From Raillietiella orientalis (taxonomy: Eukaryota): a stretch of DNA of 64,000 nucleotides. Both the position numbers and the translations under genes were made by a program. Positions 1-64,000 of the stretch are shown piece after piece. Location of the stretch: contig JAYWIR010000048.1 in assembly GCA_036172245.1 (NCBI GenBank), forward strand, positions 1,054,001 to 1,118,000. Direction: 5' to 3'. How positions within the stretch are numbered: position 1 is the first letter of the stretch; every line of letters begins with the position of its first letter. The notes beneath the pieces were generated by a model, which worked only from the letters and a program-made list of their open reading frames with translations, was not told the origin of the DNA and ran no database searches.

Positions 1-1719
1 ACTGGGGGGTCCCGCTCCTTTGCACAACCGGAGGGGGATATGGTGGCATCTGCCTTTCTTGTGCCCCCCCGTCTTCATGTCGTCTTTGTCACTTCAATGA
101 AATGGTTTCGAAAAAAGTCTCTCGCAAGATGAAAAAAAAAAAAAAAAGGCGTATCGACTGTCCCATCCATTTAGGGAGAGCGCGGGAAATCCGAGTCGGA
201 AAATTTTCGTAGATGAGAATCAAAGATCCTACAGCAAAGTGGGAGGAACAAAAAGGAGGTGGGGGGGGGGCTGCGTATACGTGCATACCTAATGTTCTTG
301 AGAAAGCTTCCCTATTGCATGGAATCATTAACCAAGTGCTGCAAGCACGTGCGATGTGTATCAATGTTACCAAGGGAACACGCAGTCTACCATCGACATA
401 CCCTCCACCTGATCACAGGAAACCGAGAGCAGGCGTTCGCTCAAATAACGAGGGAAAAGGTTTTCGGTGGTGCGGCCGAAAGATCAAAGTCACCTCCAGG
501 CTATGACGGAACAGGCGCGCCATCTGACGAGCTAAAGCCGCCTTGACGTGGTTACGCCCAAATCCCGGAAACTTCGAAAGGTCGTACGCAAGGTGCTTCG
601 TGGAAAAGAAGCCTGGTCCAATAGGGCTCTCCTGGTGCTCCCAAAGCAAAGCGCCCACAGGTCGACCTCAGGATGTTTTCGAAGAAGGAGCAAAGCATGG
701 TTTTCCGGACCTTCGGATAAGGGCGTGACCACTTCCTCGGAGTCGAGGAAGGCTATCAGAGCACAAGGGAGGGATTCCAAGACCGCCATGTGACTCCGAG
801 AGAGCATCGACCGAAACAGGGAAAGAAGAGACTTGAAAAATTAATTAACTGCTTGAGAGATCTCATTAAGCCGTTCGTTGTGCGGAGCCACCATCATGCT
901 TTTTTACGAGCTTCATGACTACGTGACCTTGCGCCGCGCTGCGTCAATTTAACCGAATCCGGATGACGAACGTCCGCATCCTTCCACCGGTCCTTTCCTC
1001 GCTGGAATTCCACTGCGTCTTCGTGCCAGCCGGGACCGCTCCTCATCTGCGAAGTTCCTCGGAACTGTTTTCGAGCATCCTGAATTCCGCGCGATGGATG
1101 AATTCGGGAGACGGCACTGTACGCGTACCGTACGGCGTTCGTAAGGAAGTGGGGCGTCGCTCTCTGTCTCCCGTTTTTGGCACCGGTCGCCTAGCCTTGC
1201 CCTCCCTTAGGGCTAGCAGCGCACGTACCCGCGTGTCGAAAAATTCTCGAGCTGCGAAGCGTTCCGTCTGCAGCATCGTTTTCGCGTGCCGAAATACCGG
1301 GGGCGGTGAGTGCGAGGCGACCGGAGGGAGTGCGGTCCACCGTCCACCGCGTGGTTTCGGGCGCGCGCGCCATCGCCGGAAACACCGTCGGGTCGCGCCC
1401 GGGCACGGCTCCCGCGAGCTGCTGGTGGGGAGTGACAAAGCAATCGCCCGAGACCATCCAGACGCGCCAATAAACCTTTTCTGGAAATGGATCCCGTAAG
1501 TGGGGACGGCCTTTCCGTAAATGGAAGTGTTTGTGTTCTTGACATTACTGAGGAACGAGCGCTCCGTGAAAGCAGCATGCATGCGCCGAGTTCGATTACC
1601 GGCCGCTGCTGCAGACAAAGAGGAAACAACTGGTACCTGCAAATTGGATGAGGACGGTCTGGCATAATTTTACGCAGATGAGCCGAGGAGGAAAAGGAGT
1701 CCAATTTCTCTGCTCCCGG

Positions 1720-1950
1720 CTGCTGATCCGCAAAGCGGAATGCTAATTCGAGAAAATCTGGCGGAGTGATCCCAGCCCGTGCACCATGTACTTTATCAAA
1801 CACGCGATTGATTGCAGTACTTCTGCACCAACCGCGGGAATACGGGATGGCAGGTCGCGAGGAAGTTCACGGTCCTCGATCCGGAAGTCGAAAAAGAACT
1901 GGTCCACTCGTGGAGCAACAACGCGTATTACGCTTTAAAGCGCGGGGATC
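1720..1950 (+). mobile_element. Possible pogo/CENP-B-like transposase N-terminal remnant
   Basis: TVLDPEVEKELVHSWSNNAYYAL resembles the pogo-type E.E..LV.....YGL segment; short match only. Confidence 0.25.
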
Positions 1951-2189
1951 CGAGTGCGCGGCAGACCGGTCCTCCGGATGCTGGAAGTTCTCCACGCCCA
2001 TCTCGATCTTCGTCGAGAGTGCACGAGTGCGTTGAGCCCTCCTTTCGGTTTCCCGCCTCGCTTCCGATCCGAATCCAAGCTTCATCCGCATCTGGGGATT
2101 ATCGAGGCAGACCATTTTCCGATTTGCTTCCCAATTCGAGGCTTCTTACACGGATTTACAATTTCGGGTTTAGCCCTCCTCGGAGGCCT

Positions 2190-2940
2190 GCTGAGGTCCC
2201 CGCGCATGGCACCACCAAGCGTCGCGGGCTCGAATACTCCGAACGGAATCGACGCAGGGCGTCGTGGGTTTCGAGTTCCTCCCGCGAGATGACGCCGGTC
2301 GGCCTCCATTCATGCGGGTGTGGCGGCACTGGGAGCGGTTGAAACCGCACTGCCCCCGATGACTGGCCGGGACAATGGGATTCGGGTTCGTTCGGACCCT
2401 TCCAGGAATCGAGGAGCGGGAAGTTCCCCCTCCGGTTGTGCAAAGGAGCGGGACCCCCCAGTGTGGGGCAGACCCCTCCGTGTCGTTCAGATGGAGTAGG
2501 CGTGTCGCCACCTGTCCGGAGAGTTCAGAGAAGCGAACCCATCCCTTCGGGTTCTCTTCACAGGAGGAGCAAACAGGAGCGGTTTCCCTGCGGGATGGAG
2601 CAGACCCCTCTGGGGTATCTTCGGAGAGGATAAGGAAGGAGAGATTTGCTTCAGGCTTCCCTTCGGAGACAACCAGGGTGAAGGTGATCTCCTTTCCGGG
2701 AACCCCTCCCCAGGCGTGAGAGGAACGGACTCCGAGCCCTTACTGGATTCATAGGGCGGTCCCCTCCCGGGGTACCCTCTACCTATCTTGAAGAATGACA
2801 CGCACCCTCGGGTGGCGTGGAACCGTGTTAAAGAGCTGCGTGGGCCTCTAGGCGCCGCGACGGCTCTTGAGCTATTCAGCGAACCAAAGAAAAAACAGGG
2901 GGGGTCGGGGGGAACTGGAAGGAAAACAGCAAAGAAGGAT
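2190..2940 (+). mobile_element. tRNA-derived SINE-like element, near full length
   Basis: Degenerate B-box head (GTCGCGGGCTCGAATAC); family motifs GTGGGTTTCGAG..AGATGACGC, CCTTCGGAGACAACCAGGG, GAGAGGAACGGACTCC, GGATTCATAGGG, GCACCCTCGGG; A-rich end. Shared with at least five other loci in the window. Confidence 0.7.
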
Positions 2941-3681
2941 TTCCAGCATCAAAAGAAGGGTTCCCTTTCGGCCGCGGGGTGTGCACCCAAGCGCAGTTGC
3001 TTGGTGTGCGCTCTTCGGCGGCCTTCGAGTCAAGCAAGACACCTGTTGAGCCTCGTGTCCCTTTGCTTCGCCCACCCACCCACCCCCCTCGAAAAACCAT
3101 TTTGCTGCCTCTGGTTCAACAGCGGCGGCAGCAGGGGGGAGGGGGGCACGGCATCTCTCTGACCGCCGCCCGAGAAAAAGATGGCGGGCCGGCCGAAGAG
3201 GAAAACAGAGCCGAGGAGGAATCCATGGTATGTCGATGCGTAGGAGGTCTTCATCGCGGGCGCCAGCAGAAGATTCAGAGGTCAGCGAAGTGCCATCGCG
3301 GCTACAGGAAGATAAAAGGTGCCTAAACGAAGCCTTCACGCGGTTCATCTAATGAATCGAGCCGGGCGTGCTGCCGCCTTTGGTGCGGAAGGACTTGAGT
3401 TGGACCGAAGCAGGACGTCCCCGGAGCGAACCGGGATTTTCCGTATACAAACATCGAATGCGACTCCAGCTCGTATTGCAGGCGGGGGCAGAGCGTACAC
3501 GAATCGCAATCTCCCGTCCATGATGAATCGGCTAAGATTAAATATACACTGCAACGGGATCCAGCGGAATACGTCCCAATCCATTTGCTCGTCCGTAATG
3601 AAATGATCGTTATGGGCGCGTTCCCTTTTGCGGATGATTGAAAGAAATCGCGGCATCCCAATCTGTAGACAATGGGGTTCG

Positions 3682-3700
3682 TATGTATATATATATATAT

Positions 3701-3731
<31 letters not shown>

Positions 3732-3744
3732 TAGATAGATAGAT

Positions 3745-3775
<31 letters not shown>

Positions 3776-3791
3776 TAGATGTATGTATGTA
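3682..3791. repeat. (TA)n/(TAGA)n/(TATG)n compound microsatellite
   Basis: Read directly from the sequence. Confidence 0.97.
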
Positions 3792-6209
3792 TTTGTGTCG
3801 CTTTGTTTCGTTCCCAGATCCAATAATAATGATGTATAATTATGGGATTTTTGCGATTGTGTGTTTTTTGCGTGTGTGTGTGTGTGCGTCTACGCCTTTT
3901 ATGAAAACCTCCATTGAAGAGTTCATCTCATCGCTGCGAGGAAGCCAAACGATTGGTCCAGCGGCACACCGGTTCGCAATGCTCCTGGGATATCGCCACC
4001 GGAAGATAATTTTCAAACTGAATTGAAAAAAAAAAAAAGAGAGTGAGAGATAGGGAGAGAGGAGAAGGAAAAGCGCTCCTGGAAGGAGTAGCATTTATAG
4101 TTATCAAGTATTAAGAGGCATGCTGAATTCTAGGGAACAAATCTTTGTAATCTCGCATGACTCCTGAATGACGTGCTTAGGATATCTTCCGAGAGATGTG
4201 ATACTCACGGAAGCTTATGGATTTCTCGGGATAAAACTTCCAGAGCGGTGGAGTTTTCCGAGCGCGCTATTTACTCCCGATGGCTACATTTTATTGTCGT
4301 GCTGTAATTTAAGAGCTTCGGCCGAAATGGATTGCTTTAAAGCGTCCGAAACAGCACCGCCGCAGGGTCATTTCTCCCCGTGGCGACTCATAATCGTTGC
4401 GCAATACTAATCCGACAATAATTACTGCCAGAACTCGCTATGTAGGGGGTAACACGCGTAAGTTATTGTGGGGGGGATGCAACGCCCCATACTCGGGACT
4501 ACTCGCTTATGCGTGGCATCCGAGCAGATTACTACGGAGCCATCGCTGCAGGCACACCGCGCAGCAGCAGCGATCTTTGCTTCTTAAGGCCGTCACGGCT
4601 TCCGAGTCTTCTGAGGACCATCGGGGGCGCGCGTCGCTTATTCTGCTCGCTGCCCTCCCCCCGGAAGCAAGCAGCAGCAGCACGCGGGTGCCAAGGCTGC
4701 ACGTGCCACATCGAAGTCTCACCCACGGGAACTCGCTAACTCACGCCACGGTCCACTGGGAAGCCTCCCCGCGCCTTCATCCATCCTTCCCCCCATCCTC
4801 ACAAGACCAGAAACGCCCGGAAAGGGCAGCTTCCAGCCGTGCTCTGGGTTACCGGTTCCCCTCTCTTGCCCGTGGCACAAATCCCATCCTCCCTGTGTTT
4901 CTTGTTTTGCATATCGCGTGCTCCACAATCATCACTCTTCGCGGTTGACCGGAGACATCGATCCAAGTGAGCCGAAGGGCAAAGTCGGGCTCGACACAGC
5001 GGGAACATCCGAGCGGCCGAAAGGCAAACGCATGCAGAACCGATCTGGGATCTGCTCCCGTCTAGAGGCTGCCCGCTCTGAAAGCCCGGTCCTCTCCCAC
5101 CCGGGGCTCGAAGCGGCTACAGCAGAGGGGCGCAAAACCCGAAGGTCACGCGAGCCCTGCGTTAAAAAAGGTTCGCGAAGATTTGCTGCTTCGCTTCTCC
5201 CCACACCCCTCCCCCCTGGTTGCACGGTTGTTCCGTAGGGGCGCTGCTCTAAACCCACTTCCGTCTCGTTCCTGCAAGCACCAACCAAGCGCACCTTTGG
5301 GAGATTTTCTCTTCACCTAGGTCAGCCGTACTCGACCTTTCTTCCTCTCGGGCCACATGACCCAGGTGCGCGACAGTAGGCGCGGGCCAACGCCACTGAC
5401 ACACTGCTGTTGCGATGAAGGTGAACCTTTCGCGTCTCATCAAAGACCCTTGAGGTCATCAAATGACGAACAGCGTTGTATTACTTTTTCCCCGGTATGA
5501 CCTCTGTCAGGCAAATATTGTGGCGAGTTCCGGGCGCGCAGGCAGTGTACTCTTCTTTCCGCGTACCAACCCTTGAAAGTACGAGAGGCGAGACTGTACG
5601 CAACAACGTTGTCGTCGCACGGAGTCACGAAACAAACAAACGACAACCCGCGAGAGGCGCTGCGCGCGCAGGTGCTCGCGATGTGCCCTTTATCAAAAAA
5701 CTGCTGCCCGACTATGAGGAGCTTAAGCAAAGTGCTTGATGGCTGCGGATGACACAGGCCGCACATACATGCGCTTGGCGGACCTCCATGCGGCCCGCGG
5801 GCCCGTGGGTTGAGTATCGCTGACCTAGAGGGTAGGAAGTTCATTCCGAAGGCGCATGCGCGGAACACGAATCCGGAGAGACGGTGCAACGATGCTTCTG
5901 CTTCCGTACCAACGTTTCGTTTCCGGTTCCGTTCCTCATCCACCGGAGGTAGCCCAATCGAAGAGGACATCCGGGTGCCCTGCGGCATCGCTAATGCATC
6001 CGTTCTGTGATCGAAACTAGCGCGAAGGAGACGAAAGACCCCCCCGGACTCTCGAAAACGAGGATGACTTGGAGCGAAGAGGCGGGACTGCCACTCGTTT
6101 TGGTCGGATCAGAAACAGCGGAACGGTGGACCGCGGTTTTCACCCGGACCCAAAAGCATTTCCATCATCCGGGATCAGATGATGGCAACCCTTCTGGGTT
6201 CTCCTGCTT

Positions 6210-6935
6210 TCGCTGCTTTTCGCATCAGCTTCTTTTCTTTCTTTCTTTTTTTGGTTCCCAAGGGGTGCTGAAGAACCGTTCTGCCTCGTCGGGGGGGGCG
6301 GAGCTTCACGGAGCTCTTTACCACTCTCCACGCCACCCGAGCGTGTACTTCTTCAAGTTATAGGGAGCGACCCCGAGAGGAGACGACCCTATGAATCCCG
6401 GAAGACTCCAGAGGAAGGTGCTGGATTCATAGGTTGGCTCCCTCTCTTACGCTTGGAAAGGAACCCTTGCCCTGGTTGTCTCCGAAGGGAACCTCTCCCT
6501 CATTTCTTCTCTGGAGGGACCCCTGGCAAGGAATCCGCTCCCTGTTCCCTCCCCTGAAGAGAATCCCGAAGGCAGCAGCGCTCTTTTGGCACTCTGGAGA
6601 GGCATCATCCAGGTCCTCGGTACGCAATGGAGGTTCCCCTACGAGGAGGGAGGGGACGACCCCCTTTTCCCAATCGGAAGGGGGAACTGGGAACCTCCTG
6701 CATGGTTCCTGGAAGGACCCCGGGGGGTCAACTTCCAATCCCTGCCAGTCAACGGGGTGCATCCGGGGAGTTCCCGGCTTCCACCAGTGCCGCACCCGAA
6801 TGGAGGCCAACGAGCGTCATCTTTCGGAGGGACTCGAAACCGTCCATTTCTCGGCGTGCATTCTTCCCCGGGCGGAATCCGAACCCGCGACGCGTGGTAC
6901 GCCACGAGCGGAGGTCGCAGTCGCGCGGCCGCCGA
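6210..6935 (-). mobile_element. SINE-like element, same family, reverse orientation
   Basis: Reverse-complement motifs CCCTATGAATCC, CCCTGGTTGTCTCCGAAGG, GCGTCATCT, GGAATCCGAACCCGCGAC (B-box like); T-rich tail near 6240. Confidence 0.7.
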
Positions 6936-9785
6936 CCATGTACTCTTGAAGCTGGGAAAGGATTGGAGCGGCTCTCCGGCAGGGGAACCCGGAAGTCTTG
7001 GCACTCGGAGAGCAAGTTCCGTTGGTCTTTCGAATGGATTTCCATGACCGCTACGCCCATCCTCCGAGGAGCGAACCCACCGGATGTGAGTGGCGGAAGT
7101 GAGTGCTTACTGAATGGAGTTGCGTCCCTCACCCCGGATGCCCGCTGTGACCCTGTAAGCGGCCCAGCGAGCAAGTGAGGCGGCTGAGCGAAAGACGAGG
7201 AGCGAAGCGAGCGGAGTCGACACGGAAGTGTTTCGCTGCCTCAAAATAGCGTGTCCTCTGGGCGCCCACACACGCAACCCTTTCCCCCTGATAGCTTTCG
7301 ACAGCCGAAGCGGGAGGAAGCGGCGACTACAGAGCTGGTTATGAATAATTGACGGCGCCATCTTGCGAACGGCCGAGGTCCAGCCCATGGCTTAACAAGA
7401 GACGTTCACCCACGCTTTCCTCGAAGATCCTCTTTTACCCGAAATTTACCCCCCCCCCCCCTTCCCCCAAGAAAAAGCGCCGGAGATTAAGATCAAAAGA
7501 GGACCACGAAACCGAGACGAACCATCAAATATTGATGGAGCGGCGAGGAGTACACAAGCCGTGCGTGATGCCTTCTCGGTGCCTCAGGATTTATTCAACG
7601 CCGCACTCATCCAAAGAATAGCGGAAGATGAATAAATCAATATTGTCTTAGATAATGCGAGTTTGCACACGAGTTCTTTCGGCTGAAAACGCGAAATTTC
7701 GGTGCATAATTCATTGAGCACCAGAAATCACTGTAACAGCGAGCATCTGCATAATGAGTGCTCGTTGCGTAAGCGTCGCTTTGTGCGCGGAGCTCCAATA
7801 CAACAAGCCCGAGACGCCGGATTCCCCGGTAGGCGGGTGGGGTTGCCGTGGGGCCCACGGGAAGAACTGCGAACCGGGAAAGGGTGTTCGGGTCCAGGCA
7901 GGCGGGACGAAGCACCTCAAACAACGATCGGGCGCCACTGCGTCGGGTGTGGTGCAGCGGCCCTTCCCGTTCTTCGAGAGAGCGGGAGGAATGCTCGGGG
8001 ATTTCGGAGAAGCCGAAAGCCGCACCGCGTCCCGGAATATTCCGAACGGGAAACTTCCGGAGCCGAAGGCGGACGCGTGGACATCGAGGTCCTCGGGTGC
8101 GTCCCCTTGGAAACGACCCTAATCCAAGTCTTCCGCGCGCGAGCCACCTCGAACCGTGGGCGGGGGAGGGAGAAGGGAAGGCCAAGCGCTGCTTTCCTGC
8201 TCTGCTGCCCGGGTGCCCCAGCATCCGCCGCTCGCGAGAGGGCCCGAAGCTTTCGGACGCACCCATCCGCGTGCTCTTTAGGACGAGGCGAAAGCAACCG
8301 CAGTGAGCAACTCGTTCTGCCGGATGGCGGAGCGATACCTCCTGAACCTCTCCCGGGGCGACGCTCGTGGTGCCCCGAGCGCCCCATGATGTATCGCTCG
8401 CCCATCCGGAAGCATCTGAACCGCCTGGCGCTCCTAGCAACGGCGCAACCGAAGCGTTTTGCTTTCTCCGCTCGTTTCTGCTGGCTGTACGAGAAAAACC
8501 GGAACGAGCGGTCACGCGGAGTCCGGACAGCCCTTCCAGAGATTCCATGCGTGCTGGCGGGTGCGCTCCAGTGACCGCCGGAACCCCCGCACGTCAGCGA
8601 GCACGTAACGCGCGTGCCAGTCGCAAAGGGCACGCGGGAGGTGGCCGTGCGTTTCCAGGCACCTCCAGGCTGGAATGCTCGTGGTGCGGTTTGCCGTGCA
8701 ACTCTCCGCGGTCACCCTTCGCAACCGTTTCCGAGTGCGGATCAGGCGGCAGCACGGAGCACGGACGAACCGGTGGGTTCACGCGGAGCCTCTTTGAAGC
8801 TCGCAGCATCCAGGAAGAGCTCGCTCGTGCCTTGGGGGGGGTACCCTCCGGCATCGGAGAGTGCGGCGCGCCGTTCCGCCCAAGGATGCGAAAATCAAGC
8901 GGGGGAAATTCATCTTCCGCAGGCTACTCTTTCCCTGGTGCATCCGATTAGCGGCGGCGACTCTTTCGCTGATCTGCATTTCTGGGGGACCAACGAAAGC
9001 CGGTTCGCATCGTTCCTCGGTAACGAGCCACCTCGCTCCTGTGCTTTCCGTCGGGACTTTTGTCTTCCTCCTCTCAGAACTCCCGTCTTTTTATTCTGAT
9101 TTTTTTTTTACGGTTTTTTCAATCTCAGTGCCGATGACTTTCCCCGGTGTCTCGATTTCTTTTTTATGATCTTCCGCAAGGTTTATGGACAAAAATGAAA
9201 CCGAAAAAGTGCAGAGGGGTAATAACTTTACGGCCCCCTGGGCTGTTTATCCAAGCCAGCCCCGTTGTCACAGCAACCGGATCAACGATTCGTTTCCACC
9301 GATCTCCTTCGCGCGAAAGTTTAACGGGCTCGATGTGCCTGCGCTGCGGTTCTTCCTTTCCCGATCCAATTCGGTTCCTGACAAAGGAACTCCGCCTGGA
9401 CCTCTCCATCGCATCCTGCCTTCCACTTGTCCAGACGGCGCCGCAACCCCAGCGACAGTTCTGTAGCCGCAGACCGAGGACAGCCAGGGGATTGCATGAC
9501 CGGTGGAGTGAAGAAGGCGAGACCGACCTCCTCGCGAAATCCGGCTCCTTCAAGTCGCCGAAGACTTGAACTTCCCGAGAACGCAGTCTCCGATCCCAAA
9601 AGAGGAGCTGGGATTCTGCGACTTCCGTCGCCTAAAGCCCCTGAGTTCCTGTGTCTCTCCAGGCGAGACGAGTCCTCGTCTGCCCAGGATTCAGGCATCA
9701 CCAAGCCAGCGTGCGCTTTCCGTAACGCCTCCAAGCTTGCCGCTTGCGCGCGCCCTTAAGATACCCTCCCTTCCCGCGGGCCCTC

Positions 9786-10770
9786 TCCCGGGATCGCCAG
9801 GACAGCCCGCGCGCTTCTCCTCGAGCGGGACAGCCGCCACGCAAAGCGGAAAAACGGGCCGCGGGGATCGCGCCCGCAGGAAAGCGAGGATGGAGGTCTC
9901 GAGCGCCCACGGCACCTCCGCTCGCTCGTCCGTCGCCGCCTCCGCCTTCCGACACAGTCGTCCTCTTCGCTCCCGTTCGCACGCCGGCTGCCGTGACGAC
10001 GACCGCCGTCGCGAGCGCGCGCCTCTCGCACGGTCGTCGTCCGCGCACGGCCGGCCATCGAGCCCGAGCGGTGGCGCGCCGCGTAGCCGCGCACGGGCAA
10101 GGGCACGGGAGCTGGGCAGGAGAAGGCGGAGGGTGCGGGAAGCAGAGGCCACGAAGTTCGTGCTCGGGAGGGGGCTGCTGTCGCCGCGGAGCAGCCTGCT
10201 AGGGAGCAGGGAGGAGGGGGGAAGGGAGGACAAGCGAAGGGCTGGCTGTCCTTGTGCACGCGCGCGCTCCCGGGGAGTTCGCCGCTTTCCGGGCGGAGGG
10301 ACGCCGGCGCTCCGGGATGGATCGGCCCCTCCGCCTGCTCTGCCGCTTCTTCCCTGCCTCCCGCCGCCATCCTCCTTTCCCTCCGTCGTCCGAGCGCGTG
10401 CACGGAGAGCACGCGAGCTGCCGCGGACCGCGTCCCGGGCAGCCGGGCATGCTGCTGCTCCCGCGGACCGAACTGACCAGCGGGAGGCGGCGACGACGGC
10501 GGCGGCAGCGGGAAGCGGAGGAAGAAAAGAAGGGGGGAGCGAGAAGGCTGCGCTCGTCCTCACGGACCGTACCTTCCGCAGAAATTCTCCCTGCTCCCCC
10601 TCCTCGGGAACGCTGGTCGAAGGCGGACCGTCCTCTTCCCCCCGCCCGGCGTCCGTGAGAAGCTCCGCGCCTCCTTCCCGGAGGCCTTGCCCGAGCGGGC
10701 CGCTCGTCCATCACCTGGAGACGGGAGGAAGGAGGAGGCGAAGGAATCGCAATAGGAAGATCGGGGAAAG
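9786..10770 (+). repeat. 985-bp GC-rich segment, copy A of a long inverted repeat (Nav intron after exon 6)
   Basis: Runs TCCCGGGATCGCCAG...GATCGGGGAAAG and is the reverse complement of 28181-29165; overlapping ORF translations in several frames are identical between copies. Confidence 0.97.
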
Positions 10771-12517
10771 GGAGGCAAGGAAAGGCGGTTGGGCGGTTCC
10801 CGTCTTTGGGAACCGCCCAACAGTCTTGGGATGTTCACGCGATGTGAGAGAAGTCCTGGGAAATCTTCGACCCCGCGAGACCCCATTCCGGGGAAGGGCG
10901 ATGGCTCAGGAGGTCTCCGAACGTAGGGCGCTTCCACTTTCGCAGTGAATCCCGAGTTGAGAGCGTTTTGTTCCCGGGACTGGAAAAAACAGGGGAAAGG
11001 GGGACAAGGAAGTCGGGAGACTCTCCCCGCAATCATGGAGGTCTCATCGCTCGTGGTCGCTTCCCCCCTTTCCTCATCTCTCAGGGTTGTGATGCAGCGT
11101 TGGATGAGCAGAAGCTCCCAGCAGTCCCCCGCTGAACTTTCAGCGACGTCGGCGGTGCACGGAACAGTCTCAGGACGGAGGCAAGAGGACACGGGAGCAG
11201 CCAGGGCGTTGGGGAAAGGAGGGGTGTGGAGAGAAGGTGAAACTGACCTCTTACCAAGCGGAGAAAGTCATTCGGAGAAGCGCGCGCCCGACAGGCCCTC
11301 TGACCCCACCTGGGGCGACAGGAAGGGCGGACGTTGGCAGGGCTGCCAGAGCAAGCCAAGTGCATCCCTACTTTTTGGTCTCCGGAGGTGGTGGCTCGAG
11401 AGTCGAAGGCCAGCTGGCTCTGGCCCACGGGTGACCTCCGTCTCCGCCTCCAGCGGGACTGGCAGGAGCGCTTGGCAGGCTGGGAGGATCGTCGCCCCCC
11501 CCCCCCCCTTCCTCTCGTCGCCTCCCGCCGTCGCGAGACGCGCTTGCGGAGACGATCTCTCCGTGCGTGCACAGCGATGTTCCTACACCTCCCCCCCTCG
11601 TCGCGTGCGGTGCTCGAAAGCCATCCGAAAGAAACGCTTGCAAGCCAGGGCGACCGTTCCCTCCGGTCCCGGTCCCGCCAGCCGTGGGGTCGTGGGCAAC
11701 ACCGAATGGAGAGAGCTCCGGCGTGTCCCATTTTCACGGAGGACTGATCCCTGAGACGCGGAGTCTCCTCGGATGGGGGTTGGGGTGTAGGCGGCGCGTT
11801 GCAGGGAGTGTTCCTCCCTTCTTCCCAGTTTCCCTCGTCCGGGGCGCGATCCCAGCGCAGCAGCTGGGAGGAGTCGGTGGGAACGGGAGCGTGAGCCTTC
11901 GCGAAGGGGTCTAGGCTGATGGGGGGAACCACGGCTTCGCGAGAGGCAGCTGCTGCTTTTGCTGCTGGAGTCCTCCGCAAAAGGGAACTCTCCGGCCAGG
12001 CGTCGTCTCCCCACACAGAGGGGGCGAGCAGCTTCCCTACCCTGTTCCTCCTGGAGACGGGGTTGCGAGTGACCACAGCGGCCGCCTTTCGACGCCACGT
12101 ACGACTCCCATCTTCAGCGACAGGAGGGAAGAGTAATGAGAGGCGTCTGATGTGCCGTCGGACCCAGCTTCCGCGTCTGGAAGAGCTGCCCACCTACTTT
12201 GCATCACGGAGTGCTTTCTCGGAGGAAGGATGGGGCAGCTCTTCAGCTGCGCTAACGGCGGCTCCGCGCGAAAGCGGCCCACGGATCTGTGAAGCGTGGG
12301 AGCCCCGCCTGGCGCCGTTCGGAAGCTCCCGGTGATCCTGCTCGGAGATCTTCCTTCACGCAAAGCCGCAACGGGGGCGACCGCTCTGATGCGGGCGCCT
12401 GGGAACCCTTACGCGTGCCTCGAAGCGGAGACTCCACGCCGCCACCACCCGCGAGCGCTCTGTGGACGAGGTGCGCGCGCCATCCGGAAGGAGGGGAAGA
12501 GGGGGAAGTGGACTCAC

Positions 12518-12739
12518 CGGGGTTCTGTGAAAATTCCAGCCAGGTTTCGGAGCTGCTGCTGTTGTCCGCGGGTTCGCTCTCGTTCGGTGAGAACACCCGG
12601 ATGCACTTCTGCGTCAGAACACCCATGTAGATCTGCAGTCCGAGCAGCGCGAAGATGGACAGGGAGAACATGGTCAGGATGATGACGTCCCGCAGGTTTT
12701 TCAGGGATTCGATCACGGCGCCCACGATGGTCTTCAAAC
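12518..12739 (-). CDS. para: Nav channel coding exon 6 (IS4-S5 linker, IS5, start of the extracellular loop)
   Basis: [79 protein letters not shown] acceptor, GTGAGT donor; 222 nt, ends in phase 1. Confidence 0.96.
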
Positions 12740-14799
12740 CTGAAAATGGAAAGTGGGGAAGAAATCGAGGGGGAAGGAGAAGGGAGAGTGTGGCAGGACC
12801 CGTGTGGAAGGGCGAAAGGCTAGCGCGGAGCTCAGAGCCGACCGAGAGCCTTTCGCTGCCGGCGGCCACAGTTCCTCCGCGTTTCCGGTCGCACGTCGCT
12901 GTTTTCAGTAGACCCCGCAGCATCACCTGCCGGGATCAGCTCAGTAGCCACGCTTCCCGAGAAGCGGACGTCGAATTCGTGCTTCCATCGACATGTCCTC
13001 GTTTTTTTGGTCCGGCGCGAACGGTCCAAGGTGGTGGTTCAAAGGACGCCAGCGCTCCGTCTGTCTGCTCACCCCCAGCATCTCGAGATGTTCGAAGTAT
13101 CCAAAGTAGCTTTGCAGGACCGTCCTAAATTTGAGGGAACGGGGTGCTCCTCAGCCGCCCCCTAGCGAGGAGGAGGCAAGACGGTTGTCAGCCATCCCAA
13201 CAGAGCCCGTTCGTTTCCTTTGATCGCCTCAAAGGTCACTTTGCGGACAGGTCCCTGAGAGCTGAACGCTCCCGGTGTCTTGTCGTTCTTCTACGGCGCG
13301 GACGCCCTGAATCCCCTCGTCCTCAGGACGGCGTCCCTGTCTCCGCGTAGCTGTCCAATGCCGTCGGGGAAGCAGTTGGCGAAGAGACTCTGCTCGAATA
13401 AGGCGCCTTTTCCGCTCGGAGCTTGACCACGGAGAGGCCGTGCTCCAGATGCCCAGGCGCTTTAGGATGCCGGTCGTGAAACTTGTCCAGACCCAGGGGG
13501 CCACCCCCAAGCGACGGGGAGAAAGCGAGCCTCCACTTCCGGAGGGGAGGTCAGCCTTCAGCAGCCAGCTGCGGAAGCACGGGTCCAGGTCGAGGTGGTC
13601 GCTCTTCCGCAGCCAGAAGGCTTTCCGTGAGGCGGCGAGTGACAGGCCTCCTCACGGAAAGCGAGGAGCAATCCCCTTTCGTTCTCCCCCCACCCCCACC
13701 CTCCCTCCCCGATCTTCCTTCTCTTTCTGCTACGGGGGCGGAATCACCCGAGCGAAAGGCCTACACGCAGGCTGCACTTGGTCGGAGCCGGTCCGCTCGC
13801 GTCTCCAGGGCAACGGGGAGTCCTCGTCCGGCGGGGCGTGCGCACGCTCTTGTGGTGGGCTGCTCAGCCGGCGTGTTCAGCGAGCAGCACCGACGACAAA
13901 AAATGCTTGGAGAAGGCGCTCGCATCGACCGTTTCCCGGTAACGGCCGGCGCGTAGCCCCGGTCGCGCCCGGTCCAACGCGGGCAGCTGCCAGAGTGCTG
14001 GCACGGGGAGGGCCAGCGCGCTCTTTTCGTGCCGGCGTACTCTCTGAACCGGCCACCATAATTTGCTTCCCTGCTCACCCCCCTCCCCCCTTCCCCCACC
14101 GCGGCCGCTTCGAGGGGAACCCACATACATGCAGGAGGGTTCGTCTTCGGCCGCCTTCACCAGTAGGCTCATGCGCGCAGCCAGCGCTCCACCGTGTGGA
14201 GTTCAGGTTCAGTCGTCCCCCGCACCCTTCTTCGCTCGGGATGAAGGGCGCAGCCCCGGGTACGGACGGGCTGGGATCCGTGCCTTGTGGAGCTGGGATC
14301 ATTTCCTCGAGGGGTGCTCGAGATCGAAATCTGAATGACGCTTGACCTGAGAATTTGCCCCGGCGTTCTTCGCCTCCTCCTCCTCCTCGAGCAGAGTTTG
14401 TTTCTTCCTCCTTTTTTCCCTTTGCTTTGCATCCTCAAAAGGAAGCTTTCTGGAACCGCAAAAGGCGAGGCGTTCGGTCAATCGTGGCCTGCGCGGAAGC
14501 CCTTCCCTCAAACAGATGTCACGGGAAGTCGCAGGGTCCTGCTCTCCTGGATCCCTGGGCACATCGTATCGCCTTCTGGTGCGAGACGCTGATTAAATAC
14601 CCTCTTCGCAGCATCTGTTACTCGTAGGTCGCATGGCTCCCTTAATGAAGTACGCACTCCTTGCATTTGGGGTGCCATCTTGCGCCCACGGCAGTCCGGC
14701 AACAGCGCACTCCTTGATTTAACGGTGGAACGGAACTTGTTGGCGGCAACAGAGAGCAAGGCGGAGGTCAAGGTCAGCATTTGGGGGTTCTCTTCTGCA

Positions 14800-15390
14800 C
14801 AGCCATTTTCCTTCCAGCAGCCTTTTTTTTTTTTTTTGGTTCTCCAAGTACTCAAGGACGAAGCTCTTTGACACTGCTCCACGCCACCCGAAGGTGCGTG
14901 GAATTCTTCAAGATAGGGATCCCCGGGAGAGGATCTCCCTATGAATCCAGGGAGGGCTTGGGATCCCGAAGCGAACCTTCACCCTGGTTGTCTCCGAAAG
15001 GAACCCCGAAAGGAACCACCCCTTCCTTATTCTCTCTGGAGAGACCTCCCGGAAAGGATTGGCTCCTTGTTTCCTCCCCTGGAGGGAACACCCGAATGGA
15101 CGCCCCCGAAGTTTTCTGAAGGGTCGCGTCCGAAGGGAGCAGCGAGCTTCTTGATGCTCTGGAGAGGAGGCATCAACCAAATCAGCTCCATGGTACTCGA
15201 TGGAGGCTTCGCCTTCACAACCTAAGGGGAACCCTCCTTGATTCCTGGAGGAACCGAGGAGGATCGACTTCCAATCCAAGTGCCGCGCCCGACGCCTAGA
15301 GACCAGTCAGCATCACCCATTTCGATTCTGGCATCGATCCTCAGCGTGGGGATTCGAACCCGCAACGCTTGGTACAACACGGTCTCCAAC
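14800..15390 (-). mobile_element. SINE-like element, same family, reverse orientation
   Basis: GGGATTCGAACCCGC (reverse B-box GGTTCGAATCCC) near 15350; CCCTATGAATCC and CCCTGGTTGTCTCCGAAAGG body motifs; poly-T tail at about 14823-14837. Confidence 0.72.
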
Positions 15391-17130
15391 GGAGGGAGAG
15401 AGAGAGGGGGGGGGGGAGCGCGCACGCTAAGAATCGATAACAGAAGAACATGAAGGGAAATCAGGGAACCAGAGCGCCCAAGAAGAGGAGAGGGAAGGCT
15501 CTACAGGAATCCCGGACTCGGCAGGTGACTAACCCTGCCCGCAGCGGCCGAAAACCCTCCCCCTCAAAGGGAGACGAGCGAAAATGGGGGAGCCAAAAAC
15601 TCACGCGAGCCGCAGACCAAACGAACGCCCACTTGATGAATATATGGGGAATGGGGGGGGGGGGGGAAGCGGCGCACGCTCTACTCTCGGGCAAGGCTAT
15701 CTGGAGCGCGCCCGTGGTTAGGAGCATCTCGAGCGCGAGGTCACGCGTCGGATGAGGCGGGACGCCCGAAAGGGTGAGGAGGAGGCGTATGTGAGTGAGT
15801 GAAGACGAATCCCTCCTTGTTCCTTGAGGAGCTGCTTCTTGCGCACCCAACTCGACGTCCAGTTCACTGCTGCTGCTGCTACTCCTCCTCCGGCCTTCGC
15901 GCGAGAGGTGAGACGGAAAGAATGCGGGGAGAAGGACGGTGCGGGATGCGCAGTTTCAAGGAAGATGGGCGTCGTTGTGCGACCGGCGCGGCGTGGATTG
16001 GAAGGAGATGAAGCATTGGGGAGGGAGCAGGGGGAGTCCAAGCAACGTGGGGTCGACCCGCGTTCAGAGTGAGCGTCTCCGAACGAGATGGGGTACGTTC
16101 GTGTCCTGGAAACCGGAACGGGGTCCCCAAAGTGACGGTTCGTCGGCACATCGATCAGAGGAGCATGGCGACGCGCCATTCTCCAAAGCTCCTTCCCGGA
16201 GTCTCAGAACAGATCCAAGAAGAACCACTCGTTTTCTTCTGGCCCACCAGCCGAAACAGGGGTTCTGCCGGAAGCCCTCCTCTTTTCTCATGCCAAAGAG
16301 GATGCTCCCATCTCTGCCCTTCGCGTGATGGCAACGCGTGCGGGTGGGCCCCTCGTCACTCTCTGCTTGCCGCCTGCTACTGTTCGGCGGACTCTCCCCC
16401 GATGAGGACGAAGCGAAAATTTCGGCGTCGTTGCAGAGCCGGAAAAGAAAGAAAGAAAGAAAGAAAAAAAAAACGCTCCTTGTAATTTTCCGTTACTTCC
16501 TTTCCGGCACTCATTTTAATTTCAGTTAATCGGTGACATCCGGATGGGAGCTGCTTTTCCGTGCGGAGCTCACGTAAGGAGAGTCCATCGCACGCCCTCG
16601 CCGTGTCGCCTCTTTGCCGAGCTCCTCCTCCAGCCTGACGGAAGGAGGGACTCTTCGCCGCGTTCTGGACAGGCGGCAGCTCTCGCCGCGGGCGAACGGG
16701 CGCGCTCAAGAGGGAAGCCGGCAGACCGGCGCCCGCCGCAGGGAGGGAAGAAGGCCAGCGGCCCTCCCTCTGTCCGTTGTCGGCGACCCGCGAAGACGGC
16801 GTCTTCCCCGCTTCCTGAACTCTTCCCCGCTTTCCTGCACGCCGTCCGACGGAGGCGCGAAGGGCGAGGGACGTTTCGGCCCTTTCGCTGCTCTCCCAGC
16901 AGGGCCTGGTGGGCGGCTTGCGAGCCGCTGCTGCCCACGTCCGGCAACACCTCCGCGTGTTGTTGCTCTGCCGGCGGCAAGAGAAGACGCGCGCTTCGAT
17001 CGCATGCACGTCCGAGTTTCACTTTGCAAGTCGTCGAGGGACTTGCAAATGGGAGCACGGGTGAAATATTGCGAAAGAACAGGGGGAGGAGGAAGAAGAA
17101 GAAATAAGCAAGTCATTATATTTAAGGTAC

Positions 17131-17222
17131 CTGGGATAATAGCCACCGTTTTCAAGGCTCTCAGAACACGGAATGTCCTCAAAGCTGCAAGGTTGCCTAA
17201 TTCGATACCCATCGTCACGTAA
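17131..17222 (-). CDS. para: Nav channel coding exon 5 (IS3-IS4 voltage sensor)
   Basis: [31 protein letters not shown], the S4 basic-residue repeat; the 92-nt exon size typical of Nav genes; TTTTAG acceptor, GTACCT donor; phases fit exons 4 and 6. Confidence 0.97.
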
Positions 17223-18689
17223 CTAAAATGGAAAAGAAGACAAAGAGGGGGAACACTGGACTTTTTATCAGTTTGCCAAAAAAAAAAAAAAAAGCACGGA
17301 ATAAGTTTCGGGTCATAAAGGAAGACATGTTTACTGAAATGGAGAAGTAATTCCCGAAACACACACTGAAACGAAAAAGAGGGGGAAGGGATTAGAGCGG
17401 GCTCGGTATAGGCAAATGGTCAACGGGAATCCCTCGTGACGGGGGGGATGAATTAGTGTCACGAATTCTGGAGGGAGAGGCAGCCATGGCCGTAAGCATG
17501 CTCGGGGATCTCAGCTTATTAGGGGACTCTGGAAGGAGTGGGCGCTCTCGATTAAAACGCACGGAACGGTCAACGCCGCCTCGAACATCGGGAACGCCGG
17601 AAGATCTGCAGCAGCAAGGTGTGTGTGTGTGTGTGTGTTTCCACATATGCACCGGCGGCGGTGTACGGTGCAAACCTCGTTTTTTTTTTTTTTTTTCCTT
17701 CCTTCCTTCCTTTTTTTTTTTTTTTTTTTTTTCTCTCCTCTCAATCGTGGTTTCCTGCGGCTCCCGACTGCGCTCGGATCTTCTCGGAAGCGCACCGGGA
17801 CGCTGGACCGCGAAAGACGAAGCAGGAAGGCAGGAGGAAGATAAGTGGACTTTGCGTTTCCACCCTCTACGACTACCGTCCACGTGCGTTTTGTGCACGT
17901 CTGTGTTTGTGTTTCACCGCGGAAGTGGGCGGCGACGTGAGGGTGCGGAGGCGCAGACGGAAGGGCATTTCCACGGGCGCAAGTGGCGACCCGTTCGCAG
18001 TTTTCCGGAGCCAGAAGGAGATGAATGACGATGAGAGGCGAGACGACTGCCACTGGCGGTTCTCCCTCTCCGCCTCGTGGCCGCTGAACAAATACGAGCG
18101 GAGGCGCACGAGCAGCACCGCTCGGGCGGTGCACAACGGACGCAGCGGACAACCGAAATCTCTCGTCCACACTCTCTGTGGCGGCGGAAGACATGGGCGG
18201 GGTCTTCTTCGCAGACCCCGCGTCTCCCTGCTGCCATTCTGCGAAAACTCTGTAACCGAGAAAGGCTGTCGAAATGCAACTCGGACCGCAGAAAAATGGG
18301 AGGCTGTCAAGCGATTCCCTGAGATGTCGTGGTCGTTTGTGCTGAGCCCGTGTCAACGTCGAGGCCGTTGTCGGGCGGTTCGAAGTTTCCGGCTTCGTCT
18401 GAGTTGCCTGGAGCGCTTCTAAATCGGGGAACATCTTGAACAGACACGTGAGCATAGCCCTCCAAGAGTTTCCTTCCCTCAAAGCACACCATCTCAGTTA
18501 CCTTGGAAACCATGAGGTGATGCATTGACGGTCCAAGCCTTCCTTAGAGGTGCTCACTCTAAGAAATCTTGCGACCTTTGGCTAAGCGTTTCGTGACATC
18601 TGGATGACCCTGATGTTATAGGACCATGGATTCTTGTTTTGGAATTTTCCTTCTTATCTTGGCTATTCTTCTTTGAACAAAATAAAATA

Positions 18690-19150
18690 AATAAAGCTTC
18701 AGACAGAAAGTAGACTTTGAACGACTTTCCCTCTCTGCATCTGATTGGGGGATCTCAACTTTGAAGCGCCGAAGTTGGTTCGTTCTTCACGCTTCGTGAT
18801 GACCCATACCTTCCACCGTCCAGTTGGAACAGAAGGTTTCTTCGTTAAAGAGCAGCTGTGAAAAGTCACTGCTGGGAGCCAAAAGTCTGTGCGCTTCCGC
18901 GTCCATCGACATGTGTTTCTTCTTGACTGTCCAAGACACACGCTGAGATGCATAATATCGAGAAATTGTTGGCGTGGAGAGACGATGGTGACGGATACGC
19001 TGCCTGCGGATAAGTTGCAAGAAAAGGGTTCGCGACTTGTCTAAAAATCAGAACGTAGAGAACTTCCAAACCGTCCTTCCTGAAGGGGGTCATGGGGGGG
19101 AGTGCTCTGTTATTTTATGTGACCGACTGCAGCTTGGCACCTGCTCGGGA
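18690..19150 (-). mobile_element. Mariner-like transposase remnant (N-terminal half)
   Basis: Frameshifted fragments FRKDGLE, HLSVCLGQSRRNTCRW (cf. LG.RKVCARWVP) and GHHE in the order expected for mariner transposases; local GC drop. Confidence 0.4.
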
Positions 19151-20729
19151 TGGACGACCTCCCAAGCTCGTGTGAACCGATCGATAGCTTCTCGCCGAAT
19201 CTTCTATCGGGGAAATCTTCTACGGGGAACTCTCCTCTCTTACCAGATTTTCACTCGGGCTCTTATCTCATCCCAGGTAGCACACGCCCACTGCGGTCTG
19301 CCCCGTCAGATGCCTTGTTTCTGGATTCCGGGGGAGCCCAACCTCCCTCCGTGATATCCCTGTGCGCGCGGCCATGCCTCGCACTCACGTGAAGGGAGGG
19401 AGTCTCTGCATGTAATTCTTTACTCTCTTATCCTTAAGAAAATCACAAGCAGCGCGAATGAGCCATCATCGTATGCTCTTGCAATTTTTTTACAGTTCTA
19501 TTTATCCTCAAGTAATGCATGGAATGCATTACTTGAAGATGCACGCATAAGATGCGTGAGTGGAGAAGGGAATGGTGTGCGAAGGAGAAGGAGGAATGTT
19601 TTAGAATCACGCGGCACTCTTGAAATTTGTTCATAAAAACATGTTTTTTTTTCTGGAACGTTCGTGGACGCGGCAAACAAATCATCAGCTCGGCTTTCGT
19701 GTGGAATGCGAAGCAAAGCTTTTCGAAGATGGATGCAACGGAAAAGGACAAGAGATACGTGGATATAACTCTTTGAGATGTCGGAGCGAGCGAGCACGCG
19801 AGCCTCCGGTAAATTTGCTTATTGGACGGCAGCACAGGTCAAGCCGAGCGGCGCCTCCCAACCGTGTTTGCATCTTTGCAAAACTTCTTCCGCGCTTCCT
19901 TCCGTGTCTCCGAGATCCTTCAGGGACGTCGGCACTCCCTGCCGCTTTGGAAAATCTGGAGGCGCTGCACGGGAACCTTTCGCTCCCAGATTTTTTCCCG
20001 AAGGAACGGGTGTTCCTTCAAGTGCCTCCGCCGTCCCGCGACTTCGATCAAACGAGCACTCTGTCCAGCTTTTGCCGTCGATTGCCGGGCAGCGTCGGCA
20101 GCTCGACCGGAAAGAACCCAGCGGATTCTGGAAGAATGACCGTGGCAGTGATCTGTCAAAGTCAATAACTGATAACGGCATCAGTCATCTCCCGCAAGGC
20201 TTGAAGGATCGGCTTTCGCCTACGGGTTAGCACAAAGAGGGCGACGCAGCGCGGGCTACAGACAAGAGATCCGTCAACCAGTCGACAAATGCACCGTGGG
20301 AGGAATCCGGGAACGCAACTACTCGTTTACGTCTGCCGCACCTCACCGTCGTTGCATTTCATGAAACATTTTCCAGTAAATCACTTCGTGTTCGCAGCAC
20401 TGCTTAAGAAGGGAGACCTGCGGCGAATGGAATGGAAAAAACAAAAGGGAATAAGAGGAAGCACACGCGAGGAAACCAAAGCGCAGCTTCCCTGGATGCG
20501 AACAGCAGTTCCATCTTCGGAGGGAGGGGCAAGGTGAAAAGAATAAGAACCGACGCTACATCTTCCGGCTGCGAGATCCTCACTCCATGGAGGCGCCAGC
20601 TTAATCACGATTCCTCTACTAACTGCTGATTTGGACGCATGCGTTTCCAGATAACTCGCTCGGACTTCTTATCAACAGACCTCCAGGACCACGGAAGGGA
20701 AACCACAAGAGGAAAGGGTTGATTCGCTA

Positions 20730-21330
20730 TGGGCGATATTATGCTGCAGCAGCTGCCTAGAGGACAGCTGGTCCATTAGCATGGCTGTCGTGAGATGCGG
20801 ATCGCTTCAAGCAGGCGGAGTAGAAGTTCTTACGGCGATCACACCGTTGCAGCAACACGCAGAACTTCGTAAATCATCTCTGCAGACTCCAGGGGGATGA
20901 CTTTATGGAGTGAGCGGCTCTTCGCAGGAATGATGGAAACGCTACCATCCAGAAACTGACGGTGATTGAGCCGCCGCCGTGCCTGAATTCACCAACGTGG
21001 CGCCCGTGACTCTCCCGTCTGAAAGTCACCAGCGAACGAAATAACAGGAGGCCCGTCTTCAGCCATCTCCCTTCCATCTGGAGGGAACAACACGATCTTT
21101 TGCGAGCGGATCGGGAAACTCTTGAACGGGACGCGACTCGACGGTTACCGCAGCGAAAATTTTCCGAGTAATTTGGGAGGAGATGCTTTGAATTCTGTGA
21201 CTGCACTTTCCGGATCCGCTGTTCAAGACTGCGCTTCCCTGAAACCCGATTCGGGAGACGTCGCAATGGGGGACGCCTCGTCACGGAGTAGTTCGCAGAG
21301 CTGTTTGCAAGTCAAAGCTGATGGCTGTCT
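20730..21330 (-). mobile_element. Tc1/mariner-like transposase remnant
   Basis: RHGGGSITVSFW (cf. Tc1 KHGGGSVMVW), LRLLEAIRISR and LLQHNIAH (cf. LHDNARPH) in the expected order. Confidence 0.45.
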
Positions 21331-24300
21331 GCTTCCTTCCGTGTCTTTTCTCTTCCATCTACTTCTTCAGATTGCGTTTAGATTTTCTTTCCTACGGAAG
21401 AGCGCTCTTTCCTGGTGGACGCAGCATCTGCGAGGAAGTCGACCAGGAAGCACGGAGACGGAACCCTTAAAGGAGCGGACCGATTCCCGTCTCGTCAGCA
21501 GCAAGTGACGGACGCTGGCGCATGCTGGACCATGCGGTGCTGTCCGAGACCTAAAACCACAGCAACAGGGGGTCTTGCAGCCTGTCGACAAACAGTGGCC
21601 GCTCGTTCAAAAGGGAGGAGCGCAGCCACGTTCCAGTCAAGGAGCGTGGTGGTCATCCGGAGTCGTCGCCGCTTCGGATGCGACGTGCGGGAGGGGTCTG
21701 CAGGGAGACAGCACTCAACTCGAAAGCATTTCCTGTCCACAGGCAGCTTCATATTCAAGAATGCGGATCGTCCCTCCTCCCCTTCCATATTCAGATCCCC
21801 TCTGACCTGACCTGAGGACACGTGCGTCGCTGTTCTCACTACTCGACTTGGCTTGCAGAGCTAAGAAGGTGAAGGTGCCTTCCCAGCCTGCGTTGCGAGG
21901 AAGTTTTCACACCCTTCCGTGAGCGGAGGATGAGAGAATCGGACGCTGCACTTCGATCGTAGCCGAAAAGGCCGAGAGGAGATGATTGGGCTCTGAAACG
22001 AAGGCAGGCAGTACCCTCGTGGGGGAATGCAAAAGGGTCTCTGCCGCCGAGTAACCTGTTTTCTTGGCAGCAACCCTTGGGAGGGTTGCGAGGTTCGGCG
22101 AAAGGTTTCGCAAGATACAAAGGGAGGCATGCATGTTCCTTCTTGGTGCAAGAACCTTGCCATTTATGAGGAATGGAGAGAGAAGGAACACCGATGCGTT
22201 GAAACCCCAACATGACGACAAGGTCATGGCCCTCTCTGAGGGTTTCTCCTCCGAAGAGATGAAGTTTAATTCAAAGGGGATCGACTGCGTCGCTGCGCGG
22301 AACGATTCTCGAGCCAATGAGTCCTCAGTGACCCAAATTTTCGAGGCTGCTCCTCTACGAGGGTTTCGAGACCTGTCCGAAGGTACGCTCCAGCCTAAAG
22401 GCCTGCCTCCTACAGCACGGCGGTTAAACTACGTTCGTGCGGCATGTTGTCTGGAGCGCCAAGGGTGGCGCATGTCCTTTTCCGGCTGCCTGGTTCAGAA
22501 GGGAACCTGACCCCGCGAAACACCACAGTTCTTCATGCTTCCTGGTCGACTTCTTCGCAGAGGCTGTTGTCTCCCACGGAAAAAGAGCTCTTCCGCTGAT
22601 GGACCAGGTTTACTTCCTCGCAGATTTTCCTTCCTTCCTTTCTTTTTTTCAAAGAGAAACCGATAGAAGGCTATCAGAGTCTATAGAAAAAAATTCGGAC
22701 CTATCCAGAGTTGACGGCCGCATCGGAGTAGCGCCTCGTAGGCGCTTCTTCCGCTGGCGGAGGAAAAATTCCCGCTGGCATGGATCCAGTGCGTGCACAT
22801 GGAACACCGACAGCTCCAGCGGGAAATCGCTGTCCCCTCGCGCGGAGATCCGTGTGGCGGAGTTCCCCTCGAAAGGCGGCAAACGCTCTTTCCCCGCCGT
22901 TCACTTTGTAAGGATGAATGCGTGCGTCCAGCGCACGCACCGCCACACACTCCTGACATGGTCCACCGCTGCATCCAAAAGCCTCCTAGGAAGTGACGAC
23001 GCTCTGAACCCCCTTCCGAAGACACTCGTTTTCTGTCCCGAAAATGCCTCTGTAGTCTTCTTGCGCTCTCAACGCATTCCAATCCTCTTCGATTCTCGCA
23101 TCCTGCGAGGCTCCCTTGAGCCCCCTTTCACGGAGGGTGGGAACAGCGAACGCGTTGTCTTCTGGACGAGGCGGTGAAAGGGACGAAACCAGCCGTGACC
23201 CGCCTGACGCCTGGCCACGCCTGATCGGGACCGCCATTCATCCGGAAGACGATCCAGGCGAGGACGCCAGACACACTTTGTCCTGCAGAGGAATCCCTCG
23301 CGATGGACTCCGGCTTAGGCGCGCAGGCGCGTCTTCGGGATGCGAGCACGTCTTGCAGGATTACTGCGAACTGGAGCACCTGCCTCTGAAGGCGTTCTGG
23401 CTGGCCAAACAGGGGACGCAGCTCGCGGAGTGGCTGACCAAACCGCTGTCTGCGCGAGCAGCGAAGACGGCACCCGGACGCAGAGAAGGAACAAGTTCTC
23501 TTCCCTTCCACAGGACGGACCGTCCGTCCGCGTCGCAACGAACCTGTGGGAGCGACGGCCCGCGCGTTTGGACCGGAAGGAAGAGCTCGCGAAGTCCGGG
23601 CTGGCAGCGTCCACACCACGTTGCCAAATCACTTGGATAGGCGGAAATGGGGACGAACAGGTCACCTAAGGATCGGCAGGAGTGCTCATGCGCTCAGCAC
23701 GCCGCCTGCAAGTCCAAGTTCCCAAGCAAGCCTCGCGGCTTGGCCGAATCGTAGACTGGCGTGTCACGCTGCGGGCGACGAAGTACATCAGTCCAGCGCT
23801 GAAGGAACACTCAGCACGTGAAGCTTGGACGCCAGAAGACGCGGCTGCGCCCGGCGCGTGCTTGGAATGTCGTCCAAGACTTCGACCGGCAAACAAACGC
23901 CGCTCACGAGTGGAAAGCGGCAGCCGGTGGGGTGCCCGAGGGTTATCCTGCCGAAAGAAGCCATTTGCTCTCCCACCATGCAGCCGATGTCCAAGCGGAG
24001 CGACTTCAGGAAAGGTGCTCACCTGAAGTCACTGGAGTGCCCACGCGAATCTAGCTGCCGCTTTAGCCAACCGAGCACAAGAGCGGACTCCAAGATACGA
24101 GCTTTGGTCACTCCGGTCAGTTGCCCTGGAGAATACGCTTTCCGCGGACGTCATCTCGCGACTCGCCCGCATCGTGTCCAAGTTGATCGTTTCGCCGACA
24201 GTCGACCCGCTTGCCGCTGGTCGGGGCAGTGGAGTGCACACGGCCCATTACGCGGCGCGTGGCGCTGCGCGTGCCGCACAGAACGCGCCACCAGCCGTCC

Positions 24301-24776
24301 GGGAGTGCTCGGTTGCCGAAGATGGGTCTGCGGCTCTCCTTCGTCCACAGAGACGCTGGTGGGAAACCTCCTAGGGCGACGACGGCGGCGTCGAAAAATC
24401 TTGAGCGGAGGAGCGCAGCTGCTCAATGCTCTCGGAAACTGCGCGCAGTTCTAGCCGTGGTGGTGGGCCGTTCCTCAACGCAGGAAGAGATGTGCGCTTC
24501 CCCCTTCCTGCTCTGACCAGGGACAGGAGGCACCGGGGAAAGGGGGGGGGGAACCGCAGCCCTCTCAGCTCCCCGTCCCCTATCCGAGCTTCTCGAGAAC
24601 GGGATGACGCCCGAAGGTTTTCCCCGGAGCTAGCGCGGCGGCGGCAGCAGCCGCGAGCGAACCGCCTCTCTGAAGAACGGCGGAGAAGGAATCCGTATCA
24701 TCGCGCGAAAGGGAGAGAAAGGAGTGCGGTAGGACCGGAAAGGGGGGGGGGGCAAGGCTAGGGGAGGATGACTCAC

Positions 24777-24905
24777 GCCACGAGAATCACGATGAAGTCC
24801 AGCCAGTTCCATCCGTCCCTGAGGTAGGTGAACCTCTCCAGGATGAAGCCCCTGGCGCAGATCTTGATGGTCGACTCGAGGGTGTAGATGGTCGTGAAGA
24901 GGATC
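24777..24905 (-). CDS. para: Nav channel coding exon 4 (IS2-IS3)
   Basis: [43 protein letters not shown] with the diagnostic YLRDxWNWLDF motif; TGCAG acceptor, GTGAGT donor; 129 nt. Confidence 0.96.
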
Positions 24906-24959
24906 CTGCAACGCACGGGCGTTCGGGAGGGTACGAGGCCTGCAGGTGGCGCCGCTTAC

Positions 24960-25165
24960 TCGGATGCCTCGGTGACGGGCGTGGTGGGCATGACCATCAG
25001 GAAGCAGTTAATGAGGATGGTGGTGATGATGGTGAGACTGAACAGGAAGTGGGTGAGGATGTAGATGGCGGACCTCCTGATCGGATGGAAGGGGCTCAGC
25101 ACCCACAGGGCGTTGGTCGCACTGAACCGGAAGATGTCCTTCCCCTTGCTGACGACCATGAACGT
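24960..25165 (-). CDS. para: Nav channel coding exon 3 (end of N-terminus and IS1)
   Basis: [72 protein letters not shown] acceptor, GTAAGC donor; 206 nt, ends in phase 2. Confidence 0.96.
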
Positions 25166-26451
25166 CTGGAAGAGCCCCTGAGAGCGCGGGGGGGGGAGGT
25201 TGTGAAGGGGCAGAGGGAGGTCTCCGCGTTCCTCCGCGAGGATGTGCACCGCCCACCACTACCACCCTGGAGCGACCCTCTGCCTTTTCGCTGCCGCCGT
25301 CGCCAGTGACGACTCGTCTGAAACGAAGGGCTGGGGAAAAGGCGAGATGGGAGCGACGGTGACGGTGGTGCCGCATTCCTCGTGAGCGCCCGGCCCGCGA
25401 ACGTCTCCCTCTGGTGGACGGCTATCCCGACAGACCGGGAATCGCCGCCGCAACCTTACGCGGGAAGGCTCCGGCGCCGTCAGCGAGCGAACCTCAGGGA
25501 AAGGGGGAGGGAAGGGAGAGTCTCGGCTGGCCGTTCCCTCCGCCTCCGGAATGTTCCCGCGTCGTCGTCAGGGAGAGTCGAGAGATGTCGAAGGCCGTCC
25601 GCTTCCTGGAAGGGGTCTTCTCTTCTTCCCCACTGACCTTGCGAACCCACTTCACACTCCTCATCCTCGCCAGACGGAGCACTCGAGGAAGAAGAGGAGA
25701 AGCAGCCGCGAGCGTGGCCCCAGCCTCTCCCCCACCCTCCCTCACTAACAAGAGGGCCAGCGCAAGAGCCGAGCGAGAGGTGCGCTCCGCAGCCCCTGGG
25801 GTCGTCTAGAAGGTTGAGAATGAGTTGCGCCGGAAACTGCGACTCTGAATGAGAGGAAGGCGACCCCAAGACCCAGGCAGGAAAGGGGGTGCCAAGGGGA
25901 GGGGGAGGGGATTCTCTCTCCCCTCCGCCTCCACCTCTTTCTCCTCCTGGGATATGAATGGGGGGCAGTAGCACTCCCGGAAGAAGCACTGCGCTGGGCA
26001 AAGGGTCGGGGGTTTTCGGAAAGGGAAGGATCCGAGGGAAGAGGCAGGGAGGGAGGTCGCGGGGAGTCCCTTTCCCGCCCACTCGAGCCGTCCCGGTCTT
26101 CTGGGGCTCCAGGAAGGGCCGTCAGCTCCTTCTCATAGGAGGAGGAGGAGGAGTCCAGAAGTTTCCGGGAAAGTGGAAAGGAAAGAACGCTCTAGGCGGC
26201 GACCCTCTTTCGGGAAGAGAGCATCCTCGGGACTCCTCTTCTCGGGAGAGCCGGGTCCCCGGCGCACGGGTGCATCCCTGGGAAGCCCTCCCCGTCTTCT
26301 TTCCCCCTCCCCTCCCTCCCGGCCTTCTTCCTTTCCTCGTCTGGAGCGCATTCTGAGGTGCCGTGCGGACAGCGCAAGGAAGGGAGAGGCAGTGGCACAG
26401 CGGGAAGACGGCGGCGAGGGGTCCAGGAGGGAGAGGTGGAGGAGAAACTAC

Positions 26452-26607
26452 CATCTTGTCGCTATAGTAGCCGTCGATGTCCTCCACGGGGATCGAGCTT
26501 AGCTCCATGGGGAACTCAGCCGCTAGTCCTGCGGGAAGAGGCATCCCCTGCTCCAGATCGGGGTTGGGCTGGGGTCCGTCGTCCTCGTCGTCTTCCTCGT
26601 ACCGGAT
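26452..26607 (-). CDS. para: Nav channel coding exon 2 (N-terminal cytoplasmic domain)
   Basis: [52 protein letters not shown] matches para [21 protein letters not shown]...PLEDIDPYY. CAG acceptor after a pyrimidine tract, GTAGTT donor; 156 nt. Confidence 0.93.
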
Positions 26608-28180
26608 CTGCGGAACAGAGTGTGGAAAGACGAAGAAGAAGGAGAAGAAAGCGCCATCAGCCCGGAATGGGGAAGACGAGAGAGCGAGGGGGGAAAGAGA
26701 TACACAACTCCCCCCTATACCTTTACCCGACTTACCCCCCGGACGACGGTCTTGAATCTCTCAGCTCCTCCCGCCCCTTCCAGTCAGCCTTCCCGCTGCG
26801 GGCGTGCAGGGAGGCGAGGATGGGTGGGGTCTGCGGGTCCTTTCCATCGTCCTCTTCCTCCCTCCTTTTTCTCCCCGCTCCCTCGCTCTTCCCCGGTCCA
26901 ACCCCACCCTCCACGTCCTCCCCTCTGGCAGTGCCCTTCCCCGGCTGGGCGCCGATGTCTGGCCGGGGAAGGTGACTGCCCGGAGAGAAGCCACACAGGA
27001 GAAGGCGAGAAGATCGGGAGACCCGCGGCTCCGGGGGGGAGAATGGCGAAGGGACTCCAGACTTCTCTGGAGGGCCTTTCCTCTTTGCCAAGTGGGGAAG
27101 ACTCGCAGGGAGGCGGGCCGGGATTCAGGGGGAAGAGGAGGGGACACGCTTTGCTAGGTGACTTGACAGCCCTTTCGATCTCTTTGGGCCGCTGCCACGG
27201 CTCGAGGGACGGGGCACTCCATGAGCGTCCTCTGTCCCGGGCGGATGAAGTCGATGGCGAACTCCTCCCCTTCCAATGCCGTAAGGCCAAACCCTGGAAG
27301 GAAGACTCCAGGGATCGCATGGGTCCAGCGGGTGCCGTCCACGCCGGACCCATGCGCTTTTGCCAACAGAGGAGATGGAGAATGGAGAGTCTCCTTTCCT
27401 CCCCTCCCCAACCTTTTCCGCTGGAGAATTTTCAGGGTCTCGAAAAGGGGCGGAGGCACTCGGCGCTACCCCGACGTCCAGGGAGCGAGCGAGCCAAATC
27501 TTCCCGGAAAACCTTTCGGACGCGAGGAAGGGAGCAAGCAATTCCCGGTCTCCGGTGCGTCTCCTCGCTTCTCTCCTCCTCTCCCACTCCCAGCGTCCCT
27601 CTAGGGGCACTGTCCCGTCCCGGAAGGGGGAAGGAAGAGTCTTGAGAGGATAATCCCCGAGGAGACTCCCTTCCCTTCATCCCGGAAGGACCTTCGCGCG
27701 CCGCCCCTCCGGCAAGCCGGAATGATCGCGGACGCCGACGCGGGGTTGCAGCGGACTCTTCGGGGAGGACTCCCTTCCCGCCCCGTTACCTTGTCACCAG
27801 CGTGAGAGGCGGTGTAGCTGGGATCCCACCGCGTGACCCCCTCCCGCTTCCTCCCGCCAAGAGGAAGAGGAACGTCCCTGGAGACTCGCGTCTCGCAGGA
27901 CCGTTTTCAGGGAGAGCAACCCAACCCGCGTTTCCCGCTTACAAGGGGAAGCAGCACGGCGCCTTCCGGGACCGTCTCCCGTGGGAAGAGCGTGAGGCCC
28001 TGAAGGAGGCTCCTAGGAGCACAGGCTCTGCGTCGGGACGGGGCAGTGTCGCAGCGACGGCCTTGGAAAATGCGGGTCGAATTCCCGGAAAACTTAAGGA
28101 TGGGCGGAGCCAGGAGTAGAAAACCGGGACACTCTCCCCCTCCCTCCCCATCCTCCAGCGTGTCGAGAACATTCGCATTG

Positions 28181-29165
28181 CTTTCCCCGATCTTCCTATT
28201 GCGATTCCTTCGCCTCCTCCTTCCTCCCGTCTCCAGGTGATGGACGAGCGGCCCGCTCGGGCAAGGCCTCCGGGAAGGAGGCGCGGAGCTTCTCACGGAC
28301 GCCGGGCGGGGGGAAGAGGACGGTCCGCCTTCGACCAGCGTTCCCGAGGAGGGGGAGCAGGGAGAATTTCTGCGGAAGGTACGGTCCGTGAGGACGAGCG
28401 CAGCCTTCTCGCTCCCCCCTTCTTTTCTTCCTCCGCTTCCCGCTGCCGCCGCCGTCGTCGCCGCCTCCCGCTGGTCAGTTCGGTCCGCGGGAGCAGCAGC
28501 ATGCCCGGCTGCCCGGGACGCGGTCCGCGGCAGCTCGCGTGCTCTCCGTGCACGCGCTCGGACGACGGAGGGAAAGGAGGATGGCGGCGGGAGGCAGGGA
28601 AGAAGCGGCAGAGCAGGCGGAGGGGCCGATCCATCCCGGAGCGCCGGCGTCCCTCCGCCCGGAAAGCGGCGAACTCCCCGGGAGCGCGCGCGTGCACAAG
28701 GACAGCCAGCCCTTCGCTTGTCCTCCCTTCCCCCCTCCTCCCTGCTCCCTAGCAGGCTGCTCCGCGGCGACAGCAGCCCCCTCCCGAGCACGAACTTCGT
28801 GGCCTCTGCTTCCCGCACCCTCCGCCTTCTCCTGCCCAGCTCCCGTGCCCTTGCCCGTGCGCGGCTACGCGGCGCGCCACCGCTCGGGCTCGATGGCCGG
28901 CCGTGCGCGGACGACGACCGTGCGAGAGGCGCGCGCTCGCGACGGCGGTCGTCGTCACGGCAGCCGGCGTGCGAACGGGAGCGAAGAGGACGACTGTGTC
29001 GGAAGGCGGAGGCGGCGACGGACGAGCGAGCGGAGGTGCCGTGGGCGCTCGAGACCTCCATCCTCGCTTTCCTGCGGGCGCGATCCCCGCGGCCCGTTTT
29101 TCCGCTTTGCGTGGCGGCTGTCCCGCTCGAGGAGAAGCGCGCGGGCTGTCCTGGCGATCCCGGGA
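28181..29165 (-). repeat. 985-bp GC-rich segment, copy B of a long inverted repeat (Nav intron between coding exons 1 and 2)
   Basis: Runs CTTTCCCCGATC...CTGGCGATCCCGGGA; same length as copy A; similarity stops abruptly at both ends. Confidence 0.97.
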
Positions 29166-30807
29166 AAAAATTTCCTATAACCCAAGACCAAACCGGAGGG
29201 ATGCTGTTAGTGCCGAAACCGACCCCTTCGATGAGCCGTTGCTGAGGAACGTGGATGCCTCAAGGCGTCATTTGGAGTGGGGGCCTCATAGGCGAGACGC
29301 GCCGCGGAGAAAAAAAGGGCCATACCGGCACCTGAGGGAAGAAAGGCCGTGGCGGCGCGCCTCGGAGACCGAATCGAGCCCGGAGGCTTGCGGGCTGGGA
29401 GAAGAGCATGCAGCATCCAAGAGTAGCTTGTGGTTGGGAATCTGAGCGGATCCCGGGCGCGTCCAGAGCTCGCGTCAGGGGTCTCCTAGAGCGTTACGAG
29501 GAAGTGTCTCCTAGCAGATGCTAGAGGAGAGAGATCTTCAAACGGTATGCTCCCACGGGAACGAGGGCGCCTGGGAATATTGAGACCGCGAAATCTTGAG
29601 GAGTCAGCGGGATGCAGAAGCAGATGGTGGGCTTTGTTTGTTTGTTTTTTTGCCTTCCCTCAGGCACGGACCGCGCGGGAACCGCTCGAGATGTGCGGAG
29701 GAGGATGCTCACATGACGCGCGCGCAGGTGTGAGATGAGTAGCGGAACGGAGAGCAGCAGCAGCTCAAACCCTTCCTTCCAGATCCGGGGCTCGAGGATA
29801 TCCTTCCGGTGCGCTAGCGAGGAGGAAGCCGCTCTCTCTCAGGCGTGAGCGGGATCCTCCCAGCAGCCTCTCAAGACCGAAAGCCGGAAGCGGGGAGCAC
29901 GTGACCCCGGCCGTTCGCCGGTCCTGCAGCGCTTCGCAGGGACAGCAGCCGCGCTGATCTCCGTCAGGTCAGGCGGGGATCGAACCTGCGCGTACCAGCG
30001 GAAGTAGCCAGGCTGGGCGGGCAGCCCGGCGCCCGCGTGGGCGTTCTCCCGACGTCCCGAGCGCGCGTGTCTGCGACACGAGTGGCGCCAGTCGCCGTCG
30101 CTCCCCTCCCCGCCGCAGCATCCAAGCGACGGAGGGCGGGTCCCTCTCCAGGAGGAGCGGCCGCCGGATCGTCGGAACGTGGCGACGCACGTCTGGAAGG
30201 GAAGTACCGCGCGCGGATTTCATCCCGGAGGAGGGAGTGGCTCGCTTCCCTCCTCCGAGAAACCTCCTCTGCGCCAGCGGCTCGACTCCGGGACAAAAAG
30301 GAAGGATCAGGGGGGGGGGGGCACGCGGCTCTTCCCGGCGTCTCTGTGACTTCGGAAGCGCGCCGTTCGCGGTGCGCTGTTACCGTCAACAAGGAGGACA
30401 CTCCCGTAGGAAATCGGGCGCCTCCCTCCCGCTTGGATGCTCAGGGGGCGCTCGAGGGAAAGGGCACTCGGGGAACGCCCCGAAGGGCAGCTGCAGGTCC
30501 TCCCGGGAACTCGAGAGGAGGAGGCGCAAGCGTCGCCCCGGCAGGATGCCCAGAGAGAGTCAGGTAGCGGCGCCAGGAGAGTACCCGCCGCAAGGGTGGG
30601 CCGGGTCGCGGGGACGAGTGGGGGGTCAAGAGGCACAGGGAAGGTGTCGCCTGGAGGGACCCCCGCCGCGCGCACGGGATCCAGTGGGATCTCCCGGAAT
30701 TTCAGCGGGACCGCGGTCTTGTCTGCACCCTTCCGGGCAGGGGGAGAAGAGGGGAGGGGAACGCGCGCAGGGGCAGGCCAGAGGGTCCCCGCAATCCGCC
30801 ACCTTAC

Positions 30808-30942
30808 CTCCCCGTTGCGCTTCTTGCGCTGCCTCTCCTTCCGGTCCATCTTCCTCCGCTGGATCTTCTCCTTGACCCTCTCCAGGGACTCGTAGGTGAA
30901 GGGCACGAAGGTGGGCCGGTCCTCGGAGCCCAAGTCCGACAT
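30808..30942 (-). CDS. para: Voltage-gated sodium channel alpha subunit (para/Nav1-like), coding exon 1
   Basis: Translates MSDLGSEDRPTFVPFTYESLERVKEKIQRRKMDRKERQRKKRNGE (cf. insect para F-R-P-F-T-R-E-S-L...AEGE). ATG in GCCGCCGCCG-ATG context; GTAAGG donor at 30807; 135 nt, phase 0; likely acceptor CCCCAG 15 nt upstream (exon start about 30957). Confidence 0.88.
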
Positions 30943-31989
30943 CGGCGGCGGCGGTTCCTGGGGAATGGCGGGCTGAGATCAGGACAGCACCAACGGGGGA
31001 AGCACGCCGGCCCACAGAGGGAAGAAGGGGAGAGCCCTGACCTCTGGGGGGTGCGCGCACCCTCGGCCGGTGGACCCGCAGCGCCCAACAGAAGGAGTCC
31101 GCAATTACCACCACCACTCTCCCCATCCCTCCCTGCCCCTGCTCCCTGCTCGGCAGTCGCAGCTCCAGGGAACCCGGATAAGGAGAGACTTCCTAGTACT
31201 CCCCCTTTCATCCCGGGGGAGAGCTGGTGCGCCCCGTCTCCCATCCATAGCACTTGCGCTGCCCTTCAGGGCTTTGAGAGCATCCCGTCCGTCGTGCACC
31301 CGACATCGCGCCGCCTGGCGGGCTCGCGGGCGACGCAGGGCACAAAGGGGACGACGAAAATGGGGCGGAGTCCTCACGTGGTCCCTCACCCTCCTTCCTC
31401 TTCCCATTTCCCCACGCGAGGAGGGTCCCACCGATGGCAGAGGGACGCCCGCGCCCGGTACACGCGCGCGCGACCGGCGGCACGAAACGGAGAGAAGAGG
31501 CTGTGGGGAACGCGGCGCCGCGCCGGTCGCCTTGGAAACCCTCCGAGACCTCCTGAGCGGCCCCGTGGGGCTGAGCCTTCTCAGCCATCTGGGGGGCTCT
31601 GCTACCTGCGCCGCTGTGGCCGTGGAGACCCCGGGGAAGAAAAGTTCCCTTCCGTCGGCTTGTGGAACCCCGTCTTTGTGGAAGCCGACGAACCGCAGTC
31701 TTCCTCTGGAGCCGGCCGCAGGACGGACGCTCCCGGAAGGGGAGGAGCGGAAGGAGGAGGGGGCGAAAATCCGATCGGAGACGACTTTATGGTACGGAGC
31801 GGAGAAAGACGCGTTTATGGCAGACGGCGCCGGCGCATGAAGAGAGCGACGTCGCCATTAATCAGCCGTGGCGCCCGTTCCTTCCCCCCCTGTCCTGCCC
31901 CCTTCTCGTCGATTCCTCCTCGGGAGCGCGGCGAACGCGACGCCGTAAAAGAGGAGGCGCCACGGAGGCATTGCGGAGCCGGGAGTTAG

Positions 31990-32330
31990 GCAGTGGAGGA
32001 GGAAAGGGGAGGAGGAGAAGTAGACAAGGAAGAGGAGGGAGGAAGAAAAGAGACGAAAGTCAGGAGGAAGAGGAGAAGTGGAGAAAAAGGGGAACGAAGA
32101 GAGGGGAGGAGGAAGGAAGGAGGAGGAGGAGATGGGGAAGAGGAGACAGGGAGGAGGAGGAGAAGGAGGAAGGAAGGAGAAAGAAAGGAGGAGGAGGAAA
32201 AGAAAAGGGAACGCTTCTCCTGCTCCCGCATGTGGTGCCGAAGAGGGGCCAGCAGCCCGCCGAGTTTCCCCATGGGGAAAAGGAGGAGGAGGAAGGGAGA
32301 AGCGTGGGAAGAAAGGAAGGAAAGGAGGAG
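31990..32330. repeat. Polypurine (GGA/AGG-rich) low-complexity tract
   Basis: Mostly A/G on the + strand, about 1.1-1.4 kb upstream of the Nav ATG. Confidence 0.85.
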
Positions 32331-33699
32331 GACCCGAGCGATCCTGATGGCGGGAACCGACGGATTCCCGGCGGGACCGACCTGGAGCGCGGTCCATCAC
32401 TCCCTGAAGAGACGCTCCCGACGCTGCCCGAAAGCGCCGGTGGCTCCTCGGCTTCCCTTCTGGCTTCGCAGCCTCCAAAGCCGACGACCGCCGCATCTCT
32501 GCCGTGCCCGAATCCTCTGAGGCATCCCCGGCTCTCTCAAGGAAGGGGAGGTTGAGGACGGAGGAAGAGGAGGAGAGTAAGACCCCCCTTTCCTCCGGGA
32601 ATCCTTCCGGGAATTCTTCCGGATGGCGATGGCGACGACGGAGCCTCCGAAGGGAAGTTGCCGGAGAAACGGGAGGCGAGGAGGAGGGGAGGGGAGGGAA
32701 GCTCCGTCGCCTCGCCGACGATCCCGCGAAGGACGCAGGAAGGGAAATCTGGTGACGGTGACGTCGAGATGATGCAGCCTCCGCAGTCGGACCACGCGGT
32801 CGTGAAGGAAGGAGAGGCTGCGATCCGACTGGGGACGCCCTGAGGTGGCGCGTCAAGCTCGGGGGTAGCGCCTGGGTCGCCCTCTTCCTTCCCTCTCGCG
32901 GGCAGGTAGCTGCGGGTGGTCGGCCCACCTCCTCCCCCGCAAGAGACACCCTTCCTGCCCGAGCGCGCGTCCCCCCACCGGCCCGCCGAAAGAGATCTGG
33001 ATCAGGTGGGCGTGGACGGCGTCCTCCCTTCTGTCCACCGCCAACGGAACGGTCGGGAGTACGCGCAGGGAGTCCGCCTCGCCTTGGAGCGCGTGAGCTC
33101 GCTCCATCACCCCCGTCCGGGGAGCGCCCTCAAAGCAGCTCCCGCTCTCCGGAGGGAAGGCATCCGTTCCCCCCCTCCCTCGCTCCCCACAGAGACTCGA
33201 ATCCCAGTATCCTCCTCCGCGAAGGAACATCCTCCGGTGGCTGAACCCCGCGGTCGCAACCCAGGCACCCCACCTCAGGTCGGGGGCAGACGCACAAAGC
33301 TCCTCCTTCTCCCTTGCGTGCCATGCAGCGTCCCTCGATAAAGTCCGGGAAGACGGCGAGGAGCACCAGTTCTTCCTCAGGACTCCGGAGTGAACGAGGA
33401 TAACGGTGGTGGTCTCATCAGCGAGGAGCCACCGCCGCTGCCGCCTCACCGCCCACCCCTTCCCCCCGAAGCCCCAGAAGGGATGCTGCCCTCTCGGCCG
33501 GTTGTCACATGAGGGGTCAAACACGAGAGAGGGGGCAGCCTCCGTCTCTTCTTCCTCCTCTTCACCTTTGACCGGCTTTTCGCCGTCATCAGTCATCCCC
33601 AGTTCCCCTCCGCAACCCGCTGTTCGCTTCTGGGTTCGCCCGCCATCCTCTCTCGTCCCGCACGCTCTTTGCTGCCGCCCGCCCGCTTCTTCCGCTCTT

Positions 33700-34330
33700 T
33701 CCGCGAGCACGGCACCCCACCCCCGGTCGGCCCTCCGATTCAGAGCGACCTCGCGTCCGGCGGATCGCGATAGGAGCTCCGTCTCTTTCGAGGGCAGCCG
33801 AGAGGCTCCGATGGGTGCCCCAGAAGGTCGCACCAGACGAGGGAGAAAAGCCTTCCGAGAGCGGCCCCCAGGGGCGGTTCTCCAGAAAAACGCTGTCCCA
33901 GGATCCCACCGCGTGGGATGGTCCACCCTGGAGACAGCAGAGGTCCCCGTCGTTCCGGCCTTGGCCTCCATCCCTCCCGGTCCTTCTTCCAGAAAGGAGT
34001 GTGGGTGACCCCGCAGTGCGTCCAGACGGAGGATGCGCCCGAAAATCCGCAGGGAAGCCGCTCAAAAAGGAACAGAAAAAGAGGAGGAGGATGAAAGGGA
34101 GAAGAGGAATGGAGAGAGGCAAGAGAAAATGAGGGAAGAAAGGGTGAAGGAGGAGAGAGGAGAAGCAGTCGAACGCATCCGTTGCAAAGCCGTGAGCACC
34201 ACACTTGCACTCGTGCTCGCCCGCCTATGCGTGTGAGCTTGCGCTCCCCTATTCGCTGCCCTCCCTGCTTTGCGGTGGCTCGAATCCGTGCGACCCCTCT
34301 CCGCCCCTACTGCCGGCCGCGGAGGCAACC
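33700..34330. repeat. Diverged repeat homologous to 37240-37845 (part inverted, part direct)
   Basis: 33700-33850 is the reverse complement of about 37275-37420; 34140-34330 is a direct match to about 37650-37845 (GAACGCATCC, CCCTGCTT.GCG.TGGCTCGAATCCG). Confidence 0.7.
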
Positions 34331-34457
34331 AGCCGGATGATCGCTGCTGATTCCGGCAGGTGGCGGGAGGCGCACCGGCAGAGCGCCTCGAAGTCGGCGA
34401 CCGCGGTGTGGACTCTGACACCGGGCAGAGGTAAATAGGAAGCCCCTCTTCCCCTTC

Positions 34458-34459
<2 letters not shown>

Positions 34460-34539
<80 letters not shown>
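34460..34539. repeat. (CA)n microsatellite, about 40 units
   Basis: Read directly from the sequence. Confidence 0.98.
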
Positions 34540-34542
<3 letters not shown>

Positions 34543-35249
34543 CCTCGTGGGGCCTCTAGCTCTGCGGCAGTTCCCTCGCTCTTTGAGATCCCTGGACCGG
34601 AACGTGCGAAAGGCGTGCATAAGTCACCAGCAACGTGCACCCGAGACTCGGCGGTCCTGCAGGCTGCGGCCTTCCCCAGCCTGGAGGACAGGAGCCGATC
34701 CCGTGGGTGTTGAAATATTCAAGATGGACGGGAGGCGGAGAGGGGCGCCGCGCATACTCACGGGCAAGGCGGCCGGAGACGCAGTGTTTCCTCCCGTCGC
34801 CCAGTGCACGGACTTCCGATCACTTCCGCAGGCCGGCGGCGGCGCCTCCCATCTCACCGGCGCCACATGATCGTCACTCCCGGGGCGGGAGGAGCGGTTC
34901 CGAACGCGGCGGCAGCATCTCCTGCTCTCCTTGTCTTTCCGGCGGCGCTCGAGGACTCCTCGGAGGCTGTGCGGCGAGGATTCCGAGCGCGGAAGGGTTG
35001 GTCGCGGAATACGAGGATAGGGCACGGCATCCTCGTTCCCGTACCCGTGTAGACGGCAGCGATACCCCTGCGCTTTTTTGCTTCAAAACTATGAAACTGA
35101 TTTGATCAGACGTGATGAAAAAATTCCGCGCTTATTTTCCCTCGTCTGGTGACGTCACGCGATCGATACCTCCCCGGCTTTTTAGTGCCTTTTGATAAAT
35201 GTGTTGCATATTTGTTTCGATGCTGGGACGCGCATGGCGCAGCCCCGCA

Positions 35250-35827
35250 TCGTTGCTCAGGTAATCAGCGGTGCAACTCGGTTTTAATCGAACGTAAACA
35301 AGGAGAACTGCTCTTGGCAACGGCAGGTAATTGCTAATGAGGCCGTGCGATGTGGTGTGAGCGCGCTTGCGGGAGAGATGGGCCAGCATCCGACAGATTC
35401 ACCAGTCTTCCCTGAAGATGAGCATCAACACCTCGGTCTATAGTTGTTGTTTTTTGTTTTTGTTTTGTTTTTCCTTCAAAAAAAAAAAAAAAAGCAAAGG
35501 AAGGAGGGCAAGTCGGAAGGGAAGAAGGAAGGAGGAAGGGAGGGTGGAGGAAGGGGAAGGGAGAGAGAAAAGGAGGAGGAGGGAAGAAGAGAGGAGGAAA
35601 GGAGGTAGGAAGGGAGGGAAGAGGAGGGAAAGAGGGAGGAAGAGAGGAAGGAGGAGAAGTGGCGTCGTTGCTCAGGTAATCAGCGGTGCAACTCGGTTTT
35701 AATCGAACATAAATAAGGAGAACTGTTCTTGGCAACGGCACGTAATTGTTAATGAGGCCGCGTGATGTGGTGTGAGCGCACTTGCGGGAGAGATGGGCCA
35801 GCATCCTACAAACCCACCAGTCTTCCC
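35250..35827 (+). repeat. Direct duplication of a 163-bp unit (35250-35412 and 35665-35827) separated by an A/G-rich spacer
   Basis: Both copies read TCGTTGCTCAGGTAATCAGCGGTGCAACTCGGTTTTAATCGAAC...GGGAGAGATGGGCCAGCATCC...CACCAGTCTTCCC with scattered substitutions. Confidence 0.92.
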
Positions 35828-36169
35828 CGCCATCCGGGACGACCGCCCTGATGGGAGGGGCGCTCCATCTCCTTCCTCCTCCTCCGCGTCACCCGCCGTG
35901 GCCGGAAAAAAAAAATTTCTTCTTTGCTTTTTTTGTCTTTCGTTTTATTTTAGAGTTTCATTTGTTTCAAAAAAAAAAAAAAAAAAGCAGAGGAGGAAGT
36001 GGAAAAGAATTTCGGGACTTACTTTACAGGCATACGTATGGCGCGCTTGCCGTCGGGCGGAAGACGGCGGCGGAGGTCCCTGAGCAGGTTCGAATCGCCC
36101 GCGCGCGCACGCGCTCTCGGGGGCATCGGGACGAACGGAGGGACGCACCGAGGGAAGACGAGGGCGTCA

Positions 36170-36680
36170 GTGGCCTACTGTGCCCCTGCCCGCACCTGAG
36201 GTGACCCACCCCGGAGTCCTCGCAACGGACTGCAGGAGCGCGATCACCAGAAGTGCTGTCTCGCAGAGTGGGTGGCCTTCCTCCGGCCCCAGCCCCAGCA
36301 ACTCTTCACTGCACCCGCGGGACTGCGGCGACCCGGAGCGGAGCTGACAGAGGACGAGAAGAGGGAGGTGCCACCCATGTTGCCTTTCGCTTCCTGCGGG
36401 TGGCAGCCAGGTGGCCCACCTGGGCGCTACGCAGGCGGACCTTGCCGGCATCCTGGGAAGGATGCGGAGGACTGCAATCCCTACCCATAATCCTCCAGAG
36501 TTCTATTTGTTTATCCTATTTATTTTTATTTTATTTTGCTTTTTGTTCTTTCCCCCCTCCCTCCTCTGCCGGGATGAGCCTCGCCCGTTTGAGCACAGCC
36601 GACACGGCAGGTTTCCTGCGCGCCGCGTCCCCCCATCCGTTGCTGGCCTGTGGCCTTACCATGGACGACCCAGAGTAAGC
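36170..36680 (+). mobile_element. Short degenerate 3' fragment of the L1/Tx1-like family
   Basis: CCCGCACCTG, AARWPTW, CCTTGCCGGCATCCTGGGAAGGATGCGGAGGAC and the T-rich 3' UTR resemble the copies at 44.6, 48.9 and 57.9 kb. Confidence 0.62.
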
Positions 36681-39600
36681 GGACGGCAACGCAGAGTCCT
36701 TGCTTTTCGCGTTCAAGGAACGGATCTCTAGCATGTGTTGAGTGTGATCCCTTGGCGGGGCACGTTCCTGGAGGCGTCCCGGTCGCACGTTCCTCTCGCC
36801 CGTCGTTCCCGCCGTGTCCAGGAGAGACGAGGATGCGGCCGGTTGGTGCACGAAGTGAGGGAGGGGGTCACAATCGTCAGACTGCAAGGTGGCGGACGGT
36901 TCCCCCGTGCACTGGCGGAGGACGGCGGAGAGAAGGTACCCACCTTCGAGCATGCGCAAAGCTCGCCTCGCCCCTCGGCGCCACCAGCCGCCAGTCACGA
37001 GTTCCGGTCTGCACGCCAACAGCATGTCTTCTTCCTTCCTCTCCGGATGTGACCTGCGCACCGCGACTTCCGAGTTCTTCGAGGGGCCGTTGCGGATGAA
37101 CCCGCCGCTGCGCCGTTTCCCGAAAATAAACACAAAGGTGAGGAGAGGCGTCTCAGGGAAGCCTCCAGCCGTTGATGGTCCCTCAGCCCGAGGCGCACCT
37201 GAGCTCAAACGAAGAGCTGCAGAAGACACCCGCACGGAGGACGCCGACGCGGTTCTTCAGACGCACGTGTCTCTTCCCGTACGGCGCGACCTTCCGTCCC
37301 TCCCTGGGGCGCCCGTCGGAGCCCCTCGGTTGCCCCCGAAAGGAACAGAACTCCAGCCGCGAGCCAACGGATGCGAGTTCGCTCCGAATCGGAAGGTGAC
37401 CGGAGAGTGGGGTGCCGTGGGGCCGGTCGAATTCCGTCTCCGCCCTCGAGGGCCGGGGAGCGAAAGAAGCGACAAGCGGCCGGGCGGCGGCGGAGAGCGC
37501 GTGGGGATGGCGGGTGAACCCAGGAGCGAACAGCGGGATGCGAAGGGGAAGGGGGGACGGCTGATAAAGGCGGAGAGGCAGGCGAAGGTGATTACGGCGT
37601 AAGTGAGGAGAGGAAGGGAAGGAGGGAGAGGAGAAAGGGAGAAGGAGAAGGAGGAAGAGGAAGAGAGAAAACAGCCGAACGCATCCTTTTCAAGGCCGTG
37701 CGCGCCAGGCGTTCACTCACGCCTGCCCGTCCACGCGTGTATGCATGCGCGTGTTCCTCCCCTAGTCTCTGCACTCCCTGCTTCGCGATGGCTCGAATCC
37801 GCGCGATTCCCTCCGCTCCTTCTCCCTGTCGCGGAGGTTAGTCGGGAACGACGTGCGGAGGAAGGTCCATGCTCGGAGGAAAATGCAGCCAATGCTTTCC
37901 CTTCTCATGGGGCGTTTTCTAGGCAATTCCGAACACCCGATTGGGACATGTGGACGCGGGGTGAGAAGGCAGTGCTCGCTCCACAAGACCCTGCCTCTCT
38001 TAGAGGTTCCTCGCTCCATTCCTGCACCCTGGAGATGTCTCTGGGGTCTCCCTAGAGAGGTGGGGATGGAGCCAGCACGTACCAGCCGTGGAGGCGTCCG
38101 AATGGTGCCAGCATCCGTCTGGAGGATTTAGACTTCCTCCGTTAAGAGGAACCATGAAAGGCGCTGCCTATAAGGGGTGGGGGTGCGTTGGATTTATGCT
38201 TAATTCCGTTGGTCAAGTCCCTTTCTTTTCGCCTCAAGGCATCACGGAACAGGAAGGTCTCGAGCCGGAGGAAAAGGGCCGGAGGAGGGAAAAGGAAGAC
38301 GGGATGGAGCTTACCGGGGAGTCGCCTCTCTTCCCATCCGTTCCGGTGACGACGTCACTCCTGAGCTCATTCATCCCTCTGAGTGTTGCGGATGGGAAGG
38401 GGAGGGGAAGATATACACCAGGTAAGGGAGGTCTTCCCTTCCCCTGGATTCGGAATGTGCGCCATCAGCGCAGTTGGTTTCTGAGGGCTCTCCCTATGTG
38501 TCCCAGGGAGCGAAGGGCGCAATCCTGGAGCAAGCTGTACACGGGTGCTAGTCTGCAATGACAGCCTCTGAACGCTGGGTCGAGGCGCCCACTGCGACTC
38601 CCCATCCGATTCCGTTGCTATGGACGGAGCGCAGTCAACGGCCCGTTCGCCGAAGCACCGGCGACCCTGAAGGTGAGCGGCGCAAAAGCGCAGGGCGTGT
38701 ACCCAGCCGCGCTCCTGCCTTCCGGTGTCAGCGTCCTCTGGAGGGCAGCAGGCTCCTCAGTTTTCCGAGCCGCCTCCAACGGCGCAGGTACTAATAGTGG
38801 CGCCTTAGCGCGCCAGTGGCGCTGTGAAGGCATGGTCCGTGCGAAACGGCCCGGGAGGAAGGCTCCAGTTGATCTCCAGAGGATGGAAAAGGCGATGGCC
38901 AGAACTGCTCTGGGCCTCCAAGGGAGACGCGGGCCAGGAAGCGCCGTCTTCCCACGGACCTCGATCCCGCGCGCATCTCCTCGGCATTCGGGGCCCTGGA
39001 GCAGACCGGGAAGAGCTGAGTGATTCTCCTCGAGCGAAGGAGGTCCACCTACACGCCACAGGGAAGCCGTAGGCGGAGCCCTTCTGGAAGCCAGGATGCC
39101 GCTCTGCTGCCAATGGCTACACGGTGGGGAGCAGCTTCACGGTGGGCGCCCCCCGGAGACCCACTGAAGGGGTGTGCCTCGCGGCTCCTGAAGGACCAAC
39201 AGCCGTCTTCCAGTCCCTCCGCGCTTAGGCATCAGGAAGAGCAGCAGCGCACTCGCCCCAGGAATGATTCCGCGCGACCCAAAGGCCTTCTCCCCTCCTT
39301 CCTCAATGTCCGGCCCGAGAGTCAGGACACCCGCTAGGGAATTTCGAAATCACGTGGAGACAGCGGTGATCCTCCGAGAACCAGCCTCAAGGAGGGAAGT
39401 CGACCCTCCAAGGGGATCCATCCCGCAGTTCTCTCTTTCCCTGGCTGGAGAATGAGGGATTCTCAGTCGATCCGGCCACTGCGTGTGACGCGGAGGAGGA
39501 GGAAGGAGGCGGAGCGCCCCTGCCGTCGGGGCGGTCGTCCTGGATGGCGAGGAAACCCAGGAAACACGGGATCCTCTTCCCTCCCTCCCTTCCTTCTTGC

Positions 39601-42049
39601 CCTCTTCCTCCTCCCTTCCTCCTCCTTCTCTTGCTCGCATTCTCTCTTTCCTTCCTCCTCCTTCTCTTCTTCCTTTCGTCCTCCTTTTCATTCTCACCGT
39701 CGCAGGTCCGCCGAGGAGTTCCCGGCTGGAGAACGGGGGCGTACCGACCTCTGCGATGCCTCTCGTCAGCGGCGCGCTCTGCCGCCCTACGGGAAGCCTC
39801 TGGAGGTCATGACGGCTGCCGCGGGCGACTCTCCACCTCCCTCTGCCCTGCTCGTCCTGGAGCGCGGTCGCATCCCCTCCCCCTCCGGCCCCTCCAATTA
39901 ACCGGCGGGAGCACTCCTCAAGCCGCTCCATCGAGGACGACTCCCTAATGAATTTATGATTTATTGAGGGGTTTTGGAGGTTGTTTGGGTCCGTTTCCCG
40001 AGCTACCGGGCGTCGGGGATGTCGCGGTCCTTCGTCTTCCTCGTTCGCGCTCACCGTGTCCCTGCCGCCGACGCCTGGAGTTCGATCTCCTCTCCCTGTT
40101 CCTCCTTTTTCTCCCTCTTGTTTGTGTGTTTTCTTTTCCTGCTGTTCCCGAGGACCTCAGAGGAATCGATGAAGAGCACGCGCGTGCCCCGGCACCTACC
40201 CGGTTACCCAGGAAACGGCGGAGGACACGGCCAAAAGATCTGGCCCTCGCCGCCCGCCCTTCCGCCCACCCCGGTGCTTCCCCGAGCTGCGTGGCAGTGT
40301 TGCCTGCCCTTCCTCTTCCCCGCCCCCCGTCTCTTCCCAGTAGCGTGAGAGTGGCACCAAACTCTCCAACAAACTCTCTTTTGGGGAAGGGTGGGGCAAG
40401 GGAGGAACCAGGAGGCGGTGAAAAGGCGAGGGACGTCTTTCCTGGATCGTCGGGCCCTTCGCAGGCGAAGCTGAAAAAACACCCGCCACTGCTGTGGGAG
40501 CTGCCTCCTCCGGCACCTCCCAGTGACGTCAAGGCATGCCGGAAGCGCTGCCTTGCAAATGTCCCATGCAGAAACGGTGCCTCAGCCACAGGGCAGGGGC
40601 ACTTGGACTCAACGTGGCAGCCCATACCTACGAGGATCTCTGCGATCGAAGAGAAGAACTTCTTCGGGACGGTCCCCAGGTGACCTCTGGATAGGATGAG
40701 GAGACAAAAGATTGATTCGTCGGCACTCAGAGGTGGACGCGATGGACGGATGGTGCGCCGAGGTCGCCGATCCGAAGGCGACCCAGGGACATTGAGGAGT
40801 TGAATGAAAAACACCGTAGGAAAGAGGGCTTTGCTGGGAGATCACCGGGCGAGTTGGCCGGTGGAGTGCGCCGGACGAGATGCACAGTGAAGAGCGCAAA
40901 GGTCACAGGGATGAGAAGAGGGATTCCAGTCATCCCCCAAATGGGACCCCTCACGGAGCATCCGTCAGGTTCTTCCTACGGATCTTTGGCAGACGGGAGA
41001 TCAGGAACAGCAGCCTCTTCCCGTGTCTGAAGACACGGGAAGACCCACCACCACCTGGAGGAGGATTCAAGAACTCCCAGCTCCCTACATTTCCAGGAAG
41101 GGATCCAACATTCTCAACTCAGACTGGGCACTTCTGTCCAAAAGATCCCGGCGAATCGGTCGTCATGGCAACGATCCCGAGCCTCTCGGAAAGCGGGGCA
41201 CCAGCAGACACCCTGAAGTTCGGAAGCGAGGAGCGTGGTCCTTGCTCGAGATTCCGGTGTACTTAGGAGATGTCCACGGGACCGACCGAGGTGGGAGGTG
41301 GACTGTGTGCTTGGCGTGGACCCGACACGCCTCCCCTCTCTCGACATTCTTCCCATTCCTCGGTAAACATCCGCGCGAGGGGCTCTGCGTCCCGGGCAGG
41401 AATCGAGAAGCGGGAAGCACCCGAGATCGGGGGGCGACTCGATCGGATCGTGTCCCCAGCAGAGGAAAAGGGCGTTCCCGGTTCAACCCAGTCGTCTCCC
41501 TCCTTGTGAAGCCTCGCGGCCGCATGGGGACCGGACGACCTGGAGGTGGTTTGCGGATCGCGTTCAGACTTGGCACGCCGTAGCGTCAAGTCTGGATGCA
41601 CTGGTGGGATGGTGGTCATCCTGAGCCCCTCCTCGCCATAGGCGCGTCCACGCGAGCAACCCGCTGAAGCGTCTGTGGACGAGGCAGGAGGTGGACGGGT
41701 CTTCGTTTCGCCTCGAAGAGGGCGGGGCGCAAGAAGGGTTGCGGTCCTGAACTGAGTCCACTCGAGAAGATCCTCGGGGGAACGAGACATATTGGGGATT
41801 AGGTCGAGTGGAAATGTGTGTATGTGTGTGGACCCCACTGCCGCTTCCCTGCCGATCAGCCTGCGGGAAGAACGGCCATCGCCCGGAACAGTGAAGCGCA
41901 CCAGGTTTGCGCGCCACGCTACCCGCAGGGGAACATCGTGCCGGGAGTGAGCGCTCGGAGTGGATGGCGGATACTCTGGGACCACAGTCACGCGGCGCAC
42001 CCAGGTGCTGCTTCTGACTGAATAGATGGCCGTCCACGGGAGCAAGAAC

Positions 42050-42460
42050 CAGGTCTCTTGAGGTTACGAAGTCTGACCGAATCTTCAAGAGCGGTCGACA
42101 ACGGGATGAAAGTCTGGAGAATATGGTAGTTGAACTGCTGTCGCTCTTGATGGCGTCCAAAAACGATAAAAGAAATGAATGATTTGATCTCTCCCTCTCT
42201 TTCGTTTTTTTCTCTTTCTTTTTCCAGAAATTCGGTGCGGAGAACATTCTGGGAGCTTCGGAACAAATCGAAGAAGAAAGCAGCTCTGCAGGTTGTCAGG
42301 ACGGTGAGACATGGATTCTTCTACGAAGACCGGTGCGCTGGACAGAACTGACCTTCGAAGCATCCCCTCCTCAAAGACGAACAAGTTGTGGATCCATTCA
42401 TCTGTCTCGAGGAACCCCGTGCTTCGTCCCATGAAGACGACATCAAGAGGAACCACCGCC
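42050..42460 (-). mobile_element. Tc1/mariner-like transposase C-terminal remnant
   Basis: LPYSPDFHPVVD resembles the conserved YSPDLxPxD motif. Confidence 0.35.
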
Positions 42461-42949
42461 TTCGCCAGAGGCTACCTGCACCAGGGATCCGTGCACACGG
42501 AAGGTCTTCTTTGCTCCTTCCCATCCAGTTCCTCGTAGGATGTCCCTGCATTTGAGGATCCGGCCGCTTGGGGAGCATCCTCAGCAGGTGCACCAGAGCC
42601 ATGACTCACAAAAAGTAGGTGGCCCAAACCAAGAAGTTCGTGCTGAAACACTGAGGATTGGTGGCCGCCAGCCAGAACGCCCCGAGCACGAGAAGATGGG
42701 CCAAATGTAGCGATAGCAAGGATCCGAGCTTCAACATCCTGACTGCTATCTGCCACTAGAAGTGAAAGTGAGACTCCTACGAAAATTCAGCAAGGTGTGT
42801 ACAGTATCACCATGACCCCTGATCATGCTAACTGTATACACCTTGCGACTTTACGACCTCCATTAACATGCAGAAAGCGATGTTTTTCATTTATATCACC
42901 GTCACTGAGATTTGGTATCAATACAGGAGGCTTGGCATGGTTTTCCTTA

Positions 42950-44340
42950 CTCGTTCTAACCTATTTCTCCCCAGAGGCGGTCCTTTCCTGGACTGACCGC
43001 AGTCATATCTCCTACTCCTACAGTACTCGCCTCCCTTGGACGAACTTGCTGATAGAAAAAAGGCAAATCTTCCGGGCGCATTCATCGGAGTGCTGAAGCT
43101 GGGAATTCTCGGTGTTTGCCGCGAGATGCTTTAGTTTTGGAGGATGAAGAGGTTTCGAGAAATCTGCAGTCTCCAAACAGAGAGACGGGAGATGCTGCGC
43201 TCGAAGATACCGCAGCATCCTTGGAATGGGCTGCTCTCGAAGATATCACCTCAAGCCCTCGTTCTGAAAACGTGGTCTCCAGAACTCTCGCTCAGGGATG
43301 GAAGGGCCTTCAAAAATCGCAGCCCCATCATGAGGGTAAGATGAAAAGATCATATCAAGCAAAGGAGAAGATGGGAAATTCAGAGGGCCAGGAAGCAAAC
43401 GGAGATCTGCATGCCCACGGATCGAACGGATGTCTGGACCTGGCGACTTGGAGAACGAGGCCGGCGCCTTAGCAACGGTCAGCCTCCTCGAGCTGCTAAC
43501 GTTGCGCATCCAGCCGCTCTGGACATCTCTTGGCAGTCTCTTGTGAGACTCCTTGTACGACGGCAGCAGAAACAACTCCACCGCCACCTACCGGAGGGAG
43601 CATTGAAGTAACATTGCTTGAAGACGTCGTTGTTGGGCGTTTGAGCAAAAGAAGACTCTGCTAAAAAGTGCGATTTGCCGCAAGAAGACGAACCCGTTGG
43701 GCACGCCCATCAAGGGATTTTTCAGAGTAAAAGAAGGAAAAGCGCTCGCCCTGAAAGTCGCTCCCCCTTGTGAGAGGTGAAGATTCGGGCACAGCGCCTC
43801 TTTGCCTTGTGGGGCGCTGCCAGGTCCCAGATCCTCTTGAAAGACTTGGTGGCTCCACGTCAGGACGCTGGCTTGGGCATCCCGACCATGGACAAGATCG
43901 GACTGCAGGTTCACTTCGGACTTCGCTTCCTCTGTGGAAAACTGATCCTCCCGTTGGTGTGTTCCAGCACCCCACATCCTTCAGCGACTCGTTGAGAGCA
44001 CAGGACTTCTTTCTCTGCTGCCGCGCAACCTACTCGGAGGACTAGTTTCAGCTACCCTCTGTGGCATCTGTCCTCGTCATTGCTAGCCCATCCGTGGGTC
44101 TCTTGCAGCCCCATAAACTGGAATGCCTGGCGGCAGGAATCACTGGAGCACTGGGCTGACACTTGGGAAGTGCGCCCAGAAAAAACTGCGATCGCTGCAG
44201 GATCTCCTACACAAACCACTGGGAGGTCTCCTGCAGGATTGGACGCAATGGTCCAGATTAGCCGTCTCAGCCCTTGCTGCAGCACTCTCCGCTCTCAGGG
44301 CAAGCAATGACAGCAGCCGAACGGCGGGGTGAGAGTTCTG
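42950..44340 (+). mobile_element. Decayed LINE ORF2 remnant (post-endonuclease and post-RT segments)
   Basis: LWGAARSQILLKDLVAPRQDAGLGIP parallels QWGAGRSTVRLKDLCAPRKDDGLDL at 56.8 kb; LVLEDEEV resembles the post-endonuclease LLxDEEF segment; many frameshifts. Confidence 0.55.
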
Positions 44341-44458
44341 CAACACTGCAGCAGTTGAGAAACTCTTGACCGACTGCACGACGAGCGAATTGGTTGGTGG
44401 ACGGCGCCACTCCTCGTTTCCAGGAAAAGGGACTCCTTGGGTGGAGCGACCTACTTAG

Positions 44459-45650
44459 TTTAACACCCGGTAACGCCGGGGCGTTTATTAGAAAAATAAT
44501 AAACATAGATGTCTAGGGCGATCGGCCCTACATTGTCCGAGAATTCTCGGAACCTGCCGAGTAACCGCTACTCAGGCCGGCGAGGTTCGTCTCGGCAGCG
44601 GGGGGGAAAGGTGTAAGCGAAAACAAAAATAAAATAAAAACCAATAAGAAAAAACTCCGGGAGGGTTAGAGAAGAGATCACTGGGATCGTGAGAGCGTCC
44701 TCTACATCCGTTCCAGGATGCTGGCAAGTTCCATCCGAGTATGCACCAAGTGGGGCCCTCCGCAGAAAGCGCAGGGTGAAGCAGGTGGCATCCCTATCAT
44801 GCCGTCCTCCTCTCGCGTAGCTCCAGGACGTCACAATCCCACGTAGGCAGCAGCAAAGAGCTGCTGGTGATGCGGCAGGCGAAAGGACATCGCACAGAAG
44901 AGGCGCTTCAACAATTCCCTGGGACTGTCCTTTGATGCCCCAATGACCCTTGCATAACTCAACCGCAGGGGACAGAGGACAACACAGTCTACAAGCAGGT
45001 GCGGGAGGGATTCCCGTTCCCCACACCTGCTGCCGACTCGGGCCACTTCAGAGGAATGCCCGGTTCTTATTCAGTGCTTGGAGCCACTCGAGGTCTTTCT
45101 ATGAGATTCCCAGCAGCTCACTTCAGCGCTACAGTCCTTTTTGTGGGGCACTTGGGGTCGCAGCGTCCCCGAGATGACCCTTGGTCCAGCCACCTATTCC
45201 TTCTCTCGGCCCGAGATTTCACAACGGACTTCCCATTTGGCCGGCTGGTTGCTGCCCAGATGCTACCTGAGGGAAGGCAGCGCCGCGGCTAGTGAGGTTC
45301 CTTGCGCCCACGCACGCGTGGTGGGCTGCACGATGACGTCCTTCAGCGAGCGGTTGCTGTAACAAGAGTGCAACAGTCTCCACCGCAACTCCAGACTCGC
45401 TTCGTTGTTTGTGGTACACGTGCGGATGGTTTCCTGCAACCAAGCACTACCGCCCGCGGGTCGGCAGGAGATACAGGTGTTGGTTCTGGTCAGCTTGGCC
45501 ACTTACCGGAGCTCCAGTCCGCAGTGGGACACGTTGCGTCTGCGCCGCCGCTCCAGGAACGAAGACAGTCCCGCGTAGCCGTTGGCTCGCTTGACCAGGT
45601 GTCGTGCGGGCTCGCACCAGTTCGTGCTCCAAAGATTCGCCACTAGGGCA
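44459..45650 (-). mobile_element. 3' fragment of the L1/Tx1-like family
   Basis: KWEVRCEISG, DAATPSAP, PLKWPES, SRCGERESLPHLLVDC, PAASPAALCC motifs; terminal AATAAACGCCCCGGCGTTACCGGGTGTTAA. Confidence 0.8.
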
Positions 45651-45659
45651 AGTGTCCTC

Positions 45660-46503
45660 CAAGGGAACCGTTGCTCAGGAGCTCCAGCGTCAGGAGGCCG
45701 AGGCCTCTGTCGCGACACGGAGCTCACAAGTCCTTCAGGCGGACTCGGGACCTCCCTGCTTGCTGACCTGCTTGGTGCCCCCGAAGAACTCATGGTCCCT
45801 TTCCTCTGCGTGGACACCTCCGTGTGCCCACTGAGATGGAAACGAGGCGTTCTGCTGTTTCTGCACTGGGGATTTCAATGCAATCAGCGCAGACACCTGG
45901 TTGCCAGAGGAGTTGCCTCCCCGAACTCTTCCAGGTGCGGGGCGATGGAATCGCTTCCGCACCTTTTGCTGGAATGCAGAAACCTCGAGGACTTAAGGCG
46001 GAGACTCGCTTCGGCGCTCCGCCGGCCGCAGGACACTGCAACGGACTTGCTGAGACAATTCTTCACAGAAAGTGGACTACAGAAGGACGTTCTGATCGCA
46101 ACGAACTGTCTCATCCGGGCCATAGTGACAATCCGCCATGTGTCGAAATCAAGTTCGTGTCGAAGAGAGTCCACCACTATGGCAGCAGCCCTCTTGAGGA
46201 CAGCAGCAAGGTGGCCCCATCTTCCAGAAGTCTTCAAGAAGATCGCTACCATCCACAGCCGCTTTTGAAGAGGAAGAAACATCAAATGCCAAATACCCCT
46301 GTCCCCACCTTCCCGTCTGTTTTTATTTATTTATTGTGCCCTCTCTCCGTTTCCTACTTTTTGAAAGCCGACCTGCGTGCCGGTCGTTATCCCGAATAAA
46401 CTTTTTTTTTTGGCATTTCCTGTTTTTGGAGGGGATGCCCTTCTTCCCTTCTAACTTGTGGTTTATTTTTTAAAATAAACGACCCGGTGTCACCGGATTA
46501 AAA
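45660..46503 (+). mobile_element. 3' fragment of a related L1/Tx1-like subfamily
   Basis: ORF PLRWKRGVLLFLHWGFQCN...SRCGAMESLPHLLLEC...AARWPHL; ends AATAAACGACCCGGTGTCACCGG. Confidence 0.78.
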
Positions 46504-48539
46504 TTTCGTGTGAAAGTTTCTACCACCTACAGCACTGGAATAGGCAAGGAGGAGATAGGAAAGCAAACATCGAGACTGGCAACCCAGCACGACCTAAGGT
46601 CGTGCTGAACTCTTCGTACAAGTCTTCCACACGCGAAGGCTCAACTCCAGAGGTGGATAGCAGTCAGGGTGTTGAAGCCCGGATTCTTGCTACCTCCAAG
46701 TTCGGCTTCTTTGATCCCCCTTCAAGTGAGTGCTCTCCACGATGAGGGCTCTCGAATCTCGAGATGCGGGAGACGACGGAACACCGGGAGAAACTGCCTG
46801 GCCGTTCCAGCAGGAACGGCAGAGGAGCTGCAAGCACGGTGGACATTTGTGGGTGCCATTTGTGTAGGCCAGGCAAGGAAGGGAACGGACTGGAAACAGA
46901 CAGAGCAAAAAAAAAGGCAACAGAGTCGGAATCACACATGCAGTGCTCCTAGGATGGGAAAGAAACTTACGAAGCGTAGGTCGGCTCACCACCACTCACA
47001 ATGAAAGAACTTCAAAGAACCCAAAACCCCAAAGGAAGGACAGGCTGAGATGGTGGGAGCTCCCTTTTCTGCGCTTCTCCCGGATTCCCATTAATAAGTT
47101 TCGTATAATTTTACCACTAATATAAATTTCCCTTCTTTTCTCAGCCGGAGACGAGCCTCTTCATCCATCGCATCGACAGTGAGCGAGCAAGAGAATCCAG
47201 ACGGCAGCGGAGTGGTAGCAGACGAATGGGCCGCGCCGTGGCTCCACTGACAGGTCATCCATTTGCCGGAAACCAAAGGAGAGGCGCTTCCGTCTTTCGT
47301 CCGCTCGGTAACCGCGACTTTTCTAGGAGGAAGATTCCGCTCTCCGCAGCCCGGTCCTGGATGTTTTGCAGTCTGCCGACCCCTCCTCGAGCTGGGGCTT
47401 CGCCCTCCAAACCGACCGGCACTCTGGGGGGGGAAGGCCATCCTCGAGGAATAATGTGGAATGTTTGTGGACCAGAGACTTCGGAGGGGGAGGACTACTG
47501 GCTGCCGTGGCGCCTGCGCTGCTGCAGCTGTTCTGACCGGCCCCATGGGGGCAGGGGCGGCAGACGACGAACAACCGCGTGGGCGCGCTCGTCGTCCTCC
47601 CGAAGCGCCGTGTCGCCTTCTCTCTCCGACTCCACAGCAGCTAAGATGCGGAGGCCTGGCGAACTCGAGCACCGAATCTCAGGAGGAAGGCACCATCCAG
47701 CGCGGACCACCTCTTGACCTCAGGCGCGACGCACCTCGCGCTTTGCTTCAGGACGCTGTCCGGACATGGAGGGAAAGGAAGGTGCGCACGAAGGACGTAA
47801 CGAACCCGGATCAGCATCCGCGCAACCGGCCACAGGAACTACGCTACAGCATGGGTGCGAAATCGAAAAGAGACGGAAGGTCAGCATCGATGGGTTCCGC
47901 CCGTTTCACGGAACCCACGGCGCACGTTCAAGGAAGTCCCTCCCTAAAATGCAGACAAGTGGGTCGCTTGAATATCCCGGGAGTGGCACGCAGCTGGCGG
48001 AGCTGCGAGCGCCTGAGAGCAAGCGGTCCCCTGCGGTCACTCGAACGAGAAAGCGTCTTGCAGGAATTTCAACGGGAAAAGCGGGCGTCTTCTCTGGAGA
48101 TTCCTCGAGCCACCCGTGTTCCCGATAGGGCGGCGCCCGTCCTTGCGAGACGCATCCCCTTCCGACCTACGAACGGTTACCTACGGGTGTCTTCCATCCC
48201 TCCGTGGTTTCGACTCTGCCACTCCAGCTGGAAAGACCAGGCAGTTCACTGCCGAGTTTTCCAGCTGCGTCTCTCAGGCTCTTGACTTGCACAGGAAAAA
48301 GACAGTTCCTAGGGTCCTCCTTGACCTTCACGAGTTTTACCCCGTCTCCCGTTTCCAGATTCCGAAAGTCATAACGAAGATAGCTTGAGACCCTTTTCAT
48401 TCCTCCTTTTGAGCCTCGATTGACCCTGCCTGCCCAAACCCCTGAACCGAGAAATCTCAATTCACGCGCCTTCCGAGCGTCCTCGCTGCTCTCGGAGAGC
48501 ATAACGCCCGAAGATGCACCAGGAGAACCCTAAATGGCC

Positions 48540-48705
48540 CTCGGTGGCGGCAGCGTGGCTGAGGTCGCCGCTCGAGGCACCGACCGTCGCGGGTTCGAAT
48601 CCCCACGTGGAGGAATGACGCCGAGAAGGCGGAGTGCGTCGTGGGTTTTCAGTTCTCCCGTAAGATGACGCTGGTTGGACTTAAGGGCTTCGGGTCCGGC
48701 ACTGG
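48540..48705 (+). mobile_element. SINE 5' head (tRNA-like Pol III promoter), interrupted by a LINE fragment
   Basis: A-box-like TGGCTGAGGTCG and B-box GGTTCGAATCC, followed by family motif GTGGGTTTTCAG..AAGATGACGC..GGCACTGG. Confidence 0.7.
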
Positions 48706-49540
48706 TTGACACCCGGTCCCTCCGGGGCGTCTATTTATAGAATAAACATCCATGTCTGTGACATGGCGTTTGTCCTGTCACGTTACTCTCAACTAGGAGA
48801 AGGAACCTGCCGGGAACAGGCACGCCGGCCAGCGGGATTCTCCTCGGCAACGCAGGTGGAGGGGAGACAAACAAAAAGAAGAACATAAAACAAAAAAACA
48901 TTTAGTCAAAAAAGTCGGGAAGGGGGGGAGGTTGAGAAGGGATCACTGTGTTCTGGAGGGTGTCCTCTGCATCCTTGTAAGGATGCCGGCAAGTTCCTGT
49001 TTCAAGACTCCCAGATAAGGCCATCTTGACGCTATCTTCATGAAGAAGACAGCAAAATAGACGACGTGCCTGTCGTCCTAGCCTCCTCCGGCGTTGTTCC
49101 ATGCAGCCACGGTCCCGCCCAAGTGGACAGCAGAGCGCTGCTGGGCATGAGGCCGGCGTGAGGGCGTCGCGCAGGAAGAGATGCTTTACAATCTCTCTGG
49201 CATTGCCGCCGAGGGCTCCAAGGGTCGCGGCCAAGCGTCTCCAAAGGAGCCGGAGGGCAACACAGTCCACTCGGAGGTGCGAGAAGGATTCCCGCTTCCT
49301 GCACCTGGCACAGTTTGGGTCCACACACACACCGTGTCCAATGGTGCCGCAGGACGTTGCACAGGAGTCCCCAGTGCAGCAGCATCAATGCCGACTCCTG
49401 CCACTTCAAGGGGAGGGTACGGGTGCTCATGAACACGGGGGGCCACTGCTGGTCCTCCGGAATACCCAGTAGCACGCCCCAGCGCAAAAGTTCACGAGGT
49501 GGAACATGCGGGGTCGCAGCGTCGGTGAGCTGACCCAGAG
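48706..49540 (-). mobile_element. 3' fragment of the same L1/Tx1-like family
   Basis: PRELLRWG...PLKWQESALMLLHWGL...CARCRKRESFSHLRVDC...FLRDALTPAS aligns with 57380-57950; same 3' UTR and terminal hairpin. Confidence 0.85.
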
Positions 49541-49544
49541 ATCT

Positions 49545-49830
49545 CCTCCTTCCCTTCGGGGTTCCCTCCCAATCGTGAGAGGAACGGACTCCTTCCTCCG
49601 GAGCCTTTCTGGATTCATAGGGTGGTACCTTTGGGATCACCCACTATGGCTTGAAGGCACCCTCGGGCGACGCGGGCAGCGTTCAAGAGCTTCGTGAGCC
49701 CCCCCCCCCCTCCCTCCGAGGAGGCGAACGGTTTTTTAGCAATTGGCAAACCAAAAAAAAGAAAACCCTTCCCCCAAAAAGAACGGGAAGGGAAGAAGCC
49801 AAAACAGTAGAACCCAAAAGGATCTCCATA
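49545..49830 (+). mobile_element. SINE 3' part, continuing after the LINE insertion (middle deleted)
   Basis: GTGAGAGGAACGGACTCC, GGATTCATAGGG, GCACCCTCGGG, CAAGAGCTTCGTG, then ACCAAAAAAAAGAAAACCC. Confidence 0.7.
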
Positions 49831-50099
49831 ACCTTAAGCCGACAGCAACGACCTCTCCTTGAGGTCGCTACTGGTCTCCTCAAAAAAAAAAGAAAAATTC
49901 CAGCTCAAAAACAAACAAAACAATCAGATTCCCAGAGGTTTACAATGATGAGGTCGATGGATCTCCATGAGCTTAAAGTCCCTGCTACCGTTGTAAAAAA
50001 AAAAAAAAGAAGAAGAAAAACCCATAGGTCTGGAATACTGGATAAATCTGGAAGACATCGAGTCGTGGCTCGACGCCGACCAGCACATCTTCGGTTCTC

Positions 50100-50760
50100 A
50101 AGAACGGAGTGCCAGATGCCAAAACCCTTTCGAGGTCAGCCATGGTTGAAGAAACAGGGAGTGACGTGTACCCTCCTCTCTTGGGGAAGGAACAGGTCTA
50201 CATCAACGAGGAGGAGGCAGTCCAAGTGATAGCCGCAGAGGTCACTAACATCGGAAACAAGGAAAGAACTGCGAGCGGGACTCGCCGCGTTTGCATTTTA
50301 ATCCAATCTCTACGAGAGCTCGGGCAGTACTCGCAAGAAGTCATGCGACTGCAGCCCCCAGGGAACGGACAAATAATCTCACAATGGACCCCAGCAGTAA
50401 CTCCTCCTGCGTCGAACTGCATCCTCCACGTTTCTTTGCACCTTCCCCTAACGATGCTGATGAAATACCTCGAGACAAAAGGCAGCAGAACAAGAAGAGC
50501 ATTTCGGAGAACCTCGGCCCAGAAAATCTTCTCACACGAGCACTGAGGTGCCTGGCCACTCTTAAAAGCAATGGATTTCCTGAAGGGGGGGGGGGTCAAA
50601 TGCTGATTTCACCCGTTTTATGGGGGTTCCAGTACCGAGCTGCTTCCACCCGTAAGATGCTCTATGCACAGCTTGCTACTCTGTGGGATCATCCTGGAAG
50701 AACTTACAGCCATGTGCTGGTCCCTTGAGTGAGTTGCCGATCACAAACTCGTGAGTAGCT
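50100..50760 (+). mobile_element. Possible decayed LINE ORF1 (gag-like) remnant
   Basis: ILHVSLHLPLTMLMKYLETKG resembles an L1/Tx1 ORF1 segment, followed by a degenerate Cys-containing stretch; weak motif-level evidence only. Confidence 0.3.
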
Positions 50761-53700
50761 TTTTACTGATGAAAATCTTCGTGGTACATCGCTCCAACTG
50801 GGCACTACATCCTCAGAAGGTGCAGAAGAACGCCAAGGGGAGGATGCTGACCCAAAATCATCAGCAGACCAGCTTCTGTTTTTTTTGCCATCTTTTAGGA
50901 AACCGCATCGTTTCATTTTTTATGAACTTCAAGGAAAGCGAGGAAGAAGGAGAACTTTTCGTCCTCCCTAAACAGCACGCAGCTACCCCTCAGGGTTCAT
51001 TTGGAGCACGAATGTAGCGGCACCAATATCTTGGTACTGTGATGCACAGATGCTCTTTCCTCCCGGAATGATCTGTGCCTGATGGAACGCAGTTATGTCC
51101 CTGTTACGACGTAATCTTAGTGGCGCGTTTTCTGCTGCTGATGGAACACCGTTCTGTCCTCGTTACGACGTGATCTCACTGGTGTTCGCTGATGCCCGCC
51201 ATCCAGTCAACTACAATGAGATCACAACTCTTCGTCGCGCAGTCAGTCTACAGAGAAAAGTGGATCTCCAACGGTTGACCCAGCAAGGACAAGAATCCGG
51301 TCTGATCTGGAAGGCGGAGAAAAAGCCAGAAAGCCGACGCTCTGAGCCAAGTCGAAAGGCCGCCTGGCTCAGGGCTCCTGCATACTCCCAAAGGGATGAA
51401 CAGAAGAGGAGACCTCGGCCAGAGACCCCAAACTCGAGGAAGTATCAGGCAGAAGGGGCGTCCTTCCCGACGGGCGCAGAGGAAGAGAAAAGCTTAGTAG
51501 GGGAAACTGGAGCCTTTCATGAGGGAGCAGGAAGCAAGACGGGAAGTCAGGAGAGTTCACACGGGCAGATAGGCAGCGAAGGAGCCCCGCGTCTCACTGG
51601 GTGAGGTCACATGGGCCACAACGCCCTGTGAGAGCTGGAGGTTGCCAGGCTTCACGCAGCGGATCACCAGCTCTCAGCAAGAGGGAGGCGTCCTTCTGTA
51701 CCAAGCTCAGAAAGGACATCTACTGGGCACGATGACCGGGGCGCCGATTCGAGCACCCCTGAGCGCCCACCTATGTAGCCGAAACTCCAGAAGGCTGTGG
51801 CACGCCTTCAGCCTCGCACCAAGGGGCCTAAATTCGGCCGAGCAGGAGAGAGTCCGCGGGAGCGCATCCTGGAGACGATCTCCTAAAGCACCGCCCTCAT
51901 GCAAATCCTCCGGAAACCTCTTCGAGGTAGCCCCTTCGCACCGGAGGCGAGGGTACCGGGAGGCTGATGGGAGAAGAGGCGCATTCCCCGACCTGCATCG
52001 CTTCCTACCTTCCCGAATCTTGAGGGCATCGGGAGCTGCTCCATCTTCGAATGCTCTTGCAGGAGAAGCAGCATCGAAAAGAACGAGCGGGGAATTCTGC
52101 AGTCGACCGATTCCTCTTCAGTGTGGACCTGCCGGCCTGGCTGCTCTTCCACTCATTCAGTCCAGGGTCGCTCTCGGACTTCTTGTAGACTCCAACGGAA
52201 AGGAGCTCATCCTTCCCTGCCCGATCCTCTCCCCAGGATGGCTGAACGACGGTCCCGTCGTGGACCACGTATAGGAAGAGGACGGATGGGCGACGCCGAG
52301 CGCATGGAGAAAGAGGAGCAGGACGTGTGGGCAACGCTGACGACGAGGTGGAAGAGGAGGAGGAAATGTTGACGAGGCTGCGCCTCTTCAGCCACTTTTT
52401 CGCCGCAGCGGTTCACCCCTTTCCCTTCCGCCGGACTTCCCCCTCATGCGGCGGCAAAGCAACCTGCAGATTCTGCCGGAAGTATCCCCGCGTCTCGCAT
52501 GCCGGACTCGCCGTCCGATGGAAATCCCCCCGGGGAAAAACACTTGTTTCGTCGCATGGCCTCTGCTCTTCTGCTCCGAAGGATCCTCCGCGCGGCTTCT
52601 CCCGTTTCCCCGCTCGCTCTGAGAGGGAGGAGAAGACTCCCCGCTGACCGCATACCATGGAGCGATCCCATGGGTGTGTCGCGCCGCTGAGGAAAACCCT
52701 GCCGTTGCGCCTTGACAACCATCCAGGGTGTCCCCGGAAGTCTTCCACTCAGTTCGTCCGTCGAGCAGGTCACTGTGTACCTCCTCGAACTCCCGACAAC
52801 TCTCGTCCTTGCCTGACTCCGTCGATGAAAGAGAACCTGCCCATCCTGAGTACCCTGGTCTTTCGGATAGCACCCTCCGCTTCCAGGATCTCCACCTTCC
52901 GGTTTGAGCATCTTGACCACCCTCCCTCTTGACGGGCAGCAACTCCGTCACTGTCGCCCCGACTGCCCTCGGCAGCGTGCAAGGGCCCCTGGTCTCGTCG
53001 TCCTCGACCTTCATCTTCTTCGCAGGCGTCCTCGTCGAGAGGCGTCGCCCTGGCTCGGCCAAGGAAACTGGACGCTACATCGGGACGCCCTCCCTCTTGA
53101 GTCTGTTTTCCTTGTGCGGGTTCCGGCGTGCACGCCTCCCCATCCACCCCCATCGTCGTCTGCGCCGGTCCGTGGCGGCTTCTATTTATAGCCCGGGCGC
53201 ATTTTCCGGGACTCCAGCGCTCCAAGCTACCAAGGACGGAGGCGCGTTGCTCACGGATCTGAAGTGCCCACGCGCCCTGCACGCACGACTGCGAGCTTCT
53301 CCGCTGGCGCCAGTTCGGAGGGGAACCACCAGCAATCGAGGAAGTCAGCTGCCGATTGGGGGCGGAAGGTCACCCAGAACGGCGCGAAGCACACCCGCAG
53401 ACTGGACCCCATCCTGCGCGCATGACCGGATTTCTCCGGCGTCACGCCCCTTCCTCCCTGCAACGAGGAACCCGGTCGATGGAGAACTGCCCTCCGGGGA
53501 TGCACGTGGGCGTGTGTTCAGGATGGCGCTGCCGCTGAGGATGGCATCATCGAGGACCTCCAGAATGCGGGACGGCACCCTCCTGCTGTACGGGAAAAAC
53601 GCCGTCGGTCGCCAACGGGAGCCGCCTCTTCTACGAAAAGCGGAGCAGACGGCATCAGCCAGGAGCGAACGGAGTGAGGCTGCTGACAGAGGCGTTCCGT

Positions 53701-55927
53701 TGCCACGAGCGACGAGCCCGGGACCCGGAACCGCTCCACTATCGCGCGTGCGCGTGCACCTCCGAGTTGGTCCCCCGACTCCTCAAGCGCGTCGGCGGGG
53801 CTCATGGGTATGCGCTCCGCAAATGGCCATAACGAAACGGTGGCGGCGGGCCAAAACCCTGGATAGTTGCGTGTGGCGTCTGTGGCTCAGAAGCTCCTGG
53901 GAGCGACTCTTTACAGCCCCTCCCCGACATGCATCTCGTGCCTTTTCCTTTCTTTCACTTCCCTTACTTTCCTCGGCTGCTCTCTTCGGGTGCAGACTCG
54001 GGAGAACGTCCACAGCTCCCTGCTGCCGCTTTACAAGAAACAAGCATGGATCTCTGCAGGGCAACTTCCTCCTCGTGGTCAGTGACCCCCACTCGTCCCT
54101 CATGTGGTGCCCACCTCGTCCTCCTCCTCTTCCACCTCGTGGTTGGCGTCGCCCACCCATCCTTTTCTCCTCCTCGTTGTCATCACCGTCCCTTTCTAAT
54201 CCCGCCCTCGAACACTCTCCGTTCAGGGAACCGGGAGAGAGTGCGGCAAGAGTGGCCCTCCACGGAAGAAGGAATGCGCTGTCCGGGGCCGTTGGGTGCT
54301 TCGCCATTCGACCATTGGCGGCGCGCTTTCACCCTTCTTTACCGCCGAAGCCGCCGGAGGAAGACGGCATCCTAGACGTCTCGCCGCAGCTCGGAGACCT
54401 TCGCGCGGGTAGCGGGAGTTTCCGCTGCGCCCCTCGGGCGCCTGAGGCTTCGCCGTCGCTCTTTCGGCCGTGAGGGTCCTCGCGCTCGGCAGGTTGGCCT
54501 TCCACATGGGTGATGCGTCACGAAGGAGTCTCCGTCTCGTAGCGCTCACCGCGCCACCCGATGGTCTACCTGGTCCGTCGCTCACCTTAAAATCCGGAAA
54601 AAGGGCATCGATGATTTCCCCTCTGGAGAGCGGCGTGGTGGAAACACCGAGACCCGGACGGGAGCACCGCGGAGATGCAGCTCGCAAGACCTTCGTCAAT
54701 TGACAGGTGCTGCTGCTGGCTTTGCCCGAGGCGGGAACGGAGGGGTCAGGAGAGGAGGTCGCTAGTGACAGCGTCTGTACGACTGTCTCTCCACTTCCCC
54801 CTCCTAGCGTTGGATTCGGAAGGGGAAAAGAGGTGAACCTCGGGGCCGACCCCAGTTGTCGACCCGCGCGGTCGTCCATCCGGGGCGGGCGACCTCGGTG
54901 ACCCGCCTCCGCCCGCGCTCCTCAGAGATCCTCCCCATCCGAACGTGAGTCCCCCCGTGCTCCCGAGCGGTGGTGGCGCTGCTGGCACCTGCCTTTCCTT
55001 TCCTCCCGCCGACATTTTTTTTTTTTTCCCCTCTCTGTTTTGTTTGCTTTTTCCTCTCCCCGCGAGGGGGAGTCCGCTTTCCCTCCCTCCACCGAGAGGC
55101 CTCCTTCCGCCGCATCTCCAGAGATCGGATTCTCCACTGATTCTGCGAATGGACTCCACGGCTTTTATTATTCATTGGGAGCGCTCCGTCGCAGAGGAGG
55201 GAGCGCCTTTCTCTGCGACGGGTCCTCGCGACGTCCGCCTTCGATCTCTCCTCTTCGCCTCCTCCGCGAAGCCTCTTCGTGTGCAGCGGCGATCCCCACA
55301 AAAAGGAGGGAGCATTAATCAAATATGGATGAAGATCGATTGCGGCAGTCCTCCGGACAGCGTTCGCCGGAACGTGGACGCGAGGCAGTCGCGGCAGCAG
55401 GAAGATATTCCCGTCTTCTTCCGCGGCATCACCATCTTTGGGGGCCATAAATTGTGTTATTGTTGGGGGAGGAGGAGGAGAGAGAGAGAGAGAGGATCGA
55501 AGCCACTTCCAGCGAGGAGCGGCCTGCAGCGCGGCCGCAGGGGAGCACTTCCTGGGATACGCTTTATTAATTACCCTATCTGCTGGGCAAATATTTGTAG
55601 GGAGAGGCGGCGAGAGGATCTCTCTGCTGCTGCTGCGAGCGTCCATCCGACGGTGCCCGTTAGCGGCGTGATTCTCCCTCCCCTCCCCTCCCCCTGTTCG
55701 CCGCCTCGTGATCAGAGGATCCATGGAAATGGGTCGTCGCCGCCCGCGAACCCGAATGCGCTGAAGTCCTGGCCACGCGAGGGGGGGGGGGAGTGGAAGG
55801 ATCCCTGAGGCTGAGAGGAGGCCGCAGCAAACTCGCGCGCAGCTCCGAAGAGAACGTTCAGCTGCGGTCCACGCGGCTGAAAAACGCCCCGGGGGTGGGT
55901 TTCGAGTCCCCCTCGCAAGATGACACC

Positions 55928-58154
55928 ACGGACCATGAAGGCCAGCCTGTTCCTCGGAAACTCGTGGTGGCAACTACAAGAGCGGGTTGAGTTGGCAGGT
56001 CATGAAAATCTCAGATCCTCCTGTGAGCAGGAAGGAGAAGGCCCACAAGGAACGTCCGGAGCCCTTGCTGTCAAGGTCGATTTATGCAAAGCTTTCCACT
56101 GCGTCAACCGGGAACTCCTTTTGGAGCTCCTGGAACGCATGGGTTTTCCAGGCATCTTCCTGGCCTATCTGCGCTCCTGCTGGCGCCATGCACTGATTAA
56201 TATCTTTTTCAGCGGCCGGCACGTTTATGGCGTGCCCGCGCGCCGTAGCGTAAGGCAGGGTGACAGTCTGAACCCCCGGCTCTTCAGCATCTACTTTGAG
56301 TTGGTGCTGAGAGCACACAGGGAGACTCTGGCAACCCTGCCGAGCTCGTGTACATGCACGCCTGCCGTGTCGACTTATGCCGACGATCTCCTGCTGCTGC
56401 TCTCCATGTTCACCCCGGCATCAGCTCTTGAGGAATTCTTCGGGATGCTTAGCCGCAGGACTGGACTTGAGGTGAACAAGGCGAAGTCATCCATAGTGCC
56501 AACTGGCTCGCTGTGGGCCGGACGGTCAGACTGGATCCGCTTGGGTATCCCCACGGGCGAATGCACCAAGTACCTTGACATTGCGTTGGGGGACTCCTGA
56601 TTAGCAGAAGCCTGGTTCGACCGTCTCCAAAAGACGGAAATGGCACTCGGCCCGTTCCGGTACAGCAAGCTCTACTTGCCGGAACGGGCCGCGATGTGGA
56701 ACGCGTTCTCGACCCTCCTCCTCCGCCCCTTGCTTTTTGTTTGCTCCGTCCCAGCAGCAATTCGCAAATGGATCGAGAACCTTCTTCCAAAAGTTCAGTG
56801 GGGGGCAGGGAGGTCTACAGTTCGTCTAAAAGACCTCTGTGCTCCGCGTAAGGATGACGGACTGGATCTCCTTACGCTGGAGCGAATGGAGAGATAGCTC
56901 TCATTCCTCAGATTCGTCCTTGCATGCTCTGAACTACACCTTGGTGCGCTCCTGCAAGAATCCTCGCCAGACAGGCAACCGGCTGAGAAGGACTGACCTC
57001 GGTCGTCGTGGCCACCGAGCGGAGTCTAGGCCAACTCGGCCCCCAGCTTCGACACGCGGCTGCCTTTGTGCACAAGAACCCCTGGATCTTCGTCCCTTCC
57101 GCTGACTGGATCGTCTGGCTGCAAAAGTCTTCACATGGAGAAAAATCAAAGGCAGGGGCAAGGCAGAGTACATCTGCCTACGGAACAGCAGATACTCTCA
57201 TCAGCCGCTGAAGGAGATCCTGAGGAACACCAGGAATCTGCTGTGGGACCCAGTGCTGCCCTCCCTAAGGGGAGCAATGGACAGCCAACTGCAGCGAGGT
57301 GGGAAGTGACCTGCGTGGTAGGGTGCAGGAAAAAACATCTGCGTGCATGGACAACTCGGAAGCTGGCGGTCGCCGAGACCCTGAGTGCCCCACCAAAAGA
57401 ACTGCTACGCTGGGGAGAGCTCCTCCCTCCGAAGGAGTTACACTATATCTCCTCCGAGGTATGTACCTACCCTGTACCTCCTCCGGCCTCAAGAGTGTTG
57501 GACCAGTGCAACCCTCCCCCAAAAGCGGCAGGAGTCGGCAACCCTGCTATTGCACTAGGGCCTCCCGTGCAACACCGCTGACACCACTGGACCGGGGGAG
57601 TGTAAGCCCAAGCTGCGGCAGGTGCAGCGAAAGTGAGTCCCTCCCGCACCTGCTCAAGGAATGTGTTGCCCTCCACCCCATGTGGGAACGCCGCGTCTTC
57701 CTGCGCGACGCCCTCACGCCGGCCGCATCCCCAGCAGCACTTTGCTGCCCACGTGGCGGGACCGTGGTTGCATGGAGCAACGCAAGAGGAGGCCAGGACG
57801 ACGGGGACGCCATCTATTCTGCTGCCTTATTCATGAGGACAGAGTCAAGATGGCAACATCTGGGAGTCTTCAAGCAGGAACCTGCCGGCACCCTTACAAG
57901 AATGCAGAGGACACTCTCTAGCACACAGTGCTCCCTTCCCGAAACCCCATTTTTTTGACTGTATCTTTTTTGTTCTTTTCTTTTTGTTTGTCTCCCCTCA
58001 CCATGTGCTGACGAGGTGAACCTCGCCGGCCTGCGCGCCGGTTCCCAAAAGGTTCTTTCTGTACATTTTGTAACGTGACACGATCACGCATTGTACCACT
58101 GACGTCTAATTTTTATTTTTAATAAATAAACGCCCCGGCGTGACCGCGTGTCAA
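55928..58154 (+). mobile_element. 5'-truncated non-LTR retrotransposon (L1/Tx1-like), disrupted ORF2 with RT and C-terminal zinc-binding region
   Basis: RT motifs DLCKAFHCV, VRQGDSLNPRLF, YADDL, GLEVNKAKS, KYL; post-RT LCAPRKDDGLDL; C-terminal CGRC..ESLPHLLKEC; stops and frameshifts; 3' AATAAA plus hairpin end; decayed ~15-bp TSD. Confidence 0.9.
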
Positions 58155-58975
58155 TCACAGGAGTGACGCCAGCTGGCCTGTAGGTTTCGGATGAGGCACT
58201 GGTGGAAGTCGGAAACCTCCGGATGCCCCCGTTGACTGAACAGGATCGGAAGTCACATACCCTCCGGAGTGTTTCCAGGAATCAAGATGCCCTTAGGGGT
58301 TGACTCTTTAGGGGACGGAGTCAGTTCAGAAATTGAGTATCGTGTGGATCCTTGATAAAGCAATGAAATCCCCTTTAGAGTCCTTCCAGGAATCAAGAAG
58401 CCGGCGCCTTCGAGGTTCTCCCTCCTGTTGGGGGGAGAGAGTCATCCCCTCCCCCTCGGAGAGGAACCTCCATCGCTTATTGTGGATCCCTGGCTGATCC
58501 CTCTCGGAGGGTTGTCTCTCCAGAGTGTCAGAAGCGCGCTGCTACCTTCGGGGGATTCTCTTCAGAGGAGGAAACGGAGCGGTTCCCTTTCCAGGGGTCT
58601 TTTCGGAGAAGAAATGAGGAGCAGTCCCCTCCGGGAAGTCTCTTCGGAAAGCATAAGGAAGAGATGACTCCCTTCGGAGCCAACCAGGGCGAGGGTTCCC
58701 TTCGGAATCCCCCTCCAAGCGTCAGAGGAACGGACTCTCTTTCTCCGGAGCCTTCTTGGATTCATAGGGTGGTCCCTCCGGGGTCACCCTTATCACTCGA
58801 AGAATCACACGCACCCTCGGGCGGCGTGGGCAGCGTTCAAGAGCTTCGTGACCTCTCCCCTTCTCCCGAGGATGCGAGAGGTTCTTCAGCACCCCTTGAG
58901 GACCAAAAAAAAGGAAACCCGGAGAAAGGAAAGCTGGAAGGGAAGCAGCGACAGCAGGAGAACCCAAAGATTCGA
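58155..58975 (+). mobile_element. SINE body and tail; its 5' part lies at about 55870-55927, split off by a LINE insertion
   Basis: GTGACGCC..GGCACTGGTGGAAGTCGGAAACCTCCGGATGCCCCCGTTGACTG matches the reverse complement of 6720-6820; all downstream family motifs are present. Confidence 0.72.
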
Positions 58976-59847
58976 GGGGCGCCTCTCTGACCCGTCCCAA
59001 ATCCGACCCACTCCGCTTTCTGAGGGTGCTGCTTGCACGGGCGGGAGATGCAACTCTGCAGCTTTGCCACAGGAGCTAGCAACGAGCTCAGAAGACGAAT
59101 CGAACCGTCTGGATGCGCCCTTCGCGGTTCCCTCTTCAGGATGGCTTGCGTTCCGTCGAAGAGGAACGCAAGTGGGGGGGGGGGACACTTTCTGCAGAGC
59201 GAATGATTGCAGGCCTTCGGGTCAAAATGACCTCGCCCTATCCGCATCCTTTGAGAGGGTCCGGCTTGTCTGAAGGTCGGGGTCCATGAGCAGACCCAGT
59301 GGGTCCATTTCGGCAAGCAGAACTCGAGCTACGGGGGGTGGACCAAGCGTTTGACCACGGAGCCTGATGCGAAGCTCATCGGGTTTCCTGGCAGGTGTGT
59401 TGGTTGCCACGGACTGACTGTCCACGTAAAAAGTTCATGCTGGCAACCGCGGAAGCGGTAACCCGCCGAAGAGCGCGCAGCGTCCCACTTGCCGCAGGAG
59501 CCGGCCCTGGACGGGACGGGGGCTCTCGAGCGTCCAGCCAGCACGCGACCCCGGGTCAGAGCGATTCCCGCTGTCCAGAGCACGCGCGTTCGGAGGACGA
59601 GAGCTTTCCCAGGCCCTGGCGAGGACGAGGAATCCGGAGGAAGTCGGCCTTCTGCCCGCGGCCACGCTTCGCGAGGTCGGGACAACGCCGTGGGCAGCAG
59701 CCGGTGCCGGACGACGCAGATGCAGCTCACAGCATCGCACCCACAATCAGACCCCGCGTGGTCCGGCTCAGAATCCCGAAAGACCACAAGCGAGGGAACC
59801 GCGTGTCCTCGTTCCACGTGGACTCGCGTGCGGCTTCCTTTTCGTAC

Positions 59848-61320
<1,473 letters not shown>

Positions 61321-62399
61321 TTATGAAAAAAGAATAAATTGGTGTGTGAATTCATGTAGGATCCGCGCGCCCGCCGTCTCTTTCCGCGGTTTTTCGGGAT
61401 GCCTCGCTGACGTGCGGTCTCTGCCGCCGGCCTGATGGGGTGGGGAGTTCCCGCAGAGGAAGCCCTCCCCGGGTCGCCCCTTTCGTGCCAGCGAGGTCGA
61501 AGCAGGAAGATTCGACCTGCCCGCGTCTTCCGACCGGCCGGCGGGGACGCTGGCCTTCGGTCGCTCCAACGGCAAGCTGGGTCGCGTCCCCTCTCCGCGT
61601 CCACGCTGCCCGGCAGCGGTCAGGTTCACCTGCAGGGACCCCAGCTGAGACCCCCGATACGGTACATGGCCTCTGCGAGCCCAGAGCCGGTCACGGCCTT
61701 TTCTTATTTTCCCGGGAATCGAACACGCCCGGAACCTTGGAGGGACGCTCCCCTGGATGAGGGGGGAAGATCAGGAGGGGGGCGCTCCCCCGGAAGGGGT
61801 CGACGGTTGGCGAGCGCACCGCAAGGAAGGGGAGCTCTTCCCGGAGAGCCGCGTCCAGGCAGGGAGAACGGGAAAGCCGGATGCGGACGAGAGCCGAGAT
61901 GCATCCGATGCCAGCGTGCTCTTTGCTATTGTCGGATGCTGCCGCGAGGGGCGTCGCTCCACTTGCTTACCCCTCGCCCCCTGCGTCGCAGGGCGGACGA
62001 AGCTCCTCGACATCCCGGCCGGGATGCTCAGGAAGACAAATGGCGCGGGGAGTCTGTCTCGGGGAGCCCTGGCCGTCCTCCGCCAGGAGCCCGCCGGCCG
62101 GCTGCACCGGCCGCTTCCGCCGCAGACGCGTCCTCCAGTGGAGCGGACCCGCGCGTTTCCGCCCAGCGATGCCGAGCGGCGAGCGCGGGCGTGCCGGGCG
62201 GTGTTCCCACTGCAGTCGAGGGGAGGAGAGGGGGAGGAGGGAGGAACCTCTTCCCGTCGCCGGGCGTCGCCGGCGTCGCGAGGCGGCGGCGGCGGGGGGA
62301 TAACCTCGTCCCCAAGTGACGTCATCCCGACCCGCTTGGGAGGCAGCCGAGGAGAGTTCGGCAAGGTTCGCGCGGGCGCATCGGTGGGGAGGGATGCGG

Positions 62400-63730
62400 T
62401 GGCCACGAGAACTGCCCGGCCTAGCCCCGGGTGGGCACTGAGCCCTTCGTTCCCAACGTATGGCCCTTAAAAAGGCTCCAAACGAGTGGGCTGGAGCGAG
62501 GAAGGGGCTTCCGTGTGGGCAGGGAGGGCAAGCAAATGGGTGAGCGAATGGGTGACGGGATGGGCCGGCCTAGAGACGATCATCCCGGTTCACCTGGTTA
62601 CTCCGGAGAAGGAACAGCGCTCCCTGGTGCCGCCTTCCCGACAGCGAGCTTCCGTCACCCGAAGGGATGGTGGAACGCCTTCATGGCTCCTCCTCGTTCC
62701 ATTTATTGTTGCTGCTCTTTATTCCCACCCCTTTCCCCCCCCCCCTCCCCGGTGACCGCTTGGCAGGCCGGCAAGTAGCCAGCCCACACTGGTGGCATCG
62801 CCCGAGGGCTTCTTCGAGTTGATCCTCCGAGGAGTGGACGTGCGTGCCAGCATGCCGGCGGCGCTCCCCGCAGCGGCAAACGGGCCGCATCGACTCGGAG
62901 GGATTTCCGTGCGGCGGTACTTTCAAGTACCTTGGAGTGCCCGCGAGCGACTGACAAGAAGAAGCTCCGCGAGGCGACTGCCTTCAGAAGGGGCGGAGCG
63001 CTCTCAGCACCGTTGCCACGTGGCAGCTTCCAGTTGCCCGAACGGGCCACAGAAAGGAACACTCCTGTTGTTTCCCTCTCGCGCCCCTTCTCGTTCCCAG
63101 CAGCCGCTCTATGCAGCAAGGCAAAGGTTCGATGACCTCTTGAGAAAAGCTGCGTCGGGCCTCGGGGTGTAAAAGACCTTGCTGAAGGGCCACGGAGGCC
63201 ACCCAGCGTCGGATGCTGGGATCCTGGCGCTGGGGCTGGAGCTGCAAATGTGGTTCCGAAGATCCGCCCGGTGCCTCAGGAGGTGGACGCGACATCGTGA
63301 CCTTGCTGCTCGCGCGGTTCTGAGGGATGCCGTGGGCTGCGAAGGAGCTGTCGCGAATTGGGAGCGACCCAGCTGCGCACGGCAGCAGGTGGCCTCCTGG
63401 ATGAAGGAGAATTCCAGGACAAGACCCACCAGCATCACTGCATAGCTGCTGCAACCAGCAGACTCCCGGGAACGGATATCAGACGGCTACTGGGGAAACT
63501 GCGTGGCACGGCGTTGGCCTTCCCGCTGGTCAAGATGGACGCAACTCTTCGTTGGAAGCTGCGCATGCCAGCGGCGCTCTTCCTCCTCACAGGGCAATGG
63601 AAGCCTCGATGTCCCTGGTGATCCTCGGCTGTCCACTGTCAAGTGTCGGGCGTGTCCAGGTTGTCTCCAGTGTACTGGAAGAGAGGTCTGTCCCCTACCG
63701 TCCTCAGACTCGTGGTATCATTGCTGGGAC
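62400..63730 (+). mobile_element. Highly decayed LINE ORF2 remnant
   Basis: TFKYLGVP (RT KYLG motif) at about 62919-62942, followed by fragments resembling the post-RT region; boundaries uncertain. Confidence 0.4.
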
Positions 63731-63849
63731 GGGCAAATTCCCTCCGTGATTGGTCAAGACACGAATCTGGTGGAGTCACCGCCCATCAGTAAGCGCCGTT
63801 TCCCTCTCGGAGGGTACCGCGGACGGGAATTTCGTTCTAGCGAGGGCTC

Positions 63850-64000
63850 CGTTGGCGGCCGCGGTCTCCGCGCGTGGCACCAAGTCGTTTGCGTTCGCAT
63901 CCCGCCGGGGAAGGATCGACCCCGAAAAAGGGATTCTCCAACCCACCCCTCCGTTAGGGAGGGAGTGCGTCGTGGGTCCTGAATCTACCCCTCGAGATGA
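63850..64000 (+). mobile_element. SINE 5' head, cut by the window end
   Basis: GGCGGCCGCG..CGCGCGTGGCACCAAGTCG..GTTCGCATCCC..GAGTGCGTCGTGGGT..CGAGATGA, matching the heads at 2200 and 48540. Confidence 0.6.

Follow-up and report, generated by a model that had tools for sequence, protein, structure and literature searches.

A perfect 985-bp inverted repeat bracketing exons 2–6 of a para-type sodium-channel gene in Raillietiella orientalis, possibly a very young duplication

Arthropods possess para as their single main sodium-channel gene, and it is the target of major insecticides (pyrethroids, DDT). In the para-type gene of Raillietiella orientalis, two introns carry the same kilobase of sequence in opposite orientation, which raises the question whether this pair acts on the gene through its RNA or DNA, or how else it came to lie there. 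We addressed this question in a stretch of 64,000 nt (contig JAYWIR010000048.1 of assembly GCA_036172245.1, positions 1,054,001 to 1,118,000), which is referred to here as the window and to which all positions below relate.

A repeat search across the 64-kb window paired positions 9786–10770 (arm A, displaying the unit orientation on the plus strand) with positions 28181–29165 (arm B, minus strand), both 985 nt in length, 100% complementary, and separated by a spacer of 17,410 nt. Alignment of the two copies, as proposed beforehand, and direct string comparison revealed arm B as the exact reverse complement of arm A over all 985 nt, so that the perfect inverted repeat with a distance of 17.4 kb reported in the initial annotation could be confirmed. 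The next-longest inverted pairs of the window outside microsatellites comprised 84–93 nt (74–89%), and the remaining repeats were clearly diverged, as had also been noted (71–92%). A perfect inverted pair of 985 nt is not explicable by chance. The unit together with its 500-nt flanks was searched against the window by BLAST (word size 9, E ≤ 1e-3), which detected nothing but the arms themselves and a small local hairpin, so that no diverged or partial copies were found. With these settings, similarity fell from 100% to undetectable at both edges of the unit, and the four 1.5-kb flanks of the arms gave no other match within the window.

Both arms are located in introns of a para-type voltage-gated sodium-channel gene on the minus strand, to which all of the following features belong. 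Coding exon 1 (30808–30942, 135 nt) starts with an ATG at 30942 and ends at a GT donor, followed by intron 1 (26608–30807, 4,200 nt), which contains arm B 1,642 nt past the exon 1 donor and 1,574 nt ahead of the exon 2 acceptor. Exon 2 (26452–26607, 156 nt), exon 3 (24960–25165, 206 nt, segment S1 of domain I), exon 4 (24777–24905, 129 nt, S2–S3 of domain I), exon 5 (17131–17222, 92 nt, S4 of domain I), and exon 6 (12518–12739, 222 nt, with a match to Ion_trans) add up to 805 nt, all with AG/GT splice sites, and skipping of this block would thus shift the reading frame. In intron 6, arm A follows the exon 6 donor at a distance of 1,747 nt; the part of this intron within the window covers positions 1–12517 and runs off the left edge, indicating a length of more than 12.5 kb, and exon 7 was not detected to the left of exon 6 in the window. 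Exons 1–6 are collinear on the minus strand and exon 7 lies outside the window; arm A is thus a presumptive part of the para-type transcript, in whose pre-mRNA it would appear as the reverse complement of the unit. Splicing of the six exons resulted in an open product of 313 aa that aligned collinearly to para from a moth (66% identity, E 1.9e-142), and the homology covers the para N-terminus and segments S1–S5 of domain I. Exon 3 was 67–79% identical to arthropod para proteins in 76 of 83 matches, the other seven having lower query coverage or representing vertebrate channels at 56%. The gene model thus agrees with the initial annotation, which had placed one arm between coding exons 1 and 2 and the other after exon 6, with a prospective back-splice acceptor at 26607 (exon 2), a prospective donor at 12518 (exon 6), and an out-of-frame skip of 805 nt. 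A single moth query suggested a decayed sodium-channel pseudo-exon beside arm B (29605–29387; E 1.25e-4), but neither the protein nor the DNA sequences of exons 2 and 3 from the window recovered it, and the match was attributed to chance.

The unit revealed a GC content of 0.719, which is reached by just 0.2% of 985-nt windows, and a CpG observed/expected ratio of 1.12. GC content rises by about 0.1 at all four arm edges, and no other kilobase of the window is as GC-rich as the unit at its two sites. As the CpG ratio is about 0.8–1.1 over the whole window, the earlier label "CpG-rich" is explained by GC content. All six frames of the unit resemble GC-rich non-coding sequence. As previously stated, no transposase or reverse transcriptase motif was found, none of seven ORFs in the unit having a Pfam match at E ≤ 1; of the seven ORFs over arm A that reach 150 aa, this set comprised all except ORF 9701–10198 (minus strand), and it did not extend to the six mirror ORFs over arm B. 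For a 327-aa read-through ORF, no homologue was detected at E ≤ 0.001 among 8,000 scored candidates. An Rfam search of positions 9000–31500 resulted in 13 weak matches, none at gathering score, and the best of them, RsmY (38.6 bits versus a threshold of 57, straddling the edge of arm A), belongs to a bacterial family and was regarded as a chance match.

Based on these features, we tentatively read the pair as a genuine inverted duplication that, very recently in evolutionary terms, produced two copies of a GC-rich non-coding segment of 985 bp, with any effects on RNA pairing or recombination as by-products, though we give this reading slightly less than an even chance. It is consistent with the presence of only two copies in 64 kb, unique flanks, sharp edges, and the lack of terminal inverted repeats (TIRs) and target-site duplications (TSDs). 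The duplication would have arisen by copying at the DNA level, i.e., by break repair from a nearby ectopic template or by a template switch during replication, both of which would leave neither a TSD nor element termini; transposition is the less likely origin. Since junction microhomology amounts to 1 nt at most, the junctions provide no positive support for a template switch. The GC step at all four edges also argues against one native and one derived copy and would fit better with a module that is foreign to either location, such as an interspersed element, while a 20-nt motif over the right edge of arm A (10763–10782), which recurs 229 nt downstream with 90% identity, is a weak hint that arm A may be in its native context. 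Non-repetitive duplicates that lack hallmarks of transposable elements and bracket a segment in inverted orientation are also known from inversion breakpoints in Drosophila, for which Ranz et al. (2007, PMC1885836) set out a staggered-break model. In that model the bracketed segment is inverted, whereas exons 2–6 of the para-type gene keep the strand and order of exon 1; a single staggered-break inversion thus fails to explain the present state, in which these exons are collinear with exon 1 and yield an open product.

Alternatively, the two arms could represent independent insertions of a young interspersed element of low divergence, or of a fragment of fixed length, without canonical hallmarks, whose placement around exons 2–6 would be coincidental. 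The same extent of 985 nt and the sharp edges in both copies point in this direction, as does the GC content above that of all four flanks, identical copies are typical of recently active families, and the window harbors at least one retroelement remnant (RVT_1, 55881–56597, E 2.4e-13). However, the hallmarks of known element classes are missing, in line with the earlier observation of no clear TIRs and no TSD. The best local alignment of the unit start with its reverse-complemented end spanned 9 nt, and no TSD of 3–12 nt was found within 3 nt of the junctions at either copy, so that a TIR DNA transposon or MITE, which requires both, was rejected. A TIR-like pair at 9765–9778 and 10762–10775 (14 nt, 86%) was ascribed to chance, since 2 kb of GC-rich sequence contained 15 pairs of this kind, including the one in question. 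Helitrons insert between A and T and are characterized by a 5' TC and a 3' CTRR with a subterminal hairpin. Although TC is present at the start of the unit, its last bases are AAAG, and it is flanked by C and G at arm A and by T and C at arm B. Instead of the TG...CA termini and TSDs of 4–6 nt typical of LTRs and solo LTRs, the unit shows TCCC...AAAG and no TSD, and a non-LTR retroposon or SINE is opposed by the lack of an A-rich, simple-repeat, or microsatellite tail at either end, of a TSD, and of a reverse transcriptase domain. Together with the seven ORFs free of reverse transcriptase or transposase domains and the lack of any older or partial copy in 64 kb, these results make independent insertions an unlikely, though not far-fetched, explanation. 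An exact 25-mer from the 3' end of the unit also had no match in metagenome and prokaryote genome collections, in which such an animal would rarely be represented. A search of a plasmid collection in distant mode resulted in no match, and bacterial or vector contamination was unsupported. A peptide-pattern search of metagenomes matched 372 stretches, 56 of which encode a relative; none of these 56 loci, mostly on short contigs, exceeded 78% amino-acid identity, so that no close relative was found among them. Comparison of the unit with them revealed five short matches (29–45 nt, 80–86%) in three loci, all within its GGC/GAC-rich tract.

We consider it improbable that one arm is an assembly artefact, arising from double use of a repeat node or from an erroneous patch, even though perfect identity, abrupt edges, and missing insertion hallmarks represent the pattern expected of duplication by software. 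Since the window contains no N and is contiguous across microsatellites and a 53-nt run of T, the source appears to be a long-read assembly, which would easily span a repeat of 1 kb. Different unique sequences border the arms on all four sides, and the collinearity and integrity of the gene are preserved both between the arms and beyond them. Moreover, the known fold-back artefacts of long reads yield adjacent palindromes, not arms 17 kb apart. We infer that the assembly is correct at this locus.

If the young duplication is real, it may still have consequences for the transcript. In transcripts from which intron 1 has not yet been removed at the time of intron 6 synthesis, the arms could pair into a perfect duplex of 985 bp, evaluated at -2520 kcal/mol compared with about -529 kcal/mol for each arm folded alone, and introns 1 and 6 (the latter as far as it lies in the window) revealed no competing complementary pair. 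Such a duplex would bring the exon 6 donor (12518) beside the exon 2 acceptor (26607), and intronic complementarity of this kind would favor an 805-nt circle of exons 2–6 or an out-of-frame join of exon 1 to exon 7, at the cost of channel mRNA. The duplex would also serve as a substrate for ADAR and Dicer, and at the DNA level, homologous recombination between the arms would invert exons 2–6 and break the gene. These consequences are plausibly by-products and not a demonstrated regulator. With regard to timing, 15.8 kb separate transcription of the exon 2 acceptor from the start of arm A (26607 to 10770), corresponding to about 5–16 min at the elongation rates of 1–3 kb/min considered in PMC5762160, while the median intron half-life in fly S2 cells amounts to 1.9 min, with at least 50% more time for first introns. 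If these fly-cell values are extrapolated to this animal, most transcripts may lose arm B before arm A is made. Such timing weakens efficient pairing in cis, as splicing can take out intron 1 while transcription still has 15.8 kb to go to the second arm.

Exons bordered by a pair of introns with complementary sequences are an arrangement of an already known kind, and the reverse-complementary sequences in the introns flanking exons 2–6 (985 nt, 100% complementary) belong to it. Kramer et al. (2015, PMC4617980) describe for Drosophila laccase2 that base-pairing of inverted intronic repeats is necessary for circularization, that long repeats of about 400 nt act co-transcriptionally, and that inverted DNAREP1_DM repeats flank the circularizing exon 2 and are not conserved between species. 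The para-type gene shares with laccase2 the reverse-complementary sequences in flanking introns of an arthropod gene. While the laccase2 repeats are recognizable transposons, 69–75% identical over 106–272 nt and near a single exon, the pair studied here is identical over 985 nt, lacks the hallmarks of known element classes, and is located at a distance of 1.6–1.7 kb from the splice sites, with five exons and 16.6 kb of intron sequence between the arms and a circle that is a prediction. In human Alu pairs flanking circRNA exons, as summarized in that source, intronic complementarity likewise joins a downstream donor to an upstream acceptor; Alu is a high-copy SINE family with many competing pairs, whereas we found a single pair and no family in the window.

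Endo-siRNA loci of the hpRNA type in Drosophila have short loops and dedicated non-coding transcripts. As in these loci and in ADAR substrates formed by long inverted repeats, the Pol II transcript of the para-type gene is predicted to form a perfect duplex of considerable length within one molecule, but the loop of this duplex would span 17.4 kb and carry coding exons. Among 15 of the 4,168 papers matched in a literature search, a sample too shallow for claiming absence, none dealt with a para or sodium-channel circRNA by title or abstract.

Could the pair then be a working regulator of channel dosage, acting through an abundant exon 2–6 circRNA, a frameshifting skip, hyper-editing, siRNAs, or a recombination switch? 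The distance of the arms from the splice sites to be joined, the missing competing pair in these introns, and the far higher stability of the duplex speak for it, as does the fact that intronic inverted repeats drive circularization in flies (PMC4617980). Kramer et al. also note a lack of circularization for many exons with complementary repeats on both sides. Further arguments against a regulator are the 15.8 kb to be transcribed between the exon 2 acceptor and arm A, the complete identity of the arms without decayed margins, which suggests a structure too young for an evolved function, and the intact orientation of the assembled gene, which an inversion would destroy. In our estimation, a regulatory role is therefore very unlikely, and the best explanation remains an inverted duplication too young to have been shaped by selection.

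The initial annotation had left the choice between recent duplication and ongoing gene conversion, of which the former is favored, since identity stops abruptly without diverged margins; an old repeat held identical by continuing conversion between the arms is barely credible, because, although long identical stretches at a spacing of about 17 kb, such as these 985 nt, are a good substrate for intrachromosomal conversion, its tracts seldom reach repeat ends, so that old pairs have diverged margins, none of which were detected here.

If the pair is a young neutral duplication or a mis-assembly, its importance is limited to caution in annotating this locus. There is only a slim chance that the repeat is active in the animal, either at the RNA level, where the 1-kb duplex would turn a considerable proportion of para transcripts into an exon 2–6 circle or a frameshifted skip and feed ADAR or Dicer, or as a DNA flip-switch whose inversion would knock out the channel in some cells or individuals. 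Either mode, if true, would provide a structural means of controlling sodium-channel dosage, and the gene affected is the one targeted by pyrethroids and DDT. A perfect inverted repeat of about 1 kb around the first transmembrane exons of para would also be an unusually clean natural test of the extent to which a long intronic duplex diverts a transcript essential to neurons into circles or isoforms without a function, and of the frequency with which gene segments are flipped by inverted repeats.

A repeat search of the 64-kb window revealed two arms of 985 nt each, arm A (9786–10770, plus orientation) and arm B (28181–29165, minus orientation), which are 100% complementary at a spacing of 17,410 nt. 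Direct string comparison of arm A with the reverse-complemented arm B showed exact identity, so that the perfect inverted repeat described in the initial annotation holds. It is the sole outstanding inverted pair of the window; the remaining inverted and direct pairs were either microsatellites or short (63–166 nt) with a likeness of 71–92%, and the other repeats are indeed diverged, as had been claimed. A BLAST search of the window (word 9, E ≤ 1e-3) with the repeated segment (the unit, oriented as in arm A) and 500 nt on each side recovered arms A and B plus a local hairpin of 46 nt shortly beyond arm A; no further copies of the unit were found. Within the window, the four 1.5-kb arm flanks matched nothing but themselves, small local palindromes excepted. 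Reading of the junctions showed that the likeness ends abruptly at both ends of the unit, the flanks of arm A and arm B being unrelated. The hairpin (10782–10827) has a 20-nt stem (90% complementary) and a 6-nt loop, starts 12 nt beyond the right edge of arm A and has no counterpart beside arm B.

Motif scanning, together with tblastn queries of three arthropod para proteins, placed the host sodium-channel gene on the minus strand, and the exon limits were read from the sequence around each tblastn match. We identified the coding part of exon 1 (30942–30808, 135 nt), exon 2 (26607–26452, 156 nt), exon 3 (25165–24960, 206 nt), exon 4 (24905–24777, 129 nt), exon 5 (17222–17131, 92 nt), and exon 6 (12739–12518, 222 nt), all on the minus strand, with an AG acceptor in each of exons 2–6 and a GT donor in all six. 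Joined, they encode an open product of 313 aa, whose alignment to a moth para protein runs end to end (residues 5–313, 66% identity, E 1.9e-142). Exon 3 alone matched 83 proteins, 76 of them arthropod-type para relatives with 67–79% identity, the other seven showing lower query coverage or being vertebrate channels at 56%. Arm B lies within the 4,200-nt intron 1, 1,642 nt past the exon 1 donor and 1,574 nt ahead of the exon 2 acceptor, and arm A starts 1,747 nt past the exon 6 donor. A search of 1–12600 with residues 291–700 from five para proteins detected no exon 7 (the best E was 0.03, and no pore loop was matched), so intron 6 leaves the window and exceeds 12.5 kb. The exon model also agrees with the splice sites initially assigned to the block, donor 12518 and acceptor 26607, and with its total length of 805 nt; since this is 1 modulo 3, skipping of exons 2–6 would shift the frame. 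The observation stands confirmed, as does the gene model.

With a GC content of 0.719, the unit is matched by only 0.2% of 985-nt windows, and GC rises by about 0.1 at each of the four arm edges, a pattern that agrees with a module foreign to both sites. A weak hint in the other direction, toward a native context of arm A, comes from a 20-nt motif across its right edge, which recurs 229 nt downstream with 90% identity. The window as a whole has a GC content of about 59% and a CpG observed/expected ratio near 1 throughout, a composition uncommon for an arthropod genome. Intron sequence around exon 5 (17001–23000) is less GC-rich (0.51–0.56 versus 0.62–0.70 elsewhere in the gene region) and includes a run of 53 T (17680–17732). 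A sharp AT-rich island is found at 60001–61000 (GC 0.188 versus a window mean of about 0.59), followed by (TC)n and (TA)n microsatellites (61016–61110). The repeat search paired the (TA)n/(GATA)n microsatellite at 3662–3804 with the (TA)n tract near 61 kb, through simple-sequence likeness only. Upstream of the gene, a 166-nt direct pair (35247–35412 and 35662–35827, 92%) and an 84-nt inverted pair (35823–35906 and 39471–39554, 89%) are diverged local repeats.

Canonical hallmarks of mobile elements were not found in the unit. It begins with TC and ends with AAAG without A/T flanking bases; no terminal inverted repeat was found (best start-versus-end alignment 9 nt), no target-site duplication of 3–12 nt at either copy, and neither TG...CA ends nor an A-rich tail. 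None of the seven ORFs across the unit matched Pfam at E ≤ 1, its six reading frames being rich in Arg, Pro, Ala, Gly, and Ser like translated GC-rich DNA, and no homologue of its read-through ORF appeared among 8,000 scored candidates. In 9000–31500, none of 13 weak Rfam matches reached the gathering score. An exact 25-mer from the unit end had no match in metagenome and prokaryote genome collections, nor had the unit in a plasmid collection. The unit shared nothing beyond a low-complexity tract with 56 related metagenome loci, whose identity in a very conserved exon did not exceed 78%. Among the other 150 window ORFs of at least 150 aa, two matched a family, namely Ion_trans in exon 6 and an RVT_1 fragment. 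The latter, a stop-free ORF of 239 aa (55881–56597, plus strand, E 2.4e-13), represents what remains of a retroelement, lies upstream of the channel gene and showed no BLAST similarity to the unit.

As to origin, in the staggered-break model (PMC1885836) one inversion event leaves non-repetitive sequence duplicated in inverted orientation at either end of the inverted segment; a single event of this type does not fit here, because exons 2–6 keep the orientation of exon 1. Three candidates are left: a copy templated locally during break repair or by template switch, a young element that lacks the canonical hallmarks, and an assembly error. Assuming the fly value of 3e-9 mutations per site per generation, not measured for this animal, for zero differences in 985 nt, 3/(2 × 985 × 3e-9), we infer a 95% upper bound on the repeat age of about 5e5 generations. 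That the pair is a genuine, young inverted duplication whose consequences are incidental comes close to an even prospect and is the reading we prefer. A young interspersed element of non-canonical type is possible, though we regard it with some doubt. An assembly artefact is unlikely, as the window contains no N and the sequence continues through microsatellites and the 53-nt T run, which suggests a long-read assembly, where reads easily cross a repeat of 1 kb.

In the pre-mRNA, arm B would be transcribed before arm A, which follows 17.4 kb further on. The computed energy of the perfect arm A/arm B duplex is -2520 kcal/mol, each single arm self-folding at about -529 kcal/mol. For Drosophila laccase2, PMC4617980 describes back-splicing as requiring pairing of inverted intronic repeats, with about 100 nt per side being enough and long repeats (about 400 nt) working co-transcriptionally; it also reports that many exons between complementary repeats fail to circularise. 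Here, the intron 1 acceptor precedes arm A by 15.8 kb of transcription, i.e., 5–16 min at 1–3 kb/min, and in fly S2 cells the median intron half-life is 1.9 min, first introns taking at least 50% longer (PMC5762160). At a half-life of 3 min, arm B would be kept in roughly 3–30% of transcripts by our own arithmetic, extrapolated from another species, and the kinetics thus argue against efficient pairing in cis. In the DNA itself, inverted identity over 985 bp would be a substrate for recombination, which would invert exons 2–6 and break the gene; the assembled orientation is the intact one. As an interpretation, the circRNA, skipping, or inversion proposed initially is sound in structure but unproven, its structural premises (arm identity, intron positions, and exon block) having been upheld by the repeat search and the exon model. 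Because the repeat is young, an evolved regulatory role is unlikely, and a working regulator or switch quite improbable. An old repeat held alike by conversion has least in its favour and is very improbable, given sharp edges without diverged margins. The arm pair belongs to the known class of complementary intron pairs flanking exons, and some back-splicing, skipping, editing, or dicing from the duplex is plausible.
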